Below, in pieces: positions 1 through 64,000 of a DNA stretch of 64,000 nucleotides. The notes beneath the pieces are model-generated. The model had not been told where the DNA came from and made no database searches. It saw nothing but the letters and a program-made list of their open reading frames with translations. The stretch lies in contig CAVWMH010000003.1 of the NCBI GenBank assembly GCA_963756075.1, forward strand, positions 21,306 through 85,305. The letters run 5' to 3'. This DNA is from Candidatus Dormiibacterota bacterium. Its GTDB lineage: Bacteria; Chloroflexota; Dormibacteria; Aeolococcales; Aeolococcaceae. The position numbers were made by a program, and so were the translations under genes. Each line of letters begins with the position of its first letter. Within the stretch, counting starts at the first letter, position 1.

Positions 1-180
1 CCAGTGCTTCCACGCTCGTTCCATCGCGTCCTGGACCGCGTCCTCGGCCTCGCTGCGGTCACCTAAGACGGAGACCGCGAGGGCATACAGCCGTCCGCCC
101 TCGACGAGTACGGTGGTCTCGTATTCCGATACTTGGAGGGATCGGGGGTCGTCGGCAGCGGCCACGGTCGCGCTAAACAC
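1..180 (-). CDS. ECF-type sigma-70 family sigma factor, N-terminal part only (gene runs off the left edge)
   Basis: The minus-strand frame ending exactly at nt 1 reads ...SEYETTVLVEGGRLYALAVSVLGDRSEAEDAVQDAMERAWKHW, the region 2.1/2.2 pattern of ECF sigma factors. It has no stop in the window, so it is absent from the ORF track. The start is unresolved: there are in-frame GTGs at 180 and 165, and the frame stays open further upstream. Confidence 0.5.
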   Translation of the reverse strand, partial: MFSATVAAADDPRSLQVSEYETTVLVEGGRLYALAVSVLGDRSEAEDAVQDAMERAWKHW

Positions 181-407
181 CTCACCTGGTTGGAGCGTCC
201 AACTCTGCGCCTGGTTGACATCCGGCCACGTCAGCACCTCGATCGGCCGCCTTTCCCTGAGCGAGGGGCCGGCGCGCCTCGGTCCTCGAGGCGTCGATCA
301 TGCTCCGCGCTGCCAACTCCATCAAGCTTCGCGCGGAGTCAACCATCGCCTGGGTCCGCCAGTCTTAGTGCTTGTGACTGCATCGCTATCCGTGGGAGGA
401 GGCCACC

Positions 408-944
408 GTGCAACGCCCAGGTGAGAACAAGGATCCTTCGTTGCTTCACGACGGAGGCCGTCACCTTCGTTCGGTCGCCACGCGGCTGTGTCTCGGTTCG
501 CTCGCTTGTCTGGCTGCTGCATGCGGCGCTACCAACGGATCCGCAACCGCGCCGACCGGCGTCATAGCCACCGCCTCACCCCCACCGTCGCCGACGGCGA
601 AAGTGATCACGCCCCTCGAAGGCACATGGTCCACCAAGTTCACCGCCACGGACGTGTCGAGCATCGGGTCGCACTTTGACCCCGGGACCTGGCTGATTAT
701 CACGAGCGGAGCGGAATCGACGCTCTACCGGCCCTCCGGAACCGTGATGGACCAGACCACCTTCGAGCTTGCCGGACCCAACGAGGTGGTGTTCCCTGCG
801 GAGGCCTGTCCGTCGGAGCCACAGCCCACCACCGGCACCTACATCTTCCGGATCACCGGTGATCAGCTCGTGTTCACCGAAGTGGGGGACAGCTGCGCCA
901 ATCGAGCCTTTCAGCTGACGGCGCATCCGTGGACGAAGACGTAA
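408..944 (+). CDS. putative lipoprotein, unknown function
   Basis: ORF 408-944 (GTG start). The N-terminal hydrophobic stretch ends in a lipobox-like LAAAC followed by GATNGS. I recognise no family for the mature part. Confidence 0.45.
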   Translation: MQRPGENKDPSLLHDGGRHLRSVATRLCLGSLACLAAACGATNGSATAPTGVIATASPPPSPTAKVITPLEGTWSTKFTATDVSSIGSHFDPGTWLIITSGAESTLYRPSGTVMDQTTFELAGPNEVVFPAEACPSEPQPTTGTYIFRITGDQLVFTEVGDSCANRAFQLTAHPWTKT

Positions 945-973
945 CGACAACTCGCGGGTTTGGAGAACAAGGA

Positions 974-1895
974 ATGAAGCCACGAGCTGCAACACTGATA
1001 GCGCGGGTGACCGCGGCGGCTGTGCTGGGCGCGTTCGCGGCGGCAGCCTCCGGCACGGCCGCGTCCGCGTCGGGCACTGCTGATTGCGGCGGCGGTCGGA
1101 TCGTCTTTATGCGGGAGGGCAACGGCCCGCCCGTGATTTACATGATGAATGCGCAGGGACGCGGACTGAGGTCGCTCGGCATCGGTCACGCTCCAGCGTT
1201 GTCGCCAGACGGGCGGTGGATTGCCTTTGACGACAGCCAGCACATTCTCAGGATGCATCCGGACGGCAGCGCTGTCACGGATCTGACGCCGGCGCTGACA
1301 AACGTCAACTCGTTCGATCCGTCGTGGTCGCCGGATGGACGGTGGATCGTCTTCCCCTCTGAACCAGCAGGGACTCGAGACGCGGCATTGTGGTTGGTCC
1401 GTTCTGACGGCTCCGGTCTGCACGAGCTCGTCAACGCTCCCGGTGAGGAGGAGCATCCGAGCTGGTCGCCCGATGGAAGCCGCATCGTTTTCGAACTCGT
1501 TCCCGCTGGTCGGTCCCGATCACCTCTATATCGTGCGCTCCAGCGGGAGAGGTCTCGACCAAGTAACGCCCGACTCCCTCGACGCCTGGGGCCCGTCCTG
1601 GTCGTCACGCAACGTCATCGCCTTCGCGGACGGAGCGAGCAACGTGACCAGCGATATCTTCACGATGCATCCAGACGGATCGCATCTCCGCCAGCTGACT
1701 CATGCACCGCTGGGGATCACTATCGCGCTGCCCGGGTTCTCGCCAAGCGGCGCGGATATTACGTTCACACGTTTCAACAAGACGTTTAGCGGATCCGAGA
1801 TCCATCGGATGACCGCGAGCGGTGAGAACACGCGGGAGCTGACCCGTGGCCAGCCCGGCATCAACGCGTTCTCGCAGTGGGGCGTCTGCAGCTGA
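974..1895 (+). pseudogene. secreted TolB-like PD40 beta-propeller repeat protein, reading frame broken (+1) near 1485-1500
   Basis: ORFs 929-1789 and 1335-1895 join into one protein. It has a signal peptide (MKPRAATLIARVTAAAVLGAFAAAASG) followed by repeated PD40-type units (ALSPDGRWIAF, SWSPDGRWIVF, SWSPDGSRIVF, then in the other frame NSFPLVGPDHLYIVRSSG, FSPSGADITF). GGAGAA lies upstream of ATG 974. Confidence 0.6.
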
Positions 1896-1909
1896 GGAGC
1901 ACGAAGAGA

Positions 1910-1940
1910 GGGCCGCCTCCAAGCGTTTCGGAGGCGGCCC
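1910..1940 (+). terminator. hairpin downstream of the PD40 gene (terminator-like, no U-tract)
   Basis: GGGCCGCCTCC (1910-1920) and GGAGGCGGCCC (1930-1940) form a perfect 11-bp stem with a 9-nt loop. It starts 15 nt after the stop at 1893-1895. Confidence 0.45.
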
Positions 1941-2648
1941 GGGCGAGAGGGGAGGAGGTGCTATGGGAAGGCGCATGCAGTACCGACCGTGTGGACGTCC
2001 ATGCTGTCGTCGGGTAAGGAGGTGAGTTGTCCGGTGCTGAGTGCGCTCACGGTGGTCGAAACGAGTGTCGTGCTCCGCCAGCAGTGGCGTTCCCCGTCCA
2101 CCCGATACAGGCGCTGATCGGGTCCACCAGTCCGGCCCGCTGGGCACTGAGAAGCAGTCGGCTCGATTACCGGAGTTGGAACGACGGCGTTGTCGCGTTA
2201 GGCGCCGGTCTGCGTCAGGTTGTCGACGCTGTGCCGCAAGTGGGCTGGGATCGCACCCGGCATTATCGACGTGCAGAGCACGTTATCCACACGTCCAGGT
2301 CACAGTTCCGGATTCGGTCTGCCCCGACACCGAGCCCGATCCCGGCAGACTGGTGAAAGGCATGGCGGATCTATCGCAACGGTTGCCTCCCTGACCCTCG
2401 CGCCCACGTCGAGGGAGCACGCAATCGCCGATCCCGAGAGGTGCCTCGTCCCACGAGCCGTCGGGGTCGGTTCGTCTTCGCGCTCGCCTGCAGCCCACAA
2501 GCGCCAGACCTTGGCAGGCTCATGCGGCTGGAGCGAGTCGCCCGCTCAGATCGTTTCCTCGTCATCGGCGGTGTTGCTGTGATCGCGAGCACGCACTGCG
2601 GGAAGCGGGGGCGGATGACCTCATCTGCGGCATGCGAGACTATCGGCC

Positions 2649-3224
2649 GTGAGAGAAACCGATCGGCTCGAGGCCTTCAGCGATGGTGTCATGGCGGTCA
2701 TCATCACCCTGATGGCGTTCAATGTGAAGCCACCCGCAGGGGCGTCGCTATCGGCGCTGCGCACCGACCTGCCCGAGTTGCTGGTGTACGTTCTGAGTTT
2801 TGCGATCGTTGGAACCTATTGGAACAACCATCACCATCTTCTCCGTGCGACCGCTCGAATTAGCGGGGGAGTGATGTGGAGCAACCTCCACTTGCTTTTT
2901 TGGTTATCGCTGCTGCCAATTGCCACGGGGTGGGTCGGCCGATTTCCCGGTGAAGCGACCCCGACGGCCTTCTACGGATTGCTCGGTCTGGCAACGGCGG
3001 TCGCCTACTGGATCCTGGTGCGCGCGATCATCCGCGCCAACGGCAGGAACTCGCGAGTGGCCCGAGCGATCAGATCGGACGCGAAAGGAAAACTCTCGCT
3101 TGTCCTCTACGCAGCCGGTGCGGGCCTGGCGTTTGCCACACCGGTCGCGGCGGATGCCGCATACGTTGCTGTCGCCGTGATGTGGTTTGTGCCCGATCGC
3201 CGCCTGGCACCTGAGTCGACATGA
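2649..3224 (+). CDS. TMEM175-family (DUF1211) potassium channel-like membrane protein
   Basis: The N-terminus RLEAFSDGVMAVIITLMAF is the hallmark RxxxFSD motif in helix 1. Multiple TM helices follow and the size (191 aa) is typical. Confidence 0.8.
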   Translation: MRETDRLEAFSDGVMAVIITLMAFNVKPPAGASLSALRTDLPELLVYVLSFAIVGTYWNNHHHLLRATARISGGVMWSNLHLLFWLSLLPIATGWVGRFPGEATPTAFYGLLGLATAVAYWILVRAIIRANGRNSRVARAIRSDAKGKLSLVLYAAGAGLAFATPVAADAAYVAVAVMWFVPDRRLAPEST

Positions 3225-3228
3225 CCTG

Positions 3229-4061
3229 CTAATTCGCGATCGCGACGAATCGGTTGACCAGCGTCCTGTGATACGGCCGCCATTGCATCCAGAACGCCTT
3301 GTTCTCTGGGTCGCCCTGGGTGAAACCGTGGTCGTACTTCAGCCGGTCCTCGCCGGGCTGCAGCCGCTCCACTGCTCGGAGGGCGAACTCTCGAAGCTGA
3401 CGCGCGCTGTCGAGGCGTGGCTCCAGGGCGATGTAATACAGCGCCATCTTCTCGACAGCCCGCAGGTGTGAGCTGGCCTCGCGAGCAGCATTCGTGAGGT
3501 GGGTGACGGCAACGAGCATCCGGTCGCCGGTGCTCATCGGTGCGATGCGGTATTGGTTGGTATTCGGGATGCAACTAAACAGGTCGGCGCCTTTCGGGCG
3601 GGCGCCATCCGCCCCTTCATCTCCTCGAGAGTGGAGCCGGAACTTCCAGCGAAGACGAACACCACTCGCGATCCGCTGCTTGCCGCCGCGTCGAGGCTGG
3701 GAAGCAGCACCTCGTACGGCCAGGATTCACCCGGCCTCGCGTCACACTCGTCGACGAAGCACAGGCGGCGCTCGTCGATATTCACATTGACTTCGCCATC
3801 AACGTCGCCGAGAAAGGCGCGGAGCTCGTCCTCCGAGCACTTGGCGAGATTGACGTCGCGATACGCGACCCCGGACAGCGATGCCGCAACCTGTTCTACG
3901 AAGAAGGTCTTGCCGCTCCCGGGTGCGGCAGATCAGGTGCGCGTTGCGCTTGTGGCCGGGCCTGTCGAGGCGGCTACGATGTTCTGACGCGCATCCTCGA
4001 GTGCGGTGCGCACATCCTCGTCGAACCGCGCGTAATCACCGACGACGACGAAATCGTCCAT
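3229..4061 (-). pseudogene. single-domain P-loop/AAA-type ATPase, disrupted
   Basis: ATG 4061 (MDDFVVVGDYARFDEDV...) is followed by an in-frame TGA at 3933-3935, just before the Walker A motif (AAPGSGKTFFVEQV). Walker B is LCFVDECD. The frame changes near 3590 (..ARKA / DLFSCIPNTNQYRIAPMSTGDRMLVAV..), joining ORF 3534-3785 to ORF 3229-3537. Confidence 0.5.
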
Positions 4062-4129
4062 GCGCACAGTGTCGAGGCGCTCGACAAGCGCAAGCGCTCG
4101 CTCCGGGTTCTCTGTCGCTGCAGGCGTTG

Positions 4130-6622
4130 GCGTCCGGTAGCGTTTCCCTCCAGGTACTCGACGATGGCGTCAAGAGTCATTGCGCGGCCGGCGGCGATAG
4201 ACCTCGAAAGACCTTCGCTTCCGAGGTGCTTTTCAACGCTCGCCAGGGTGCGTTCCAATGCGACACGGTCGAAGTCCAGGTCGAAGTCGTGGCCGAAGTC
4301 GCCCTCCCGTCGCGCGGCTCCGACGAGCGCGCGGCCCACCCATGGTCGCTGACCAGGTCCGCGAGGACGGCGGCCCCGTACAAGCTTTCCGTGACGACCT
4401 CGCGGATGCCCAGACTTCGTGCTGCCGAAAGGCTCTCGGCGAAGTGTGCCCGAGCCCGAGCGTACTCGCCTAGATCTCGCTCCGAATGAGCGAGGTTCAT
4501 CGTGTAGACCGAAACGCCACGAGGGTTGCCCGACTGTCGAGCGATCGACGCCGCGCGTTCGAGCCGGTCGGCCGCACCGCGATTATCTCCGGACTCTTTC
4601 GAGATGATGGCGAGGTTGTTGAGGGCGGCCGTCAGACCGATTTGATCCCCGCAGGACTCGCAAACGTCGATGCTTTCCTGAAACAGCGCGGCGGCGCGCT
4701 CGAGGTCCCCCCCCGCTCATAAAGCAGATGCCCAGGATTCTCAGCGACATAGCGATCTGCCGCGGGTCGCCGACCGCGTGGCTGAGCTCCAGGCTCTGCT
4801 CGGCGAATCGTGCCCCCGCCCGCCCGTCTCCCCGCCGCCAGGCGATCCAGGCCGCGCCCTGCATTACCGCTGCTCGGGCCGGCGTCACGCCTGAGCTCAT
4901 AGCACGCGCGTGCTCTACGGCGCGGGTGGTCTCCTCCCATAGCCCTTGATCGAACCAGAACTTCCAGATGGCTGCTACCAGCCGCTCCTCGAGGCCCGCG
5001 TCGCCGGCCTCAACGAAGTGCTGCAGTGCGACGCGCAGGTTGTCGTGCTCGGCGCCGAGTCGGCGCGTCCACGTTGCCTGCTCGCCGCGCTCGAGCTCGG
5101 GGCGCCCCATCTCCGCCAGCTCGAGAAAAAAGCGAGCATGCCGGTCGCGCAAGCGCTCGCCCTGACCCGACGCATCCAGGCGTTCGAGCGCGTACTCCCT
5201 GATGGTCTCCAGCATGCCGAACCGATCTGCGTTGCCAGCCACAAGGCTCTTGACGACGAGCAACTCCAGCGTGTCGATGCCGGCGTCGGCGACTGCCTCC
5301 GCTGCGTCGAGCGTCCAACCGCCCAGGAACACAGCGAGCCGCGTGAAGAGTTCCTGCTCGGTGGGCGCCAGGAGCTCGTAGCTCCAGTCGATCGTCGCAC
5401 GTAGTGTTCGCTGTCGGGTCGGGACGTCGCGTGTTCCGGACGTGAGGACATCGAGGCGACGTCCCAGCCGGTCGAGAAGCTGTTGGGGTCCGAGCACCTT
5501 CACGCGCGCTGCGGCAAGCTCGATCGCAAGCGGCAGTCCATCAAGACGGCGGCAGACCTCGGCGACTGCGGCGTCCGGCTCGAAGTCGGTCTTTAACGCC
5601 CGCGCTCGTTCCGTGAAGAGGGCGATCGCATCGTTCTGTGGCAGCGGCGGCACCGCGTACTCCCACTCGCCCGAGAGCTGAAGCGGTTCGCGGCTGGTGA
5701 CCAGCAGCTTGAGCGCCGTTGTTGCTCCGAGCAGCTCGCCGAGGTTGGGGGCTGCGTCGATGAGCTGCTCGAAATTGTCGAGGAGGAGGAGGGCCTTGCG
5801 GTTGGCGAGATGCGCGGCGAGGCCGCGGAGATCCCCATAACCTTGGCGATGGTCGGCTCGACAAGGTCCGGCTCGCGCACCGGGGCGAGAGGTATCCAGA
5901 AGACGCCATCTTTGAACTCATCGATGGTTGCGGCAGCGACTTGCAATGCGAGTCGCGTCTTGCCGCAGCCGCCGGACCGACCAGCGTGACCAGACGATGC
6001 TCCCGCGACCAGCGTGGTCACCTCATCACACTCACGCTCACGGCCGATAAGTGCCGTCACTTGGATCGGAAGGTTGCTGAGGTTGAGCGTCCGCAGAGGG
6101 GGAAAATCATCCTGACCCAGCTGGTACAGATGCAGCGGCGCATCCAGATCTTTGAGGCGCTGCTCACCGAGGTCTCGGAGGTCGGCCTCACCAGGCGGGC
6201 GGTCGCCGCCGAAAGGATCGTCTGGCCTCCGTGCGCCGCCGAGCAGATGCGCGCCGCCCGGTGGACGTCGATGCCGACGTAGCCCTCGTCGGTCAGCACC
6301 GGCTCGCCAGTGTGCATGCCGATGCGCACGCGAACATCACCGCCAGCCAGCGCAGCTTGGGCCTCTCGGGCTGCCGCGGTGGCGTCGGTGGCCTTCGCAA
6401 ACGCATAAAAGAATGCGTCACCCTGGGTGTCCACCTCGACACCATCGTGTCGTTGGAAAGCTTGCCGCAACGTTCGGCGGTGCTCGTCCAGCACAGCGCT
6501 GTAGCCATCGCCGAGCTCTGCAGGAGGCGCGTCGACCCTTCGATGTCGTGAAGAGGAGGGTGACTGTGGTGGGAGTTGGGAGTGACAGGGGGAGCTTGCG
6601 ACCGGAGCCGATGCGCCGTCAA
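4130..6622 (-). pseudogene. class III adenylate/guanylate cyclase - NB-ARC/STAND ATPase - TPR protein, at least 8 frame lesions
   Basis: Homology runs across ORFs 6293-6622, 6057-6494, 5593-6060, 4583-5653, 4177-4500 and 3974-4339. The cyclase part reads TVTLLFT|DIEGSTRLLQ|ELGDGYSAVLDEHRRTL...DTQGDAFFYAF...GMHTGEP and ARLV|ADLRDLGEQRLKDL. The P-loop is GGCGKTRLALQVA. The NB-ARC part reads LPLAIELAAARVK. TPR-like repeats run to about 4140. The C-terminal end is approximate. Confidence 0.7.
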
Positions 6623-6652
6623 TCGGAAGCCTTCTCGCTCCGGTTTTCCTTT

Positions 6653-7264
6653 CTACCGTAACGGAAGCCGCGCCATGAGTGCGAGCGCATTGCGAACGGC
6701 GTTGCCGGCCATGTCGTTGTTGAAGTACACGTAAGCCTCACGGTCAAGGCTCGAGAGCCGATCCGCATACGCGCCTAGGACCTTCGTGCCGTAATTGCCC
6801 GCGGTGCCCCGCCCGCCATGGAGGCGTAGATAGAGCCAGTCGGCGGTGATCCACATGGGGTTCTGCAGGCGGCCACCCCGGTCGGCCCAAACCAGCGTGG
6901 CGTTGTGACGATGGAGGACCTCCTGGATTTCGTCGACGAACCATGAGGGATGGCGGAACTCGACCGCAACACGGACGTGAATCGGAAATGCGGTCAGCGC
7001 CCGCTCCAACCCAGCGTCGTCCCTGCGTCGAGTCGGGGGCAGCTGCATGACCACCGGCCCCAGATGCGCTCCCAAATGCGAGGCGCGCTCCATGAACAAG
7101 TGCACTGGACCATTGGGATCCCGCAACCCGCGGACATGAGTGAGGTACCGGCTCAGCTTGGCGGCGACGACGAATCCCGGCGGCACGGACTCCTTCCAGC
7201 GCTCAAATGTGGCCACCTCCGGCAACCTGTAGAAGCTGGCATTGAGCTCAACGGTGTCGAACAC
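6653..7264 (-). CDS. DUF72 family protein (5' end damaged)
   Basis: FDTVELNASFYRLP...VVMQLPP...VAVEFRHPSW...VYFNND are typical DUF72 blocks. Homology continues upstream in frame (ILVGTSGWQYADWRGHLYPSGLPQR, up to 7363) but no start codon is available there. The only ATG (7374-7376) is in another frame, which implies a 5' frameshift. Otherwise initiation is at GTG 7264. Confidence 0.75.
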   Translation of the reverse strand: MFDTVELNASFYRLPEVATFERWKESVPPGFVVAAKLSRYLTHVRGLRDPNGPVHLFMERASHLGAHLGPVVMQLPPTRRRDDAGLERALTAFPIHVRVAVEFRHPSWFVDEIQEVLHRHNATLVWADRGGRLQNPMWITADWLYLRLHGGRGTAGNYGTKVLGAYADRLSSLDREAYVYFNNDMAGNAVRNALALMARLPLR

Positions 7265-7482
7265 CTCGGCATACCTTCGCAGCCAGAGTCGCTGCGGGAG
7301 CCCGCTCGGATAGAGGTGGCCCCTCCAGTCTGCGTATTGCCAGCCGGAGGTGCCAACGAGGATGCGACGAGTTCATCTCGGTGTGCTACCCCCTTGAACC
7401 TGCCCGATCGTCTGTGGCACTTTATGATAGTCTCACTATCATATAGAACGAGAGGTGTGTCTCTCAGCACGGAGGATCAGAC

Positions 7483-7677
7483 ATGTCCGGAGAACGCGAC
7501 CAGGTTGCCGGGAAGGCGAAGGAATTCGAGGGAAAGGTCACGGGAGACAAGGCGCGTGAATCCGAGGGGAGGGGGCAGCAGGCCGCCGGGAAGGTCAAGC
7601 AAGCCATCGGCGACGCCGCCGACACAGCGAGGGGCGCGGCGCAAGGCGTGAAGGAAGGCGTTGACGACCAGCGATAG
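7483..7677 (+). CDS. CsbD-family stress protein
   Basis: A 64-aa protein, MSGERDQVAGKAKEFEGKVTGDKARESEGRGQQAAGKVKQAIGDA, matching the typical CsbD repeat pattern. Confidence 0.8.
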   Translation: MSGERDQVAGKAKEFEGKVTGDKARESEGRGQQAAGKVKQAIGDAADTARGAAQGVKEGVDDQR

Positions 7678-7754
7678 GGCCGTCATCTCGGCCGCTCCCG
7701 ACTGCTTGCCGCAAGCGGTCCAAGTGTTGTCCCGATAGATAGAGGAGAAACGAA

Positions 7755-8384
7755 ATGTCGACACTCGCCGTCATCGTCGTCGCCGTCATCGTCGTTCTTG
7801 TCGTGCTCGCCGCGATGTTGATCACGACCCGACGTCGTTCGGACCGGCTGCAAAGCACATTCGGACCGGAATACGACAGAGCCGTCCAGCAGACCGGCGA
7901 CCGCCGTCAGGCCGAGCGCGAGCTGGCCGGTCGCGTGCAACGCCGCAAGCAGCTGACGATCGTGGCGCTGCCCGAGCCGGCTCGCCAGCAATACGTGACA
8001 CGGTGGCAGCAGGTGCAGGCTGCATTCGTCGACGCACCAGTCGAGAGCGTGCGTCAGGCCGACGCGCTGGTCTCCCAGGTCATGACCGATCGTGGTTATC
8101 CCGTCGCGGAGTTCGAACAGCGCGCCGACGATGTCTCCGTGGATCACGCAGAGGTTATCGAGAACTACCGCAGCGCCCATACGATTGCCGTCGCGAGCGG
8201 CCAGGGCAAGGCGGACACCGAGGCGCTTCGCAATGCGATGACGCAGTACCGAACCTTGTTCGATGATCTGCTTGGTGTTACTGCTTCACAGACGATCCGT
8301 GGTGTGGCGCCGGTCGCGGAGCCTCCACCACCAGCACCGCCGGCCGCTCCACTCGCCTCACCGAGAACCTCGTACGACGACTGA
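7755..8384 (+). CDS. N-terminally membrane-anchored hypothetical protein
   Basis: ATG with an AGGAGA RBS. It has one N-terminal TM helix (LAVIVVAVIVVLVVLAAMLI) followed by a charged helical region and a P/A-rich tail. I recognise no family. Confidence 0.55.
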   Translation: MSTLAVIVVAVIVVLVVLAAMLITTRRRSDRLQSTFGPEYDRAVQQTGDRRQAERELAGRVQRRKQLTIVALPEPARQQYVTRWQQVQAAFVDAPVESVRQADALVSQVMTDRGYPVAEFEQRADDVSVDHAEVIENYRSAHTIAVASGQGKADTEALRNAMTQYRTLFDDLLGVTASQTIRGVAPVAEPPPPAPPAAPLASPRTSYDD

Positions 8385-8470
8385 ATCCACCACCCGCCGG
8401 GCCACTCGGCGCGCTGGCGGAACTCACGCATCTGCCTGCCGGACGCTGGCACAGCGCGAGTACGCGGTTC

Positions 8471-9646
8471 TCAGTTGTCGCGATGCCAGATGACGGCGCG
8501 AAGCCCTTCGCGAATGTAGGACTCGCTCGACCGCCGCTCCCAGAGAGCGTCCGGCAGCACGGCGTCGGCAGCCGACATGTCCGCCTCGGGGTGGTTCGCC
8601 ATGTAGGCGATCGAGTCCGGGTTGTGCCAGATGAGGTAGCCGTGGATGCCCCGTTTCGCATCCGCGCTGAGCGCCGCGGCGGCGGCTTGGGCGTTCGGGG
8701 CGACGTTGGCAAGAAGCTTGTTCTGACCCGCGTTCGCGCTCCCGTGCCCGAGGCCGGCGAGGAAGCCGTCCATGAAGGGGTCGAAGTATTCCCACTTCAG
8801 CCGGGTGACGTCGCCCGCGGCGTTGGCAGCCCCCAACTCGTTGAAGAATCCTTTCACGAACTCGACGGTGACCCCGACCCAGTCGTCGTCAGCGAGGTCC
8901 TTCATCTGTTCCTCGAACATCTTCGCGCCCTCAGCGTTCCCGTCGTACGTGGCCCACTCGTTGGAGAGCGACGCGTACCTTTGGGCGCCTGCGCGTGCGT
9001 GATCGAGCAGAGGGACCATCGCCTCCCACCCGGACGCGAGGTCTGCTCCGGTCGGCGCCGGTCCCGCGGCGGCGGCACCGTGGTCCGCCTTGGGAACCTG
9101 GAAGCCGCCGACCACTGACCAAACTGGCTCGAGATTGTCGTCGAGGACCTGGACCTTCAGGTGGTGCGATCCGAGAGCGACGGGACCGATCTGCCACACG
9201 GTGGGGTCGGTCTCGCCGAGCGCGATCGGGCCAACGGTGCCGTCATGGGGCTCGTCGTCGACGAGGAGCCGCACGTTGATCTCGTCGGCATCGCGCTGCG
9301 ACCGTTGCCGCTTGAAGGTTGCGTTGACGAAGACCGAATGGTCGGCCTGCACATCGGCCTCCAGCGCGCTGCAGACGACCGCATCGTTCGACGACGTCGC
9401 GGCGGCCGCACCAGCCTGCGCCGGCTGCCACGCGGCGCCATCCCATCGCCACTGGCCGTCGTCGGACAGCTGGCCGACCGCGTCGACCGATGACGGGGTC
9501 GAAGTGCCCGGGGCAGCTTGTGTGTCCGCCGGGGCGGCCGCGCGGGTCGCTGCGCCGGCGTCCTGGGTGACCGGCTGCCACTGTGCTCCATCCCACCACC
9601 ACTGACCGTCCTCTGATCTGGGTGCGTCTGCCGGCATGACCGTCAT
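8471..9646 (-). CDS. W-rich-repeat protein, paralogue A (candidate CIS cargo/accessory; function unknown)
   Basis: A GGAGGAG RBS lies 6 nt before ATG 9646 (the ORF-track start 9667 is an upstream TTG). The protein starts MTVMPADAPRSEDGQWWWDGAQWQPV, then has a second DGQWRWDGAAWQP motif, a beta-rich middle segment and a unique C-terminal region of about 190 aa. No signal peptide or TM segment. Confidence 0.7.
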   Translation of the reverse strand: MTVMPADAPRSEDGQWWWDGAQWQPVTQDAGAATRAAAPADTQAAPGTSTPSSVDAVGQLSDDGQWRWDGAAWQPAQAGAAAATSSNDAVVCSALEADVQADHSVFVNATFKRQRSQRDADEINVRLLVDDEPHDGTVGPIALGETDPTVWQIGPVALGSHHLKVQVLDDNLEPVWSVVGGFQVPKADHGAAAAGPAPTGADLASGWEAMVPLLDHARAGAQRYASLSNEWATYDGNAEGAKMFEEQMKDLADDDWVGVTVEFVKGFFNELGAANAAGDVTRLKWEYFDPFMDGFLAGLGHGSANAGQNKLLANVAPNAQAAAAALSADAKRGIHGYLIWHNPDSIAYMANHPEADMSAADAVLPDALWERRSSESYIREGLRAVIWHRDN

Positions 9647-9691
9647 CGATAGCTCCTCCACATGCAATCGACGCCTGGCGTGTGCGTGAGG
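9568..9691. repeat. 124-bp duplicated block, copy A (5' leader plus first 26 codons of paralogue A)
   Basis: Aligns with 10697-10820 at a constant offset of 1129 nt with 4 mismatches in 124 by manual alignment. Confidence 0.85.
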
Positions 9692-9824
9692 CCCGGGTTC
9701 CGGACCGCTTGAATATTGTGGGCAGTTGCCTCGTCATTTGTCTCGACTGCACCAGGCGCCATCAGGAGCATCTGTCCCAGCGGAGCGTGCTCGCCGATCA
9801 CAGCTGTTCGTTGCCGTTGCCGGC

Positions 9825-10775
9825 CTACCTCGAGATCGTCGACGTCCCGTCCTCGGCGATGTCCACCTCAACAGAGTCGGACGTCTCGCTCGGTCCGCTC
9901 GGGTCGACGGTGATGCTCGCTGTGATGTGATCCGGCTTGTCGGCTTCGAGCGTCAGGTAGTGTGCGCGCGGCTGCCCCGCAGTCAAGCCCGTCGTCAGGT
10001 CATAGAGCTGTGCCGACTTGGATTCCCTGCCCTCGATCTTGCCACTCACGTTCAACCCGGCCGGCACCTCGCGGTCGGACTGCAGGTCGTAATGAACGCG
10101 GAACAGGTTTCCCTGAACGTGTTCGAACTGCGTGATGGTTACCTTCAACGCGTATGTCTGGGTCTCGTCGAACGATGGGGCGGTGGCCACGGTGCCGGCG
10201 ACACGGACGGACATGAACTCGCTTGCAGCAAGTTGCTGATCAGTCGTCTTGTCTTTCACCGCCACCCACACCGTCCACGTGCCAGGATCTGCCTGGATGG
10301 GCCAGTGGCCCTGATGCACCTCTCCGGGGGCGATTGCATCCGAAATGTCGCCAAGGACGTACGCCGCGGCCTCCGCCGACGCTCCCTCGGCGAGCACGTA
10401 GAACCCGATCTCCAGCCGTCCACGCTCGATGGCGTTCGATCCCGAATTCGTCAAGTCATAGCGCACGATGAGCGCGGGAGTCCCGTCATGCGCGGTATGG
10501 GGCTCGGCCGACGTCTGGCCAAACGCGACCGTGATACCCGCGTCCGCGGTCGTTGGCGTGGCGGGCTGCCACTGCGTGCCGTCCCACCTCCACTGGCCGT
10601 CATCGGACAGCTGCCCGACCGCGTCTGACGACGTCTGGCTTGCCGAGCCCGGCGCAGCGTTGGCATCGGCCGCGGTGGCCGCGCCCGCTCCTGCGGTGAC
10701 CGGCTGCCACTGTGCTCCATCCCACCACCACTGACCGTCTTCCGATCTGGGTGCGTCTGCCGGCATGACCGTCAT
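9825..10775 (-). CDS. W-rich-repeat protein, paralogue B (candidate CIS cargo/accessory; function unknown)
   Basis: Same RBS and start context as paralogue A (ATG 10775), and the first 27 aa are identical. It has a second DGQWRWDGTQWQP motif, followed by beta-sandwich-looking segments unrelated to the C-terminus of A. Confidence 0.7.
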   Translation of the reverse strand: MTVMPADAPRSEDGQWWWDGAQWQPVTAGAGAATAADANAAPGSASQTSSDAVGQLSDDGQWRWDGTQWQPATPTTADAGITVAFGQTSAEPHTAHDGTPALIVRYDLTNSGSNAIERGRLEIGFYVLAEGASAEAAAYVLGDISDAIAPGEVHQGHWPIQADPGTWTVWVAVKDKTTDQQLAASEFMSVRVAGTVATAPSFDETQTYALKVTITQFEHVQGNLFRVHYDLQSDREVPAGLNVSGKIEGRESKSAQLYDLTTGLTAGQPRAHYLTLEADKPDHITASITVDPSGPSETSDSVEVDIAEDGTSTISR

Positions 10776-10820
10776 CGATAGCTCCTCCACTTGCAATCGA
10801 CGCCTGGCGCGTGCGTGAGG
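10697..10820. repeat. 124-bp duplicated block, copy B (5' leader plus first 26 codons of paralogue B)
   Basis: See copy A. Both copies are followed further upstream by a shared 9-mer, CCACAATAT on the coding strand, at 9713-9721 and 10845-10853. Confidence 0.85.
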
Positions 10821-10902
10821 TCAGGCACGTCCTCAACCGCCCGGATATTGTGGCCCGTCGCACGTTCGTGCGTTGCGGATGCACGGCGCGTCACGACGAC
10901 GG

Positions 10903-11550
10903 TCATCCGTCCGAACGGCGCGCGCGTATCAAGCGCACACGCTCGTCGGCGAGCGCCGTCGGAACGTGCTCCGGCGTGCCCCCTGGCACGGCGACACTGA
11001 TGCGGCGGTCGTGCACCGGCGGCCCCGCCGGGAGTGCGGCGGGGCGTGGAAGGGGTGCGATCGCCACGAGGTCGAGCGCCGGCCGGGGCGCGACCCCGAG
11101 CGCTCCCCAGAGATCCCATGGAAGACCGCCGCCCTCCGGTGGGAGCGCCACCGAAAGGAACACCGGCCGTCCTTCGCTCGCGAGCTCGCCGGTGACGTGC
11201 TCCGCGGGGATCGTCTGCTCGTCAGCCAGCGCTCCCAGGATGCTGGAGAGCAACTGGTGCTCTGCGACCGGGGTCTTTCCCCACGCCGTAACGAGGTACC
11301 GCAGACGATAGTGATGCAGCGGCGGACGGCGCCCGGTGACGCGACCCTGCTCGTTGCGGACGTCCTCATAGTCGCCGCGGCTCCTCGCGACATCTTCGCG
11401 GATCTCCCAGAGGTACGCATCGACGACGTCGCCTGCAACGGTGTCCGCCCAGGCTCGTGTGGGGGAGTCGAAGAGCACCTCGACCTTCGAGTTGTGCAGA
11501 GCGGTTGCGCGCAGCAGCGAGCGCAGCGACGCGTCGACGTCCGCGATCAT
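10903..11550 (-). CDS. DUF4255 (Pvc16/Afp16-like) tail terminator/cap protein
   Basis: MIADVDASLRSLLRA...VVDAYLWEIREDV...YRLRYLVTAWGKTPVAEHQLLSSILGAL...LWGALG follows the DUF4255 N-terminal domain pattern. The start is set at the internal ATG, since the ORF-track extension to 11742 has no homology. The gene is divergent from the sheath gene. Confidence 0.85.
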   Translation of the reverse strand: MIADVDASLRSLLRATALHNSKVEVLFDSPTRAWADTVAGDVVDAYLWEIREDVARSRGDYEDVRNEQGRVTGRRPPLHHYRLRYLVTAWGKTPVAEHQLLSSILGALADEQTIPAEHVTGELASEGRPVFLSVALPPEGGGLPWDLWGALGVAPRPALDLVAIAPLPRPAALPAGPPVHDRRISVAVPGGTPEHVPTALADERVRLIRARRSDG

Positions 11551-11735
11551 CACGCCGAGGCTGCGGTGCACGCCCTGGTGTCGCAAGGGCGGAAGGGGTC
11601 GCAGGAGGGGAAGCCGGCATTGCACCTTCGGGCAATCGTGTCTTCCCTGAAGGTTGCCCTTGCGCACCTCGTGGACGTTGCATGCGTGTGCGACTCTCGA
11701 GCGAACCACGTGTTCCATCCGTGAGGAGACTGCGC

Positions 11736-13265
11736 ATGCCAACGTATCTGTCGCCTGGCGTTTATGTCCAAGAGGTGTCGTCGGGCTCGAAACCGATCGA
11801 AGGGGTCGGCACCGCGGTTGCCGCGTTCGTCGGCCTCACCGAGCGGGGTCCGGCCAATACGCCGACCCTGGTCACCAACTGGACTCAATTCAACACCGTG
11901 TTCGGTGACTTCGTCGAGGGGTCGTATCTCGCGCACGCGGTCTACGGGTACTTCCTCAACGGTGGCGGGTCTGCATACGTGGTGCGCGTCGGTTCGGATG
12001 GCGCTGGGGAGCAGCCGAGTGCGAGAGGGGAGCTGGCCGCGCGGGAGGAGCCCGGCCGCGCGGTGTACCGGATCACCGCCGCCGAGGGCGGGCCCGCGGG
12101 TGACGACATCAGCGTCGAGATCGGCGACCCCAGCGAGGCCGGCGAAGACACGTTCAAGGTCACGGTGTCACGCGGCGGCAAGGTCGAGGAGACGTTCGAC
12201 AACGTCAGCACGAAGCGCGGTTCGAACAACGCAGCGACCGTCGTCAAAGCCCGCTCGAAGCTCATTCGTCTCGAGGAGGTCGGGACCGGCGGCGCGATCA
12301 CCCTACCCGAGAAGGCGAGCGTCAAGCTGAGCGGCGGAACGGCCGTGACCCAGGTGCGTGTAACCGCCGACGACTACGTCGGCAATTCCGCTGATCGCAC
12401 CGGCTTCGCGGGGCTCGAGGCGGTCGATGAAGTCACCATGCTGAGCGTTCCCGACGTGATGGCCGCATACCAGCGCGGCATCATCGACCTCGAGGCTGTG
12501 CAGGCGGTGCAGCTCGCGATGATCGCCCACTGCGAGTTGATGGGCGACAGGGTGGCGATCCTCGATGCGCCACCGTCGCTGAATGCCCAGCAGGTCAAGG
12601 AATGGCGCCAGGACAAGGCCGGGTACGACTCGAAATACGCGGCGCTGTACTGGCCGTGGATCAAGGTGTTCGATCCGCTCAAGGGCCAGGGCATGCTGAT
12701 TCCGCCGAGCGGCCACATGGCAGGGATCTGGGCGCGCAACGACGACACGCGCGGCGTGCACAAGGCACCAGCCAATGAGGTGGTACGCGGCGCGATCAGC
12801 CTCGAATTGCAGATCACCAAGGGCGAGCACGACCAGCTGAATCCTTCAGGCATCAACTGCATTCGCGCGTTTCCTGGCCGAGGCGTCAGGGTATGGGGTG
12901 CGCGCACCATCTCGAGTGATCCCGAGTGGCGGTACCTCAACGTCCGCCGCCTCTTCAACTACGTCGAAGAGTCCATCCTCGAAGGGACTCAGTGGGTGGT
13001 GTTCGAGCCCAACGACTCGCGCTTGTGGGACGCGGTGAAGCGCAACGTCTCGGCGTTCCTCCGCAGGGTCTGGCGCGATGGCGCGCTCTTCGGCACCAGC
13101 GCCGGCGAGGCGTTCTTCGTCAAATGCGATGCGGAGAACAACACGCAGGACACGATCGACATCGGTCAGCTGATCATCGATGTCGGGATCGCTCCCGTGA
13201 AGCCGGCCGAGTTTGTCATCTTCCGCATCGCACAGTTCGCCGGCGGCGCCGCCGTCAGCGAGTGA
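11736..13265 (+). CDS. contractile tail sheath protein (Afp2-4/Cis2-like)
   Basis: MPTYLSPGVYVQEVSSGSKPIEGVGTAVAAFVG is the canonical sheath N-terminus. The C-terminal blocks GINCIRAFPGRGVRVWGARTIS and RYLNVRRLFNYVEESI are present. GAGGAG lies 7 nt upstream of ATG 11736. Confidence 0.95.
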   Translation: MPTYLSPGVYVQEVSSGSKPIEGVGTAVAAFVGLTERGPANTPTLVTNWTQFNTVFGDFVEGSYLAHAVYGYFLNGGGSAYVVRVGSDGAGEQPSARGELAAREEPGRAVYRITAAEGGPAGDDISVEIGDPSEAGEDTFKVTVSRGGKVEETFDNVSTKRGSNNAATVVKARSKLIRLEEVGTGGAITLPEKASVKLSGGTAVTQVRVTADDYVGNSADRTGFAGLEAVDEVTMLSVPDVMAAYQRGIIDLEAVQAVQLAMIAHCELMGDRVAILDAPPSLNAQQVKEWRQDKAGYDSKYAALYWPWIKVFDPLKGQGMLIPPSGHMAGIWARNDDTRGVHKAPANEVVRGAISLELQITKGEHDQLNPSGINCIRAFPGRGVRVWGARTISSDPEWRYLNVRRLFNYVEESILEGTQWVVFEPNDSRLWDAVKRNVSAFLRRVWRDGALFGTSAGEAFFVKCDAENNTQDTIDIGQLIIDVGIAPVKPAEFVIFRIAQFAGGAAVSE

Positions 13266-13275
13266 GGGAGTAGAA

Positions 13276-13740
13276 ATGCCAGCTGGTCTTGGTCCGAGCA
13301 TGCCCAACGACGCCATCTCGGCGGCACGTTTCTCCATCACCGTGGATGGCTACGAGATCGCGCAATTCTCCGAGCTCACCGGAATCACCACCGAGGTCGA
13401 GGTGATCGACTTCATGGAAAACGGCTCCAGTGGGGCCAATATCCTGAAGAAGCTCCCCGGCAAGCGCAAGCCGCCGACGATCACGCTCCGCCGCGGCAAG
13501 AACACCTCGATGGAGCTCTGGGCGTGGCACGAGTCGGTGGTGCACGGCGACATCGTCGGCGCGCGCAAGAGCGGTTCCATCGTGATGTACGGGTACGACG
13601 GAACCCCGGTGGCGCGCTACCACTTCCACGACGGATGGCCTGCGAAGATCGCGATCAGCGCGCTCAAGGCAGGGTCGAGCGAGGTGCTCATGGAGGAGGT
13701 CACGATCGTATGTGAGTGGCTCGAGCGGGTGGCTCCGTGA
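13276..13740 (+). CDS. tail tube protein (T4 gp19 / Afp1-like)
   Basis: ISAARFSITVDGYEIAQFSELTGITTEVEVIDFMENG...GKRKPPTITLRRG...ELWAWHE, 154 aa, directly after the sheath gene with a GGGAG RBS. Confidence 0.9.
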   Translation: MPAGLGPSMPNDAISAARFSITVDGYEIAQFSELTGITTEVEVIDFMENGSSGANILKKLPGKRKPPTITLRRGKNTSMELWAWHESVVHGDIVGARKSGSIVMYGYDGTPVARYHFHDGWPAKIAISALKAGSSEVLMEEVTIVCEWLERVAP

Positions 13741-14147
13741 GCCTGGCTGCGAGGGAGCCGGTCGCGATCCGCCCTGAGCTGACCACTGAGTTTCCTTTCG
13801 TGCTGCCTCGCGGCTACGTCGACCGAAAGGGCGTGGTGCACCGCGATGGTGTCATGCGCCTCGCGACAGCCCGCGACGAGATCGGGCCGCAGAGCGATCC
13901 GCGAGTCCGGCAGAACCCCGCATACATGACCGTGTTGCTCCTGGAGCGGACGGTGACCCGCCTGGGCTCACTGACCGAGGTCGATTCACACGTCATCGAG
14001 GGGCTGTTCGCATCCGACCTCGCGTTCCTGCAGGATCTCTACCGGCGCATCAACCAGGACGGTCACACCGAAGCCTTCGTCAGCTGCCCCTCGTGTCACA
14101 ACGAGTTCACGGTTGACATCGCTGGTGAACGCCCGGGGGAAGCATGA
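13737..14147 (+). CDS. conserved CIS-associated protein in the tail-assembly-chaperone position (C-terminal CxxC)
   Basis: GTG 13737 overlaps the tube gene stop (GTGA); an alternative GTG lies at 13716. It reads FPFVLPRGYVDRKGVVHRDGVMRLATARDEI...LFASDLAFLQDLYRRIN...CPSCHNEF. Its size and position resemble the P2 gpE-type chaperone slot. Confidence 0.6.
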   Translation: MSLAAREPVAIRPELTTEFPFVLPRGYVDRKGVVHRDGVMRLATARDEIGPQSDPRVRQNPAYMTVLLLERTVTRLGSLTEVDSHVIEGLFASDLAFLQDLYRRINQDGHTEAFVSCPSCHNEFTVDIAGERPGEA

Positions 14148-14308
14148 CGTACGCGGCCGACCAGCTCTTCGAGGAGGTCGCGTACGTCGCCTACTACTTC
14201 CACTGGGAACTCGACACGATTCTTGACCTGCCGCATTCGCAGCGGGTTCGCTTCATCGAAGAGATCGGCCGAATCCATCGGCAGATGGGCGAGACGGGTG
14301 AGTTCTGA
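14144..14308 (+). CDS. small (54 aa) conserved CIS-associated protein
   Basis: It is not in the ORF track because it is too short. ATG 14144 overlaps the previous stop (ATGA) and its TGA overlaps the next ATG (TGATG). It reads MTYAADQLFEEVAYVAYYFHWELDTILDLPHSQRVRFIEEIGRIHRQMGETGEF. It resembles the short DUF6760-type proteins I recall from actinobacterial CIS loci (unverified). Confidence 0.55.
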   Translation: MTYAADQLFEEVAYVAYYFHWELDTILDLPHSQRVRFIEEIGRIHRQMGETGEF

Positions 14309-14649
14309 TGCGCCTGCCATGGCAGCGGCGTAGCGCCGGACGCGTTGACGTGGACAGCGCGTCCACGCCCGAGCCGAAGCGATACGCGTGGAACGCATTG
14401 CCGGCGCTCCGTGCCGGCATCGACACGAAGCCTCCGTTGACGGCGCAGTCGGTCGAGTTCGCCGACTCGTCGAGCCGGCGCCTTCGCTCGACGGGCGAGC
14501 GGCCGCGGCTGATCCACCGGTCCGGGCTTCCGGAGGCCGCGTCCGCGGGTACGGTCCACGGGCTGGCAACGGCTTCGCTCCAGTCGCAGCGAGGCCGTCT
14601 GCCGCGGCGCGAACCCGGTGACAGGGAAGGGGACGAGCCGGAGTTCTGA
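14308..14649 (+). CDS. N-terminal segment of the DUF4157 protein, or a separate 113-aa ORF
   Basis: ATG 14308 is coupled to the previous gene. It reads AWNALPALRAGIDTKPPLTAQSVEF...RLIHRSGLPEAASAGTVHGLA. It ends at 14649 while the next frame is already open from 14513. Confidence 0.5.
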   Translation: MRLPWQRRSAGRVDVDSASTPEPKRYAWNALPALRAGIDTKPPLTAQSVEFADSSSRRLRSTGERPRLIHRSGLPEAASAGTVHGLATASLQSQRGRLPRREPGDREGDEPEF

Positions 14650-15964
14650 AGCCGACGCTGCAGCGCTTGTCAGCGTCATACCGGCATCGCCTCGGACCGT
14701 GGTCGCGCGGCGCCGCCCGACCCGCCTGCTGAGCGCCGCCGACGCGGCACCCGGCACGACCGTGCAGCGAACGGTCGAGCCCAACTCGGAAGCGCAAGCG
14801 TCGGATCTGCAAGTGGAGGAGGCGGATTTCCGAACTGACTCAGGCGGGGACACTCCGTCGCTCGCGGCTCCGCAGCCCGGGCTGCAGCACACCGTCATCC
14901 GACGCCACCGTGGGCTCGCCACTCCACGCCCGCTCGGTCTCCAGGCGCCGTTGACCTCTGATGCCACTGATCAGCCGGGTTTCGACACTGCGGCCGGTCG
15001 CCGCGACGAACGTGCCGCGCAGGAGCCAGCGCCGCGCGCCGTTGCGGCAACTGTCGGACGGTTGCACCGCGCGGATGTCACGGATGTCCAGGTACGCCGT
15101 GACCGACAGGCCGAACTGCTCGCTGCATCGGAGCACGCTCGCGCTGTGACACGCGGAGGTGAGGTCTTCATCCCCGCCTCTGAAGGACGCCTCGACGCCG
15201 GGCCCGGGCGCGGACTGCTCGCCCATGAGCTCACGCATGTCATCCAGCAGCGCCGTCTGGGGAGATCGGTCCCGCTCGAGCATTCCCCCGCGGGCCGGCG
15301 GCTCGAGGCTGATGCCGCGATGACCGAGCGGCACGTCCGCGGCGATCTTGGAGCCCCGGCACCGCCGCCCACCGCGGCGGAGCCGCTGTCGGAGCCGGTC
15401 GCAGCTTCCCACCCGGCGGCCGGTGATGACGGCGACGACGCCGCCGCCACGGCACGGGACATTCAAGACGATCTCGTCGCGTCAGGGCGGGCGTTTCGCA
15501 TGCCGGACGGATCCCTGGTGTTCCCAGGCGCGGGCGGGCGTTTCCCGGAACAACGGTCCACGCCGGTCCAGACTGCGGTCGCAGTCCAGCGGGCACCCGA
15601 GATGCCGGGCTCGGTGGAGTCACCTGCAGCGGGACCGACGGAGGTGCCCCGTCCTGCTGGAGGTTCGGATTCGGGCCTTGTACCTGCGCCAGAGTTGTGG
15701 CCTGCACCGGCTCCGGAACCATCGGTGGACGAGGCGCCACCGGCCACCGGCGAGCGACCACCGGAGACGGCGACGATCCCCGCGGTGTTCGCACCAGCAG
15801 CAGAGACGCCCGCAAACGCGCCCGCGACGGCTGTGACCGAAGAGGCCGCACCGATCGATCTCGACGACCTTGCCCGTCGCGTCTACGGGCAGGTGCGGAC
15901 CCAATTGCGATCCGAACTACTGATCGACCGCGAGCGCGCCGGACTGTTGACGGACTTTCGATGA
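14618..15964 (+). CDS. DUF4157 (eCIS core domain) protein with HExxH motif, in the tape-measure position
   Basis: DVQVRRDRQAELLAASEHARAVTRGGEVFIP...GRGLLAHELTHVIQQRRLG is the DUF4157 signature. The C-terminal half is P/A-rich and ends in the helix IDLDDLARRVYGQVRTQLRSELLIDRERAGLLTDFR. The GTG start is nominal, because the frame is open upstream to 14513. Confidence 0.8.
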   Translation: MTGKGTSRSSEADAAALVSVIPASPRTVVARRRPTRLLSAADAAPGTTVQRTVEPNSEAQASDLQVEEADFRTDSGGDTPSLAAPQPGLQHTVIRRHRGLATPRPLGLQAPLTSDATDQPGFDTAAGRRDERAAQEPAPRAVAATVGRLHRADVTDVQVRRDRQAELLAASEHARAVTRGGEVFIPASEGRLDAGPGRGLLAHELTHVIQQRRLGRSVPLEHSPAGRRLEADAAMTERHVRGDLGAPAPPPTAAEPLSEPVAASHPAAGDDGDDAAATARDIQDDLVASGRAFRMPDGSLVFPGAGGRFPEQRSTPVQTAVAVQRAPEMPGSVESPAAGPTEVPRPAGGSDSGLVPAPELWPAPAPEPSVDEAPPATGERPPETATIPAVFAPAAETPANAPATAVTEEAAPIDLDDLARRVYGQVRTQLRSELLIDRERAGLLTDFR

Positions 15965-15973
15965 GGAGACGAA

Positions 15974-16414
15974 ATGGCCAGTGACGACACGTTTGGTCTC
16001 GCACTGCGATTCACCGTTGACGTGGGCAACACCAGCCTCGGGACATGGTCGAAATGCGAAGGCATCGAGATGCATTTCGACACCGTGAAATACCAGGAGG
16101 GCGGGGCGCCAGGAGCGACCTGGAACTACACCCACTACGCGACCGGGCGCGCGAACTACGTGCCGATAAAGTTGACTCGCGCGGTGACCCCGCAAGCCTC
16201 GACCGCGCTGCTGAAATGGCTGACGCAGCAGGCAAGTTCGCCTGCCGCGCCGCAGCCCGCGACGATCACGCTTCTCGACACGAACGGACAGCAGGTTCAG
16301 CAATGGACCTTCCAGGACGTGTTCCCTACCAAGTACAGCGGTCCACGGCTCGACGCGACCAGGGCCGAGGTCGCGACGGAGGAGCTCGAGCTGACCCACC
16401 AGGGATTCATGTGA
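15974..16414 (+). CDS. tail tube-family protein, paralogue 2 (Afp5-like)
   Basis: FGLALRFTVDVGNTSLGTWSKCEGIEMHFDTVKYQEGG...YVPIKLTRAV...WTFQDVFPTKYSGPRLDA follows the gp19-type tube pattern. 146 aa. Confidence 0.85.
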   Translation: MASDDTFGLALRFTVDVGNTSLGTWSKCEGIEMHFDTVKYQEGGAPGATWNYTHYATGRANYVPIKLTRAVTPQASTALLKWLTQQASSPAAPQPATITLLDTNGQQVQQWTFQDVFPTKYSGPRLDATRAEVATEELELTHQGFM

Positions 16415-16445
16415 TGCCCGCACGAAACGGAAGGAGGGGCTGACG

Positions 16446-16880
16446 GTGCCTCCCGGGTCGAATGCGCCACGGGGCCTCGCGGCCCGATTCCAGGTGACCA
16501 TCGACGGCCAGGATCTCGGCTCGTGGTCCACGTGCAAGGGTCTCGAGGTTGATTTCCAGCACGAGACATACACGGAGCTGGGCAATAACCAGTTCATCCA
16601 CTACTTGCCGAGGGCCGCCAAGTACACGCACATCACCCTCGAGCGAGCGTGCACGGCGGAGGAGTCGACCGCGCTTCAACGCTGGCTCAGCAAAGTGGCC
16701 ATGCAGCCATCAAAAGGCACCGCCAGCATCACGCTGCACGACGCACATCAAGGCGATGTCATCACCTGGACGCTGACCGATGTCTTCCCGGCGAAGTGGA
16801 CGGGTCCTCAGCTCGACGCTGGCGTGAACAAGATGGCTATGGAAACGCTCGTGCTCGCGCACGCGGGTTTCCTGGACTGA
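16446..16880 (+). CDS. tail tube-family protein, paralogue 3
   Basis: LAARFQVTIDGQDLGSWSTCKGLEVDFQHETYTELG...YTHITLERAC...WTLTDVFPAKWTGPQLDA is clearly paralogous to 15974-16414. GTG start. Confidence 0.85.
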   Translation: MPPGSNAPRGLAARFQVTIDGQDLGSWSTCKGLEVDFQHETYTELGNNQFIHYLPRAAKYTHITLERACTAEESTALQRWLSKVAMQPSKGTASITLHDAHQGDVITWTLTDVFPAKWTGPQLDAGVNKMAMETLVLAHAGFLD

Positions 16881-16884
16881 CGCC

Positions 16885-17604
16885 ATGGCATCCGGATCCC
16901 CGCTCGCAACCGGCCTCGAGCGCGCCAGTCTGGAGGGCGCGGGGCTCGTCGTGGTGCTCGGCCTGAACCCGAAGTCGCTCTCCATTCGGAGAAACACGCA
17001 GTGGCAGGCACCGGCAAACCGAAGCCCCAGCGCGGCACAGCCCGCGAGCGCGCTATCGAGCCTGTCCGGCGCCGTCCCCGTCGGCCACGGTCAGTTGCAG
17101 TACACGCGCTCTCAGCCGGCGGTGCTCTCCATGGTGGTCTGGTTCGATCGATCGTTCGATGCCGACGGCAGCATCGACTACGAGATCAACCAGCTCCAGA
17201 ACTGGACGTGCCCCACGGAGCGAATCATCACCGGCGTGTACAGCCCGCCACGAATCACGTTCATCTGGCGCAGCCTGCACTTTATCGGCGTCATCTCCTC
17301 GCTGAACATCAACTACAAGCAGTTCGGGGTCGATGGCCTGCCGGTGCGCGCTGAAGCCACCATCTCGATCACGGAAAACCCGCCCCCGATCTCCGGCACC
17401 AACCCGACCTCTGGCGGAATCTCCGGTCGGCGCGTCCACACGTTTTCCGCAGGGGACACGCTCCATTCCGTCGCGTATGCCGAGTACGGGAACCCGGGTT
17501 TCTGGCGGGTGCTCGCCGAGGCGAACGGCGTCGACGATCCGCTCCGGATCGCCGCTGGAACCGCCCTGCTCATCCCGCCAGATCCACACTCGGTTGGTCC
17601 GTGA
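16885..17604 (+). CDS. LysM-domain tube-initiator/baseplate hub protein (Afp7-like)
   Basis: The N-terminal part is tube-like. The C-terminal LysM reads HTFSAGDTLHSVAYAEYGNPGFWRVLAEANGVDDPLRIAAGTALLIP. It sits immediately upstream of VgrG. Confidence 0.85.
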   Translation: MASGSPLATGLERASLEGAGLVVVLGLNPKSLSIRRNTQWQAPANRSPSAAQPASALSSLSGAVPVGHGQLQYTRSQPAVLSMVVWFDRSFDADGSIDYEINQLQNWTCPTERIITGVYSPPRITFIWRSLHFIGVISSLNINYKQFGVDGLPVRAEATISITENPPPISGTNPTSGGISGRRVHTFSAGDTLHSVAYAEYGNPGFWRVLAEANGVDDPLRIAAGTALLIPPDPHSVGP

Positions 17605-19340
17605 TGACGGCCGATGCGCTCACGAGCTGGCCGGGTGTCGAGATCGACGGCAGTCCCCTTTCGGACGACCTCCGTATCGGGCTGACCGGCGTGGTCGTCG
17701 ATAACGACATCCACCTTCCGGACATGTTCACGATGATCTTCGATGACCCGCAGCACGATCTCATCACGGAGGCGAGCGTGCGCGTCGGCTCGGCGGTGAC
17801 CATCAAAGCCTCGAGCGTTGGTTCCACGGACAGCGATGTGCTCATCGGCGGCGAGGTCACGGCGCTGGAGGCGAGCTACGAGAGTGGCTGGGACCGCACC
17901 ATCGTTCGTGGCTATGACAAGTCGCACCGGCTGCATCGTGGCCGGCGGACCGAGACCTATCAGAACGTCAAGGTGTCAGATGTCGCACAAACAGTCGCGA
18001 GCCGCGCCGGGCTGGACATCGGCACGATCGACGACACCGGCTCGGTGCTGCCCTTCATCTCGCAGGTGAACATCACCGACTGGGAGTTTCTGCAGGCGCG
18101 CGCGCGCGAGCTTGGATTCGAGGTTGGCGTGGTTGCCGGACAGTTCTACTTCCGCAAGCCGGCCAAGTCGAGCACCGGACCCGCGCCCGGCGACTCGGAC
18201 TCCCAAGGCGCCGAGCAACTCGTCTACGGACGCGACCTGGTGAGCTTTCGTCCGCGGATCAGCTCGTCGGCCCAGGTGACGCAAGTGAGCGTCCGTGCCT
18301 GGGATCCCGACAACAAGGTCGTGCTGGTGGGGTCCGCCGACCCGGTGGCGTCGCATGCCGACCTGACGGATGATCCTGCCAGTCTCGCCCAGAACTTCGG
18401 CTCGCCGGAGTACGTGGTGCACAATCGCCCGCTGGCGTCGCAGTCTGATGTCGACGACACCGCCAAGGCTGTGGCCGAGCATCTCGGCAGCTCGTTTGCC
18501 GAGGCCGAGGGCGTGGCCGTGGGCAACACGAAGTTGCTCGCCGGGACAGCGGTGAGCATCGCCCAGGTGGCGGATGCCTTCCAGGGAAAGTACACGCTGA
18601 GCCGGACGCGTCACGTCTTCGACGATGAAGGGTACCGGACCGAATTCGAGATCAGTGGCATGCAGGATCGGTCGACGCTCGGGCTCATGTCCCTCGGGGC
18701 CACCAACGGCGCCGCGGCGGGTGGTGCTCCACCGGTGCCTGGGGTCTTCATCGGGCAAGTCACCAACAATGATGACCCCCAGCACCTCGGCAGGCTCAAG
18801 CTCAAATTCCCGTGGCTCTCGGACGCGTATGAGAGCGACTGGGCGCGCGTCGCCGTGGTTGGCGCCGGACCCAACAGTGGCGTCGTGTTCCTGCCGGAGG
18901 TCGACGACGAGGTGCTCTGTGCCTGCGAGTTCGGTGATCTCCGCCGCGTCTTCGTGCTGAGCCCGCTGCACAACGGCAAGGACAAGCCCAGTCTTGGCGA
19001 CGGACTCGTCGACGCGGGCAAGGTCAAGCGTCGCGGGATGGTATCGCGCAAAGGGCACCGGGTGGTGTTTCTCGATGACGACTCCAAGTCGGGTATCGCA
19101 CTCATCAGCAGCGACGGCAACCTCAAGGTGTCGATGAACGAGACGAGCAGCGAGATCACGATTCACTGCAAGGGCAAGGTCACGCTCGAGACCGACAGCG
19201 ACGACATCTCGATCAAGAGCGGTGCCGACGTGACCATCCAGGCGCAGGGCAACGTCAAGGTCTCCGGCTCGAGCGGGGTCAAGGTGGACGGTGGCGGTGG
19301 TGTCGTGGAAATGGCCGGCTCACTCATCAAGCTGAACTGA
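17601..19340 (+). CDS. VgrG-like spike/hub protein (phage gpD + gp5-OB, Afp8-like)
   Basis: The start overlaps the LysM gene stop (GTGATG). The gpD-like N-terminal half includes DWEFLQARARELGFEV. The OB/spike block reads GQVTNNDDPQHLGRLKLKFPWLSDAYESDWARVAVVGAGPNSGVVFLPEVDDEVL. The C-terminus has beta-helix repeats. Confidence 0.9.
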   Translation: MMTADALTSWPGVEIDGSPLSDDLRIGLTGVVVDNDIHLPDMFTMIFDDPQHDLITEASVRVGSAVTIKASSVGSTDSDVLIGGEVTALEASYESGWDRTIVRGYDKSHRLHRGRRTETYQNVKVSDVAQTVASRAGLDIGTIDDTGSVLPFISQVNITDWEFLQARARELGFEVGVVAGQFYFRKPAKSSTGPAPGDSDSQGAEQLVYGRDLVSFRPRISSSAQVTQVSVRAWDPDNKVVLVGSADPVASHADLTDDPASLAQNFGSPEYVVHNRPLASQSDVDDTAKAVAEHLGSSFAEAEGVAVGNTKLLAGTAVSIAQVADAFQGKYTLSRTRHVFDDEGYRTEFEISGMQDRSTLGLMSLGATNGAAAGGAPPVPGVFIGQVTNNDDPQHLGRLKLKFPWLSDAYESDWARVAVVGAGPNSGVVFLPEVDDEVLCACEFGDLRRVFVLSPLHNGKDKPSLGDGLVDAGKVKRRGMVSRKGHRVVFLDDDSKSGIALISSDGNLKVSMNETSSEITIHCKGKVTLETDSDDISIKSGADVTIQAQGNVKVSGSSGVKVDGGGGVVEMAGSLIKLN

Positions 19341-19341
19341 G

Positions 19342-19728
19342 ATGGGAACACCGGCGATCGTCATGGGAGATCAGATCATGGGGACGTGCCCGATCCACAT
19401 CATCCCCAACCCCGCGACGGGCGTTCCGCAGCCGTCGCCACCTCTTCCGTTCAGCGCGCCGGTCACGGTGGGCGTCTGTCCCACCGTGCTGATCGCGGGC
19501 AAAGCGGCGGCGGTGGTGGGCTGCACGGGGTTCAACACTCCGCCGCACGTCGGACTCTTCCCTGCTGACCCGTACATGGTGCCGATCATGCAGGTCGGGA
19601 CGATCGTCAGCGGCAGTACGACGGTGCTGATCGGCGGCCAGCCCGCAGCGACCGCCTCGTCGTCGTGCACCTGCTGCGCGACGCCCGGCACGATCACTCC
19701 CACAGTTACCAGCGTGCTCATCGGGTGA
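19342..19728 (+). CDS. PAAR-like spike-tip protein (Afp10-like)
   Basis: A 128-aa protein with repeated short beta-strand blocks ending VLIAG / VLIGG / VLIG and conserved Cys/His positions. It follows VgrG directly, starting 2 nt after the VgrG stop. Confidence 0.75.
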   Translation: MGTPAIVMGDQIMGTCPIHIIPNPATGVPQPSPPLPFSAPVTVGVCPTVLIAGKAAAVVGCTGFNTPPHVGLFPADPYMVPIMQVGTIVSGSTTVLIGGQPAATASSSCTCCATPGTITPTVTSVLIG

Positions 19729-19732
19729 AGTT

Positions 19733-20143
19733 ATGGCTAAAAGTGACGATTTCATAGGGTCCGGCTGGGGCTTCCCGCTGCGCACTGACACAACCGGCGG
19801 CATCGCGCTGGTCTCGAGGGAGCGAGAGCTTGAGGAGGCGATGCGCCTCATCCTCGCCACCGCACCAGGCGAGCGGCCGATGCGCCCCGAGTTCGGGTGC
19901 GGCGTGCATGACTACGTGTTCGCCGGCACCGATGCGACCTCGGCGCGCGCCATCGCGTTCGAGGTCCGCAACTCGCTGCTGCGCTGGGAACCGCGGGTGA
20001 TCATCGAGGACGTCGACGTGGTCCCTGACGACGATGACGCTGCGCTGCTCTACATCAACGTTCACTACCGGCCGAAGGCGACCAACGACCCGCGCAACCT
20101 GGTCTTTCCCTTCTACACGATTCCAAGTGAGGGCGAGGCATGA
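19733..20143 (+). CDS. GPW/gp25 baseplate wedge protein (Afp9-like)
   Basis: GSGWGFPLRTDTTGGIALVSRERELEEAMRLILATAPGERPMRPEFGCGVHDYVF...LLRWEPRV is the classic gp25 pattern. Confidence 0.9.
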   Translation: MAKSDDFIGSGWGFPLRTDTTGGIALVSRERELEEAMRLILATAPGERPMRPEFGCGVHDYVFAGTDATSARAIAFEVRNSLLRWEPRVIIEDVDVVPDDDDAALLYINVHYRPKATNDPRNLVFPFYTIPSEGEA

Positions 20144-22090
20144 CCCTTCCCGTCCCCAACCTCGACGACCGGCGTTTCCAGGACCTCGTCGACGAGGCAA
20201 AGAGGATGGTCCAGCAGCGGTGTCCCGAGTGGACCGACCACAACGTCTCCGACCCCGGTGTCACGCTCATCGAGACGTTCGCGTGGATGACCGATCAGCT
20301 CATCTACCGTCTCAATCGGGTCCCGGACCGCCTGTACGTCAAGTTCCTCGAGCTCATCGATGTCCGGCTGTTCCCGCCCACGCCGGCGCGAACGCCTCTC
20401 ACGTTCTGGCTCGCCGCGCCGACCGAGCTCGCGCAGCGCATCCCGGTGAACACCAAGGCCGCGACCATCCGGACCGAGACCGAAAAGGCGATCGTGTTCT
20501 CGACGGTCGATGACCTCGACCTGGTGCCGTGCTCGCTCGCCTCCGTTGCCACTCAGGCAGCGGCATCTGATGAGCGTGTCGACCGGACCGAAGGACTGCA
20601 ACGTGGGGCGAGGTTCGCCGCATTCGGGACGGTACCCCGGCCCGACGATTCGCTGGTCATCGGCCTCAGCGACGCCGTTCCGCGCTGCGCCATACGCCTG
20701 CGCATGCACTGCACCATCGAGGGCGTCGGCGTGGATCCCAAGGATCCCCCGCTGGTCTGGGAAGCCTGGGACGGTGAGATCTGGCACCCGTGTGACGTCG
20801 AGGCGGACGACACCGGCGGCCTCAACCGCGACGGCGATGTGGTTTTGCACGTCGGCCGGGAACACGCCGCCGCGCTGCTCGACGGCCGGCGTGGTGGCTG
20901 GCTCCGCGCTCGCGTTGTGGCCGCGGTGGTCGGTCAGTCCTCGTACACTGCATCCCCGCAGATCCACGCGATCGAAGCAGCCACCATCGGCGGAACCGTC
21001 GACGGGGTCAACGCCGAGATAGTGACCGACGAGGTGCTCGGCATCTCCGACGGGACGTCCGGCCAGCGATTCCCGGTGCGTCACGCACCGGTGCTCGCAG
21101 GTGTCGGTGAGCCGGTCCTCGAGTGCAGCGGTGACGACGGATGGGAGGCCTGGGCCGAGGTGCAGGACTTCGGGTCATCCGGTGCTCACGACGCGGTGTT
21201 CGTGCTTGACGCTGCCGCCGGCGAGGTCCAACTCGGCCCTGCGGTCCGCCAGCCGGACGGATCGATCCGGAGTTACGGAAGGGTCCCTGCGAAAGGGGTA
21301 GCAGCTCCGGATTCGTTCCTACGCGACCGGTGGCGGGCGTGGCGGCAACGTCAGTCGCGGTGCGATTTCCGTGATGAAATCCTCCATCCCTTACGTGGCG
21401 CGCGTCGAGAACCGGCAGGCAGCCCGGGGCGGTGTCGACGGCGAGGAGCTCGAGAACGCGAAGCAGCGCGGACCGATCCTGCTGCGCACGCGGGCGCGCG
21501 CTGTCACCGTCGAGGACTTTGAGCAGCTCTCACGCGAGGCCGCTCCCGAGGTGGCACGGGTTCGCTGTCTCCCGGCCGGCGAGGGCCTGGAGGCCGGGTC
21601 GGTGCGAATCCTGGTGGTCCCCGCGGCTGCGGAGGACCGGGGTCGCCTCCGATTCGAGCAGCTCATCCCGGGCGAGGAGACCCTGCTCGCGATAGCGTCG
21701 CGCCTGGAGGAATCCCGGCTGGTGGGCACCCGCGTGCTCGTCGAGCCGCCTTTGTACCAGGGGGTCACGATCGTTGCCCGTCTGCGGTCGCGGCCGCGGG
21801 CCAGTGTGGGCCGGGTCGAAGCGGCTGCGCTCGACGCGCTGTTCCGTCACCTCAATCCCGTCAGTGGCGGCCCCGACGGCCACGGGTGGCCGTTCGGCAG
21901 ACCGGTGCAGGCCGGCGAGATCTTCTCGATCCTTCAGGCGGTTCCTGACGTTGAGCTGGTGCAGGACGTGCGCATCTTCGGCGCCGACCCCACCACCGGA
22001 GCGCGCGGTCAGGCGACCCAGCGCCTTGACGTGGCGCCCAACTCGCTGGTGTTCTCCTACGAGCACCAGGTTCGAGTCGAGTCCGCATGA
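20140..22090 (+). CDS. baseplate J / gp6-like protein (Afp11-like), interrupted by an apparent 1-nt insertion at about 21302-21315
   Basis: The N-part is ORF 20140-21522 (LPVPNLDDRRFQDLVDEAKRMVQQRCPEWTDHNVSDPGVTLIETFAWMTDQLIYRLNRVPDR). Its homology stops at ..RVPAKGVAA and resumes in the +1 frame as (R)IRSYATGGGRGGNVSRGAISVMKSSIPYVARVENRQAARGGVDGEELENAK. That frame is open from 21302, after TAG 21299-21301, to 22090. Confidence 0.85.
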
Positions 22091-22638
22091 GCGCGATGCG
22101 AGCGCTCGTGCCGGGCCTGCCGACCCCGCACCCGCTGGGGACGTTCCTCCCCGCGCTCTACCAGGAGGACCGTTTTGCCCAGGCGCTCACGAGCGGTCTC
22201 GACGAGGTGCTGAGCCCGCTGATCGCATCACTCGACAATCTCGCCGCCTACCACGACCCCGACGTGACACCCGACGACTTCCTCGCCTGGCTCGGAAGCT
22301 GGGTTGGCATGGAACTCGACGACGACTGGCCTGAAGAGCGCCGCCGCGCGCTGGTCACGCGCGCCGTGGAGATCTACCGGGTGCGCGGCACCGCTGACGG
22401 CCTGCGAGCGCATATCGAGCTTGCCACCGGGGGCCGCGTCGAGATCGTGGAGTCCGGTGGCGTTGCCTGGTCGAGGGAGGCCGGAGCAGATCTGCCCGGA
22501 CAGCCCGAGCCGCGTATGACAATACGCGTCTATGTGGATGACGCTACCGCTATCGATACGCGCGCGCTCGACCGATTGGTCAACGCATCGAAGCCCGCGC
22601 ACGTGATCCACGCATTGGAGCTAGCGACGGGAGGTTGA
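22087..22638 (+). CDS. P2 gpI-like baseplate/tail protein (Afp12-like)
   Basis: ATGA overlap with the J gene. LPALYQEDRFAQALTSGLDEVLSPL...FLAWLGSWVGMELDDDWPEERRRALVTRAVEIYRVRGTADGL follows the phage tail protein I-type pattern. Confidence 0.85.
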   Translation: MSAMRALVPGLPTPHPLGTFLPALYQEDRFAQALTSGLDEVLSPLIASLDNLAAYHDPDVTPDDFLAWLGSWVGMELDDDWPEERRRALVTRAVEIYRVRGTADGLRAHIELATGGRVEIVESGGVAWSREAGADLPGQPEPRMTIRVYVDDATAIDTRALDRLVNASKPAHVIHALELATGG

Positions 22639-22648
22639 GCGACGATCG

Positions 22649-24283
22649 ATGATCGTCTGCAAGAAGTGCGGCTTCAACAATTCTGATGCCGACGCGTTCT
22701 GCGGCTCGTGCGGTGCGTTTCTGGAGTGGACGGGTGAGAAGGTCACCCCTCCGGCAACCCCAGCGCCGTCGCCTGTAGCTTCCGAACCCGCCGAACCTGC
22801 GGAGCCGGCGCGACGCGGTGGATTCATGGCGCTTGTCCAGCAGGTGACCGCGATCGGTGTGCCAAAGAAGGAGGCCATCGCTCCGCCCGGGAGCGCCACC
22901 GGTGGGTCGATGCCCCCGACTGGGATGGCGCCCCGGCCGGCGATGCCGGCGGGCTCGGCACCGCTCGGGGCACCGGGGCCGAGGCCGATCGGTCCCGCCA
23001 GTGCACCCGGAAGCCCTGTGTTCAGCGCGCAGCCGGGGTCAACGCCAACTCCGAGCCCTCCTCGGAGCGCGCCGCCCAGCTCGCCGCCGCCATCCGGTCC
23101 GCCTCGGAGTGCACCGCCGAGCGGACCACCGACGAGCCCGCCGCTGTCATCGGCGCCGCGGAGCGCTCCTCCGTCCGGGCCACCGCCGGGCGTGACCCCG
23201 ATGAGTGGGCCGCCCACGAGCCCGCCGCCATCTGGCGTGCCGCGAAGCGCACCACCTGTCGGACCGCCGCCTGGGGCTTCGTCGCCTGCGCCGGTGGCAC
23301 CAAGCCTGCCCAAACCGACACTTCCGCCGCCAACGCTCCCGGCTCCGACCGCCCCACCCGTCCTGATCCGAGTCACCCCGGAGGTGCAGCCGGCCACGAG
23401 CCCATCGGCGTCGCCATCGCAAACCCCATCAGGCGCACCCGCGACACCCGCGGAGCCGAGCGGCGTTCAGCCGGTGGCGGTGAGGACCCGGGTCGCGCCG
23501 AAGCCAACGGTCGCGCCGCCGAGCAAGGAACTGAGTGCCGGCGACCTGATCTGCGGTCAGTGTGGCGAGGGGAACGAGCCGGTCAGGAAGTTCTGCCGCC
23601 GCTGCGGCAATTCGCTCGCCACCGCAGAGGTTGCGACAACGTCGCGGTCGCGGAGATTTCTTCCCCAGCGCAAGGCGAAGGTCCTCGCTGCCGGTGAGCG
23701 TCCGGAACACGGCAAGTTCAGCTTCGGCACCGTCGTTCGGGTCGGTAGCTACGTGATCCTGGCGGTGGTGCTCATCGGCGGCATCGCCTATGGAGCGCTG
23801 CCCCAGGTTCGGGACGCGATCAACAGCCGCATGAGCGGCGCCGTCAACGCCGTGACCGGCAGCACGCCTCGTCCGAAACCGGTTGCGGCAGCGTCGGTGA
23901 CGGCCAGCTCAGCGATCGCCGGGCATCCAGCAGCCCGAGCGATCGATCCGTACATCAACACGTACTGGGCGGCGTTATTGAGCACGGACGCTCACCCAAA
24001 ACTCACGGTGACGTTCGCTCATGCCCAGAACGTCAGCGTGATGCTGTTCATCTCAGGCAACACGGCCGCGGAGGCCTCCGAGCCGCGACCGAAGACGCTG
24101 CACATTGTTTTCTCGAACGGCAAGTCGCAGGACATCACACTCGTCGACAGCGCAAAGACGCAGCAGTTCAGCATCAATGGAGCGGAGGGCATCACCGGCA
24201 TGACGATCCAGATCATGTCGGTCTACAGCTCGACGAGCGGTAACGCGGTCGCGCTGGGCGACGTGGAATTCTTCGGATCGTAG
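22649..24283 (+). CDS. double zinc-ribbon, Pro-rich, single-pass membrane protein with C-terminal discoidin/galactose-binding-like domain
   Basis: It starts 10 nt after the gpI-like stop. The parts in order are: zinc ribbon CKKCGFNNSDADAFCGSCG; about 250 aa of P/S/A-rich sequence with degenerate SAPPSGPP units; zinc ribbon CGQCGEGNEPVRKFCRRCG; a TM helix VGSYVILAVVLIGGIAYGAL; and a C-terminal domain reading AIDPYINTYWAA...PKTLHIVFSNGKSQDITLVD...AVALGDVEFFG. Confidence 0.8.
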   Translation: MIVCKKCGFNNSDADAFCGSCGAFLEWTGEKVTPPATPAPSPVASEPAEPAEPARRGGFMALVQQVTAIGVPKKEAIAPPGSATGGSMPPTGMAPRPAMPAGSAPLGAPGPRPIGPASAPGSPVFSAQPGSTPTPSPPRSAPPSSPPPSGPPRSAPPSGPPTSPPLSSAPRSAPPSGPPPGVTPMSGPPTSPPPSGVPRSAPPVGPPPGASSPAPVAPSLPKPTLPPPTLPAPTAPPVLIRVTPEVQPATSPSASPSQTPSGAPATPAEPSGVQPVAVRTRVAPKPTVAPPSKELSAGDLICGQCGEGNEPVRKFCRRCGNSLATAEVATTSRSRRFLPQRKAKVLAAGERPEHGKFSFGTVVRVGSYVILAVVLIGGIAYGALPQVRDAINSRMSGAVNAVTGSTPRPKPVAAASVTASSAIAGHPAARAIDPYINTYWAALLSTDAHPKLTVTFAHAQNVSVMLFISGNTAAEASEPRPKTLHIVFSNGKSQDITLVDSAKTQQFSINGAEGITGMTIQIMSVYSSTSGNAVALGDVEFFGS

Positions 24284-24327
24284 TGAGCTGACGACGCGCC
24301 TGGTGTCATGCCCGGCACGCCGTGCCG

Positions 24328-25020
24328 TCAGATGAATCCCTGGCGGAGCGCGTACGCGACAGCGTGAGTGCGATTTCGCAGATGCAGCCGGCTTGTGATG
24401 TCGTGCACGATGTGTTTCACGGTGCGCTCCGAGTAGAAGAGTCGCCGGCCGATTTCATCGGTGTCGAACCCGTCCGCCATCAGGCGGAGCACGCGCACCT
24501 CGCGTTCGGTGAACCCCGAGAAGCGCAGGCCGCGCGGTGTGAGCACATCGCGCTGCAGACGACCGACGTGGTCGAGGAGCTGACCGAGCAGGTCGGGCGA
24601 CATGGCGGCGGCGCCGCTCGACGCTGCTCGAACGGCGTCGACGATACGGTCCGGTGTCGCCTCGCTTCGCCGAAGCACGCTGGACGCCCCTGCCTCCACC
24701 GCGTTCAGCAGGTCACCGTCGCCGAGGCGCGTCACCACCAGGACGACACGGCTCTCGTCGCCGACGCGAGCGGCGCGTATGGCAGCAAGCGCGGCGTCGT
24801 CGACGTCATCGGCGAGGACAACGGTGACGCCGGCGGTGACGCCGGCGGAGACCTCGTTGTCGGCGTCGAGCACCTGCACCTCCGGACGATACGCGAGCTG
24901 GGCGGCCAATCCCGCGCGCGACATCGGATCCTGTGTCCTGATGGCGAGTGCCACGCGTTGAACGCTGGCGAGGGCGACCACGGCGCGAACGGTGGCACCT
25001 GCACGTTGACGGGCACTCAA
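24328..25020 (-). CDS. LuxR/NarL-family regulator with atypical receiver-like N-domain
   Basis: The C-terminal HTH reads FTEREVRVLRLMADGFDTDEIGRRLFYSERTVKHIVHDITSRLHLRNRTHAVAYALRQGFI. The N-domain is receiver-like but lacks the usual N-terminal DD pair (ALAIRTQDP). It starts 7 nt after the stop of the upstream STAND-SARP gene. Confidence 0.8.
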   Translation of the reverse strand: MSARQRAGATVRAVVALASVQRVALAIRTQDPMSRAGLAAQLAYRPEVQVLDADNEVSAGVTAGVTVVLADDVDDAALAAIRAARVGDESRVVLVVTRLGDGDLLNAVEAGASSVLRRSEATPDRIVDAVRAASSGAAAMSPDLLGQLLDHVGRLQRDVLTPRGLRFSGFTEREVRVLRLMADGFDTDEIGRRLFYSERTVKHIVHDITSRLHLRNRTHAVAYALRQGFI

Positions 25021-25027
25021 CGCCCAC

Positions 25028-27775
25028 TCAACGTGCGGTCGCGATCACCCCGTCGGTCCGATTGACGCTGTCGTCGTGGACGCCGAGCTCCTTCAAGACA
25101 TCGTCGTACCGCCGGCGAGCCTGCGCCGCCCCTGCATATTCCCCACCCTGTTCCTGCGCGGCGATGAGCAACCGCCAGGCCGGATCGAGGTAGCGATCGA
25201 CGGTGACGGTCTCCGTGCAGATGGCAGCCGCCGCAGCGGGGTCTCCCGCGAGGACGGCACGCTCGGCGAGTTGCAACCCGGTCGCAGCGGCGTCGGCCCG
25301 GCACCGCTCACGGATTGCCTCGGCCCATTCAGCTGGACCTTCCTCCGGGAGCAGCCCCACCCGGAGCATCGACGCGGCTGTAGCGAAATCTGCAGCTGCA
25401 ACCGGGGGTTCACTTGCCGCCGTTTCCCGGGCGCGTGCCAGCAGCCTCTGGTAGGTGATCACGTCGCACGTGGAAGCCCCCGGGAGCGCCAGCCGGTATG
25501 AGTCGGCGTCACGCACCACCAACGCGCCGCCCCCTCGGGAAACGCCTGGCTCCAGCAGGCGCCGAAGCGACGACACTGCGACCTGCAGGTTGCGGAGACC
25601 CGTCATCGGATCCGCCTCCGGCCAGAGGGCTTCGCAGATCACCTCGCGATGTACCGGGGCGCCACCCTGCGCGCCGAGCAGGCGCAGCAGCGATCGAACC
25701 CTCGGTTTGACGGCTGTGAGGTCAATGGCGTGCCCGTCGACCGTGGCACTGAGCTGGCCAAAGCACCGCAGATCGATCACGGTGCCGGTCAGTGCGATCT
25801 CGCCGGGCGACGCTCGCTCCACAGCTTCGGCCGCCCGGCCGGACGGCAAGGCGCGTGTCTCCAGGTCGCGCGCAAAGCGCTGGATGCGATCAGCGTGCAG
25901 ATCGTGGAAGAGCTCTCCCGCCTGCAGGAGGATCGCGGAGGCTGAAGGATCACCGTGATCGCGACGGCCGGCCCCCTCGCAGAGGAGCGCAAGCGCGGCT
26001 CCCCAGCGATCCCCGTCCTGGAGACAGACATCCCGCACGGCGGCAGCCTGTGCAGGAGGGTCACCGCACGCGGCCAGCGAACGTGCCGCCCGCGCCAGCC
26101 GTGCAATCCAGCCGGCACCGATGGTCTCGGCGTGGTCCTCGGCTTGCCGTAGATCGACGAGGCCCGCCGCGTCGCCCATCAGCAGCACCGCTGCGCCGGC
26201 GATGAGTGACCCCGCCGCGGCGATGCCACTCGTGACGTCAGGCTGCAGCGCAATCCGGAGACCCAGTTCCCGGGCCTCGATGAAATGTCCGCCGATGAGC
26301 GCGGCCAGCGACGCGATCAACGAGTTTTTTGCACCGCTCTCGGTCGGAGGTCGCGCGCCCCTGCTCTCGGCCCCGGCCTCGAGGATCGCGCGCAAACCAG
26401 CTGACCAATGGCCCTCGCGAGGATGCGTGGTTTCGGGGTTCGTCCAGGACTGCAGGGTGAGCCGCTCGTCCCGGCAGAGGTCGGCGATGGCACGACCCGC
26501 GAACCCGGTTTCCGCGCGCCGGTATGCGTCGAGCGCGGCGTTGATGCGGCCCCCGGCCGCGCGGCGCCTCGCGAGCGCGAGGAGCAGCCACGGATCGTTC
26601 TCGAGCAGAGCCGGCGGCAGGCTCTCGATCCAGTCTCCCGGCTGGTCGGCGAGGGCAGCGCCCTCGCGGCCGAGAAGACGCGCCACAGCGTCTGCGTCTC
26701 CCGCGCGCGAATACGCACGCAGCGCCTCGGGGACGGCACCAATCTCTTCCAGCAACGCCCCGGCGCGGTGGCACGCCTCATGCACCGCCTGCTCACCAAT
26801 CTCGTCGACGAGCACTCCCTCAAGGTGGGCGCGCAGGACCTCGTGGTATCGGAAGCTGTTCTCGCCATCAAGGGCCTGGGTGAACAGCCGGCGCCGGTGC
26901 AGCTCCAGGAGGATCGCCTGACTTCCCCTGCGGTCGAGGTACCAGTCGCAGAGCTGCCCGTTGAGGACCCCGAGCACGGAGGTCGCGACCAGGAAATCCC
27001 GCAACTCAGCTGGCAGCTGATCCAGAACGTTGCTGGTGAGGAACTCCCTGATCATCCGCGAGCGCGAACTCAGGGCGCCGAGCACACTGCGCCGTTCATC
27101 GCCGCTGCGATTGCGGGTTGCCAGATGGAACAGGTGCAAGCCTGCCGCCCACCCATCGGTGCGCCGGGCGAGCTCAGCAAGCTCGTGTGGTCCAAGGGGT
27201 TGCCCGTAGAAGTCACGAAACAGTTGCTCCACCTCCCACGTCCGGAAGCGCAGATCGTCGACTCCGAGCTCGACGAGCCGGCCGGCCACGCGCAGGCGAG
27301 GCAGATTGAAGTGGGGCTGGCTGCGACTCGCGATCAGCACCGCGAGCGGCGCTGGCGCGTACTCGATGAAGCGCTCGAGAACCGTCTCGGCAGGCGTGCC
27401 TTCGATGGTGTGGGCATCGTCGATCACCAGGAGGGCTGGAGCGGTGATCCCCTCCTCGAGTGCTGCCGCCGCGCCCGCCAGGGTGGTCCACGGTCCGGCG
27501 AGCCCGCTGACGGCACGTCGCAGCGCAATCTCGAGGTGGAGGAGCAGTGAAGCCTCATTCGCATCCCAGGCTTCCATCCGGTACCACGCGACCGGTGCGC
27601 CGGCCGAAGCGGCGAACGCCGTCATGGCTGTCGTCTTGCCGTATCCGGCTGGCGCGACGATCAAGCCCAGGCGCTGAGCCCAGAGCGCGCTGAGCTGCAC
27701 GGCGATTCGCTCACGCGTCAGCGCGGGCGCGCTCGGCGGCTGGACCTTGTTCGTGATCACGCCGTGCGCGCTCAT
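25028..27775 (-). CDS. MalT-like STAND NTPase with C-terminal SARP winged-helix + BTAD domains
   Basis: The start is set at MSAHGVITNK (ATG 27775). The 156-aa upstream extension in the ORF track is Arg-rich and overlaps the divergent gene region. Walker A is IVAPAGYGKTTAM and Walker B is LLVIDDAH, followed by a helical repeat region. The C-terminus reads IDLRCFGQLSATVDGHAIDL...REVICEALWPEADP...LQVAVSSLRRLLEP (OmpR/SARP-type) followed by a BTAD-like part (AICTETVTVDRYLDPAWRLLIAAQEQGGEYAGAAQARRRYDDVLKELGV). Confidence 0.8.
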   Translation of the reverse strand: MSAHGVITNKVQPPSAPALTRERIAVQLSALWAQRLGLIVAPAGYGKTTAMTAFAASAGAPVAWYRMEAWDANEASLLLHLEIALRRAVSGLAGPWTTLAGAAAALEEGITAPALLVIDDAHTIEGTPAETVLERFIEYAPAPLAVLIASRSQPHFNLPRLRVAGRLVELGVDDLRFRTWEVEQLFRDFYGQPLGPHELAELARRTDGWAAGLHLFHLATRNRSGDERRSVLGALSSRSRMIREFLTSNVLDQLPAELRDFLVATSVLGVLNGQLCDWYLDRRGSQAILLELHRRRLFTQALDGENSFRYHEVLRAHLEGVLVDEIGEQAVHEACHRAGALLEEIGAVPEALRAYSRAGDADAVARLLGREGAALADQPGDWIESLPPALLENDPWLLLALARRRAAGGRINAALDAYRRAETGFAGRAIADLCRDERLTLQSWTNPETTHPREGHWSAGLRAILEAGAESRGARPPTESGAKNSLIASLAALIGGHFIEARELGLRIALQPDVTSGIAAAGSLIAGAAVLLMGDAAGLVDLRQAEDHAETIGAGWIARLARAARSLAACGDPPAQAAAVRDVCLQDGDRWGAALALLCEGAGRRDHGDPSASAILLQAGELFHDLHADRIQRFARDLETRALPSGRAAEAVERASPGEIALTGTVIDLRCFGQLSATVDGHAIDLTAVKPRVRSLLRLLGAQGGAPVHREVICEALWPEADPMTGLRNLQVAVSSLRRLLEPGVSRGGGALVVRDADSYRLALPGASTCDVITYQRLLARARETAASEPPVAAADFATAASMLRVGLLPEEGPAEWAEAIRERCRADAAATGLQLAERAVLAGDPAAAAAICTETVTVDRYLDPAWRLLIAAQEQGGEYAGAAQARRRYDDVLKELGVHDDSVNRTDGVIATAR

Positions 27776-27892
27776 CGATCCGTGGCGCCTCTCTCCGACT
27801 CCCACAGCGAATACACACTCCCTCGGGTAGCCACGCCATGCTGACAGGCCGCCGAGCACCGGGTCAATAGCGCGGACGATTAAGCTGACGGC

Positions 27893-28879
27893 GTGCAGGG
27901 ACGGATCCGGATCGTGGATGTTGCGACTGGCAGTGGGTGGCGGAGGCGCGCTGCGGCGCGAGCGTGCAGCCTCGCGCTCGCGAGTGGCGTGGTGTGCTCG
28001 TGCGGCGCCGCCAATGTGAACGTCACGGCGGTCGCGACCCAGATCTCGCCGACACCAGCGCCAACTCCGACGCCGTCGCCGACGAGCTCGGTCCCGATTA
28101 CCCAGCTGCTTTCCGTATGTCCGAAGACGCGAAGCTTCTCGTCGCTTCCGGTCTTCGCGAAGCTGGCGGACGCCAGCTATCTCGCAGTCGCCGCGGACGG
28201 CAGCGTCTGGGTGAGCAGCGAATCGCTCGGGCAGGTGGTCCATCTCTCATCCACGGGAGCAGCGATGGTCACGTACAACGAGCACACTCCGGAAGGCATC
28301 GTCGTCCTGCCGAATGGGCATGTGCTCGTGGCCGAGCAGGGTCCGGACCTCATCATCGAGCTCGACCCGTCGACGCTCTCGGTGACGACGTTCCTGCAGC
28401 TCACGCCGAATCCGCCGCAGCCCCAGGTGTCGGGGATCGGGTTGGACGCCGCCGATCATCTGGTCCTGGTGCCCGACACTGCGCAGTCGCGTGTCCTCAC
28501 AGTGCCGGTCGCCGGCGGCACGCCGTCGGTACTCATCTCCGGTATCGGCATTCCGACGGATGCGGCGGTCGGTCCGGGTAATGTCATTGAGGTCTCTCAG
28601 GCGACAGGCAACGGGATCCTGAGTGTTCCGATTGGCGGTGGTGTTGCCAAGAAGTACCCGGAGGTGGCAGGCCTTTTGGGTGTGGCGGTCAAGGATTTAC
28701 TCCTCTACGTGACAATGCCATCCAAGCATCAGGTCATCGCTCTCAATCCGGCGACCGGACACACCTACGCGCTGATCACCGGCATAGACCATCCCCAGGG
28801 GATTGCGCTCTTAAGCGATGGGCAACTGCTCATCGCCGACGCCACCAGTGGCACGCTGGCCATAGCGCCGACCTGCTAG
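27893..28879 (+). CDS. secreted NHL/SMP-30-like six-bladed beta-propeller protein
   Basis: It has an N-terminal signal-like segment (RRRAAARACSLALASGVVCSCG). Repeated blades follow: PEGIVVLPNGHVLVAEQG, SGIGLDAADHLVLVPD, PTDAAVGPGNVIEVSQ, LLGVAVKDLLLYVT, PQGIALLSDGQLLIAD. The start codon (GTG) is uncertain. Confidence 0.6.
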   Translation: MQGRIRIVDVATGSGWRRRAAARACSLALASGVVCSCGAANVNVTAVATQISPTPAPTPTPSPTSSVPITQLLSVCPKTRSFSSLPVFAKLADASYLAVAADGSVWVSSESLGQVVHLSSTGAAMVTYNEHTPEGIVVLPNGHVLVAEQGPDLIIELDPSTLSVTTFLQLTPNPPQPQVSGIGLDAADHLVLVPDTAQSRVLTVPVAGGTPSVLISGIGIPTDAAVGPGNVIEVSQATGNGILSVPIGGGVAKKYPEVAGLLGVAVKDLLLYVTMPSKHQVIALNPATGHTYALITGIDHPQGIALLSDGQLLIADATSGTLAIAPTC

Positions 28880-28985
28880 CACTTCCTCGCTGAGATCCCG
28901 ACACGCCGCCTTCATGACGGGAGCTCGGCACAGACAGCTCGAACGTGAATTCGATGCCGCCAGCCCCGTGTACACTCTGCCGTCC

Positions 28986-29897
28986 ATGGGAGTACGCGCA
29001 GTCATCTCCGCGAACTCATTGGAGGTGCAGCCGGGCGCGAGCGCCGTCGTCACGGTGACCGTCCGCAATACCGGTGCGGTCGTGGATCACTTCCACGTCG
29101 ACGTGCTCGGCGATGCGATGTCGTGGGCCACCATCACGCCGGCGACGCTCCCGCTCTTTCCCGATGCCCAGGGGCTCGTCACCATCGATTTCCGCCCGCC
29201 GCGGTCTTCGGATGTGCGCGCCGGAAGCGTTCCATTTGGCGTGAGGGTTGCATCGGAAGTGCACCCGGGGGACGCGACGGTGGAGGAGGGGACGCTTGAG
29301 GTCGGAGCATTCACAGGTCTGAAGGCAGAGATGATCCCGGAGATATCCCGGGCCCGCCGTGTCGGCCGTCACGAAATCGCCTGCGACAACCTCGGGAACA
29401 CACCGGTGATGCTCGGATTCCGCGGCACCGACCCCGAGAACACCCTCCGCTTCGACTTTCGACCGCGCAATCCGGTGGGTCAGCCGGGAACGGCCACGAT
29501 CGTGCGCCTCGGCGTTCGACCGCGCCATCGAATTTTCATGGGAAGCCCGCGGACGTACCGCTTCCAACTCGTCGTGCAGCCGAAGGACGGGGAGCCGGTC
29601 AACATCAACGGATCCATGGTGCAGATGCCGCTTGTGCCCAAGGCGCTGGTGGAACTCGCCGGGCTGATCGCGGCAGCAGGCGTGGCCGCCCTTGTCTGGG
29701 TCGGTCCGCTTCATTCAGGAAATGCAACGTCGCCCGCTTCGACACCGACCAGCGCACCGTCGTCGACACCAACCCCGACCGCGACACCAACGCCGAGTCC
29801 CTCCGCGACGCCGTCACCTAGCCCGTCGCCGACCCCGTCACCGACGCCATCTGCCCCCACGTTCACCTTCGTCCCGCTGCAAACGCTCAACATCTGA
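28986..29897 (+). CDS. tandem beta-sandwich (CARDB/NEW3-like) protein with C-terminal TM helix and P/T/S-rich tail
   Basis: The protein starts MGVRAVISANSLEVQPGASAVVTVTVRNTGAVVDHFHVDVLG. A second similar module follows, then a TM helix LVELAGLIAAAGVAALVWV, then TPTPSPSATPSPSPSPTPSPTPS low complexity. Confidence 0.6.
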   Translation: MGVRAVISANSLEVQPGASAVVTVTVRNTGAVVDHFHVDVLGDAMSWATITPATLPLFPDAQGLVTIDFRPPRSSDVRAGSVPFGVRVASEVHPGDATVEEGTLEVGAFTGLKAEMIPEISRARRVGRHEIACDNLGNTPVMLGFRGTDPENTLRFDFRPRNPVGQPGTATIVRLGVRPRHRIFMGSPRTYRFQLVVQPKDGEPVNINGSMVQMPLVPKALVELAGLIAAAGVAALVWVGPLHSGNATSPASTPTSAPSSTPTPTATPTPSPSATPSPSPSPTPSPTPSAPTFTFVPLQTLNI

Positions 29898-30040
29898 CGA
29901 TGTCGTGCTTTGCTCACTGCGGTGATCGACGGGCTGACGCGACATCCCCAGGTGACGGCGGGCATACTTAGTGTCAGGCGCGGCAGTGGCGGCTCGGCGG
30001 TCTCAGCTGCGGCGCCACCGCCGCATTCTGGAGGACGACA

Positions 30041-30697
30041 ATGACTCTATCGCTCGGCAACACCGCGCCTGACTTCGTCGCCGAGACCACCCAAGGCCCC
30101 ATCAGCTTCCACGACTGGATCGGTGAATCATGGGCGGTCCTCTTCTCGCATCCCAAGGACTTCACGCCGGTTTGCACGACCGAGCTCGGTTACATGGCGA
30201 AGATCCAACCCGAGTTCGATCGCCGTAACGTCAAGGTCATCGGCCTCTCGGTTGACCCTGTTGACAAGCACGCGCGGTGGGCCGACGACATCGAGGAAAC
30301 TCAGGGTGCTCGCCCGGCGTATCCGATCATCGCGGACGCCGATTACAACGTCGCGAAGCTGTACGAGATGCTGCCGGCAAGCACCTCTGGAGATCCCGCA
30401 CAGCGAACGCCGGCGGATAACCAGACTGTCCGCAATGTCTTCGTGATCGGTCCGGACAAGAAGGTCAAGCTGATCCTCGTCTACCCGATGACCACCGGGC
30501 GCAATTTCGATGAGGTCCTCCGAGTGATCAACTCGCTCCAGCTCACTGCCAAGCACCGCGTTTCGACCCCGGTGAACTGGAAGCAGGGTGAGGACGTGAT
30601 AATCGCCGGCTCCGTGTCGGACGATGAGGCGAAGCAGATCTTCCCCGGCTACACGGCGCCGAAGCCTTACCTGCGGATCACCCCGCAGCCACGGTAG
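30041..30697 (+). CDS. 1-Cys peroxiredoxin (Prx6-type)
   Basis: LGNTAPDFVAETTQGPISFHDWIGESWAVLFSHPKDFTPVCTTELG contains the PVCTTE peroxidatic-Cys motif. 218 aa. Confidence 0.9.
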   Translation: MTLSLGNTAPDFVAETTQGPISFHDWIGESWAVLFSHPKDFTPVCTTELGYMAKIQPEFDRRNVKVIGLSVDPVDKHARWADDIEETQGARPAYPIIADADYNVAKLYEMLPASTSGDPAQRTPADNQTVRNVFVIGPDKKVKLILVYPMTTGRNFDEVLRVINSLQLTAKHRVSTPVNWKQGEDVIIAGSVSDDEAKQIFPGYTAPKPYLRITPQPR

Positions 30698-30798
30698 AAA
30701 GTCCAAGCCGGCGCTGATTTCACGCCCCCACTACTTCGATTGCGCTCCCCCTACGTCGGATGTCGGTCACGAACCGGGTCATCTGGTTTCGACCGCCG

Positions 30799-31038
30799 TT
30801 ATCGCCTTGGCTCGACGCTGACGTGCCCCTTCTTGTGCTTGGACCGCTGGACGCTGATCCGAAGCATCACGATGACGACGAGCGGGATGACCAACCATGC
30901 TGGGAAGTGCCCGTTGTTGAGCAGGGAGGTCGCTGCAAGGCCCACCACGACCGATGCCGCCACCGTCCAGTCATCGCCGATGATGAACCGGTACCAGAAC
31001 CGGCCAAAGCCGACCAGCCACGACATGAGCCGCATCAT
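30799..31038 (-). CDS. small membrane protein
   Basis: 79 aa with two hydrophobic helices. Its ATGA overlaps the stop of the upstream membrane-protein gene, suggesting an operon partner. Confidence 0.5.
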   Translation of the reverse strand: MMRLMSWLVGFGRFWYRFIIGDDWTVAASVVVGLAATSLLNNGHFPAWLVIPLVVIVMLRISVQRSKHKKGHVSVEPRR

Positions 31039-31781
31039 CGCGCCACCTCGCCCAGATTCACGGTTACGCTGCCTCGGCGCCCAGCATGGCGTTCGACGGC
31101 GATATTGATCGCGGCTGTGAACACATAAAGCGCCAGGAGTCCGACGATCGCCATGTCACCTCCGGGCCAACTCACCCCGAGACCCTCGGTCGCCCAGAAC
31201 GAACCGAAAGTCGTGAGAAGGAGGCCGACGACGAGTTGCAGGAAGCTGCGCGGAATCCGTGCCACGAGTCGCGATAGGACCGCGCCGACCGTACCAACCA
31301 CCAGGAGAGCGGCGGCACCACCCAGTACGGCGACTCCCAACTGGCCGGCGGTGGCGCCGACCGAAACGACGATGAACGCGACCTCCAGTCCCTCCAGCAA
31401 CACGCCCTTGAAGGACAAGACGAATGCGGTCCAGTCGACACCGCTGGCGGTCCACACTTCGGGGCTTTGACTCGCGTCGACCTGCATGCCAGCGAATCCA
31501 CGAGCCGCGACCCGTACAACCCCCTTTCGGAACCACTGCAACCCGAAGACCAGCAGCAGCGCGCCGATGACGAGCCTGAGCGGGCCGATCGGAATCGCGC
31601 TGAGCGCCAGGCCAAAGACCGCGACGACGACCATCAGCACGACGAAACCGGCCGCCGCTCCGAGCAGCGTGGAGCGCCAGCCGCGCGTCGCGCCGACACC
31701 CACCACAATGGTGACCATCTCGATCGCCTCGACCGCTGACGCGAGGAACGTTGTGATCAGAACGGGCACGGGGCCGGTCAT
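31035..31781 (-). CDS. polytopic membrane protein with internal two-fold repeat (COG4280-like, function unknown)
   Basis: The motif E-x-x-E...IVV-x-VGAT-x-G occurs twice (AVEAIEMVTIVVGVGATRG and LLEGLEVAFIVVSVGATAG). It has about 6 TM helices. Confidence 0.6.
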   Translation of the reverse strand: MTGPVPVLITTFLASAVEAIEMVTIVVGVGATRGWRSTLLGAAAGFVVLMVVVAVFGLALSAIPIGPLRLVIGALLLVFGLQWFRKGVVRVAARGFAGMQVDASQSPEVWTASGVDWTAFVLSFKGVLLEGLEVAFIVVSVGATAGQLGVAVLGGAAALLVVGTVGAVLSRLVARIPRSFLQLVVGLLLTTFGSFWATEGLGVSWPGGDMAIVGLLALYVFTAAINIAVERHAGRRGSVTVNLGEVAR

Positions 31782-31784
31782 GCC

Positions 31785-32615
31785 TCAGCCCGCGTCGTCC
31801 GCCATCACTTCCTCGGCGAAAGCCTCCACACGGCGCCTTCCCTCGCTTGGCCACCCGCATACGAGATAGCTGATTCCGGCTTCCGCCATGGCTTCGATGT
31901 TCGCCCGAACGACGGCGTCCGGCTCTGAAAGCGACAGCGACGAGGCCCTGCGAATGGCACCGGGGTCTCTACCGACATCTTCGGCGAGCCGGTCGAGGCG
32001 GACGGACAACCCACGTAGCTCGTCCGGACTCCCGTAGCTGTGCCAAACATCGGCGTAGCGCGCTGCGAGCGGGAGAGTGCGGCGCAGCCCAGACCCGCCG
32101 ATCCAGATTGGTGGGTGAGGTCGCTGAACGGGGATCGGCCACGCGCGCGCGTCACTGAGACTGAAATGACGGCCTTTGTACGAGACCACGTCTCCGGTCG
32201 TGAGGCGAGTGATGATCTCGAGGGTGTCCTGCAAGCGGTCGAAACGCTCGCCGATCGGCGGGAACTCGATCCCGAGTTGGCTGTGCTCCGGTTCGTACCA
32301 CGCGGCGCCGAGAGCAAGCTCCAAGCGCCCGTGGCTGGCATGGTCTACGGTGATTGCTTCAACAGCCAGGACCGAGGGGTGCCGGTAGGTCACCCCTGTG
32401 ACGAGGAGCCCTAGGCGGATGGTGCTCGTCAGGGCGGCCAGTGCCGCAAGCGTGGTCATGCCTTCGAAGCACTCACCCGGACCTTCGCCATACATCGGGA
32501 CGAAGTGGTCAAATCCCCAGGCGCCGTCGAAACCTAGCTCCTCCGCGAACTGTACGCGACTGACGATCTCGTCAAAGGCCATCCGCTGCTGCGCGATGTC
32601 GATCCCGAAACGCAT
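31785..32615 (-). CDS. LLM-class (luciferase-like) F420-dependent oxidoreductase
   Basis: MRFGIDIAQQ...AEELGFDGAWGFDHF...RLGLLVTGVTYRHPSVLA...GRLELALGAAW...PPIWIGGSG follows the typical LLM pattern. Confidence 0.85.
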   Translation of the reverse strand: MRFGIDIAQQRMAFDEIVSRVQFAEELGFDGAWGFDHFVPMYGEGPGECFEGMTTLAALAALTSTIRLGLLVTGVTYRHPSVLAVEAITVDHASHGRLELALGAAWYEPEHSQLGIEFPPIGERFDRLQDTLEIITRLTTGDVVSYKGRHFSLSDARAWPIPVQRPHPPIWIGGSGLRRTLPLAARYADVWHSYGSPDELRGLSVRLDRLAEDVGRDPGAIRRASSLSLSEPDAVVRANIEAMAEAGISYLVCGWPSEGRRRVEAFAEEVMADDAG

Positions 32616-32667
32616 GCCGGGGATGCTATCAGCGCAATCTCTGCTGAACGGGTCGCGGCCGCGGCTC

Positions 32668-32910
32668 TCAGACGCGGCGTGGCGCGAGCACCGGGATCGT
32701 GCGGACGCCCGACGTGCGCTGCGTGTATTCGCCGAAGTTCCGGTATCGGCGAGCCTGCTCGGCGTACACGCGCTCGCGCTCGTCCCCGGTCAGCTCGCTG
32801 ACCGCCTCGGGAATGTCGTCCGTCCCCACCTCGACGTGTGCGGAGCCGGCGTTGATCAGGTTGTAGTACCAGGAGGGGTTGTCAGGGTTCCAGTCGCCGC
32901 GGTCGGGCAT
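32668..32910 (-). pseudogene. C-terminal remnant of a DDN-family deazaflavin-dependent nitroreductase
   Basis: Only 80 aa are present: NPSWYYNLINAGSAHVEVG...ERERVYAEQARRYRNFGEYTQRTSGVRTIPVLAP. This matches the C-terminal half of the roughly 140-aa family. The N-terminal half is absent and only about 100 nt separate it from the next gene. Confidence 0.55.
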
Positions 32911-33011
32911 GAGGCGCCTCCGAAAAAGCCGTGTCGATTGGGCGACGATAGCGTTCCCAGAGCCTCGTTGGGCCGGCGGGAGTCCCGGGCAAGGGTCGGC
33001 CGATGGATGGC

Positions 33012-33383
33012 TCAGCCTTGCCGGAGTCCGATGGTATTCCCGTCCGGGTCGTGGAACCACGCCACCCGCGCCGGGCCGAGCTGGGCGATGTGTCCGGTGG
33101 TCTGCAAAGGCCCCTCGGTGTAGTCGATGAAGGCGACGCCGCGCTCCTCGAGCTCGCGAACCGCACCCTCCACGTCGATCACCTCGAAATGCGCCAAGGT
33201 GTGGTCCGCGGCACTCGGTCCCCGACGGAAGATCGAGAGCTCCGTCCCGCCACCGCAGCCGAAGCGAACTGATGCCGGGTTGTCCCAGAGGAATGTCAGC
33301 CCGAGCGTTTCCCCATAGAAGCGCCGCGAGCGGTCGAGATCCGTGACGGGGATCGTGGCGACGACCATCGACGTACCAAGCAT
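33012..33383 (-). CDS. VOC (glyoxalase/bleomycin-resistance/dioxygenase) family protein
   Basis: VVATIPVTDLDRSRRFYGETLGL...HFEVIDVEGAVRELEERGV...VAWFHDPDGNTIGL. Confidence 0.85.
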   Translation of the reverse strand: MLGTSMVVATIPVTDLDRSRRFYGETLGLTFLWDNPASVRFGCGGGTELSIFRRGPSAADHTLAHFEVIDVEGAVRELEERGVAFIDYTEGPLQTTGHIAQLGPARVAWFHDPDGNTIGLRQG

Positions 33384-33488
33384 GTCCTGCCTCCATGCCC
33401 CGACCAGCGCGGGGATTTACTTGTTATGCCAAGTATCCTAACGAAGCTATATTTGGCATGTCAAGTACCTGTGCGATATGATCTCGGT

Positions 33489-33998
33489 ATGAGCGACGCG
33501 AGCCTCGATCGCTGGCTTCCGGGCTGGATGGCCCTGCTCCGGGTGTATCCGAGATACGTCGACTACGTCGAGGCCGAGATGCGTCGTGAGCACGGCTTGA
33601 CCATGCCGCGGTACGACGTGCTCGCGCAACTCGATCTTGCGGGAGGGCGCCTCGGACTCACCGAGCTTGCCTCGCGGATCTGGTTGTCGCCGTCGGGCTT
33701 GTCGAAATTGCTCGATCGAATGGAGGTATCCGGTCTCATCGTCCGCGAGCCGGACCCGAGGGACGCGCGGTCATGGTTCGCGGTGCTCACTGTCAGCGGT
33801 CGGTCACGGGTGCGACGAGCACGGGAGTCGCACCACGCGCTGCTGGCATCGACGTTCGGACGCGTCCTGAATGATCGGGATGTTGCTGGATTAGTGCGCG
33901 CGATGAAGCGGCTTGGCGAGACATTTGGGTCGCGCGACCTGGGGTCGGGCGCCCAGTCGAAGCAGAGCGCGCGGCCACGCCGCGGAGACCGCAGTTGA
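33489..33998 (+). CDS. MarR-family transcriptional regulator
   Basis: LTMPRYDVLAQLDLAGGRLGLTELASRIWLSPSGLSKLLDRMEVSGLIVREPDPRDARS is a winged HTH. It is divergent from the VOC gene. The start is taken at ATG 33489. Confidence 0.8.
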   Translation: MSDASLDRWLPGWMALLRVYPRYVDYVEAEMRREHGLTMPRYDVLAQLDLAGGRLGLTELASRIWLSPSGLSKLLDRMEVSGLIVREPDPRDARSWFAVLTVSGRSRVRRARESHHALLASTFGRVLNDRDVAGLVRAMKRLGETFGSRDLGSGAQSKQSARPRRGDRS

Positions 33999-34049
33999 GC
34001 CAGCCTCTCAGGCACGCTCTCGAGCCGAGGCCGGGCACTCGAGCCGCTC

Positions 34050-34086
34050 GCAAAAGAAAAGCTCCACACCTTGCGGCGCGGAGCTT
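34050..34086 (-). terminator. rho-independent-type terminator on the minus strand
   Basis: A 12-bp stem (34059-34070 pairing with 34075-34086) with a 4-nt loop. Two positions pair as G-U only in the minus-strand RNA, and the stem is followed on that strand by UUUUCUUUUG (complement of 34050-34059). Confidence 0.5.
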
Positions 34087-34436
34087 CAGTACGGGAGGCG
34101 GTGCCTTTCGGTGGCCCTCAGGCTCGACCCTCGTCCGGGCTGATGGGCCACCATCATCCCGGGCCGTCCACTCGCCATCGCTGACGGGTGGGCCCGCAAC
34201 TGGTGACTCTACTCACCCGCTCGACCCTTTGCAACGTCGTCGTCCCCACCCTGCCGTGAGGGCGCCGGGCAGGCTCAGTGTCGAATAGCATGGGGGTGCG
34301 GTGAGGCCGCCCGGACGGCGTCGGGCCGCCGCAGAACGAGGAGTCGGAGCTGTCCTTTCCCGCCGACGGAGTCGAGCTGACCCATCTCCTGGTCGTCCGC
34401 GACATCGACGCGTCCCGGGACTTCTATCGCGATGTT

Positions 34437-34754
34437 GTGGGAGCGACAGTCTTCCGAGAGTACGGCGGCACCTCGTGTGTGCTCCAACTGCTGGGCACGT
34501 GGCTTCTCCTCGCCACCGGCGGTCCTCCCACTGCTGACAAACCCGACGTCACGTTCGAGCCGCCTGGCGACACCACGCGCGTGAGCCACGAGATGACCTT
34601 CCGGGTGCCGGACTGTCGCGCGGCATACGAGATCCTCCGGAGTCGAGGCGCCGCCTTCCTGACACCACCGGTCGAATCGCCGTGGGAGGTGCGCGCGTTC
34701 TTCCGCGACCCCGACGGTCATCTGCTGGAGATCAGCGAGGCGCGGGGTGCGTGA
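34437..34754 (+). CDS. VOC family protein (N-terminus compromised)
   Basis: VSHEMTFRVPDCRAAYEILRSRGAAF...EVRAFFRDPDGHLLEISE. Homology clearly extends upstream in frame (ELTHLLVVRDIDASRDFYRDV, from about 34374), but no ATG/GTG/TTG lies between TGA 34302-34304 and 34437. An in-frame ATG at 34290 is followed four codons later by that TGA. Confidence 0.65.
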   Translation: MGATVFREYGGTSCVLQLLGTWLLLATGGPPTADKPDVTFEPPGDTTRVSHEMTFRVPDCRAAYEILRSRGAAFLTPPVESPWEVRAFFRDPDGHLLEISEARGA

Positions 34755-34783
34755 CCGGTGGGCAAGGCCCCTGGATCCCGTCC

Positions 34784-35254
34784 TCAGTCGTCGCCTGGAT
34801 CCGGCGGGTTCACAAGTCCATCCCACGACCACCGTGGGATCTGCAGACCGTCCGGCACGTCATCGGCGGACCGATGGTAGCGGGACATCGTCGTCGTGGT
34901 AGCCCACGCGAAGTAGTCATGCAGCACGCGTCCGAGCCGATCGTCGCCGGCTAGTTGGCTGTCGACCAGCGCCAGATCGAAGCACGCGATCGCCCGGGCG
35001 TCCATATCGTCGTGGAGGCCCTTGCCGCTGTGCATTCGCACCACCGAGGTTTCGTCGCCGTAAGTGGCCGAATACATCGGCGGGCCCCCGAGCGCCTCGG
35101 CCCAGTACGCCGCGAGGCGCTCGCTGTGCGCAGGGTGGAAGCCGTGGCTGAACGCATGGCTGACCACTTCGTCGGCCATCACGCGGGCATGCCACGCGCG
35201 CGCCAGACGAAGCAACCCGACGTCACCTCCGGCCGCGTCGTACACCGTCTCCAT
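34784..35254 (-). CDS. globin-fold protein (group II truncated-haemoglobin-like)
   Basis: METVYDAAGGDVGLLRLARAWHARVMADEVVSHAFSHGFHPAHSERLAAYWAEALGGPPMYS...VRMHSG. The start is taken at the internal ATG 35254. Confidence 0.65.
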   Translation of the reverse strand: METVYDAAGGDVGLLRLARAWHARVMADEVVSHAFSHGFHPAHSERLAAYWAEALGGPPMYSATYGDETSVVRMHSGKGLHDDMDARAIACFDLALVDSQLAGDDRLGRVLHDYFAWATTTTMSRYHRSADDVPDGLQIPRWSWDGLVNPPDPGDD

Positions 35255-35361
35255 GTTGGATGGATGGTAGGTCGAGCGGTGCTTTCCGCGTCCCCAAGCG
35301 GCAACATTACTCAGGAGCCCTTCGAGCGACACTTCGAGCGACACATGGAGGACGGCACGAC

Positions 35362-35808
35362 ATGGCTGATTCGTTTGTTGCCGAAAAGCGCATCACCATC
35401 GATGCGTCGGTTGACGCGGTGTGGCGGGCGTTGACCGACCCGGCGTTGGTCAAGCAATACATGCACGGGACCAATATGGAGACCACCTGGGAGGTTGGCA
35501 GTGCCATCACCTGGAAGGGCGAATGGCAGGGCAAGGCATACGAGGACAAAGGAACCGTGCTCCGAGTCGAGCCGAAGACGTTGCTCAGTACCACGCACTG
35601 GAGCCCGATGGGTGGCAGTGAAGACAAGCCCGAGAACTACCACACGGTCACATACGAGCTGGCCGCACGCGGGCGGGAAACGATCCTCACGCTCAGGCAG
35701 GACAACAATGCCAGCCAGGAAGATGCAGACGCGATGGCCGAGAAGAGCTGGGGCCCCGTTCTCGAAGGCCTCAAGGCCCTGGTCGAGAAGGAAGCCGCAG
35801 GGTCATAG
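35362..35808 (+). CDS. SRPBCC/AHSA1-family protein
   Basis: RITIDASVDAVWRALTDPALVKQYMHG...WKGEWQGKAYEDKGTVLRVEP...LTLRQDN. GGAGGA lies upstream of ATG 35362. Confidence 0.8.
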   Translation: MADSFVAEKRITIDASVDAVWRALTDPALVKQYMHGTNMETTWEVGSAITWKGEWQGKAYEDKGTVLRVEPKTLLSTTHWSPMGGSEDKPENYHTVTYELAARGRETILTLRQDNNASQEDADAMAEKSWGPVLEGLKALVEKEAAGS

Positions 35809-36618
35809 TCCCGCGTCGGTCCTCTCGGCGAAGAATGACAGGAGGACCGGTGCGAGCACGTTGGCGTCGACCTCATGATGCTGGCCCTCGAGAGTCAGCC
35901 GCCGGGCGCGGGGGATGGCCGCGGCCAGGGCGTCGGCGCTGGCACGCATAAAGGGCATGGACTCGAGGCTTAGTGCCCCGTCCATGATCAATGTGTCGGC
36001 GGTGACCCGCTTCGCGTTCTCGGTCGGCACCGAGCGGTCATCGCCGAGTGCGGCAGCGTCGTAGGCGAGCGTCGGTGCCACCGCCTCGAAGGTCGGCCAC
36101 ACAGGGGCCGCCCGCATGCGTTCGACACCGTCGGTCCCGGCGCCGACGAGCTTCATGAACGCCACCACCGCATCGCCGCGGCGTCCGTCCACCAGGCACT
36201 CGGCGAGAGCGGAGCGGTACACGCGCCACGCCGCCATACCCTGCTCGGTCAAGTCGTACGGGATCTCGTACACCGCCAGTCGGTCAACTCTGCGGCCGAG
36301 ACTTGCGGCGGCCTCGAGGGCCAGCGCCCCGCCGGACGAGATGCCATACAGTGCTGCCGTGCCGCCGGCAGCATCGATCAGCGAATCGATGTCCTCGATC
36401 TCGCGTTGCAGGTGGTACGGCTGCGTGTCACCGCTGTCCCCCCGGCCGCGGCGGTCGTAGCAGTACACCTTGCACCGAGGAGCGAGGAGGGATGCGAGCT
36501 GAGGCGACCCTCCGAATGCGCGAAACCCGAGCGCCCCGTCGATGAGGATCACGGCGGGACCGTCGCCCACCACGTCGTAGGCGATCGTGGTGCCGTCGCT
36601 GCTCGTCGCTACCGGCAT
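35803..36618 (-). CDS. alpha/beta-hydrolase fold protein
   Basis: SSDGTTIAYDVVGDGPAVILIDGALGFR...YCYDRRGRGDSGD...LYGISSGGALALEAA contains a GxSxG nucleophile elbow. The start is at ATG 36618. Confidence 0.8.
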   Translation of the reverse strand: MPVATSSDGTTIAYDVVGDGPAVILIDGALGFRAFGGSPQLASLLAPRCKVYCYDRRGRGDSGDTQPYHLQREIEDIDSLIDAAGGTAALYGISSGGALALEAAASLGRRVDRLAVYEIPYDLTEQGMAAWRVYRSALAECLVDGRRGDAVVAFMKLVGAGTDGVERMRAAPVWPTFEAVAPTLAYDAAALGDDRSVPTENAKRVTADTLIMDGALSLESMPFMRASADALAAAIPRARRLTLEGQHHEVDANVLAPVLLSFFAERTDAGL

Positions 36619-36640
36619 GTCTGCTTCGAGCCGTGCTCGA

Positions 36641-37024
36641 TCAACGGCTGCGGGACGCTTTGGCGCTACCCTGCGCCGGGATCTTCCGCACACGCTGCTC
36701 GATGAGTTGTTTGATCGCCGACGTGGGCAGCGGCTGACCCAATGGGAAGTGGAGTGTTGATTTCGCTCCCATGTGCCGCTCGAGGCCCACGGCGCGCGCG
36801 TCCTCGATGTTGAAGGCATACAGACCGATGTGACGGGCGTGAGCCTGGAAGTACGTCAGGCGTACCCCGTGGAGGTGGTAGGACGGCATGCCGTAGCTGA
36901 TCCCTTCCTCCGCCTCCGGCGCCGCCGTACGAATGGTCTCCCGAAGCTCTTTCAGCAGCGGCCGCGCCGCTTCCGGAGCGGCGGCGATGTAGCCCTCGAC
37001 GTCGCTGGTGGACTGTGCAGGCAT
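36641..37024 (-). CDS. DUF1801 (YdhG-like) domain protein
   Basis: VEGYIAAAPEAARPLLKELRETIRTAAPEAEEGISYGMPSYHLHG..LTYFQAHARHIGLY. Confidence 0.75.
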   Translation of the reverse strand: MPAQSTSDVEGYIAAAPEAARPLLKELRETIRTAAPEAEEGISYGMPSYHLHGVRLTYFQAHARHIGLYAFNIEDARAVGLERHMGAKSTLHFPLGQPLPTSAIKQLIEQRVRKIPAQGSAKASRSR

Positions 37025-37027
37025 CGG

Positions 37028-37414
37028 TTACCCCTCCTCGACGACGTAGAGCGAGTTGCCGTCGGCATCGCGCAGCGAGAACATGAGGGGGACACCCGGC
37101 ATGCGCAGGACGTCGTCGACATCGACACCCTGCGAACTGAGGTATGCGTGCGTCGCCTCGGCGTCAGCGGTCGCAAGCCGGATGCCGGTGTCAACGCCGC
37201 CGGAGTGGCCGTCGTTGCGCGGCGCCAGCGCGACCGTGGTCGCCGCACCTGGAGGCGCCACCTCGACCCAACGCAGGCCGGGTCCGAAGGTGGCGTCACG
37301 CCGGGTCTCGAACCCCAGGGTGCCGCAGTAGAACTGCAGGGCGCGGTCGTGGTCGCTCACGGGGACCGCCACGTTGAGAATGGCTGTGATCCTGGTCGTG
37401 GTCTGCTCGCTCAT
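37028..37414 (-). CDS. VOC family protein
   Basis: A GAGGAG RBS precedes MSEQTTTRITAILNVAVPVSDHDRALQFYCGTLGFE...LRWVEVAPPG...MFSLRDADGNSLYVVE. Confidence 0.8.
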   Translation of the reverse strand: MSEQTTTRITAILNVAVPVSDHDRALQFYCGTLGFETRRDATFGPGLRWVEVAPPGAATTVALAPRNDGHSGGVDTGIRLATADAEATHAYLSSQGVDVDDVLRMPGVPLMFSLRDADGNSLYVVEEG

Positions 37415-37648
37415 CGTCGGCTCCTCACTGGAGGGTGGTTTCAACATCATGTTCGACGATTCGGCCACCGAAATCTCATCGGTCTTCCCGCTCGTCGTCG
37501 GCCATGCTTGTGGAACAGACATGGGTCGCTTCGCCCCCGGCGAGACACCGCCAACGGGGCTAACCGCGCCGGCAGACCGCTCTAGGGTTAGCAACCGCCA
37601 GCGACGTCTGCTACGCCAAGCGGCTCGTGAGGTTCGCCTCTGGAAAGG

Positions 37649-37849
37649 TCAGGAGTAGCGCCGGAGCGGCCGTAGACCGTGGCCGGACAGCTCGGTGGCC
37701 GGCTGCCATTGGAGACCACACTCGAGGCACTCGTAGCTGGCGACAGTGGGTCGGGCCGTGTCGCCGGAGGCCGAGACATCGTGCTCGTGCACGACCACTT
37801 CGGTTGACTCGCACTCTATGCACTCAGGGATCTTGCCATCGACCATCAT
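37649..37849 (-). CDS. small zinc-ribbon protein (66 aa)
   Basis: Two CxxC pairs (CIEC...CLEC). There is no other support. Confidence 0.35.
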   Translation of the reverse strand: MMVDGKIPECIECESTEVVVHEHDVSASGDTARPTVASYECLECGLQWQPATELSGHGLRPLRRYS

Positions 37850-38014
37850 CGACCACCTTGTACTGACGTGCTGTGAAGTGTCCGGAACCTACACCTTGAC
37901 CGCCATTCCGATGTTGCATATGTGTCACGAGCGCTCCAGGCGATCCGGTCGACATGGCGCCCGCTTGCATCACATCTGTGTAATGTGCCGGTGCCGAGGA
38001 ACCGGCTATGGGTG

Positions 38015-38758
38015 CTAGGCCTCTGGTGGTGTTCTGGGCACGACCAGGTCGAGCTCGGCTTTGATCACCGCGTAGCACTCGCAGGACACGGCCATGAGGC
38101 CATCGCGGTCGACAATCGTCACGTGGCCGCGCGTGTACCGGATGAGCCCGGCGCGCTGCAGGATGCCGGCGGACACAGAAATGGTCGAGCGTCGAGCCCC
38201 CAGCATCTGCCCAAGCAATTCCTGGGTGATCATGAATTGGTCGGACCCGACGCGATCCTGGCTCATCAACAGCCAGCGGCTGAGGCGCTCCTCGCTCGAG
38301 TGGAGCCGATTACACGCAGCCGATTGCGCGATCTGGCCAAACAGTGCCTGCGTGTACCGATCGACCAGCATCCGAAAGGCGCGGCTGCGCTCGAACCATT
38401 CCACGAAGACGGCCGAATCCAGACGAAACGCGTGGCCCGCAACCTGCGTGATGGCACGCACCCCGCGGTCGCTGAACGGCACGAGTGGAACCCCGACGAT
38501 CCCCTCATTGCCGATGGTGGCCACCTCGACGATGCCGCCATCCTGCAGGGGGGTGACAAGCGAGATCACGCCGTCAGTCGGGAAGTAGACGGCGTCGATG
38601 GGTTTCCCGGCTTCAAACAGGACCATTCGGGCGTCGAGGGTGACATTGGTTGCCGCCTCGAGAAGTTGCAGCCATTCAGCCGGCGGGAGAGCGCTGAGAA
38701 TCCGGTTCTCACGCTTGCTTCCGCCGTCACTCCCTTCTGGCTGGTTGATCCGATCCAT
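38015..38758 (-). CDS. Crp/Fnr-family transcriptional regulator
   Basis: The cNMP-binding-like barrel reads LFEAGKPIDAVYFPTDGVISLV...VATIGNEGIVG. The C-terminal HTH reads ITQELLGQMLGARRSTISVSAGILQRAGLIRYTRGHVTI. Confidence 0.8.
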   Translation of the reverse strand: MDRINQPEGSDGGSKRENRILSALPPAEWLQLLEAATNVTLDARMVLFEAGKPIDAVYFPTDGVISLVTPLQDGGIVEVATIGNEGIVGVPLVPFSDRGVRAITQVAGHAFRLDSAVFVEWFERSRAFRMLVDRYTQALFGQIAQSAACNRLHSSEERLSRWLLMSQDRVGSDQFMITQELLGQMLGARRSTISVSAGILQRAGLIRYTRGHVTIVDRDGLMAVSCECYAVIKAELDLVVPRTPPEA

Positions 38759-38880
38759 CGCTCCTGTCGCACAGCTCGTCATCTCGGGTCGCATCGCACG
38801 CGTCAAATGACAGCGTCGTATGACATGATAACAAAACGGGTGCGGATCAGCCGCCCCCGCCTTGAGCGGAGAATGGAGAC

Positions 38881-39630
38881 ATGGCCTCATCTCGGGTCGG
38901 CGGGTCTCTCAAGTCAGCGAGAGAGCGTTTGGGCTGGAGCCGGGAGGCCCTCGCCTATCGCTCGGGTCTCAGCTGGGCGGCGATCACACAAATTGAAACC
39001 GGCCGGCGCAAAGAGGTGCGCGTCAGCAGCCTGGTGGCTCTCGCGCGGGCGCTCGGGGTGAGCGTCGACTATCTGGTCGGCGGTGCGGCGACCGTTTCCC
39101 CGCAACTCCTCAGGCACCCGGCCCTCATCTACGGCTCCGATGATGAATACTTGGCGTCCTCGATCCCGTTTCTCGTTGAGGGCATCACGCGCTCTGACTG
39201 TGTTTTGGCAGTCACGGGAAGTCGGTACACGGGCTTGCTTCGTGACGCGCTCGGAGACAATGCGCGGCACGTCGAGTTCTTCGACGCGTCGGAGTGGTAC
39301 CGCTCCCTCCGTGGCGCCGCGAGCGGATACCGCAGCTTCGTGAGGGAGCGATTCGAGGGCGGCGCCCCTTGGATCCGGATAATCGGGGAGCCGGTATGGC
39401 GCGGACAGTCGGAGGCCGAGTTCGCCGCGTGGTTCCGGTATGAATCCATGATCAATCTGTCGTTTGCGTCATCCCCGGCAACAATTGTTTGCACATACGA
39501 CTCCCGATCCGTGCCCGACAGCGTTCTTGCGAGTGCACGGAGCGCACACCCGCAACTTGCCAGAGTCGGCGATGTGACCGCGAACCCCGACTTCCGAGAC
39601 CCAGAGGAGTTCCTGCTGAGCCTGGACTGA
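38881..39630 (+). CDS. XRE-family HTH regulator fused to a MEDS sensory domain
   Basis: The HTH reads LKSARERLGWSREALAYRSGLSWAAITQIETGRR. The MEDS-like part reads HPALIYGSDDEYLASSIPFLVEGI...WIRIIGEPVW...NLSFASSPATIVCTYD. Confidence 0.7.
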   Translation: MASSRVGGSLKSARERLGWSREALAYRSGLSWAAITQIETGRRKEVRVSSLVALARALGVSVDYLVGGAATVSPQLLRHPALIYGSDDEYLASSIPFLVEGITRSDCVLAVTGSRYTGLLRDALGDNARHVEFFDASEWYRSLRGAASGYRSFVRERFEGGAPWIRIIGEPVWRGQSEAEFAAWFRYESMINLSFASSPATIVCTYDSRSVPDSVLASARSAHPQLARVGDVTANPDFRDPEEFLLSLD

Positions 39631-39840
39631 TCTCCAGTTCTGAAGCGAAGTTCCACACGGGCGAGCCCTCACTCAGCGGCAAGTATTTTCACCGGGACGC
39701 CGACGATACGGCTTGGACAACTCGAAGACGGACGGGATCGCCGATCGGCCACGCAGAGCCGCGTCGGGATCGCACCCGCTGCGACGTACCCGCTGCGGTA
39801 GGCTGTTTCGGGCACCCGATTCAGACGGATCCTGTAGTCA

Positions 39841-42720
39841 CTGAGGAGAATCATCATCACGCGAGTCGGCCAGAACGCAACGAGTTCGCGAGCAGCGCTC
39901 GATCGCCGTTTCGAAAGCTGCGTTGCCGATTGGGATGGGACGCTGGTCCCTGACCGGAGCGCCGCCGCTGGGCGTGTTCGTCGGCTGATCGAGGCACTGT
40001 GTGCCGATGGATTCGACGTTGTCGTCATCACAGGCACGCATGTGGAGAATGTCGATGGCCAGCTGAAGGCCCGCCCATCGGGCCCAGGACGACTACTCTT
40101 CTGTGTGAATCGCGGGTCCGAGGTGTTCGAGTGCGGCCGCGACGGCCCGCAACTACTGGCGCGACGCACGGCGACGAGTGAAGAGAACGCCCAACTCGAC
40201 CGCGCCGCCGCGCTCACCGTCGATCGGCTGAAAGCGCGCGGCGTGGAAACAACAATCGTCGCGCAACGTCTCAATCGCAGGAAGGTTGACATCATCCCGC
40301 TCGCAGAATGGGTTGATCCACCCAAAGCGCGAATCGTGGATCTACTTCACGCAACCGAGGCGCGCTTGAACGCGGCGGGAATCGCATCGCTCGCCGACGT
40401 TGTGAGCATTGCGCAAGAAGCGTCAATGGAAGTCGGCCTTACCCACGCACGGATCAGCAGCGATGCCAAGTACGTGGAGATCGGCCTGACTGACAAAGCT
40501 GACGCCGCTCGCTGGGCGTTCGCTGACATGTGGGCTCACGGCATCGCACCGAGCGACGTTATTGTTGCCGGCGATGAGTTCGGTTTACTCGGTGGCGTGC
40601 CGGGCAGCGACTTGCTGATGCTCGTTCCCGAGGCCGAAGGCTGTCTTGCGGTCACTGTCGGCGCCGAGCCCTTCGGACCGCCACAGGGCGTGCTCGCTCT
40701 GCCTGGCGGCCCCGACAGGATTCTTGACGTGCTGGACGATCAGTTGCGACGGCGACGCCACGGAGAGCCGCCAGTGCCGAATCCGGGCAGCTCCTGGCGG
40801 GTTGTCGTCAATGGCATCGATAAGGAACGCGAGGCCGTGCGTTCGACCGTGCTCACATTGGCGGATGGGCGGATCGGGACCACGGGCGCGCCTGTCGTGA
40901 GCGATCACGCAGCCGCTGAAACCCGGGCTGCGGGGTTCTACGAAGGTGACGGTCCTGAGGAGCACCTCGCCATCGTTCCATCATGGAACCAACTCGATGC
41001 CCGTCTCGACCGGGGTGCGCGGCTGTCGCGAATTCTCGACCTGCACACCGGCGTCTTGGTCCAGCACGTGCACCAAGCCGGATCATCGCTTTCAGTGGTG
41101 GAGTTCAGCTCGCTCGCGGAACCGGGCACCGCCGTGTTGTGGGCTGCTGGGAGCGACTTGCTCCTCGGTTCGGGCAAGAATGAGCCCACCGAAACCGAGT
41201 TGCGCACCGCAACGAGGGGTGCCGTGGCCATCCACATGAGCGACGCACGGCGCGACGGCAATCCTCCCGTCCTCGAGCGCATCGCGGTGTTTGCGCCTGA
41301 GAATATGGCCGGCGCGCGGGCTCGCGCGCAACGGTCGAGGGGCGCCGGACTCAATGCGCTCCATCGCGGTCACAGGGAAGCGTGGGCAGAGCGATGGAGT
41401 AACGCACACATTGATTTTCGCGGCGATGACGAACTGTTGCGTAATGTGCGCTACTCGTTGTTCCAGTTGATGGGCGCCGTCGGGATCGAGGGAGAAGCGG
41501 CGCTAGGTGCGCGGGGCCTGAGTGGCGATGGTTACAACGGACACGTCTTCTGGGACTCCGACGTCTTTGTCCTCCCCTTTCTTGCGGCGACATGCCCTCC
41601 CGCCGCGAGGGCAATGCTCGAATATCGAGTCCGCCGCATCGGCGCCGCCATAGAGCAGGCCCGTGAGCTCGGTCTGCAGGGGGCGAAATTCCCGTGGGAA
41701 TCGGCGAGTACGGGACACGAAATCACCCCCGCATCAGTCGTCGGACCGCGCGGCGAAATCGTGCGCGTCCGGACAGGGGAGATGGAGGATCACATCGTTG
41801 CCGATGTCGCGTGGGCCGCCTGCCGGTATGTGGACTGGACGGGAGATGACGCCTTTCGCCGTGGTCCGTTGACACGATTGCTCGTGGAAACCGCGCGGTA
41901 CTGGGCTTCCCGCGCCGAGTGCGATACCGATGGTTCGGCGCACATTCGTCACGTCATCGGACCGGACGAGTATCACGATGATGTTGATGACAACGCCTTC
42001 ACCAACATTATGGCGCGATGGAACCTACGTTCAGCGGCCGCTCGAGCGAGTGGCGATTGCGACGAGCGTGAAGTTCGGCGGTGGAGCGCTCTCGCGGAGG
42101 CGCTGGTCGATGGCCTGGATTCGCAAACCCTTATCTACGAGCAGTTCTCGGGGTTCTCAAAGCTTGCTCCCTTTCCCCTTCGCGAAACCTATGGCTCGGC
42201 ACCGTTCGCAGCCGATTCGGTCATCGGTTTCGATCGCATTCAGTCCCTGCAAGTCCTCAAGCAAGCCGATGCGCTCATGCTCCATCTTCTCGTCCCCACC
42301 GAGGTGGCGGACTACTCCCTGGGGCCCAATCTTGATCGCTACCTGCCGATAACAGCGCATGGCAGCTCGCTCTCGCCGGCCGTGCATGCTGCGCTGCTCG
42401 CCCACGTTGGTCGCTACCCGGAGGCGGTCGACCTCCTCCGCCTCGCGGCGCGCATCGATATTGACGACACCTCCGGGTCAACTGCCCACGGACTGCATGT
42501 CGCGACCATGGGAGGGGTCTGGCTGGCCACGGTCGAGGGGTTTGCCGGTGTCAGAGCCGATGGCGACGGTCTTTCCGTTCGCCCACGGCTTCCCGATGCG
42601 TGGGAGACGCTGACGGTACACCTGGTATATCGTGGAACCCGCGTACAGTTGCGAATCAAAGGCGAGGAAGTCGACGTGGAGACGGGCGGACCGCTGCGTG
42701 TGGCGGTCGTGAGGGATTGA
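39841..42720 (+). CDS. HAD-like phosphatase domain fused to a GH65 glycoside hydrolase/phosphorylase
   Basis: GH65 blocks are present: GHVFWDSDVFVLPFL, KFPWESASTGHEITP and IGPDEYHDDVDDNAFTN. The ORF track starts at GTG 40042, but HAD motif I (DWDGT, 39928-39942) lies upstream in the same frame. That frame is open from 39838 after TAG 39835-39837 and has no ATG/GTG/TTG, only CTG 39841 and ATC 39850-39858 after GAGGAG 39843-39848. The start is unresolved. Confidence 0.8.
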   Translation: MRRIIITRVGQNATSSRAALDRRFESCVADWDGTLVPDRSAAAGRVRRLIEALCADGFDVVVITGTHVENVDGQLKARPSGPGRLLFCVNRGSEVFECGRDGPQLLARRTATSEENAQLDRAAALTVDRLKARGVETTIVAQRLNRRKVDIIPLAEWVDPPKARIVDLLHATEARLNAAGIASLADVVSIAQEASMEVGLTHARISSDAKYVEIGLTDKADAARWAFADMWAHGIAPSDVIVAGDEFGLLGGVPGSDLLMLVPEAEGCLAVTVGAEPFGPPQGVLALPGGPDRILDVLDDQLRRRRHGEPPVPNPGSSWRVVVNGIDKEREAVRSTVLTLADGRIGTTGAPVVSDHAAAETRAAGFYEGDGPEEHLAIVPSWNQLDARLDRGARLSRILDLHTGVLVQHVHQAGSSLSVVEFSSLAEPGTAVLWAAGSDLLLGSGKNEPTETELRTATRGAVAIHMSDARRDGNPPVLERIAVFAPENMAGARARAQRSRGAGLNALHRGHREAWAERWSNAHIDFRGDDELLRNVRYSLFQLMGAVGIEGEAALGARGLSGDGYNGHVFWDSDVFVLPFLAATCPPAARAMLEYRVRRIGAAIEQARELGLQGAKFPWESASTGHEITPASVVGPRGEIVRVRTGEMEDHIVADVAWAACRYVDWTGDDAFRRGPLTRLLVETARYWASRAECDTDGSAHIRHVIGPDEYHDDVDDNAFTNIMARWNLRSAAARASGDCDEREVRRWSALAEALVDGLDSQTLIYEQFSGFSKLAPFPLRETYGSAPFAADSVIGFDRIQSLQVLKQADALMLHLLVPTEVADYSLGPNLDRYLPITAHGSSLSPAVHAALLAHVGRYPEAVDLLRLAARIDIDDTSGSTAHGLHVATMGGVWLATVEGFAGVRADGDGLSVRPRLPDAWETLTVHLVYRGTRVQLRIKGEEVDVETGGPLRVAVVRD

Positions 42721-42764
42721 CGGGATACGTCGATGCGTTCATGGGTCGGGAGCGGCGGCAGCCG

Positions 42765-43862
42765 ATGACACAGCGTCATGTTGTGATGGTCGCACCCCCC
42801 TGGTATCCGGTTCCGCCGCATGGCTACGGCGGTATCGAGCTGGTCGTTGGGTTGCTCGGGGATGCCTTGCGCCAGGCTGGCGATCGGGTCACACTCCTCG
42901 GCGCCGAGGGTTCGCAACCTGACGCCATTGCGCTTGCTCCGCGCTCGTGGCGCACGGATCTCGGCGGACCCGACGAACGCCTTCGCGAGTTGACGTATGC
43001 CGTCCGCGTAGCCGAGACGCTCGCACAGCTTGACCACGTTGACGTCATTCACGACCACTGCGGCTTCGCGACACTTGTGGCCGCATGTGCCGCGGACGTC
43101 GCTCCAGTCGTGCACACGGTGCACGGCGACATCCCTGAGGCGTGCGCCACCTTCTACTCCGCGACCGTGAACCACGCTAGGTTTGTCGCCATCAGCGCGG
43201 CGCAGCGCCGTACCCTGCCGGACTTCCCGTGGATTGGCACGGTGCACAACGCCGTTGACGTGGAGAACCTGATGGTCACGCCAACGCAGAAGGTGCCCTT
43301 CCTGCTGTGTCTGGCGCGCATCTGCCCCGACAAGGGGCAGCACGTCGCCATCGAGGTGGCTCGGCGCACCGGGATGCGCCTCGTGCTGGCGGGCAAGGTT
43401 GAAGCCACGCCTCAGGCGACTGAGTACTTCAAGCGGCAGGTGGAACCGTTGATCGACGGCGTCCGTGTTCTTCATTTCGACAATGTGGGCGGCGGCGAGA
43501 AGGCGCTACTCCTGGCACGCGCATACGCGTTGCTCGCCCCGCTGCAATGGGACGAACCCTTCGGGCTTTCCATGGTCGAGGCGATGGCGAGTGGGACGCC
43601 GGTAATTGCCATCGGTCGTGGCGCAGCACCGGAATTGGTGACCGAGGGCGCGACCGGATTCCTGGTAAACGATGTCGACGAGATGGTACGCGCGGTTTCG
43701 CAGGTAGCTTCGCTGGACCCCTCCTCCTGTGCCGCGGTCACGCGCGCGCGCTTCAGTCCATCAGTGATGGCATCCTCGTATGGTCACCTCTACGACAAGG
43801 TGGCGTGGGAGCCGGATGCGTCCCATAGGCCGGCTGGACTCGTCGAGAATTCCGCCGCATAG
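42765..43862 (+). CDS. GT4-family glycosyltransferase
   Basis: HVVMVAPPWYPVPPHGYGGIELVV... and the C-terminal block EPFGLSMVEAMASGTPVIA...E...GATGFLV (E-x7-E type motif). Confidence 0.85.
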   Translation: MTQRHVVMVAPPWYPVPPHGYGGIELVVGLLGDALRQAGDRVTLLGAEGSQPDAIALAPRSWRTDLGGPDERLRELTYAVRVAETLAQLDHVDVIHDHCGFATLVAACAADVAPVVHTVHGDIPEACATFYSATVNHARFVAISAAQRRTLPDFPWIGTVHNAVDVENLMVTPTQKVPFLLCLARICPDKGQHVAIEVARRTGMRLVLAGKVEATPQATEYFKRQVEPLIDGVRVLHFDNVGGGEKALLLARAYALLAPLQWDEPFGLSMVEAMASGTPVIAIGRGAAPELVTEGATGFLVNDVDEMVRAVSQVASLDPSSCAAVTRARFSPSVMASSYGHLYDKVAWEPDASHRPAGLVENSAA

Positions 43863-44010
43863 CTGCTTTCGGGAACTCGCAGTACAGGCGGCGCTGCGCC
43901 GCCTGATCAACTCCAGGGGTGTTGACATGCGCGTTTTGGTACGCTAGCGTACGAAGGCGAGATCCGCAAACCAAGACTGACCGTCGACCGGATTCATGCG
44001 GAGATAGGGG

Positions 44011-44409
44011 ATGGCACGAGAGCGTCTCAAGGTCCTCATCGTCGATGACGATCCGTTTATCGCCGAGATGTATCGACTGCGCCTCGAAGCCGAGGGTTAC
44101 GACGTAAGCATTGCCGCAGACGGCGAGGGAGGCCTCGCTTTGGCCATGGCGAGCGTGCCCAGCATCATCTGTCTGGACTACCGTTTGCCCGGGATCGATG
44201 GTCTCGAGGCGCTCGAGCGGCTGCGCGCGGAGCCGTCCACGAAGTCGATTCCGGTCATCATGTTCAGCAATGACGGCGATCCCGCGCTACGCGAGCGCGG
44301 TCTCCGTCTTGGCGCGCTCCAGTTCGCAATCAAGGCAGAGATGAGTCCTGCCCAACTGGCGCAGGCAATCAGCCTCGCGACTGGCAACTCGCCGCAGGCC
44401 GCAGCCTGA
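44011..44409 (+). CDS. stand-alone response-regulator receiver (CheY-like)
   Basis: KVLIVDDDPFIAEMYRLRLE...IICLDYRLPGIDGLEAL...IPVIMFSN...ALQFAIK. Confidence 0.85.
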   Translation: MARERLKVLIVDDDPFIAEMYRLRLEAEGYDVSIAADGEGGLALAMASVPSIICLDYRLPGIDGLEALERLRAEPSTKSIPVIMFSNDGDPALRERGLRLGALQFAIKAEMSPAQLAQAISLATGNSPQAAA

Positions 44410-44586
44410 GCCAAGTCGAGGACGGCGCGATAACTGTGGCTCGGTAGCGGGGTTGCCTCCTCGACGCACGCATCGGTCAGCGCAGCAGCACTCAGCTGCC
44501 TTGCTCGCAGGATGACGCCTAGCGCGTGACCGTACCGGAGGTCAACGCCTCTTTAGGAGATGCCGATCATGCCCGATGCAGACTAT

Positions 44587-44982
44587 TCAAGAGATGTCCC
44601 GCGCCCAACGCTCATGTTCAGCTATCCGCAAGGAGAGTTGACGAGGAGTTGTATGCGCTTTGATCATAAACTCCAGGGCGCCCAGTTTCGACCCGCGCTC
44701 GGGCAGATCACGGTCTCCAACGTTGCTGAGGATAATGACGGGGATGCCCTTGGTCTCCGGATTGGCTCGGAGACCTGAAAGGACGTCAAGACCATCCATC
44801 TTTGGCAGACGTATATCGAGAACGATGAAATCTGGATGCTCATCCGACGCCATGCGCAAGCCCTGCTCACCGTCACGTGCGAGAAGGACATCGCGACCCG
44901 AGCTGAGGAGCGCAAGGCGGTACATCTCCGCCACGGCTTCGTCGTCCTCGATCAGGAGAATCTTGAACTCTGGACTTGCCAT
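44587..44982 (-). CDS. stand-alone response-regulator receiver (CheY-like), paralogue of 44011-44409
   Basis: KILLIEDDEAVAEMYRLALL...FIVLDIRLPKMDGLDVL...IPVIILSN...ALEFMIK. Confidence 0.85.
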   Translation of the reverse strand: MASPEFKILLIEDDEAVAEMYRLALLSSGRDVLLARDGEQGLRMASDEHPDFIVLDIRLPKMDGLDVLSGLRANPETKGIPVIILSNVGDRDLPERGSKLGALEFMIKAHTTPRQLSLRIAEHERWARDIS

Positions 44983-45262
44983 GATTGCTTCTTCACGGAT
45001 GGTCGCTTCCGGGCACGGAGCTCAGCCATCGCGGCCGTCGGGTCGCCAAGAGCAGCTGGCCCGATCCCAGTATCCGGGAATGTACCTTGGCGGGAGTTTG
45101 GCGGCGGGGCGGCTCTCCCGGATGCTGTGGCTGGATGACCGACGCTCGCCCGCACTTACCGTCGAAATTCGGGCTGGTAATGCTGCTTGTCGGGCGGACG
45201 TCCCAGGATGAACGCGCGCAATGACCCAAGCGATCGTTCGGCGACGCTGCAGGCGCGATCGA

Positions 45263-45994
45263 TCAGACGTCGTACCGGTCGTGGTGCCGGACCCACGCCT
45301 GAGTGAATTCCAGCTTGTCCTCGTCGCGGCCCTTGGGAACCAGGTCAAGGTAGTGATACGCGCCGTTGAGCATGTCAATACCTCGACCGTACGTTGAGTA
45401 GGTGTGGTAGATGCTGCCGTCCATGCCCTTGTAGAACACGCTGGCACCTTCGCGATCGGGCTGACCTGGATTCGACAACGCGTAATTGAAGAACGCGGTT
45501 CCGGTGCGCACCTGCTCCTCGGTGAAGGACGCGTTGAAGTCGTAGTTGAAGTCGGTGTGTGCCGACGAAACCCACGTGAAGTTCCAACCCATTCTCTTCT
45601 TGAATGCCTCGATCTTTTCCAGCGAAGCCCGCGAGACTGCCACAAAGCTCACGTCCCGATGACTGAGGTGAACATCGATGCCGTTGAAGTTGTCCGCCCA
45701 GAATGAGCAATGCGGGCAGCCCTCATCCCACCCCGGGTTGAACATGAAGTGGTAGACGATGAGCTGGCTTCGAGTTCCGAACAGGTCGGAGAGTGTGACC
45801 TCACCGCTCGGTGCGTCGAACAGGTACGCCGCTTCCACCTGCATCCAGGGCAGCTCGCGCCGCTCACGGCTCAGGTCGTCGCGACGTCTGGTGAATTCCT
45901 TCTCCGCGGCGAGCAACGCGGTTCTCTTGCTGAGCCACTCCTCACGCGAGACCACGCGGTGCTCCTCGACGCTGCCTTTATCCCTGTCGCTCAT
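45263..45994 (-). CDS. DUF899 thioredoxin-like protein
   Basis: LLAAEKEFTRRRDDLSRERRELPW...SQLIVYHFMFNPGWDEGCPHCSFWADNF...MGWNFTWVSS...DFN. Confidence 0.85.
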   Translation of the reverse strand: MSDRDKGSVEEHRVVSREEWLSKRTALLAAEKEFTRRRDDLSRERRELPWMQVEAAYLFDAPSGEVTLSDLFGTRSQLIVYHFMFNPGWDEGCPHCSFWADNFNGIDVHLSHRDVSFVAVSRASLEKIEAFKKRMGWNFTWVSSAHTDFNYDFNASFTEEQVRTGTAFFNYALSNPGQPDREGASVFYKGMDGSIYHTYSTYGRGIDMLNGAYHYLDLVPKGRDEDKLEFTQAWVRHHDRYDV

Positions 45995-46085
45995 CAGCTC
46001 ACCTCGACTTCAAGGTCACGCACGCGGTAGACACACCGCTTCAACCAGGGGCATAATAGTACACCTGATGGTGTACAGTCAACGG

Positions 46086-46430
46086 ATGCTCGACCGGAGC
46101 TTCGGGGCGCTCGCGCATCCAGCGCGGCGGCAGCTGCTTGAGACGCTCTCCCGTGGGCCGGCGTCGGTCGGTGAGGCATCGCTGGGATTGCGATTGTCGA
46201 AGGCAGCCGTCACCAAGCACGTGCGGGTGCTGGAGGACGCTGGCCTGGTGGCGCGCGACATCGAGGGTCGAACGCACCGGTTGCGTCTCCTTCCACCGCG
46301 GCTCGAGAGCGCCGCGGATTGGATCGAAGAGCAGCGCCGGCTCAGGACATCCAAGCTGGATATCCTGATCGGGACAGCGACGATAAAGGGTGGCGGGCCT
46401 GCCTCGACAATCTCGAGCGGCGGGTCGTGA
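46086..46430 (+). CDS. ArsR/SmtB-family HTH regulator
   Basis: FGALAHPARRQLLETLSRGPASVGEASLGLRLSKAAVTKHVRVLEDAGLV. An alternative ATG lies at 46068. Confidence 0.75.
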   Translation: MLDRSFGALAHPARRQLLETLSRGPASVGEASLGLRLSKAAVTKHVRVLEDAGLVARDIEGRTHRLRLLPPRLESAADWIEEQRRLRTSKLDILIGTATIKGGGPASTISSGGS

Positions 46431-46508
46431 TGAGTCCTGCGCCGCCGAGCTAGAATCGCCAGCGTGTGCGCTCAGGGCGCACAGAACCGGGTCTGGGAGG
46501 ATTGAGCG

Positions 46509-47111
46509 GTGTCCTGGAACATCAGCGGTTCCTACTTCGAAACCTGCTCGTGCAACGTGGTCTGCCCGTGCACCGCGTCGTTGGCGCTCGGAGCCACGCT
46601 CGATCGCTGCAAGGTGACCCTCGTTTTCCATGTCCGCGACGGGGATGTCAACGGAACAGATGTCGCCGGGTTGACGGTGGCTGCCATCGTCGACACCCCC
46701 AAGGTGATGACGGACGGTAATTGGCGCGTCGGCGTGTTCATCGACGCAGCCGCCTCCGACGAGCAAGCGGAGAAGCTCGGCGGTGTGTTCTCCGGGGCGC
46801 TGGGTGGTCCGATGGCGTCACTCGGGCCACTGATCTCCGAGAACCTCGGCGTTCAGCGCCTTCCCATCGAAGTGCGAGAGGATGGGCTGCGCCACTCGGT
46901 CCGGATCGGTGACGCGGTTGACTTTGAGATCGAGGACGTGGTGCCGTTCGGCGTGGAGACAGGGCAACCCGCGAAGCTCACCGGCATCTTCCATCCCGCC
47001 GGCTCGGAGCTGAATGTGGCTCGGGCGACACGCTCCGACATCAACGGGTTCGGGATCGCCTACGAGGGCAAAGCTGCCTTCTCCACATCTCATTTCGCGT
47101 GGTCAGCCTAG
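46509..47111 (+). CDS. DUF1326 family protein
   Basis: MSWNISGSYFETCSCNVVCPCT (GTG start) is the signature Cys-rich N-terminus. 200 aa. Confidence 0.85.
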   Translation: MSWNISGSYFETCSCNVVCPCTASLALGATLDRCKVTLVFHVRDGDVNGTDVAGLTVAAIVDTPKVMTDGNWRVGVFIDAAASDEQAEKLGGVFSGALGGPMASLGPLISENLGVQRLPIEVREDGLRHSVRIGDAVDFEIEDVVPFGVETGQPAKLTGIFHPAGSELNVARATRSDINGFGIAYEGKAAFSTSHFAWSA

Positions 47112-47950
47112 ACGCCGCCGGATCGGATCCCGTAGCCGAGAGCCGCCGCAGCCCGGACGCGCTCGCTGACGCTTTCTCGGCCGTGCGGTCGCGGCTGGGC
47201 CTGGTTGCGCTGCTGTTGGTGCTGGCCGGGCTCGCCTGGTGGGCCACCGCCAGTCAGATGGCCGGCATGGATGCCGGCCCGGGTACGGACCTCGGTGCTC
47301 TCGGGTGGTTCGTCGGCGTCTGGGTGCTGATGATGGCCGCGATGATGTTTCCGTCGGTCGCTCCCACGGTGGCGCTGTATTCGCGGATGACACGCCGGCG
47401 CAGCCCCGCGCGCCCCGTTCTCTTCAGCGCCGCGTATCTCCTGGTGTGGTCGGCGGTTGGCGTCTTCTCATACGGACTCTTCGAGCTCGGCAGGAATTGG
47501 TTTGGGGCCCAGCTGTCGTGGGATGCCGGTGGACGATGGGCCGCAGCTGCTGTCATCGCCGCGGCTGCGGTGTACGAGCTGACGCCGCTGAAGAACGCGT
47601 GTCTCGCGAGGTGTCGCAGCCCGCTGGGCTTTCTGCTCGGCAACTGGCGTGAAGGGTCGGCAGGCGCAGTCGAAATGGGAGCCAAGCATGCGGCGTGGTG
47701 CGTCGGGTGCTGCTGGGCGCTCATGGCTGCGCTCTTCGCGCTGGGCGTGATGAGCCTGGTGTGGATGGCCGTGGTCGCCGCGGTGATCACTGCCGAAAAA
47801 ACCCTGCCGTGGCGCCGCGCAGTCCTCTGGACCACGACCGCAGCCCTGCTGGTGCTGGCGGTGATGGTGGTGGCGGCCCCCCACGCGGTTCCCGGCCTCG
47901 TCGTGCCGGGAAGTGCCGGCAGCGGGGCGAGCATGGGGATGACTCCCTAG
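47099..47950 (+). CDS. DUF2182 predicted metal-binding membrane protein
   Basis: Overlaps the DUF1326 gene by 13 nt, the usual DUF1326/DUF2182 pairing. It is polytopic, with MMAAMMFPS, LTPLKNACLARCRSPLGFL and AWCVGCCWALMAALF. Confidence 0.8.
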   Translation: MVSLDAAGSDPVAESRRSPDALADAFSAVRSRLGLVALLLVLAGLAWWATASQMAGMDAGPGTDLGALGWFVGVWVLMMAAMMFPSVAPTVALYSRMTRRRSPARPVLFSAAYLLVWSAVGVFSYGLFELGRNWFGAQLSWDAGGRWAAAAVIAAAAVYELTPLKNACLARCRSPLGFLLGNWREGSAGAVEMGAKHAAWCVGCCWALMAALFALGVMSLVWMAVVAAVITAEKTLPWRRAVLWTTTAALLVLAVMVVAAPHAVPGLVVPGSAGSGASMGMTP

Positions 47951-48198
47951 GCGCACATCCCGCAGAGGGGCTCAGATGGTCAGCACCTCGATGTGGCCGT
48001 CTTCGCCGGCCTGTTCGAATCTCTGTTCTCGCGGCATGCCAGAGGGTGGGGTCAATGATGAGGTCGCCCGCTGCGGACAGACTGGTGCGGCTGCATCAGT
48101 CAGATTTGGTATGGACGTATCTCGCCGGCCGGGATGCCATCGATGACCATGTGATAAGCGCCCGTGGAGCGCTCAATCGATAACGGAGACAGGTTGGG

Positions 48199-48813
48199 AT
48201 GAATAGAGAACACACAACGCGTACCGCTCAGTGGCACGTGTCGCGCATGGCGATGGGCGTCGCCGGAGTAGCCGCGCTCGTCACGCTGGGCTCCATCCAC
48301 GCGTCGGCGGCGAGCGGCACGCAAACTCTGACGGGATCCACATCTGGCGGAGTGCTCAGCATCGCCGCCCCAGGTGCGCTCATCCTGCCGACCCTGGTCG
48401 CGGGCAGCTCAACGGCTGCCACGAGTCTCGGTAGTCTGAGCTGGACTGACACGATGAACGACGCGGCAGTTTCGAGCGTCACGCTGGCGGCCACCAACCT
48501 GTGGCACGCTGCAGGCGCCGGTTTGTACATACCTTGGGCGGACTTCACGATCACAGTCGACCCTGCTCCGGTTGCCAACGTGAATAACACGGGGGCAGCT
48601 GCAACTGTTCCGGTTGGTAGTCCATATGTCCTCGCCGGAGCCCCCACCACCGACTTCGCAACCTACTCCACGCCGATCACGCTTGCGACCGCGTCGGCCA
48701 CCAGTGAAGGCACGTGGACGCAGGCGAACAACTCGATCGCCGTCGCCGTGCCAGCGAATACCACGCCGGGCACCCTCTTCACGGCCACGATCCAGTACAC
48801 CGTCACAGGCTAG
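48199..48813 (+). CDS. secreted WxL-domain-like surface protein (tentative)
   Basis: Signal peptide MAMGVAGVAALVTLGSIHASAAS, then GGVLSIAAPGALILPTL...LSWTDTMNDAAV...GTLFTATIQYTVTG. Layout and size resemble WxL-type cell-surface proteins. Confidence 0.5.
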   Translation: MNREHTTRTAQWHVSRMAMGVAGVAALVTLGSIHASAASGTQTLTGSTSGGVLSIAAPGALILPTLVAGSSTAATSLGSLSWTDTMNDAAVSSVTLAATNLWHAAGAGLYIPWADFTITVDPAPVANVNNTGAAATVPVGSPYVLAGAPTTDFATYSTPITLATASATSEGTWTQANNSIAVAVPANTTPGTLFTATIQYTVTG

Positions 48814-49048
48814 CCGCCCTTCCCTACACAGCCCGGCGATCGTCCGCTCAAGCACGGACCGTCGCCAGGGCTGTTCTCTCGAAGTGAGGCCCGCTGCGGG
48901 TTCCGGTGTGGTGACGGATGTCGCGTCGGGATCCTTCGGTGAGCCCCGTGAGACATTCCGTCACAAGTCACCAGGTTTGGTGCCTTCTTGTGACGGTCAG
49001 GGTCGGGGGACCCGGTTAGGCTGGGGATTCGTTCGTTTCGAGGAAGAG

Positions 49049-50113
49049 TTGAAGACTGGATCGTCCGCTCGTCATGCGGACAGCATTACCGCCCACGCCA
49101 TCGCCTCGTTGAGCTGCCTTGCGGTGTTGGCCTGCCTGATCGTCCAGTCGCAGGCAATAGCGCGCGCCGCCGCCTCCCCGTCGCCGGACACGGGTCGGCT
49201 CTTCGGCGTTCACCCTGTCCAGCAGGGGCTGACCACCTTGCCTGGAGGACACTTCAACTATGCGCTCGTGCCCGGTCAGAGCCTCTCCGACGGGATCGTC
49301 GTGGAGAACTTCTCTGACCACGCCATCAGCGTCCATGTCTATGGTGCAGATCTCATTTCCGCAACCGGTGGTGGCCTGGCACCTGCGCAGCCAACCGCCA
49401 CCATGCGAGACGTGGGCGCGTGGATCACCGTATCCACACCAATCGTCATGGTGCCGGCGCACGGTCAGATCACCGACCACTTCACAGTGCTCGTGCCCAG
49501 CGTGGTGTCATCGGGTCAACACCTCGGTGCCGTGGTTGCAGCTGCCACTGTTGGCCTTACGACGCAGGGAAACCCGATAGAGGCACGCGTAGCGCTGATA
49601 ACCGTCGTCACCGTGCCAGGCGATGCTCAGGCTTCGGCGAGTCTGACGCCTCTGGTTGGATCGGACGCGGCATCAGGGCAGATCGGATTCGGCATCACGC
49701 TGTCCAATACGGGGAACGTACTGCTCACCTATACGGGGTCACTCAGCATCGACGACGGTGATGGGCGCCATGTTGCCACGCTGCAGCTGACTCCCACCAC
49801 TGCGTACGTCGTACCAAAGGGACGCGTGCCACTTGCCGCTGCGTGGAAGGAGACCATTTCGCATTCCACGGTGTATCGGGCTCAGGCGACAGTCATCATT
49901 CTGGCCAACGGAGTGCCGGTGCGCACATTGACGTCGCAGGCCCTCGCGCTGCGGTTTTCATCCGGGCCTTCGCCGTTTCTCTTTGTAGGAGTTGGGCTTG
50001 CGCTGATTGCGATGATGCTCGTCGCAACCCAGGGTATTCGACGTCGAGGTCGATGGAAAAGCAGGACCAGGCTTCGGAGCGCCTCCGGAATAGACGTTGC
50101 CCGGTTGAGATGA
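49049..50113 (+). CDS. DUF916/DUF3324-like cell-surface protein with C-terminal TM anchor
   Basis: FGVHPVQQGLTTLPGGHFNYALVPGQSLSDGIVVENFSDHAISVHVYGADL...WITVSTPIVMVPAHGQITDHFTVLVPS, then a second beta domain, then the TM helix LFVGVGLALIAMMLVA followed by RRRGRWK. The start is tentatively TTG 49049, preceding the signal-like AIASLSCLAVLACLIV. Confidence 0.6.
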   Translation: MKTGSSARHADSITAHAIASLSCLAVLACLIVQSQAIARAAASPSPDTGRLFGVHPVQQGLTTLPGGHFNYALVPGQSLSDGIVVENFSDHAISVHVYGADLISATGGGLAPAQPTATMRDVGAWITVSTPIVMVPAHGQITDHFTVLVPSVVSSGQHLGAVVAAATVGLTTQGNPIEARVALITVVTVPGDAQASASLTPLVGSDAASGQIGFGITLSNTGNVLLTYTGSLSIDDGDGRHVATLQLTPTTAYVVPKGRVPLAAAWKETISHSTVYRAQATVIILANGVPVRTLTSQALALRFSSGPSPFLFVGVGLALIAMMLVATQGIRRRGRWKSRTRLRSASGIDVARLR

Positions 50114-51918
50114 TCCAGACACCCGGATCTGAGAGGACCCTTCCAGTTGCTCCGAGCGTGCCCAAAGGAGGCGCACGATTGGCGGCGCGCACCGCCGCGC
50201 GCACGACGATCCTTGTTGTGGATGACGATCCGCTGATCCGCGACGCGACGGAGCGCATCCTGAAGAAGGCGCTCTACCAGGTGGTGCAGGCATCCAGCGT
50301 CAGCGAGGCGCGAGCGGTCTGGAGGAAATTCCGTCCGGAGGTCGCTCTTGTCGACCTCGACCTCGGCGGCGAACCCGGGTCGGCACTGATGAGTGAACCG
50401 TGGGCTCGTGATCGAGACACGGCGATCGTCGTGTTGACGGGATCTGATGACCTCGACGTGGCGAACCAGTCGTTCGAAAATGGAGCGTCAGGCTACGTGG
50501 TCAAGCCGTTCACGCCGAACGAGCTCCTCATGCAGGTCAGCAGTGCGCTTCGCCGCCGGCATCTTGAGCAAGCTGCCGCCGACAACGTCCGAGAACTGGA
50601 ACGGAAGGTTGTGGAGAGTGCGACCGGTATCAATGAGGTGAGAGCGCTCCTGGAGAACGTCACGTCGGGATCCGCGCATTCCGATGAGCAGATCGTGCAA
50701 CACCTCATCTCGGCGATGTGTCTTCGCGACGATGACACTGGTCGACACATCGAGAGGCTCAGCGTCACCGCGGCGGCGCTTGCGCAGTGGTGCGGATTCG
50801 TGGTCGATCCCCCGCCCGCCATGCGCCTCGCGGCTGCGCTGCACGATGTCGGCAAGATCGGCATTCCGGATTGGGTGCTGCACAAACCAGAGCGCCTGAC
50901 CCCGGACGAGAGAACGATCATCGAGCGGCACTGCGAGCTGGGCTACGCCCTCCTGAAGGGCTCGATCAGCCCGGTTCTTCAGCTTGCCGCGTCTGTCGCT
51001 CTGAATCATCACGAGCGTTGGGACGGGAATGGGTATCCAAACCGTCGCAGCGGTAGTGACATTCCGATGGAAGCACGCATCACCGCGGTGGCGGACGTCT
51101 TTGACGCCCTCACCCGGGATCGTGTATATCGGGCGGCACTTCCGGTGGACACTGCGGTTGACGTCATGATGCGCGATCGCGCCGGCCGCTTCGATCCGCA
51201 GCTGCTGGATGTCTTTCTCGATCATCTGGACGACATCCTGGACCTCACGAAGGACTTGCCGGATCCATCGATGTCGCGGGTGACTCGCATCGTCGTGGCC
51301 GGCGATGAGCCGGTCCTCGTGGACGGGCTGCTGCAACTCATGGATCGACGAGGGGATATGCGCGTGGTCGGGAGTTGTCGGACATCGGTTGAGGTGCTCC
51401 AAACTGTACGCGGCCTCCGCCCAGACGTGGTGCTTGCCGACTATCGAATGCTCGACGGCGAAGGCGCGGGATTGACAGAGGTCGTCCTGGCAGAGCACCC
51501 CGAGACGAAGGTGATCGTGCTGATCGACACGGCGGCACCGGAAGCCGCGCTTCGCTGTATCTCCGCCGGCTGCTCGGGGGTGATCGCAAAGACCGCGTCG
51601 GTCGATGACGTCGCAAGGGCTATCCGGCGCGTCCATGACGGCGAGGTGGTGATCCCCGCGGCACTTCTCCCACGCGTCGTTTCAGGGTTGCGCCGGACCG
51701 GGCACCGTGTTGGTGATGACCTGACGCGCCGAGAGGGTGAAGTGCTCGGACATCTGGCCCAGGGCCTCTCACTGATGGACATCGCTGACGTCATGTCCAT
51801 CAGTCTGAACACTGCCCGCAACCACACCCAGCGCACGATCGAGAAGCTGGGAGCGCACTCCAAGCTGGAGGCTGTTGTGATCGCGATCCGCGAAGGTCTT
51901 GAGACGGCACCGAAGTGA
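50110..51918 (+). CDS. REC - HD-GYP - REC - LuxR-HTH four-domain response regulator
   Basis: ATG 50110 overlaps the previous stop (ATGA). REC1 reads TILVVDDDPLIRD...ALVDLDLGG. HD-GYP reads HIERLS...AALHDVGKIGIPDWVL...HHERWDGNGYPN. REC2 reads RIVVAGDEPVLVDG...VVLADYRMLDGEG. LuxR HTH reads LTRREGEVLGHLAQGLSLMDIADVMSISLNTARNHTQRTIEKLG. Confidence 0.85.
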   Translation: MIQTPGSERTLPVAPSVPKGGARLAARTAARTTILVVDDDPLIRDATERILKKALYQVVQASSVSEARAVWRKFRPEVALVDLDLGGEPGSALMSEPWARDRDTAIVVLTGSDDLDVANQSFENGASGYVVKPFTPNELLMQVSSALRRRHLEQAAADNVRELERKVVESATGINEVRALLENVTSGSAHSDEQIVQHLISAMCLRDDDTGRHIERLSVTAAALAQWCGFVVDPPPAMRLAAALHDVGKIGIPDWVLHKPERLTPDERTIIERHCELGYALLKGSISPVLQLAASVALNHHERWDGNGYPNRRSGSDIPMEARITAVADVFDALTRDRVYRAALPVDTAVDVMMRDRAGRFDPQLLDVFLDHLDDILDLTKDLPDPSMSRVTRIVVAGDEPVLVDGLLQLMDRRGDMRVVGSCRTSVEVLQTVRGLRPDVVLADYRMLDGEGAGLTEVVLAEHPETKVIVLIDTAAPEAALRCISAGCSGVIAKTASVDDVARAIRRVHDGEVVIPAALLPRVVSGLRRTGHRVGDDLTRREGEVLGHLAQGLSLMDIADVMSISLNTARNHTQRTIEKLGAHSKLEAVVIAIREGLETAPK

Positions 51919-53717
51919 CCACCACAGCCGTTCCTGGCGGCGCACGATTCGCAGCCTTTCTCGAGATGATCCCGGACGCGATCGTGGGCGTCGACACCGA
52001 CGGAGCCATCGTGTTCGTGAACCCAGAGGCCTACAGGCTCTTCGGATACGCGTGCGACGAGCTGGCCAACCAGCCGATCGACCTGCTCGTACCGCGGTCA
52101 TTTCGCACCGCCGTTCTCCGCCAGGGAAACGTCGCCGTGCGCGATTCACGTCTCGGTTCGACGTCTGCTCCGATACACCAGGTGGTTCGTCGAAAGGACG
52201 GATCCACGTTTCCCAGCGAGATCCTGTTGACGTCGAAGCGGATCGCCGGGCGGCTCATCGTGGTGGCGGCGTTCCGGGACGTCTCTCCGCGTAAACCGGA
52301 GAACGCGAACTTCAGAGGCGTTCTGGAGGGAGCGGGCGCATCGGTCGCGGTGGATCGAGGCGGCCTGATCGCGCTCGTCAACGAAGAAGCGGAAGAGCTG
52401 TTCGGATATACGAGCGGCGAGCTCATCGATCAACCGGTCGACGTGCTCGTCTCGGCGGCGATCCGCGATGCGAGTGACTGCGTCGAGACCCGGCGCGAAC
52501 AGGGGAGGGCGGAGGTCCAACGTGAACGTGATCTGTTGGAGTCGCGACTGCATCAGACCCATCGGCTGGAGAGCCTCGGTCAGCTTGCCGGCGGAGTGGC
52601 GCACGATTTCAACAATCTGCTTGCCGCTATCTTGATCTACGTCGGTTTCGTGGAGGAAGAGGTCGCCGCCGAACTGGAGACCCGACCGGCTGATGCGCGA
52701 GCGCGTCTGACCGCGGTGCTCGGCGACGTCGCCCAGATCGGCGCCGCAGCGGATCGAGCGGCCGGGCTCACCCACCAACTCCTCGCCTTTGCTCGGAGAG
52801 AGGTACGACACCTCGAGGTTCTCGACATCAACGATGTCGTCGATGAAGTCGAGTCGTTGCTTCGCCGAACGATCGGCGAGCACGTGGAGTTGATCACGCT
52901 CGGCGCGCGCGACCTCAAAGCGGTGCGAGCTGATCGGGGACAGATCGAGCAGATTCTTCTCAACCTGGCGGTGAACGCGCGCGATGCGATGCCGAATGGC
53001 GGGACATTGACCGTCGCTACCGCGAATTTCACTATCGACAAGGAGTTCGCGGCGAGCCATCCCCTCATCCAGGCCGGGTCATACGTTCGCCTGCGGGTCA
53101 CTGATACCGGCGCCGGAATGGACACCGAAACGCTCGACCGCGCATTTGAGCCGTTCTTCAGCACCAAGCCAAAGGACAAGGGGACCGGGCTGGGACTCGC
53201 GACCGTATATGGGATCGTGAGTCAGACGGCGGGTATGATCGAGCTCTCCTCGGACGTCGGGGTCGGCACCAGCGTCACGATCCTGCTTCCGGGCGTTGCT
53301 GCAGCCGTCACGGAGCCCGATCCCCCACGGCAGATCAGCCGGGACACGGCGGGAGAGACGGTTCTCGTCGTCGAGGACGAGGAACTCGTCCTCGATGTTG
53401 CGAGCCGCATCCTGACGAACAATGGATACCACGTCCTGCGCGCTCGGAGCGGAGCGGACGCGCTCAAGGCGATCGCTGGTCACGCGGGCCCAATCGACTT
53501 GCTTCTCACAGACGTTGTCATGCCGGGGGCGACCGGAAAGGAGGTCGCTGAGTCTGTGTGCGATGCGCGCCCGGGGATCCGCGTGCTGTTCATGTCGGGT
53601 TACCTCGAGTCGGTGATCGCATCACAAGGCGTCATCGACCAGGGGATCCGCCTGCTGTCCAAACCGTTCAAGGCGCCGGATCTTCTGGCACATGTTCGCG
53701 CGAGCCTTGACGCGTGA
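51915..53717 (+). CDS. PAS-PAS hybrid sensor histidine kinase with C-terminal receiver
   Basis: GTGA overlap with the upstream gene. Two PAS-like units (FLEMIPDAIVGVDTDGAIVFVNPEA; VLEGAGASVAVDRGGLIALVNEEA). H-box LGQLAGGVAHDFNNLL. N-box LNLAVNARDAM. G-boxes DTGAGMD and GTGLGLA. REC reads VLVVEDEELV...LLLTDVVMPG. Confidence 0.9.
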   Translation: MTTTAVPGGARFAAFLEMIPDAIVGVDTDGAIVFVNPEAYRLFGYACDELANQPIDLLVPRSFRTAVLRQGNVAVRDSRLGSTSAPIHQVVRRKDGSTFPSEILLTSKRIAGRLIVVAAFRDVSPRKPENANFRGVLEGAGASVAVDRGGLIALVNEEAEELFGYTSGELIDQPVDVLVSAAIRDASDCVETRREQGRAEVQRERDLLESRLHQTHRLESLGQLAGGVAHDFNNLLAAILIYVGFVEEEVAAELETRPADARARLTAVLGDVAQIGAAADRAAGLTHQLLAFARREVRHLEVLDINDVVDEVESLLRRTIGEHVELITLGARDLKAVRADRGQIEQILLNLAVNARDAMPNGGTLTVATANFTIDKEFAASHPLIQAGSYVRLRVTDTGAGMDTETLDRAFEPFFSTKPKDKGTGLGLATVYGIVSQTAGMIELSSDVGVGTSVTILLPGVAAAVTEPDPPRQISRDTAGETVLVVEDEELVLDVASRILTNNGYHVLRARSGADALKAIAGHAGPIDLLLTDVVMPGATGKEVAESVCDARPGIRVLFMSGYLESVIASQGVIDQGIRLLSKPFKAPDLLAHVRASLDA

Positions 53718-53737
53718 CGATGCGTCGCCGACCACAA

Positions 53738-55513
53738 CTACGGCGACGTGGGCTGCCCGAACGTCAGTGACGCCGAGGGGTGTGTCCTCGCCAGCCGGGC
53801 CTGCGCTCTCCCAAGAGCGGTCGGCGAGAGGTTTGCGACGGTCATCGCCTCGACGAAGCCGGCTCCGTTGATGCGGTAGACGGTACACAACGTCACCGCC
53901 TTGACCGTGGCCGTCCGGGGACGGTGCTCCAGGAGACCGATCTCACCGAAGTAGCTCGGCGGTGTGAGCATGCCGAGTGAATGCTCCACGCCGGCCTCAC
54001 CCGCGGCAAGTACCTCGACCTGGCCATCGATGAGCACAAAGAAGTCATCCGCCTCCGCGCCTTCTTGAATCAGCACTGTGCCGGGAACTACGTGCTCCTC
54101 GGCGGCCGATCTCGCGAGGCTCTCCAGCGCGGCGCGGGTTGCCCCCGCGAAAATGTCAAGCGTCTGAAGGACGGCGATGCGCGGTGTGATCGCCGCGAGC
54201 TCGCGAATTGCCCTCGTGTCGAGAACCCGGATCCAGGGGTACGCTGCAATCGTCAGCGCGGGAATCGCGAATCCCATGATCAGGAGGGTCGTGTTCAGGC
54301 CGACACTGCCCAGGAGGATTGGCATGAGGAGAGCGCCCAGCGAGATTGCTCCGAGCACGAGCGCGAAGAAGACTCCGAACACTCGAGCGACGACATCGGG
54401 ATGAACGAGCCGCTGCAAAGCCGTGATCGCAAGCACATCGACGATGATCGTCCCCGCGCCACGGATCGCCTCCAGAATGAAGGCGATCCACGCTTCATGT
54501 ACAACCGTGAGGAGCGCAGTTGGAAGGCAGAATACCGCCATCCCGACCACGATGATCGCGCCGAGACGGCGGGCAGCGGCAATGCGATTCATGAATCCCG
54601 CCATCAGAATCCCTCCGACGCCGAGTGCGGCGAGGAGGTACCCGTATCCGGAGCTGCCGGTCCCCAGCTGATCTCTACTCACCACGACGAAGAGCACCGT
54701 GTCAGTCCCATACACGAAGCTCGCCAGGATGCTGAAGCCGGCCAGTAGCGTTACGGACGGAGATGACACAAACGCCCGGAACCCCGCCGCCATCTGCTTC
54801 AATGGTCCGGCGGCACCACCCTCGGTGATGTCAGCGGCGCGGCTGCGCGTGTGCATGCGGCTGACCACCAGCGCCGAGAAGCCGAACGATGCGGCATTGA
54901 GGCCGAACACCACAGCCGGAGGGCTGAACAGCAACAGCAGGCCGGCAATGGCCGGCCCGACGATGATCGAAAGATTCTCCACCGCGGACTGCGCGCTGTT
55001 GGCGGCGGCGAGATGCTCCTCGCCGACCACCGCCGGGGTGGTCGCGCGCGCAGCCGGATCGTACGACGAGGTGGTCACCGATGTGAATGCGGCGAGCACG
55101 ATGGCCACCACAACTGGTCCGTTCAGCGCTGCGACGACGGCAAGCGTGGCCTGGAGAACGAGGGCGACGGAATCGAGCGTCACCATGTGGCGCACGCGTT
55201 CTCTTCGGTCGGCGACCAACCCCCCAAACGGGCTCGCGACGAGCGCGGAGAGGAATCGGGTCATCGACGCCGCCGCCACCCACGCGGCAGAGTGGGTGGC
55301 GTTGAAGACGAACACGACCAGGGCAACGTTGTAGGCCCACGATCCGCTCATCGATATGGTCAAACCACTGAACAGCAGGCGGTAGTCGCGAATGCGGAAG
55401 AGCGAGCGGTAGCCGACCCGCGGCGGCGCGTCGCCGATGCGACGCCCGGTGAGCCGCGCAACCATGCGCCGTCTGATCGAGGGTTTCTCTTCCGTCGCGA
55501 CCTCAGTCATCAC
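53738..55513 (-). CDS. MFS transporter fused to a C-terminal cyclic-nucleotide-binding domain
   Basis: About 12 TM helices, then GAEADDFFVLIDGQVEVL...FGEIGLLEHRPRTATVKA (the cNMP-binding FGE...R-x-A motif). Confidence 0.85.
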   Translation of the reverse strand: MMTEVATEEKPSIRRRMVARLTGRRIGDAPPRVGYRSLFRIRDYRLLFSGLTISMSGSWAYNVALVVFVFNATHSAAWVAAASMTRFLSALVASPFGGLVADRRERVRHMVTLDSVALVLQATLAVVAALNGPVVVAIVLAAFTSVTTSSYDPAARATTPAVVGEEHLAAANSAQSAVENLSIIVGPAIAGLLLLFSPPAVVFGLNAASFGFSALVVSRMHTRSRAADITEGGAAGPLKQMAAGFRAFVSSPSVTLLAGFSILASFVYGTDTVLFVVVSRDQLGTGSSGYGYLLAALGVGGILMAGFMNRIAAARRLGAIIVVGMAVFCLPTALLTVVHEAWIAFILEAIRGAGTIIVDVLAITALQRLVHPDVVARVFGVFFALVLGAISLGALLMPILLGSVGLNTTLLIMGFAIPALTIAAYPWIRVLDTRAIRELAAITPRIAVLQTLDIFAGATRAALESLARSAAEEHVVPGTVLIQEGAEADDFFVLIDGQVEVLAAGEAGVEHSLGMLTPPSYFGEIGLLEHRPRTATVKAVTLCTVYRINGAGFVEAMTVANLSPTALGRAQARLARTHPSASLTFGQPTSP

Positions 55514-55620
55514 GGCGAGTTGGGCAACCCGAGGACACCGCTTGCGGCGCGAATCACGCGCCGAAGCGTACTCGTGGCCGGGTTGCGGACGCCATCAGAG
55601 CATCCCGATACTGTTCGCAC

Positions 55621-56466
55621 ATGCGGTTGCGCCTCTGCGGCACGCGAGGGTCGACGCCGGCGCCCGGCGTCGATTTCGCCCGCTATGGGGGTCAGACGTC
55701 GTGTGTGGCGGTGCTCTCGGATGACGGCGCCTGCCGGCTCATCCTCGACGCGGGCACCGGTCTGCGCCGGCTACCCGCCGCTCTGGAGGGCCGGCCCTTC
55801 AGCGGAAGCATGTTGCTGACCCACCTCCACTGGGATCACACGCATGGGTTGCCGTTCTGCCCCTCGGTGGACAATCCCGATGCACGCACAGCTCTCTACA
55901 TCCCGGAACAACCCGGGGGCGACGCCGAGGAGATCCTTGCGCGCGCGATGTCGCCGCCGCATTTCCCGATCCGACCTCGGGAGCTGCGGGGATCCTGGGA
56001 GTTCCGGCATCTCGCGCCCGGCGCACATCGTATCGAGGGCTTCGACGTCCTGGCGCGGGAGATTCCGCACAAGGGCGGCCGAACGTTTGGGTACCGCGTC
56101 TCAGACGGGCGTGGGGCGATCGCCTATATGCCCGACCACGCACCGAACGCTCTCGGCCCGGGGCCTGAACAGTTGGGTCCGTATCATGATGCGGCGGTGG
56201 AATTGACCCAGGGCGTGGATCTCCTGTTGCACGATTCGCAATACACGGGCGACGAGTTCCCGGCGCGCGCGCACTTCGGGCACTCGAGCATCGAGTACGC
56301 CGTGGGCCTTGCCGCACACGCCGGAGTGGGGCGCTTGGTCCTCTTTCATCACGACCCGTGGCGGTCGGACGAGCAACTCGATGGCATCGTCGAGCGGCTG
56401 TCAGGCGGCTCTGTGCCGGTGAGCGCGGCGATCGAATGGGACGTCCTTGACTGCGGTGGCCGCTGA
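55621..56466 (+). CDS. MBL-fold metallo-hydrolase (possible cyclic-nucleotide phosphodiesterase)
   Basis: LRLCGTRGSTP...YGGQTSCV...LILDAGTG...LLTHLHWDHTHGLPF...LLHDSQY...FGHSS...LVLFHHDP. The HxHxDH metal motif is present. Confidence 0.75.
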   Translation: MRLRLCGTRGSTPAPGVDFARYGGQTSCVAVLSDDGACRLILDAGTGLRRLPAALEGRPFSGSMLLTHLHWDHTHGLPFCPSVDNPDARTALYIPEQPGGDAEEILARAMSPPHFPIRPRELRGSWEFRHLAPGAHRIEGFDVLAREIPHKGGRTFGYRVSDGRGAIAYMPDHAPNALGPGPEQLGPYHDAAVELTQGVDLLLHDSQYTGDEFPARAHFGHSSIEYAVGLAAHAGVGRLVLFHHDPWRSDEQLDGIVERLSGGSVPVSAAIEWDVLDCGGR

Positions 56467-56555
56467 TGTCCGGCGCGGTTGGCGTGGGTGAGACTTCCGG
56501 GCACGCCGTCCTGCTGCTCGACAAGTCTGGGGCCGCGCAAATCCGGGGCTCGTGA

Positions 56556-59500
56556 ATGAGTTGTTCTAACTGTGGGACCGATAACCGTCCGAGCAGCAAG
56601 TACTGCAAGAAGTGCGGTGCCGAGCTCGGCCGGCTGTGTCCGAAATGCGCACAGCCGGTTGATGCGGATGCGAGCTTCTGCAGCGAATGCGGGGCAGCGA
56701 TGTCCAGCCGCCCAGCCGCTCGGTTGGGGCACGTGGAGGTCGCGCCGGCGCCAATCGGCGACGGCACCGCGACCGCGGAACGCCGGCTCGTCTCCGTGCT
56801 GTTCGCTGACCTTGTCGGATTCACGACGCTCTCGGAGAAGCGTGATGCCGAGGAGGTGCGGGAGTTGCTCACGCGCTACTTCGACACCTGTCGTTCGGTG
56901 GTGAGCGTCTATGGGGGCGTCGTGGAGAAATTCATCGGCGACGCGGTGATGGCTGTATGGGGCACCCCGGTGGCCCACGAGGACGACTCAGAACGGGCGG
57001 TCCGTGCCGCCCTCGACTTGATCCAGGCTGTCGCGGCGCTTGGAGTCGAGATAGCGGAGCCTGCGCTGCAGGCTCGAGCGGGCGTGCTGTCGGGTGACGC
57101 TGCAGTCACCCTGGGAGACCACGCCCAGGGGATGGTGGCAGGAGACCTGGTCAACACGGCGTCACGGATCCAGGCCGAGGCCGAACCAGGAACGGTGCTA
57201 GTCGGTAATTCGACCCGGGGAGCCACCGAGGCCGCAGTTGTCTACGAGGATCTCGGCGAGCGAACTTTGAAAGGGAAGGCTGAGCCTGTCAGGCTCTGGC
57301 GGGCACTGCGCGTGGTCGCGATGGTCGGCGGCGCGCAGAAATCCGAGGGTCTCGAAGCGCCATTTGTCGGCCGCGAGCGGGAGCTCCGCTTGATCAAGGA
57401 TCAGTTCCACGCCAGCGCCGACGAGCACAAGGCACATCTCGTGTCTGTGGTCGGGATCGCCGGAATCGGCAAGTCGCGGCTCTCCTGGGAGTTCTTCAAA
57501 TACATCGACGGCATCGCCGAGCTCGTCTACACGCACCGAGGACGCTGTCTCGCGTACGGGGAGGGGGTGACCTACTGGGCGCTTGCGGAAATGGTGCGCA
57601 TGCGCGCGGGGATCACTGACGGTGAGGACCCGGCATCCGCGCTGACGAAGCTCCAGCGCTGTCTCGTCGAGTTCCTCTCCGACGCGGATGAGCGTCGTTG
57701 GGTCGAACCGCGACTGGCTCAGCTGCTGGCTCTTGAGGACCGCGCCGCCCACGATCGTGAAGACCTGTTCAGCGCCTGGCGTCTGTTCTTCGAGCGCCTC
57801 GCCGATAAACATCCGACCGTGCTGGTGTTCGAGGACATGCAGTGGGCTGACACCTCGCTGCTCGAGTTCATCGAATACGTGATGGAGTGGTCACGCAACC
57901 ACGCCCTCTACGTCGTTACTTCAGCACGTCCGGAGCTGGTCGATCGCCATCCGACGTGGGGCGCCGGCAAGCGCAACTTCACGTCGGTCTTCCTTGAGCC
58001 ACTTGCGCCGCAGGCGATGGAACAGCTCCTGGACAGCCTGGTACCGGGGCTTCCCGACGAGCTCCGAGAGCAGATCCTGCGGCGCGCGGAAGGCGTGCCG
58101 CTGTACGCCGTCGAGACGGTACGCATGCTCCTCGATCGCGGCCTGCTCGAGCCCGCTGGGAGTGTCTACCGGATGACCGGCCCGATCGAGGACCTCGAGG
58201 TGCCCCAGAGCCTCCATGGCCTCATCGCCGCCCGACTTGACGGGTTGCGCCCGGAAGCGCGGCGTGTCCTTCAGGACGCCGCTGTGCTCGGCAAGACGTT
58301 CAGCGTGCCCTCGCTTGCGGCGGTGAGTGGTGTGCTTCCCGCGGATGTCCAGCCGTTGCTCGCGGAGCTGGTGCGCAAGGAGGTGCTCTCGGTGCAGGCC
58401 GATCCCCGCTCTCCGGAGCGAGGCCAGTACGGGTTTCTGCAGGACCTTGTGAAGCGCGTCGCATACGAGACGCTTTCAAAACGCGACCGGAAAGAAAAGC
58501 ATCTGGCTGTCGCGGCCTGGTTCGAGAGCTCGTGGGGCGGCGAGGAGGCTGATGTCGTCGAAGTCCTCGCCTCGCATTACCTCGAGGCGTACAACCTCGC
58601 GCCGCAGGACCCCGACGCCGATCAGGTCAAGTCTCGCGCCGCTGACGTGCTCTTCCGGGCCGGTGAGCGTGCAGCATCAGTCGCTGCCAACTCGGAGGCG
58701 GAACGTTATTTCCAGCAGGCCGCGCGCCTGGTGCCCAACTCTGCGCGACAAGCAGAGATGCATGAACGTGCGGGGCAGATGGCGGCATCCGGGGGTCGCA
58801 ACGCGTCGGCGATAGCGCACCTTGAGAGAGCCGTGTCGTTGTACGAGAGTGAGAACTTGCCGCATCCGGCGGCACGCGCACTGTCTCGCCTGGGGCTCGT
58901 GGAGTCGGTGAGCGGGCAGTTGGACGGATCGATACAGCGGATGGAGCGCGCCTATGCGGTGCTGGCGGACGACGCGCCGGATGAGGACCTTGCCACGCTT
59001 GCGGTGCGGCTCGCTTCATTGCTGCACTTCAAGGGCGACTCCGATACCGCGAGCAGGCGACTCGAGGTCGCTCTCGACATCGGCGAGACACTGGGGTTGC
59101 CCGACATCCTCTCGCAAGGGCTCAACATCAGGGCCATGCTCGCCATGCAACGCCGCCACGACGAGGAGGCAATGGCGCTCTACGCGCATGCGTTGAAATT
59201 GGGTCTCGACAACGATCTGCCGAGCGCAACCATTCGTGCTCACTTCAACCTGGCGGATCTGCTGTGTCATCGCGATCGCTACCGGGAGGCGCTTGCGCAT
59301 TACCGCAGCGCTCTTGCTCTCACGAGGAAGATCGGAGACCGGTCGTACGAACGCAGCACGCTCGGCGAGCTTGCGTTCACCCTCGCGCGCGTTGGCGAAT
59401 GGGACGAGGCCACCGAATTTGCGGCCGCGATCGCGGAGGACGAGGTCCGCAGCGCGCCGACGGACGTCCTGTCCGTGCTGGCGTTCGGCGAGACGTACGT

Positions 59501-60113
59501 CGAACGCGGCCAGATTGCCGAATTCGAAAAGCTCATGTCCTGGAGTTCGCAACTCGTCTCGTCGGATGACTGGCAGGCGCGGTCGTGCTACCTCGCGTGT
59601 CGCGCGTGTCTGCGCCGCGGTCAGGGCCGGGATGCCGAAGCTCTGGCCGACGCCGACGAAGCCATCAACGTCGCTCTCGAGCTGGGCGGTGCTGGGCACC
59701 AAAACGTCAAAGCCGGATTTCGGGTGGCGTGTGAGTCCGCCCTGGCCCTCGAGGATCTGACGAAGGTCGACGAGCTGCTGGGTGTGGTCGATGCCATGGG
59801 ACCAGGAGTACGGCCGCCATATCTGCGCGCCCAGGCGCTGCGCTTTCGGGCACGACTCGCGGACAGCCGGCGTAACCCGGACGCCGTTGAACCGTCCTTC
59901 GTCGCGGCCGAGGAGGCGTTCACCCAGCTTGGAATGCCCTTCTGGCTTGCCGTCACCCAGCTGGAGCATGCCGAGTGGCTGGTTGCGAATCGGCGGGAAG
60001 TCAATGCCCGGCCGATGCTCGCCGAAGCCGTCGCGACCTTTGAGCGCCTGAAGGCGCTCCCGTGGCTCGACCGGGCAACGCAGTCCGCACCGGCGGTGGG
60101 CGTCATCTCCTGA
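56556..60113 (+). CDS. double-zinc-ribbon - class III adenylate/guanylate cyclase - AAA/STAND ATPase - TPR protein
   Basis: The zinc ribbons read CSNCGTDNRPSSKYCKKCG...CPKCAQPVDADASFCSECG. The cyclase part reads VSVLFADLVGFTTLSE...KFIGDAVMAVWG...NTASRIQ. The P-loop is GIAGIGKSRL and Walker B is LVFEDMQWAD. A long TPR-like C-terminus follows. The 1185-aa ORF is intact. Confidence 0.9.
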   Translation: MSCSNCGTDNRPSSKYCKKCGAELGRLCPKCAQPVDADASFCSECGAAMSSRPAARLGHVEVAPAPIGDGTATAERRLVSVLFADLVGFTTLSEKRDAEEVRELLTRYFDTCRSVVSVYGGVVEKFIGDAVMAVWGTPVAHEDDSERAVRAALDLIQAVAALGVEIAEPALQARAGVLSGDAAVTLGDHAQGMVAGDLVNTASRIQAEAEPGTVLVGNSTRGATEAAVVYEDLGERTLKGKAEPVRLWRALRVVAMVGGAQKSEGLEAPFVGRERELRLIKDQFHASADEHKAHLVSVVGIAGIGKSRLSWEFFKYIDGIAELVYTHRGRCLAYGEGVTYWALAEMVRMRAGITDGEDPASALTKLQRCLVEFLSDADERRWVEPRLAQLLALEDRAAHDREDLFSAWRLFFERLADKHPTVLVFEDMQWADTSLLEFIEYVMEWSRNHALYVVTSARPELVDRHPTWGAGKRNFTSVFLEPLAPQAMEQLLDSLVPGLPDELREQILRRAEGVPLYAVETVRMLLDRGLLEPAGSVYRMTGPIEDLEVPQSLHGLIAARLDGLRPEARRVLQDAAVLGKTFSVPSLAAVSGVLPADVQPLLAELVRKEVLSVQADPRSPERGQYGFLQDLVKRVAYETLSKRDRKEKHLAVAAWFESSWGGEEADVVEVLASHYLEAYNLAPQDPDADQVKSRAADVLFRAGERAASVAANSEAERYFQQAARLVPNSARQAEMHERAGQMAASGGRNASAIAHLERAVSLYESENLPHPAARALSRLGLVESVSGQLDGSIQRMERAYAVLADDAPDEDLATLAVRLASLLHFKGDSDTASRRLEVALDIGETLGLPDILSQGLNIRAMLAMQRRHDEEAMALYAHALKLGLDNDLPSATIRAHFNLADLLCHRDRYREALAHYRSALALTRKIGDRSYERSTLGELAFTLARVGEWDEATEFAAAIAEDEVRSAPTDVLSVLAFGETYVERGQIAEFEKLMSWSSQLVSSDDWQARSCYLACRACLRRGQGRDAEALADADEAINVALELGGAGHQNVKAGFRVACESALALEDLTKVDELLGVVDAMGPGVRPPYLRAQALRFRARLADSRRNPDAVEPSFVAAEEAFTQLGMPFWLAVTQLEHAEWLVANRREVNARPMLAEAVATFERLKALPWLDRATQSAPAVGVIS

Positions 60114-60263
60114 AGTTGTGGGTGGGATGCGCGTGCCTCGCGCCGCACGGCTGGCCTCGATGAAACGCGTCAAATGACCCTGTTGACGCAGGTGCCCCGA
60201 AACGAGTAGCGTCCGTGGTCTCGCCTCGTAGGGACCGGGGGTATTCAGGGAGGACGCACGGCA

Positions 60264-61655
60264 GTGCAGAAACGAATCTTCAGACTTGGGGCGCTGATGG
60301 GACTCGCCGCGGTCGGCGCATCCGGGGTGCTCGCGTCGGGAGCGCCGGCCCTGGCCGCGCCCACCGCGCGACCCGACATCGTCGGGCACATCGTCGGCCG
60401 CTTCACTGGGGCGCAACCGCCGACGTCGGCACAGTGCCTCGCCGCGAATGGCCTCGCCTGCTACAACCCGGCCGAGATCGGGGCCCACTACAACCTCGAC
60501 GGCCTCCACGACAGCGGCATCACCGGCAAGGGCAAGACCATCGTCATCGTCAACTCCTACGGGTCGCCGACGATTGCGAGCGACCTGCAGACGTTTGACG
60601 CCGCGTTCCATCTGCCGGCGGCCTCGCTGTCGATCATCCAGCCTGTCGGAGCGGTTCCGCCGTTCGACCCGACCAATTCGACGATGGTTGGCTGGGCCGA
60701 GGAGACGACGCTCGACGTCGAGTGGTCGCACGCGATCGCTCCCGGCGCGAAGATCCTGCTGGTCGAGACACCGGTCGCCGAGACCGAGGGCTCGGTCGGC
60801 TTCCCGCAGATCGTGGCCGCCGAGAACTACGTGATCAATCACCACCTCGGCGACGTGATCTCGCAGAGCTTTGGGGCAACCGAGCCGACGTTCTCGAGCC
60901 CCGCCGCCATCTTCGCGCTGCGCAGCGCTTTCAAGAACGCGGCGGAACATAGCGTCACGGTGCTGGCGGCCTCTGGGGATAACGGAGCCACCGACAACTT
61001 CTTCGACGGCTCCTGCTGCTTCGCGCACCACGTGAACTCGTGGCCGTCCTCGGATCCGCTTGTGACGTCGGTGGGTGGCACTGAGATCGTCCCGCGGGCA
61101 AACGGCACACCGGAGTCGGTCTCCCACGACGTCGTGTGGCAGGATCCGGCAAGCATCGTCGGCGGTCCGGTCGGACAAACCTGCTGCGCGGGCGGCGGCG
61201 GTCCCTCAGCGGTGTTCTCCCGCCCCGATTATCAGAACTCGGTCGCCGGTGTTGTCGGCAAGTCGCGTGGAACGCCGGACATTTCGATGAGCGCTTCGCT
61301 GAGCGGCGCCGTGCTCGTCTACTGGAGCTTCCAGCCGTTCGGTCCCGGCTACTTCCAGATCGCCGGCACCAGCGAAGCAAGTCCAATCTTCTCGGGAATC
61401 GTCGCGATGGCCGATCAATGGGCGGGACACGATCTCGGCCAGTTGAATCGTCGTCTGTACGAGCTCGCGAGCACCTCGAACAACGGCATCGTCGATGTCA
61501 CCAAGGGCGGCAACGGCATGACGTTCCCTGACGCGCATCTGGGGAACGCCGTGGTGACAGTGGCTGGCTACAACGCAGGCCCCGGCTACGACATGGCGAG
61601 CGGTCTCGGCACGATCAACGCCGCGGTCTTCATCCCGGCGCTCGTCGCCATCTGA
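60264..61655 (+). CDS. secreted S53 (sedolisin/kumamolisin-type) serine peptidase
   Basis: Signal peptide LGALMGLAAVGASGVLASGAPALA, then GKGKTIVIVNSYG, EETTLDVEWSHAIAPGA, ASGDNGA and GTSEASPIFSGIVAM (SGTS-type nucleophile). Confidence 0.8.
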   Translation: MQKRIFRLGALMGLAAVGASGVLASGAPALAAPTARPDIVGHIVGRFTGAQPPTSAQCLAANGLACYNPAEIGAHYNLDGLHDSGITGKGKTIVIVNSYGSPTIASDLQTFDAAFHLPAASLSIIQPVGAVPPFDPTNSTMVGWAEETTLDVEWSHAIAPGAKILLVETPVAETEGSVGFPQIVAAENYVINHHLGDVISQSFGATEPTFSSPAAIFALRSAFKNAAEHSVTVLAASGDNGATDNFFDGSCCFAHHVNSWPSSDPLVTSVGGTEIVPRANGTPESVSHDVVWQDPASIVGGPVGQTCCAGGGGPSAVFSRPDYQNSVAGVVGKSRGTPDISMSASLSGAVLVYWSFQPFGPGYFQIAGTSEASPIFSGIVAMADQWAGHDLGQLNRRLYELASTSNNGIVDVTKGGNGMTFPDAHLGNAVVTVAGYNAGPGYDMASGLGTINAAVFIPALVAI

Positions 61656-61683
61656 CTCGTCGCAATCTGACTGAACTGTCCAC

Positions 61684-61710
61684 GGAGGGGGCGGCGATGC
61701 CGCCCCCTCC
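61684..61710. terminator. GC-rich hairpin between convergent genes (bidirectional terminator candidate)
   Basis: GGAGGGGGCGGC (61684-61695), GAT, GCCGCCCCCTCC (61699-61710): a perfect 12-bp stem with a 3-nt loop, between the peptidase stop (61655) and the PCD stop (61751). Confidence 0.5.
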
Positions 61711-61750
61711 ATCCATGTGAGCTCCGCTCGACCGAAGGTGGGGGGCCGCT

Positions 61751-62059
61751 TCAGAGTTGGTCGAGAGCGGCCGCAAGTCGAAGATCGCGCGCAGTGATGC
61801 CGCCCACGTCATGGCTAGACAGCTGCACGGTCACCTTCCCCCATCCCACCAGGAGGTCGGGATGATGGTTCTGTGCTTCGGCAACGGGGGTGAGACGGTC
61901 GACGAACCCCACCGCTGACACAAAGTCTGCGAACGAATACGGCTTGACGAGCTTGCCGCCCTCAACCGACCAGCCGGAAAGGCTCCGCAAGCCCTCGGCG
62001 AGCTCATCGGGGCTCAGGACGCCACGAGGGTGCGCGCGCTCACTCATCCTTGAGCACAT
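61751..62059 (-). CDS. 4a-hydroxytetrahydrobiopterin dehydratase (PCD/DCoH)
   Basis: GWSVEGGKLVKPYSFADFVSAVGFVDRLTPVAEAQNHHPDLLVGWGKVTVQLSSHDVGGITARD. An alternative ATG lies at 62047. Confidence 0.85.
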   Translation of the reverse strand: MCSRMSERAHPRGVLSPDELAEGLRSLSGWSVEGGKLVKPYSFADFVSAVGFVDRLTPVAEAQNHHPDLLVGWGKVTVQLSSHDVGGITARDLRLAAALDQL

Positions 62060-62232
62060 GTTCGCACACAGCGACGAGATGGATCTCGCTCAGGATGACG
62101 ACACAGTCGATGAAAGGGAGGGGATACCCGCCCGTTTGTAACTCGTTCCAGTACCCGTCACGTGACACAGAGTTGCATCGCCGGAGTCGGCTTGCCGGGA
62201 CTGACGTTTCGTTATAGTGAGCAGCGCTGTCC

Positions 62233-63045
62233 ATGAGCGCCTTGGTCGTTGCACTGATCGTCGTCGCCGCCGTGGTCGTGCTTGGTCTTCTTGCATCGAT
62301 CCGCGTCGTTCAGCAGTACGAGATGGGGGTCCACTTCCGCCTTGGCCAGGTGATCGGGCTCCGCAAGCCGGGGCTGCGGCCGATCATCCCCGTCATCGAC
62401 CTGCTGCGTCGTGTCTCCTTGCGCATTGTCACCATGCCGATCCAGTCGCAGGGCATCATCACGCGCGACAACGTCAGCATCGACGTGTCAGCCGTCGCTT
62501 ACTTCAAAGTCGTCGACGCGGTCAAGTCGGTTGTCGCGATCGAGAACGTCAGCGCCGCGATCAATCAGATCGCGCAGACGACGCTGCGAAAGGTGGTCGG
62601 CCAGCACACGCTTGACGAGACGCTCGCCGAGACCGACCGCATCAACCTGAGCATTCGGGAGATCCTGGACGTCACGACGTCGGATTGGGGAGTGGTGGTC
62701 ACGCTGGTGGAGCTGAAGGACATTCAACTCCCGGACAGCATGAAGCGGGCGATGGCCCGTCAGGCAGAGGCGGAGCGCGAAAAACGCGCCAAGATCATTG
62801 CCGCGGAAGGCGAGGCACTGGCTGCGGACAAGCTCGGGATCGCTGCCGACATCATGATGGCCCACCCGGTGGCGCTCCAGCTGCGTAACCTGCAGAGCCT
62901 GGTGGAGATCGGCGTCGACAAGAACACCACTGTGGTGTTTCCCTCGCCAATCATGAGCACGATCGAGGAACTCGCTAGCTTCATGTCCCGCGAGCAGCAG
63001 GCGGGTAGCGAGGTGGTGCACGACTTCTGGTCAGTCGTCCCCTGA
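62233..63045 (+). CDS. SPFH/band-7 (stomatin-like) membrane protein
   Basis: An N-terminal TM helix, then [14 protein letters not shown]...[19 protein letters not shown]...[14 protein letters not shown]...[17 protein letters not shown]. Confidence 0.9.
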
Positions 63046-64000
63046 GGGCGTGACGATGAGCCGCACCGGCCGATCCCAGAAGAAGTAGTTCCACCCCCAC
63101 GACCAGAGCGCGAGTGCGCGGCTGCGGAAGCCGACCAGGTAGAGCAGGTGGACGAAGATCCAGATGAACCAGCCCACCAATCCGTTGATATGTACGGGTC
63201 CGATCTGTGCCACCGCGGCGCCACGGCCCACCGTCGCCATGGTTCCCTTGTCGTGGTAGCGAAAGGGGGCGGTCTTCCGGCCCTCGATGCGAGCGGCGAT
63301 CGCTCGTGCAACGTATTTCCCACCCTGGATCGCGACCGGCGCGAGCATTGGCAGCACCGCACCCGCCTCCTCGACAGCCGCCGCATCCCCGATCACGAAC
63401 ACCTCGGGGTGATTGCTGAGGTGCAGAAATGGCGTCACTTTGACTCGTCCACCTCGAGCGAGAGCATCGCCATCGAGCTCGAGCGGTGGCACAGCTCGCA
63501 CGCCGGCGGTCCAGACGATCGTGTTCGTCTCGACGCGTTCGCCGTCATCGAGCACGAGCCCGAGCTCGTCGACGTCGCGCACCGACTTGCCCAGCACGAG
63601 ACGCACCGACTTGCGTTGCAGCGAGCGCGCCGCGAGGCGGCTCAGGCGCGGAGCAAAGCTCGCCAGAACGCGATCCCCGGCTTCGATCAGCACCACTGAG
63701 ACCTCGGTGAAGTCGATGCGCCGGTAGTCTTTCGGCAGGACGTGATTGATCAACTCCGCCACGGCACCCGAGTATTCGACGCCGGTGGGGCCGGCCCCAA
63801 CCACGGCGAACGTCAGCAGGCGGCGGCGAGCGGTCGTGTCGGTGCTGAGACTTGCGCGTTCGAAGCAGCCGAGCAGGCGTGAACGCAGAGCCAGTGCCTC
63901 GCCGAGGTCCTTGAGGCCGATGCTCTGCTTGCGCGCCTTCTCGTTGCCGAAATAGTCGGTGACGCTGCCTGACGCAAGCACCAGATAGTCGTAGTCGACC
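63031..64000 (-). CDS. type II NADH dehydrogenase (NDH-2)-like FAD/NAD(P) oxidoreductase, C-terminal two-thirds (5' end beyond the right edge)
   Basis: The frame is open to nt 64000 (..[12 protein letters not shown]..). The second Rossmann motif is [19 protein letters not shown], followed by VFVIGDAA and a C-terminal amphipathic/membrane segment. It overlaps the convergent SPFH gene by 15 nt. Confidence 0.8.

Follow-up and report, generated by a model that had tools for sequence, protein, structure and literature searches.

Two adjacent genes, A and B, in the 64,000-nt stretch of Candidatus Dormiibacterota DNA analyzed here (the window) share one N-terminal module ahead of unrelated C-termini and sit in the payload slot of a CIS cluster, downstream of the cap gene. 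We consider it possible, at a probability of roughly 40%, that they belong to a polymorphic family of CIS payloads or accessory proteins in which a Trp-hairpin leader serves as the common coupling handle. The hallmark of such a family would be an N-terminal, tryptophan-zipper-like β-hairpin leader of ~27 residues, with a second W unit being optional, and the family would be tied genetically to a subgroup of Streptomyces-type (class IId-like) CIS without the ATPase, found in Candidatus Dormibacteraeota and some Actinomycetota. The hairpin may couple varied C-terminal domains to the CIS particle, through loading or attachment, and these domains would supply the activity. CIS binding, delivery and any activity of A and B are put forward here as a proposal.

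A and B are real, conserved genes. Their ORFs span 8471-9667 and 9825-10796, respectively, on the minus strand, and the true ATG starts, at 9646 for A and 10775 for B, are each preceded at 7 nt by a GGAGGAG Shine-Dalgarno sequence. Homologues of A and B were found by the dozen in metagenomes, and B is a member of a large conserved family of ~320 aa. The features are listed in Table 1.

Table 1. Positions in the window of genes A and B, their parts and the neighboring CIS genes.
Feature	Position	Strand	Description
Gene A	8471..9646	-	391 aa: leader, linker, second W unit, one Ig-like domain, helical 'AC' domain
A leader	9566..9646	-	aa 1-27 (MTVMPADAPRSEDGQWWWDGAQWQPVT); predicted β-hairpin W16-18/W23-P25
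A second W unit	9416..9478	-	aa 57-77 (VGQLSDDGQWRWDGAAWQPAQ)
A Ig-like β-sandwich	9095..9379	-	aa 90-184; pLDDT about 80; Ig matches generic
A C-terminal helical 'AC' domain	8474..9064	-	aa 195-391
5′ region of A, duplicate of B's	9647..9721	-	CACAATAT box; UCGAU..AUCGA palindrome around SD GGAGGAG
Gene B	9825..10775	-	316 aa: leader, linker, second W unit, two Ig-like domains
B leader	10695..10775	-	aa 1-27; same residues as A leader
B second W unit	10557..10619	-	aa 53-73 (VGQLSDDGQWRWDGTQWQPAT)
B Ig-like domain 1	10200..10529	-	aa 83-192; pLDDT above 90
B Ig-like domain 2	9831..10148	-	aa 210-315; pLDDT above 90
5′ region of B, duplicate of A's	10776..10853	-	
Pvc16_N/DUF4255 cap (tail terminator) gene	10903..11550	-	Probable start MIADVD; ORF 10903-11742; Pvc16_N E 1e-28
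CIS sheath gene	11736..13265	+	Start MPTYLSPG; divergent from cap gene; first in structural operon

In BLASTP, A and B aligned over residues 1-83 with 73% identity (E 6e-29), the first 27 residues being identical at 27 of 27 positions. Nothing aligned beyond this region, and profile comparison gave the same limit. The initial annotation had described a shared N-terminus with a second W unit in each protein, followed by unrelated C-termini, and both parts of that description were borne out. The window contains these four W units and no more. At the DNA level the two genes are ~97% identical from about -50 to +100, and the identity reaches the CACAATAT box ~75 nt upstream. The 5′ module of A was lately swapped with that of B, as indicated by an orthologue of A (P0005) that has a different leader and a single W unit. 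For the duplicated 5′ region, the RNA fold z-scores ranged from -0.7 to +1.7, none of them significant, and no matches to a sigma-70 promoter or an intrinsic terminator were found.

AlphaFold2 modeled B (pLDDT 86) as two hairpins and two β-sandwiches, and A (pLDDT 56) as hairpins and a single sandwich (pLDDT about 80), followed by a C-terminus that is helical at low confidence. The models agree with the earlier reading of a β-sandwich segment in both proteins, a mostly helical C-terminus in A and a β-rich one in B, the latter being a second, Ig-like sandwich. Foldseek searches with B against the PDB and viral models returned generic Ig-like matches only. B consists of tandem Ig domains and is not an enzyme, and its Ig part may act as a binding module. 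No TM or signal-like hydrophobic stretch was present in A or B (maximum KD19 0.97 and 1.21), in line with the earlier statement that they lack a signal peptide and TM helix, and neither has a Sec/Tat-like signal. Pfam, NCBIfam and PHROG gave no hit for A, B or P0063, a recognizable C-terminal toxin domain was absent, and no recognizable toxin, enzyme or immunity gene was found. Directly downstream, B is followed by A, and A by a convergent 209-aa ORF (7755-8384, plus strand), and no immunity gene occupies that position.

The AC domain of A is rare, with 12 representative clusters among 1.84 billion proteins in an exhaustive search, compared with only 2 hits in a word-indexed search. In sequence and fold searches with AC proteins against the PDB the matches were confined to the PG-binding or Ig parts; AC itself had no match among solved structures or families, and an invariant pair of acidic catalytic residues was not seen. 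Some AC homologues (P0078, P0080) have a hydrophobic helix. The slot-3 family of cluster 4 was considered as a relative of AC and rejected, as it showed no profile similarity. Distant homologues that combine PG_binding_1 with AC have no signal peptide, and they share their layout with endolysins carrying an N-terminal PG_binding_1 (phiKZ gp144, PDB 3bkh), AC standing at the position of the catalytic domain; A differs in having W hairpins instead of PG_binding_1. In PG_binding_1 'endolysin-like' proteins, AC would by this analogy replace the catalytic domain, and A therefore probably acts on the cell envelope.

In Candidatus Dormibacteraeota MAGs resembling the window, the leader follows the consensus M-x-x-[MIV]-P-x-D-A-[PQ]-R-S-[ED]-DGQWWWDG-x-x-WQPV and is always located at Met1. 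It occurs in several copies per genome and stands near-invariant ahead of ~20 unrelated C-terminal types, which substantiates the polymorphic layout, a fixed N-terminal module with swapped C-termini, that had been suspected from A and B. The leader is conserved far above the C-terminal domains: in the B family it is mostly invariant, and the remainder of the protein is 47-87% identical. The second W unit of B has 19 of 20 residues in common with a Jatrophihabitans repeat. A leader-profile search of a 5.8-billion-protein set with a 42-aa query returned proteins of 30-73 aa only and said little about architectures. The sole Pfam family that recurred in the leader scans was DUF2510 (PF10708), which matched 6 of 36 leaders weakly (best E 0.0055) and the A leader with 15.4 bits (E 0.016), below the gathering cut-off of 24 bits; the four-repeat Actinomycetota proteins gave no DUF2510 hit. 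The resemblance proposed in the initial annotation is thus real, a short W-rich unit ending [RW][YW]WDGxxW, but it falls short of family membership and the leader differs in the first half of the motif.

A and B follow the cap gene on the same strand, as originally stated, and the cap gene is divergent from the genes for sheath, tube, eCIS_core, CIS_tube and VgrG. The tube genes are located at 13213-13740 and 15974-16880 and VgrG-PAAR at 17601-19728, and the baseplate gene shows an apparent frameshift at about 21,280-21,300. The order cap gene, B, A is kept in another locus (L007), and in L009 a 90%-identical copy of A is found at the opposite end of the CIS cluster. Nine CIS loci of Actinomycetota have PG_binding_1 + W-repeat genes directly downstream of DUF4255; culturable carriers of such genes are found in Pseudonocardiales, Jatrophihabitans and Actinokineospora. 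In related clusters the cap-downstream slot contains either a WHD-AAA ATPase with eCIS_core proteins after it or a Peptidase_C70 gene. The AAA+ ATPase was present in ~25 related metagenome CIS loci, none of which were among those with a W ORF, and neither the window nor any of the W loci adjacent to CIS gave an ATPase homologue at E below 1e-10.

As an operational test, we regarded a family as CIS-associated if it was significantly enriched within 10 kb of CIS structural genes. Such enrichment was found: 23 of 80 motif loci were within this distance, against about 1.2 expected (a 20- to 40-fold excess, binomial P about 1e-14 in each phylum), although these statistics are inflated by orthologous synteny, as orthologous loci are not independent. 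The neighborhood enrichment that the initial annotation had proposed to test for was thus observed. At least one W gene lay beside CIS genes in 11 of 12 Dormibacteraeota MAGs, and the CIS-adjacent W genes fell into three recurrent slots, the occupants of which vary among genomes. The other 57 motif loci had no CIS genes inside 10 kb and lay, for example, beside secA or PEP mutase; such copies elsewhere in the genome may be orphan payload genes, like those of T6SS effectors. Beside orphan W genes no recurrent adaptor or chaperone gene was found, only LuxR/GerE-type regulators recurring, at a rate judged compatible with chance. Among metagenome CIS loci with a related sheath only 2 of 80 carried W genes, so the W module is not a general CIS feature, and ~9 loci of the 68-73% sheath-identity group that extend at least 1.4 kb past the cap gene contained no W ORFs. 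A CIS core component should be present in most related clusters, which the W family is not; its CIS association is clade-specific.

The earlier designation of A and B as candidate cargo or accessory factors is partly supported, by the polymorphic layout, the CIS enrichment and the cap-gene slot. That they are cargo we infer only, because most members are not near CIS genes, few related CIS loci carry them and no toxin or immunity gene was found with them. An N-terminal cargo signal is also at odds with the Actinomycetota proteins, where multiple W repeats stand at the C-terminus. PG_binding_1 + AC proteins occur away from CIS too; their contigs were either short or had BTAD regulators beside the gene and no CIS genes.

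The closest precedent is Sco4256-4258, three paralogues of the Streptomyces coelicolor CIS cluster with a similar N-terminus and differing C-termini, which are putative effectors (Casu 2023, PMC10066040; Vladimirov 2023, PMC10020575); in the triple mutant the tube lumen is mostly empty (PMC10066040). Like A and B, most have no recognizable toxin domain and there is no immunity gene. However, members of the Sco4256 family combine a PapD-like N-domain with a single TM helix, and A and B, without a TM helix, fall outside it, the W leader being a distinct module. The Sco4256-like orf327 of the window (28914-29897) was also rejected as a relative of B (hhalign of the B family, probability 0.9%). 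Other effector marker domains are MIX and FIX of T6SS and DUF4157/eCIS_core of eCIS toxins (Geller 2021, PMC8213781). They resemble the W leader in being conserved N-terminal domains with variable C-termini, encoded partly in the cluster and partly as orphans, and in related clusters eCIS_core proteins fill the slot held here by W proteins; on the other hand, they have no sequence relation to the leader, and W proteins lack detected toxin domains or immunity genes. Measured against polymorphic toxins, A and B have the conserved N-terminal module and the variable C-termini but neither the toxin domain nor the immunity gene.

Genes for PVC/Afp payloads lie, like A and B, next to those for the structural proteins and on the downstream side of the cap gene (gene 16), and the payloads likewise have N-terminal determinants and diverse C-termini. 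PVC loading signals are poorly conserved disordered stretches of ~50 aa that depend on the Pvc15 ATPase. In contrast, the tag modeled here is a near-invariant folded hairpin, and the cluster lacks the AAA+ ATPase (gene 15) needed for loading of the PVC/Afp type. It is conceivable, if doubtful, that the hairpin leader is a previously undescribed ATPase-independent tag recruiting polymorphic cargo to a subgroup of cytoplasmic (Streptomyces-type) CIS, its near-invariance across two phyla (19 of 20 residues) reflecting a conserved surface on the tube, spike or cap to which it binds. If true, a short folded near-invariant tag on payload-slot genes of an ATPase-less CIS lineage would provide a testable loading rule, enable a genome-wide listing of candidate cargo in the uncultured phylum Candidatus Dormibacteraeota and possibly offer a handle for payload engineering. 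For cargo selection by CIS of Gram-positive-type and uncultured soil bacteria, the candidates so far are only the Sco4256 family and DUF4157-linked proteins. The analysis also gives the first genomic context for a DUF2510-like motif and for the new domain AC, a partner of peptidoglycan-binding domains.

An unlikely alternative is that the W hairpins are repeats that bind peptidoglycan or a glycopolymer of the cell envelope, like choline-binding, LysM or PG_binding modules, and that the family is wall-associated, the hairpin having no role in loading. The W units are short aromatic β-hairpins found in 1-4 copies at either terminus, 13 Actinomycetota loci encode PG_binding_1 fused to C-terminal W repeats, and AC is joined to an N-terminal PG_binding_1, endolysin-like, in 8 of 12 homologue clusters, where the PDB/PHROG endolysin hits span the PG-binding part only. 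Proximity to CIS could then be explained if the CIS lyses its producer from within, so that wall-binding proteins without a signal reach the wall as endolysins do; Streptomyces CIS are indeed cytoplasmic and linked to lysis (PMC10066040). Against this, the Dormibacteraeota unit is fixed at Met1 over the ~20 architectures, a placement that a wall-binding module would not need, several paralogues per genome lack an export signal, and no similarity of the W units to known wall-binding repeat families was detected.

It is less probable still that A and B are accessory proteins of the particle with a structural or adaptor role, such as a cap or sheath decoration or a fiber-like tether, which the hairpin anchors on the particle exterior and which are not injected. 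They do belong to the cap-gene operon, the conserved, non-enzymatic tandem Ig protein B is reminiscent of phage decoration and fiber modules, the PG_binding_1 + W proteins resemble two-ended tethers, and this CIS class is missing a conventional tail fiber (PMC10066040). A structural component should not vary, yet the slot occupants differ by genome, B-type genes are often far from CIS and most related CIS have no W genes.

We find it equally improbable that there is no functional link, the leader simply marking a DUF2510-like family that expanded in the lineage and serves some general function in the cytoplasm or membrane, with the CIS adjacency arising from local duplication and inherited synteny. 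Most copies do lie elsewhere in the genome, the similarity to DUF2510 is weak, in some members (e.g., L080) a TM helix comes after the N-terminal W module, A and B reflect a recent local duplication or conversion, and orthologous loci inflate the counts; nevertheless, the excess is 20- to 40-fold, and the association is seen at three slots, with differing C-terminal types, and in two phyla whose architectures differ.

Genes A and B lie downstream of a Pvc16_N/DUF4255 cap gene, which is divergent from the structural operon for a contractile injection system (CIS) encoding sheath, three gp19-type tubes, eCIS_core, CIS_tube, VgrG, PAAR, gp25, baseplate J/TssF-like and Tail_P2_I proteins. Their products can be aligned over residues 1–83 only (73% identity, E-value 6e-29), the same end of homology being seen by profile comparison. 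The factual statements of the initial annotation on the pair, including the position after the cap gene, were all confirmed: the leader, i.e., the first Trp-rich hairpin motif (W unit) at aa 1–27, is identical in A and B, the number of W units in the window is exactly four, and both proteins lack any hydrophobic stretch that could serve as a signal peptide or TM helix. Both are acidic. The DNA of the two genes is ~97% identical from roughly -50 to +100, and the similarity extends to a common CACAATAT box ~75 nt upstream; therefore, the duplication or conversion took in the 5' region. The predicted RNA fold of the duplicated 5' regions was not better than that of shuffled sequence. The same element, box plus palindrome, is found upstream of W-unit genes (W genes) in the related loci L007, L009, L016, L019, and L023.

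Features of the window and of two compared loci (L120, L039)
Feature	Locus	Position	Strand	Remarks
Gene A (391 aa)	window	8471-9646	-	ATG with GGAGGAG in front
Gene B (316 aa)	window	9825-10775	-	ATG with GGAGGAG in front
Pvc16_N/DUF4255 cap gene	window	10903-11742		E 1e-28
Duplicated 5' regions	window	9647-9721 and 10776-10853	-	CACAATAT box and UCGAU...AUCGA palindrome around Shine-Dalgarno sequence
Adenylate-cyclase/AAA-type regulator	window	4583-6494	-	apparently three overlapping ORFs in different frames
Baseplate J/TssF-like gene	window	20140-22090	+	two reading frames, break at about 21,280-21,300
Last structural-operon gene	window	22649-24283	+	two zinc-ribbon regions; C-terminal NADase-type glycan-binding (discoidin-like) domain
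Distal cluster end	window	24328-28243; 27893-28879	-; +	LuxR/GerE regulator, 1071-aa AAA_22/BTAD regulator, NHL-repeat protein
Sco4256-type gene	window	28914-29897	+	327 aa; two Ig-like domains; one TM helix (LVELAGLIAAAGVAALVWV); Pro/Ser/Thr-rich tail
Peptidase_C70 (AvrRpt2-like) cysteine protease gene	L120	5676-6137	-	adjoins cap gene downstream in a related CIS locus
370-aa protein gene	L039	8486-9598	+	also in L052; HALEDSYSQAH motif, no family match

The structures were modeled using AlphaFold2, with an alignment of 50 sequences for B and eight for A. B (mean pLDDT 86) is predicted to consist of two short beta-hairpins, a disordered linker and two beta-sandwich domains; hairpin 1 pairs W16-18 with W23-P25, with an equivalent pairing in the second unit. 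For B, Foldseek gave nothing beyond generic Ig-like matches, for instance to C-terminal barrels of transglutaminases and to Ig or FN3 modules of phages. A was poorly modeled (pLDDT 56), its hairpins and single sandwich (aa 90–184) reaching about 80 and its C-terminal 190 aa being helical at low confidence. No match to either protein was found in Pfam, NCBIfam or PHROGs. The resemblance to DUF2510 suggested earlier holds as a weak match of the isolated leader (15.4 bits; 6 of 36 leaders give such a match) but not as membership, for which the cut-off is 24, and the four-W-repeat proteins of Actinomycetota gave no DUF2510 match; the relationship is thus sub-threshold.

Homologues were found mainly in Candidatus Dormibacteraeota MAGs and less often in Actinomycetota. 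The Dormibacteraeota leader, M-x-x-[MIV]-P-x-D-A-[PQ]-R-S-[ED]-DGQWWWDG-x-x-WQPV, always starts at the initiator Met and precedes about 20 mutually unrelated C-terminal regions, bearing out the proposed layout of a conserved N-terminal module with swapped C-termini. The B type forms the largest group. Besides it there are the A type, helical proteins of about 345 aa that have a hydrophobic helix (P0063 and relatives), small CARDB-like proteins containing Cys, and several short acidic proteins, among others. The leader is conserved much above the regions that follow, and several copies occur per MAG (up to six loci seen). P0005, the A orthologue of L007, a related contig with the order cap gene, B, A, has another leader variant (MPDIPQDAQRS...), one W unit and different upstream sequence, whereas the window's A shares promoter-proximal DNA, leader, linker and second unit with B. 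Therefore, the N-terminal module was recently exchanged between paralogues. P0085–P0119 (Pseudonocardiaceae, metagenomes) comprise many stand-alone mini-proteins of 57–73 aa with little beyond the W leader.

The neighbourhood comparison proposed in the initial annotation was carried out on a motif scan that covered a single genome of each species; the 80 loci kept were then queried with every protein encoded in the CIS cluster of the window. CIS genes were located within 10 kb in 23 of the 80 loci against about 1.2 expected (binomial P about 1e-14 in each phylum, orthologous loci not being independent), and 11 of the 12 Dormibacteraeota MAGs represented by two or more loci carried at least one W gene at the CIS. 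Three slots are used repeatedly, with occupants differing from genome to genome: downstream of the cap gene (B with or without A; window, L007, L010, L011, L019); between the distal LuxR/GerE gene and the operon-ending zinc-ribbon protein gene (small CARDB-like and other types; L025, L026, L028, L030, L031, L041, L048, L062); and beyond the Sco4256-like gene (L057 and L061 with the P0063 type, L009 with an A copy of 90% identity). In the best-supported reading, which we consider about 40% probable, A and B are genes of the payload slot and belong to a polymorphic family coupled to the CIS, with the hairpin leader as common coupling handle; everything past genomic association is, for this family, what we infer.

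In nine Actinomycetota loci (Jatrophihabitans, Pseudonocardiales, unclassified MAGs), two or three tandem genes immediately downstream of DUF4255 encode proteins with an N-terminal PG_binding_1 domain and 1–4 C-terminal W repeats, one of which is identical to the second unit of B in 19 of 20 residues. The fusion with PG_binding_1 speaks for the hairpin being a wall-binding repeat with no role in loading, an alternative we regard as unlikely though worth keeping in mind. Amid such genes in Pseudonocardiales-type loci lies the gene for the 370-aa protein, a possible enzyme payload.

Among 80 metagenome loci anchored on a related sheath (52–99% identity), only two had W ORFs, of which one is Dormibacteraeota-like and the other Actinomycetota-like. 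This makes the module a clade-specific accessory rather than a general CIS part. That A and B are a structural accessory or tether appears improbable. Equally hard to favour is the absence of any functional link between W genes and CIS. What restricts the case for coupling is that 57 of the 80 motif loci lie away from CIS genes, B-type genes being found, for example, beside secA or a PEP mutase gene.

In related clusters, the cap gene is followed by a WHD-AAA ATPase (gene-15 type) and then eCIS_core (DUF4157) proteins, or by a Peptidase_C70 gene. The payload genes of Afp and PVC also come after gene 16. DUF4157 is a published marker of eCIS toxins (PMC8213781), and the Peptidase_C70 protein of L120 is plausibly an effector. 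About 25 related metagenome CIS loci, all of them free of W ORFs, have the ATPase gene adjacent to the cap gene, while no gene-15-type AAA+ ATPase was found in the 64 kb window or in the CIS-adjacent W loci (L007, L010, L011, L019, L025-L031, L034-L071). Within the sequence examined, W genes and the ATPase exclude one another, which deserves attention because eCIS regions are described as always encoding it (PMC10020575); the W-associated clusters look like an ATPase-less CIS subgroup.

The nearest precedent for A and B as payload genes comes from S. coelicolor, whose cluster encodes the three paralogues Sco4256-4258, similar at the N-terminus but differing at the C-terminus; upon their loss the tube lumen is mostly empty (PMC10066040). 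However, members of the Sco4256 family carry a PapD-like domain as well as a TM helix, the latter lacking in A and B, and the window's own Sco4256-type representative is a separate gene unrelated to B. The lack of immunity genes with A and B would fit a producer-killing system as proposed for Streptomyces. That polymorphic secretion-system proteins share a marker domain is a known kind of arrangement; the W module, its tie to an ATPase-less CIS lineage and the C-terminal helical domain of A (AC domain, aa 195–391) appear to be new, and our literature search found no publication on Dormibacteraeota CIS, the W motif or DUF2510.

Searched exhaustively with phmmer, 1.84 billion representatives gave only 12 clusters with the AC domain, eight of them with PG_binding_1 N-terminal and AC C-terminal. 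Endolysins such as phiKZ gp144 are built in this way, but the match to solved structures is confined to the PG-binding part. In some distant members, a hydrophobic helix (KD 1.6-2.0) precedes the conserved AANxAGD motif, and no invariant catalytic-looking pair was seen in the domain. The AC domain may plausibly act on the cell envelope. In another genome, the homologue P0007 is located about 6 kb past the baseplate genes of a CIS; one PG_binding_1 plus AC gene adjoins a BTAD regulator and has no CIS genes within 10 kb of it.

Elsewhere in the cluster, the Sco4256-type protein matches the published description of that putative effector family, with homologues in Actinomycetota CIS loci and eight metagenome CIS loci. 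The last structural-operon gene occupies the position of Sco4242/CisA in Streptomyces, so its product is a candidate membrane or fibre adaptor. The baseplate J/TssF-like homologue of L026 is a single 683-codon frame; the break in the window reflects either an indel of the assembly or a pseudogene, and in the latter case the CIS would be inactive. The broken regulator may be a second sign of assembly indel errors. Every Dormibacteraeota CIS locus seen keeps the distal LuxR/GerE, AAA_22/BTAD and NHL arrangement, and the Actinomycetota CIS loci likewise keep the GerE gene.

Follow-up and report, generated by a model that had tools for sequence, protein, structure and literature searches.

A probable Streptomyces-type contractile injection system locus, lacking the AAA+ ATPase gene, in Candidatus Dormibacterota

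Results

A conserved contractile injection system locus

The locus analysed here is likely best explained, proposed mode of action included, as a chromosomal contractile injection system (CIS) of the Streptomyces coelicolor type (CIS-Sc, dbeCIS subtype IId). It lies in a 64 kb stretch of DNA, hereafter the window, from Candidatus Dormibacterota, an uncultured soil phylum. The conserved unit runs from ~8471 to 28243 and is wider than the 10903-24283 delimited in the first-pass annotation, the additions being two proteins downstream of the cap gene and a pair of regulators (LuxR and MalT/SARP). A single co-directional operon on the forward strand (11736-24283) extends from the sheath gene through a CisA-like gene, and a divergent operon comprises the cap and two proteins with Trp-rich repeats.

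Pfam profile searches of the open reading frames bore out the gene order and all core family calls of that annotation: Pvc16_N, Phage_sheath_1/1C, Phage_T4_gp19 (three times), DUF6760, eCIS_core, CIS_tube, Phage_base_V/GPD, PAAR, GPW_gp25, Baseplate_J/TssF, Tail_P2_I and zinc ribbon. Its description of the cluster as complete-looking goes too far: the AAA+ ATPase that canonical eCIS loci carry is missing, and two genes are frame-broken. The coupled junctions were located in the sequence as reported (GTGA at 13737, ATGA at 14144, TGATG at 14308, GTGATG at 17601, and ATGA at 20140 and 22087). Elsewhere, where gaps of 2-10 nt had been given, such junctions measure 1-10 nt, except for two wider gaps of ~31-34 nt, from the sheath stop (13265) to the tube start (13300) and from the tube-2 stop (16414) to the tube-3 start (16446).

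The cap or tail-terminator gene (Cis16, Afp16; reverse strand) is divergent from the sheath operon and occupies 10903-11550 (215 aa) rather than the 10903-11742 first assigned; it matched Pvc16_N (1e-28) and Cis16 in PDB 9gts (9e-35). Both promoters are presumed to lie in the 185-bp intergenic region between cap and sheath (11551-11735), which is defined by position only and in which a sigma-70-like consensus was not found. The sheath (Cis2, 509 aa, 11736-13265) matched Phage_sheath_1 (7e-26) and 1C (2e-21), is 92-99% identical to Dormibacterota MAG proteins, and aligns over its full length with S. coelicolor Cis2 (PDB 8bky, E = 2e-203), whereas its matches to the sheaths of PVC, Afp, AlgoCIS and Anabaena are far weaker (1e-45 to 1e-52). 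Downstream follow the inner tube (Cis1a, 146 aa, 13300-13740; Phage_T4_gp19 2e-28, PDB 8bl4_v Cis1a 1e-18) and a tail-assembly-chaperone-like protein (136 aa, 13737-14147; PHROG 508 "tail assembly chaperone", E = 3e-6), which has a C-terminal CxxC motif, no Pfam match, and counterparts of 53-69% identity in Chloroflexota and Actinomycetota loci. The next gene encodes a 54-aa DUF6760 protein (14144-14308; Pfam 8e-13) and keeps this position in every related locus but L014 (Anaerolineae), where there was no match. Two Cis1b-like genes encode tube-family proteins 2 (146 aa, 15974-16414; gp19 2e-27, PDB 9gtp_a Cis1b 6e-19) and 3 (144 aa, 16446-16880; gp19 8e-28, 9gtp_a Cis1b 2.5e-22); the Chloroflexia and Limnocylindrales loci have one such gene.

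The spike and baseplate genes begin with a tube initiator carrying a LysM C-terminus (Cis7, 239 aa, 16885-17604; CIS_tube 4e-14), whose best PDB match was 9gtp_P, "LysM domain-containing protein" (1.6e-28). It is followed by a VgrG-like spike (Cis8, 579 aa, 17601-19340; Phage_base_V 3e-20 and GPD, PDB 9gtr_q Cis8 1e-89), a PAAR tip (Cis10, 128 aa, 19342-19728; PAAR_motif 6e-11) and a gp25-like sheath initiator (Cis9, 136 aa, 19733-20143; GPW_gp25 6e-24, PDB 9gtp_V 1.6e-47). The J-like baseplate wedge (Cis11, 20140-22090) is 649 aa long once mended; TssF and Baseplate_J were matched on its two pieces, and with the frame restored it matches Cis11 of 9gtp over the full length (E = 2.8e-226). The small wedge (Cis12/P2 gpI-like, 183 aa, 22087-22638) matched Tail_P2_I (4e-20), NCBIfam tail_TIGR02242 (1e-31) and the 190-aa PDB chain 9gtp_E (3e-37). 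In the baseplate, a Cis11 of ~650 aa is accompanied by a small Cis12 of ~190 aa.

The locus had been called neither a prophage nor a type VI secretion system (T6SS), and a wider search agrees. Among the sizeable open reading frames of the 64 kb window, none matched a phage capsid, portal, terminase or integrase family or a T6SS family (TssB/C/K/L/M, ClpV), and no such phage head, packaging or integration family and no T6SS family was found within 10 kb of the locus in relatives. Of the sheaths on predicted viral contigs, the nearest is only 44-54% identical, compared with 72-99% on cellular contigs.

Relation to known systems

The first-pass annotation tentatively judged the system closer to that of Streptomyces than to the insecticidal type, and structure comparisons point the same way. 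The nearest solved structures for Cis2, Cis11, Cis8, Cis9, Cis12, Cis16, Cis7 and Cis1a/b are chains of CIS-Sc (sco4242-sco4260; PDB 8BKY, 8BL4, 9GTP, 9GTS, 9GTR). As in CIS-Sc, no tail-fibre gene and no typical tape-measure gene is found at the locus, a CisA-like gene directly follows the baseplate genes, LuxR-type and large ATP-binding regulators lie nearby, and a divergent promoter region, presumed in the window, precedes the sheath gene; the PAAR protein is shared with the cytoplasmic CIS of S. venezuelae. Unlike in the window, where the cap is directly opposite the sheath, the S. coelicolor divergent promoter region separates sco4253 (sheath) from sco4254, and the cap gene, sco4260, is not adjacent to it. 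The window further differs from CIS-Sc in its host (Candidatus Dormibacterota, not Actinomycetota), in having two Cis1b-like genes, in its one co-directional operon with overlapping junctions from sheath to CisA, and in carrying two Trp-rich-repeat proteins after the cap, with no recognisable counterpart of the single-TM Sco4256-58 effectors.

Two Limnocylindrales/Chloroflexota loci (L018 and L019, the latter in GCA_036558545.1; sheath identity 71-75%) share the gene order of the window: sheath, tube, ~140-aa protein, DUF6760, DUF4157 protein, tube, CIS_tube, VgrG, PAAR, gp25, J, small P2_I and zinc-ribbon CisA-like protein. They differ in having a single Cis1b-like gene and in retaining, as the gene that follows the cap, a WHD+AAA ATPase (705-718 aa) in the place taken in the window by the Trp-rich proteins.

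The DUF4157/eCIS_core protein (~555 aa, 14308-15964; Pfam eCIS_core 7e-17) occupies the tape-measure/cargo position. Its N-terminal region is disordered and is followed by an HExxH domain, a stretch rich in Pro and Ala, and a conserved C-terminus of ~45 aa; we found neither a TM helix nor a C-terminal domain recognisable as an enzyme. Its gene directly precedes those for the tube initiator and the baseplate, the tape-measure position, as in the S. davawensis CIS with Tme (PMC11126660); Tme, in contrast, has 2247 aa, TM helices and a C-terminal endonuclease. The succession of disordered N-terminal region, DUF4157 and C-terminal part recalls Cgo1 of AlgoCIS.

The final operon gene and two alternative modes of action

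The last gene of the operon (22649-24283, 544 aa) matched Zn_Ribbon_1 and DZR in Pfam. Its product has a zinc ribbon (residues 1-26), a Pro/Ser/Ala-rich linker (~30-290), a second zinc ribbon (302-323), a basic juxtamembrane stretch, a predicted TM helix (~357-388) and an extracytoplasmic domain (~416-544). The domain layout equals that of SCO4242 residues 1-310 (CisA sequence from the eLife supplement), BLASTP against CisA residues 1-310 gave E = 2e-6, and hhalign of the family profile against CisA gave a probability of 98.4% (E = 4e-15). Judged by these comparisons, the protein is truly homologous to CisA/SCO4242, a membrane protein. The outer domain matched the NCBIfam NADase-type glycan-binding domain (3.5e-14), and its AF2 model matched CBM32 in Foldseek (TM 0.6-0.77); it is predicted to be a glycan-binding domain like CBM32/F5-8 type C, in agreement with published descriptions of SCO4242.

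A classical extracellular system of the Afp, PVC or AlgoCIS kind, in which lysis-released particles inject DUF4157-linked toxin cargo into other organisms, is an unlikely reading. The core eCIS families are all present and common to AlgoCIS, PVC and Afp (subtypes Ia/Ib), DUF4157/eCIS_core included; DUF4157 proteins are tube-lumen cargo in AlgoCIS, SCO4242 was first read as a fibre-like surface binder (Vladimirov et al.), and the CBM32-like domain could attach to the surface of a target. However, the protein in the fibre position has a TM helix and CisA homology, and CisA is membrane-embedded in the producer. All structural proteins resemble those of the cytoplasmic CIS-Sc far more than those of Afp, PVC and AlgoCIS. 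The latter, unlike the window, encode tail fibres, a Cis12/Afp12 of large size, a tape measure and an ATPase, and their particles are released from the cell; the window encodes no AAA+ loader and no recognisable toxin domain.

A membrane-anchored, T6SS-like weapon fired on contact at neighbours, comparable to T6SS-iv and the haloarchaeal CIS, instead of self-killing, is quite improbable. A membrane anchor, the CisA homologue, does adjoin the baseplate genes, a PAAR-VgrG spike is encoded, and a Streptomyces-like developmental cycle is not known for Dormibacterota. Yet neither a TssJLM-like trans-envelope complex nor a ClpV recycler was found, and the sole CisA-containing system studied by experiment acts on the producer cell.

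Flanking regulators and Trp-rich proteins

Convergent with the operon end lies a gene for a LuxR/GerE-type regulator (230 aa, reverse strand, 24328-25020; Pfam GerE 1e-12), found at the same position in all Dormibacterota loci (76-89% identity). It is followed by a 1071-aa regulator (reverse strand, 25028-28243; Pfam AAA_22, Trans_reg_C, BTAD) that joins a MalT-like STAND ATPase (NCBIfam MalT N-terminus, 1.6e-50) to an OmpR-type winged helix and a BTAD (SARP) domain; it is conserved beside the CIS genes both in Dormibacterota (71-79%) and in Chloroflexia (40-44%). Both regulators carry domains already known from eCIS loci, GerE as an associated regulator domain and BTAD as a "shell" domain.

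On the other flank, both Trp-rich proteins are encoded on the reverse strand. The first, up1 (316 aa, 9825-10775), is found beside the cap in four further loci (L001, L005, L006, L016), and up2 (391 aa, 8471-9646) is conserved there in L001. Their first ~90 residues are near-identical; in up2, two Trp-rich motifs (DGQWWWDGxQWQP) precede a beta region and a helical C-terminal domain, and in up1 the Trp-rich N-terminus precedes two Ig-like beta-sandwich domains (AF2 pLDDT 86), for which a fold search returned generic tandem beta-sandwich matches only (TM ~0.2). For up2 there was no Pfam, PHROG, NCBIfam or PDB match, and full-length homologues number only ~7 among 5.8e9 protein clusters. A gene with an up1-type N-terminus follows the CisA-like gene in L007-L010, and two up1 family members lie on Mb-scale contigs away from CIS genes. 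No TM helix is predicted in either protein; up1 and up2 are possible cargo or accessory proteins.

The missing ATPase and the two frameshifts

An Afp15/Cis15-type AAA+ ATPase is absent from the 64 kb window, from ten Dormibacterota-clade loci and from two Chloroflexia loci, whereas CIS-Sc has one and so, beside the cap, do relatives from Limnocylindrales, Anaerolineae and Acidimicrobiaceae that share the operon. Because deletion of the ATPase abolishes the biological effect in S. coelicolor, the system may work differently or be partly disabled. With no such gene at the locus, cargo loading would have to be ATPase-independent or use a gene from another part of the genome. Synteny of the locus extends to L001, L017 and seven MAGs, of which six bear the label Dormibacterota and one (L009) the probably mistaken label Saccharimonadales. 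The ATPase-less layout is kept across a sheath divergence of 78-99%, which argues for a functional state.

The DUF4157 and baseplate-J genes, first annotated as single genes, are each split by a frameshift in the window. The DUF4157 pieces (14308-14649 and 14618-15964) lie in different frames, with the shift at ~14613-14650; the gene is unbroken (~549 aa) as a single reading frame in L001, L006, L008, L009, L017 and L019. The J pieces (20140-21522 and 21371-22090) result from one extra T at 21299 relative to L001, whose counterpart is one 649-aa frame. Frame breaks occur at differing positions in L003, L005, L007, L010 and L016 and in none of L001, L006, L008 and L009. The first five have "contig_NNNN" (Flye-style) names, and we take them to be long-read assemblies. 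Both frameshifts could be real; from the sequence comparisons, they are most likely assembly indels rather than inactivation. A decaying, non-functional locus with two essential or conserved genes frameshifted and the ATPase lost, a reading to which further broken genes at 3.2-6.6 kb of the window might also point, is very unlikely given these non-shared breaks, the intact genes in four other assemblies, the conserved layout, the lack of in-frame stops in the two genes besides the frameshifts, and strong purifying selection at the locus (dN/dS 0.06-0.09), with the J region past its frameshift, in the restored frame, at 0.058, as low as the sheath.

Discussion

Streptomyces clusters of this kind kill their own cell. 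For the Streptomyces-type system that we favour here, the cytoplasmic location, the CisA-Cis11 contact and the role in cell death are carried over by analogy. A particle without tail fibres would assemble in the cytoplasm; its baseplate would be simple, with a wedge made up, as in Streptomyces, of two Cis11 and one Cis12. The single-pass CisA-like protein would bring it to the cytoplasmic membrane, its zinc-ribbon and disordered cytoplasmic part being expected to contact Cis11 and its CBM32-like outer domain to bind cell-envelope glycan. Sheath contraction would then drive the spike and tube-lumen cargo, for which the DUF4157 protein is the best candidate, across the membrane of the producing cell itself, which would lead to regulated death or lysis of that cell and not to attack by released particles. 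The system is of a known kind (dbeCIS type IId); what is new is the phylum, Candidatus Dormibacterota, and the ATPase-less variant.

Gene content of the locus

Profile searches matched every core family called in the first-pass annotation, in the order it had given. A Pvc16_N cap gene on the minus strand (refined to 10903-11550, 215 aa) is accompanied on the plus strand by genes for a sheath (start ATG at 11736), a gp19-type tube (tube 1, start at 13300), a 136-aa protein, a 54-aa DUF6760 protein and an eCIS_core/DUF4157 protein (14308-15964), and then for two further gp19-type tubes, a CIS_tube protein with a LysM-like C-terminus, VgrG, PAAR, gp25, a Baseplate_J/TssF-like protein (J, 20140-22090), Tail_P2_I and a zinc-ribbon protein. 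The overlapping gene junctions were likewise all found in the sequence (GTGA at 13737, ATGA at 14144, TGATG at 14308, GTGATG at 17601, and ATGA at 20140 and 22087). G+C content is ~65% across the whole window, and the locus forms no compositional island. Scans of the region for Rfam families, tRNAs, promoters and terminators yielded nothing useful; neither tRNA genes nor matches to Rfam turned up.

The CIS/eCIS superfamily is defined by an Afp/PVC-like core set (Chen 2019, Geller 2021, Vladimirov 2023). Sheath and tube are present, supported by Pfam (Phage_sheath_1/1C and three Phage_T4_gp19 matches) as well as by PDB matches, and so is the spike and baseplate set of VgrG, PAAR, gp25, Baseplate_J and LysM tube initiator, J being intact only once a single inserted base is removed. 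The DUF4157/eCIS_core protein (PF13699, 7e-17) carries the HExxH motif LAHELTH. The tail terminator, or cap, was also recovered (Pfam Pvc16_N, 1e-28); a Pvc16_N (DUF4255) cap separates eCIS from phage tails. The 136-aa protein has no Pfam family and weakly matched a PHROG tail-assembly-chaperone family (3e-6). The DUF4157 protein occupies the place expected of a tape measure. It is laid out like AlgoCIS lumen cargo, with a disordered N-terminal region, DUF4157 and a C-terminal part, and is placed like the S. davawensis Tme effector (PMC11126660), which is much larger.

A T6SS had been discounted from the outset, and the TssB/TssC pair, TssJLM, TssK and ClpV were indeed not found in the window, the only T6SS-family trace being a weak TssF match at the N-terminus of the J homologue. 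The view that the locus is no prophage also held, as neither the 64-kb window nor the flanks of its relatives contain a capsid, portal, terminase or integrase gene. R-type tailocin traits (tail fibre, tape measure, lysis cassette) were absent from the same regions, and the nearest sheaths on predicted viral contigs (IMG/VR) are 44-54% identical. Outside the locus, the sizeable ORFs are all ordinary chromosomal genes, among them a peroxiredoxin, a luciferase-like oxidoreductase, MarR, a GH65 enzyme, glycosyltransferases and two-component proteins. A minus-strand gene at 53738-55513 joins an MFS transporter to a cyclic-nucleotide-binding domain at the C-terminus; with a Crp-like regulator (38015-38890) and the cyclase genes also in the window, this suggests cNMP signalling in the region.

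Structural proteins match the Streptomyces system

We compared each structural protein with all PDB sequences. All were best matched by chains of CIS-Sc, the cytoplasmic CIS of Streptomyces coelicolor (dbeCIS IId; Casu et al., PMC10066040, PMC12237407), supporting the likeness to Streptomyces systems proposed in the first-pass annotation. The sheath aligned over its full length with Cis2 (E 2e-203), and the J protein, with its frame restored, aligned over residues 1-646 with residues 1-647 of Cis11 (E 2.8e-226). Strong matches also linked VgrG to Cis8 (E 1e-89), gp25 to Cis9 (E 1.6e-47), the 183-aa P2_I protein to residues 5-182 of the 190-aa Cis12 (E 3e-37), the cap to Cis16 (E 9e-35), the LysM tube initiator to Cis7 (E 1.6e-28), tube 1 to Cis1a (E 1e-18), and tubes 2 and 3 to Cis1b (E 6e-19 and 2.5e-22). 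The PDB sheaths of PVC, Afp, AlgoCIS and Anabaena reached only 1e-45 to 1e-52 against the window sheath, and overall CIS-Sc chains surpassed other PDB matches by 10 to 150 orders of magnitude. With best PDB matches as a proxy for placement in the eCIS tree, the structural proteins appear to cluster with CIS-Sc and not with subtype I. The same PDB search returned no match at E<=1 for the 136-aa protein, the DUF6760 protein, the DUF4157 protein, the product of the last gene, or the two proteins encoded beside the cap (up1 and up2, described below).

Gene content points the same way. The CIS-Sc wedge consists of two Cis11 and one small Cis12 (2:1 in the structure), and the genes here encode a 649-aa restored J and a 183-aa P2_I protein, compared with ~650 and ~190 aa for Cis11 and Cis12. 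CIS-Sc has been described as having neither a tail fibre nor a typical tape measure, and we found no tail fibre (Afp13) or typical tape measure (Afp14) family in or around the locus; in these respects, as in its Cis11 and small Cis12 genes, the locus fits the CIS-Sc description. It represents an already described kind of system (CIS-Sc-like, type IId), here in a conserved variant with no locus-encoded ATPase and with different accessory genes.

The last gene encodes a CisA homologue

The last gene of the operon (22649-24283, plus strand) encodes a 544-aa protein consisting of an N-terminal zinc ribbon, a ~260-aa Pro/Ser/Ala-rich linker, a second zinc ribbon, then a basic stretch and a single TM helix, and lastly a C-terminal domain of ~130-155 aa (residues ~416-544). 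In CisA, the membrane protein of CIS-Sc (SCO4242), the N-terminus is described as unstructured, a Cys-rich region of ~50 aa that binds Zn immediately precedes the TM helix, and the ~150 C-terminal residues (311-468) form a carbohydrate-related domain. The domain layouts are the same, with the C-terminal domain of CisA represented by its published description.

For sequence comparison, residues 1-310 of CisA were taken from a structure file in an eLife supplement. BLASTP gave a collinear alignment of the two proteins (E 2e-6; 29% across 85 aa) that begins at the second ribbon and takes in the TM helix, and hhalign of a profile of 25 homologues against the same residues gave a probability of 98.4% (E 4e-15). 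An AF2 model of residues 291-544 (pLDDT 81) has a long helix and a beta-sandwich in addition to the ribbon, and the modelled sandwich superposes on CBM32 and F5-8 type C modules with a target-normalised TM of 0.6-0.77. NCBIfam assigned the C-terminal domain to an NADase-type glycan-binding domain (3.5e-14). On this sequence and profile evidence, the last gene encodes a CisA homologue downstream of the baseplate genes. The family is made up of about 160 clusters, including Chloroflexi MAGs and one Streptosporangiaceae MAG. Elsewhere in the window, the gene at 56556-60113 (plus strand) encodes a signalling protein of 1185 aa that combines a class III cyclase domain, an AAA_16 STAND ATPase and TPR repeats with a double zinc ribbon; its N-terminal ribbon and that of the CisA-like protein fall into the same Pfam families.

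Related loci and frame breaks

The window sheath is 92-99% identical to proteins of MAGs labelled Candidatus Dormibacterota or Dormibacteraeota, and an exact look-up found no identical sequence on record. A VgrG-seeded scan of species-representative genomes recovered seven fully syntenic loci, six in MAGs labelled Dormibacterota (L005-L008, L010, L016) and one labelled Saccharimonadales (L009), along with more distant loci in Chloroflexia, Limnocylindrales, Anaerolineae and Acidimicrobiaceae. The CIS proteins of L009 (DATKQX010000062.1, "Candidatus Saccharimonadales") are 79-92% identical to those of Dormibacterota loci, and its flanking regulators are the same; its label is probably a binning or labelling error.

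The tandem Cis1b-like tube genes (15974-16880) are 41-43% identical to each other. Dormibacterota loci have two copies, whereas the Chloroflexia loci L011 and L013 and the Limnocylindrales locus L019 have one, a pattern suggesting that the gene for this tube-initiator layer protein was duplicated in a lineage-specific way. In the Anaerolineae locus L014, a small Tail_P2_I (Cis12-like) protein (13977-15050 of that locus) has an N-terminal FHA domain fused to it, and a Ser/Thr protein kinase gene comes next (15564-17045). By analogy with Fha/PpkA control of the T6SS, this arrangement hints at phospho-regulation of the CIS baseplate.

Two genes that had been read as single intact ORFs proved to be broken. 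Relative to L001, an 85%-identical locus, J has an extra T at 21299; in L001 it is read as one uninterrupted ORF of 649 aa. A change of frame near 14613-14650 interrupts the DUF4157 gene, which in relatives is one ORF of ~549 aa. With L001 proteins as queries, we counted two broken CIS genes in the window, two each in L005, L007, L010 and L016, eight in L003, and none in L001, L006, L008 or L009. Break positions differ in every broken locus, and the broken loci sit on contigs named "contig_NNNN" in ENA/MFD assemblies, which, judging from these names, we took to be long-read. Between the window and L001, dN/dS in J was 0.082 upstream of the frameshift and 0.058 downstream in the restored frame, compared with 0.060 for the sheath. 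Programmed frameshifting in either gene was rejected, because relatives carry single ORFs and other assemblies break at differing positions. Real, very recent mutations are a less probable but still credible explanation; we consider it likely that both frameshifts are assembly indels.

Further frame-broken genes cluster at 3232-6560 (minus strand), a stretch that is either low-quality assembly or a set of true pseudogenes. There, a gene for a class III adenylate/guanylate cyclase with NB-ARC/AAA_16 and TPR regions (~6560-4180, minus strand), a paralogue of the intact gene for the 1185-aa protein, is split over at least four frames, and a small AAA ATPase gene is split at ~3560-3730.

Absence of a locus-encoded AAA+ ATPase

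Loci of eCIS are said to encode an AAA+ ATPase (Afp15/Cis15, WHD and PF00004) "invariably". Its deletion in S. coelicolor abolished the phenotype while particles still formed, and AAA+ proteins mediate cargo loading in AlgoCIS; against this background the absence of such a gene from the locus is notable, although a copy may lie elsewhere in the genome. We searched six-frame translations with a profile built from three CIS ATPases of the L014, L015, L018 and L019 set. Clear matches were obtained in these four loci, and there was no match at E<=1 in any frame of the 64-kb window, in ten loci of the Dormibacterota clade (L001, L003, L005-L010, L016, L017), or in the Chloroflexia loci L011 and L013. 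Where present, the WHD and AAA protein (~700 aa) adjoins the cap, as in L019 (Limnocylindrales), L018, L014 (Anaerolineae) and L015 (Acidimicrobiaceae). Operon order in L019 is otherwise the same as in the window, and in L018 largely the same. With the ATPase consistently missing from the loci of the Dormibacterota clade, these provide a natural experiment on its function.

Three candidates for the missing ATPase were rejected. The large flanking regulator is a MalT-like STAND/SARP regulator and not an AAA+ unfoldase. A PF00004 match at 3537-3932 (minus strand) is small, lacks a WHD and scores ~0 bits against the CIS-ATPase profile, nor is it conserved alongside the locus; the ORF containing it (3232-3932, minus strand) is short, frame-broken and of a generic AAA kind, with no relation to the CIS ATPases. 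The third, a ~780-aa ORF beside the sheath in L011 and L013, has no Pfam match. That ORF (L011 1540-3891 and L013 1965-4301, both minus strand) is oriented divergently to the sheath gene and immediately upstream of it, in the place of the cap and ATPase of other loci.

Accessory genes and regulators

Downstream of the cap, up2 (8471-9646, minus strand, 391 aa) and up1 (9825-10775, minus strand, 316 aa) encode proteins that share a near-identical N-terminus of ~90 aa with two DGQWxWDGxxWQP motifs and then diverge. Neither matched Pfam, PHROG or NCBIfam. Their family is tiny (71 clusters), with relatives beside the cap in L001, L005, L006 and L016 and after the CisA-like gene in L007-L010. The model of up1 has a confident fold with two Ig-like sandwiches, for which a fold search returned only generic tandem Ig-like sandwiches.

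Sco4256-58-type effectors are described as having a shared N-terminus, a single TM helix and a variable C-terminus; set against that description, up1 and up2 have the common N-terminus and differing C-termini and no TM helix. They might be cargo. A strict link to CIS was rejected, since both family members sampled on Mb-scale contigs (2/2) lie in non-CIS contexts. In some proteins (P0177, P0180, P0182, P0184, P0185) the Trp-rich N-terminal motif is joined to a PG_binding_1 peptidoglycan-binding domain, and in L018 a PG_binding_1 protein directly follows the CIS ATPase; together these hint at a cell-wall-directed role for the accessory family.

It is conceivable, although we think it improbable, that the Dormibacterota and a related Chloroflexia group carry a conserved CisA-coupled CIS without any dedicated AAA+ ATPase, the slot after the cap, where the ATPase usually sits, being taken by Trp-rich-repeat, Ig-like proteins that might be a new cargo class or a loading or adaptor factor replacing the ATPase step. 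In that case, eCIS-type machines would not all need an AAA+ ATPase.

Downstream of the locus, a LuxR/GerE regulator is encoded next to a MalT-like/SARP regulator of 1071 aa. Both are kept at the locus in Dormibacterota, the large one also in Chloroflexia, and both domain types (GerE; BTAD/SARP) are already known to be associated with eCIS.

Proposed mechanism and implications

CIS-Sc particles are described as cytoplasmic and unreleased, and their stress-induced firing as causing producer-cell death. For the window system, the sequence shows which parts are encoded and that these are homologous to CIS-Sc and CisA. [quoted passage not shown] Firing through the producer's own membrane would then release lumen cargo, and the producer cell would die or lyse.

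To our knowledge, work on CisA-dependent cytoplasmic CIS has been confined to Streptomyces, where their function is explained partly through a link to multicellular development. Candidatus Dormibacterota is an uncultured phylum of unknown morphology, and our literature search for Dormibacterota and contractile systems together found no paper. The strongly conserved, near-complete locus in this phylum, whose CisA homologue bears an outer glycan-binding domain, extends the self-directed CIS type to further hosts and suggests that CIS-driven regulated cell death or lysis may be common among soil bacteria.
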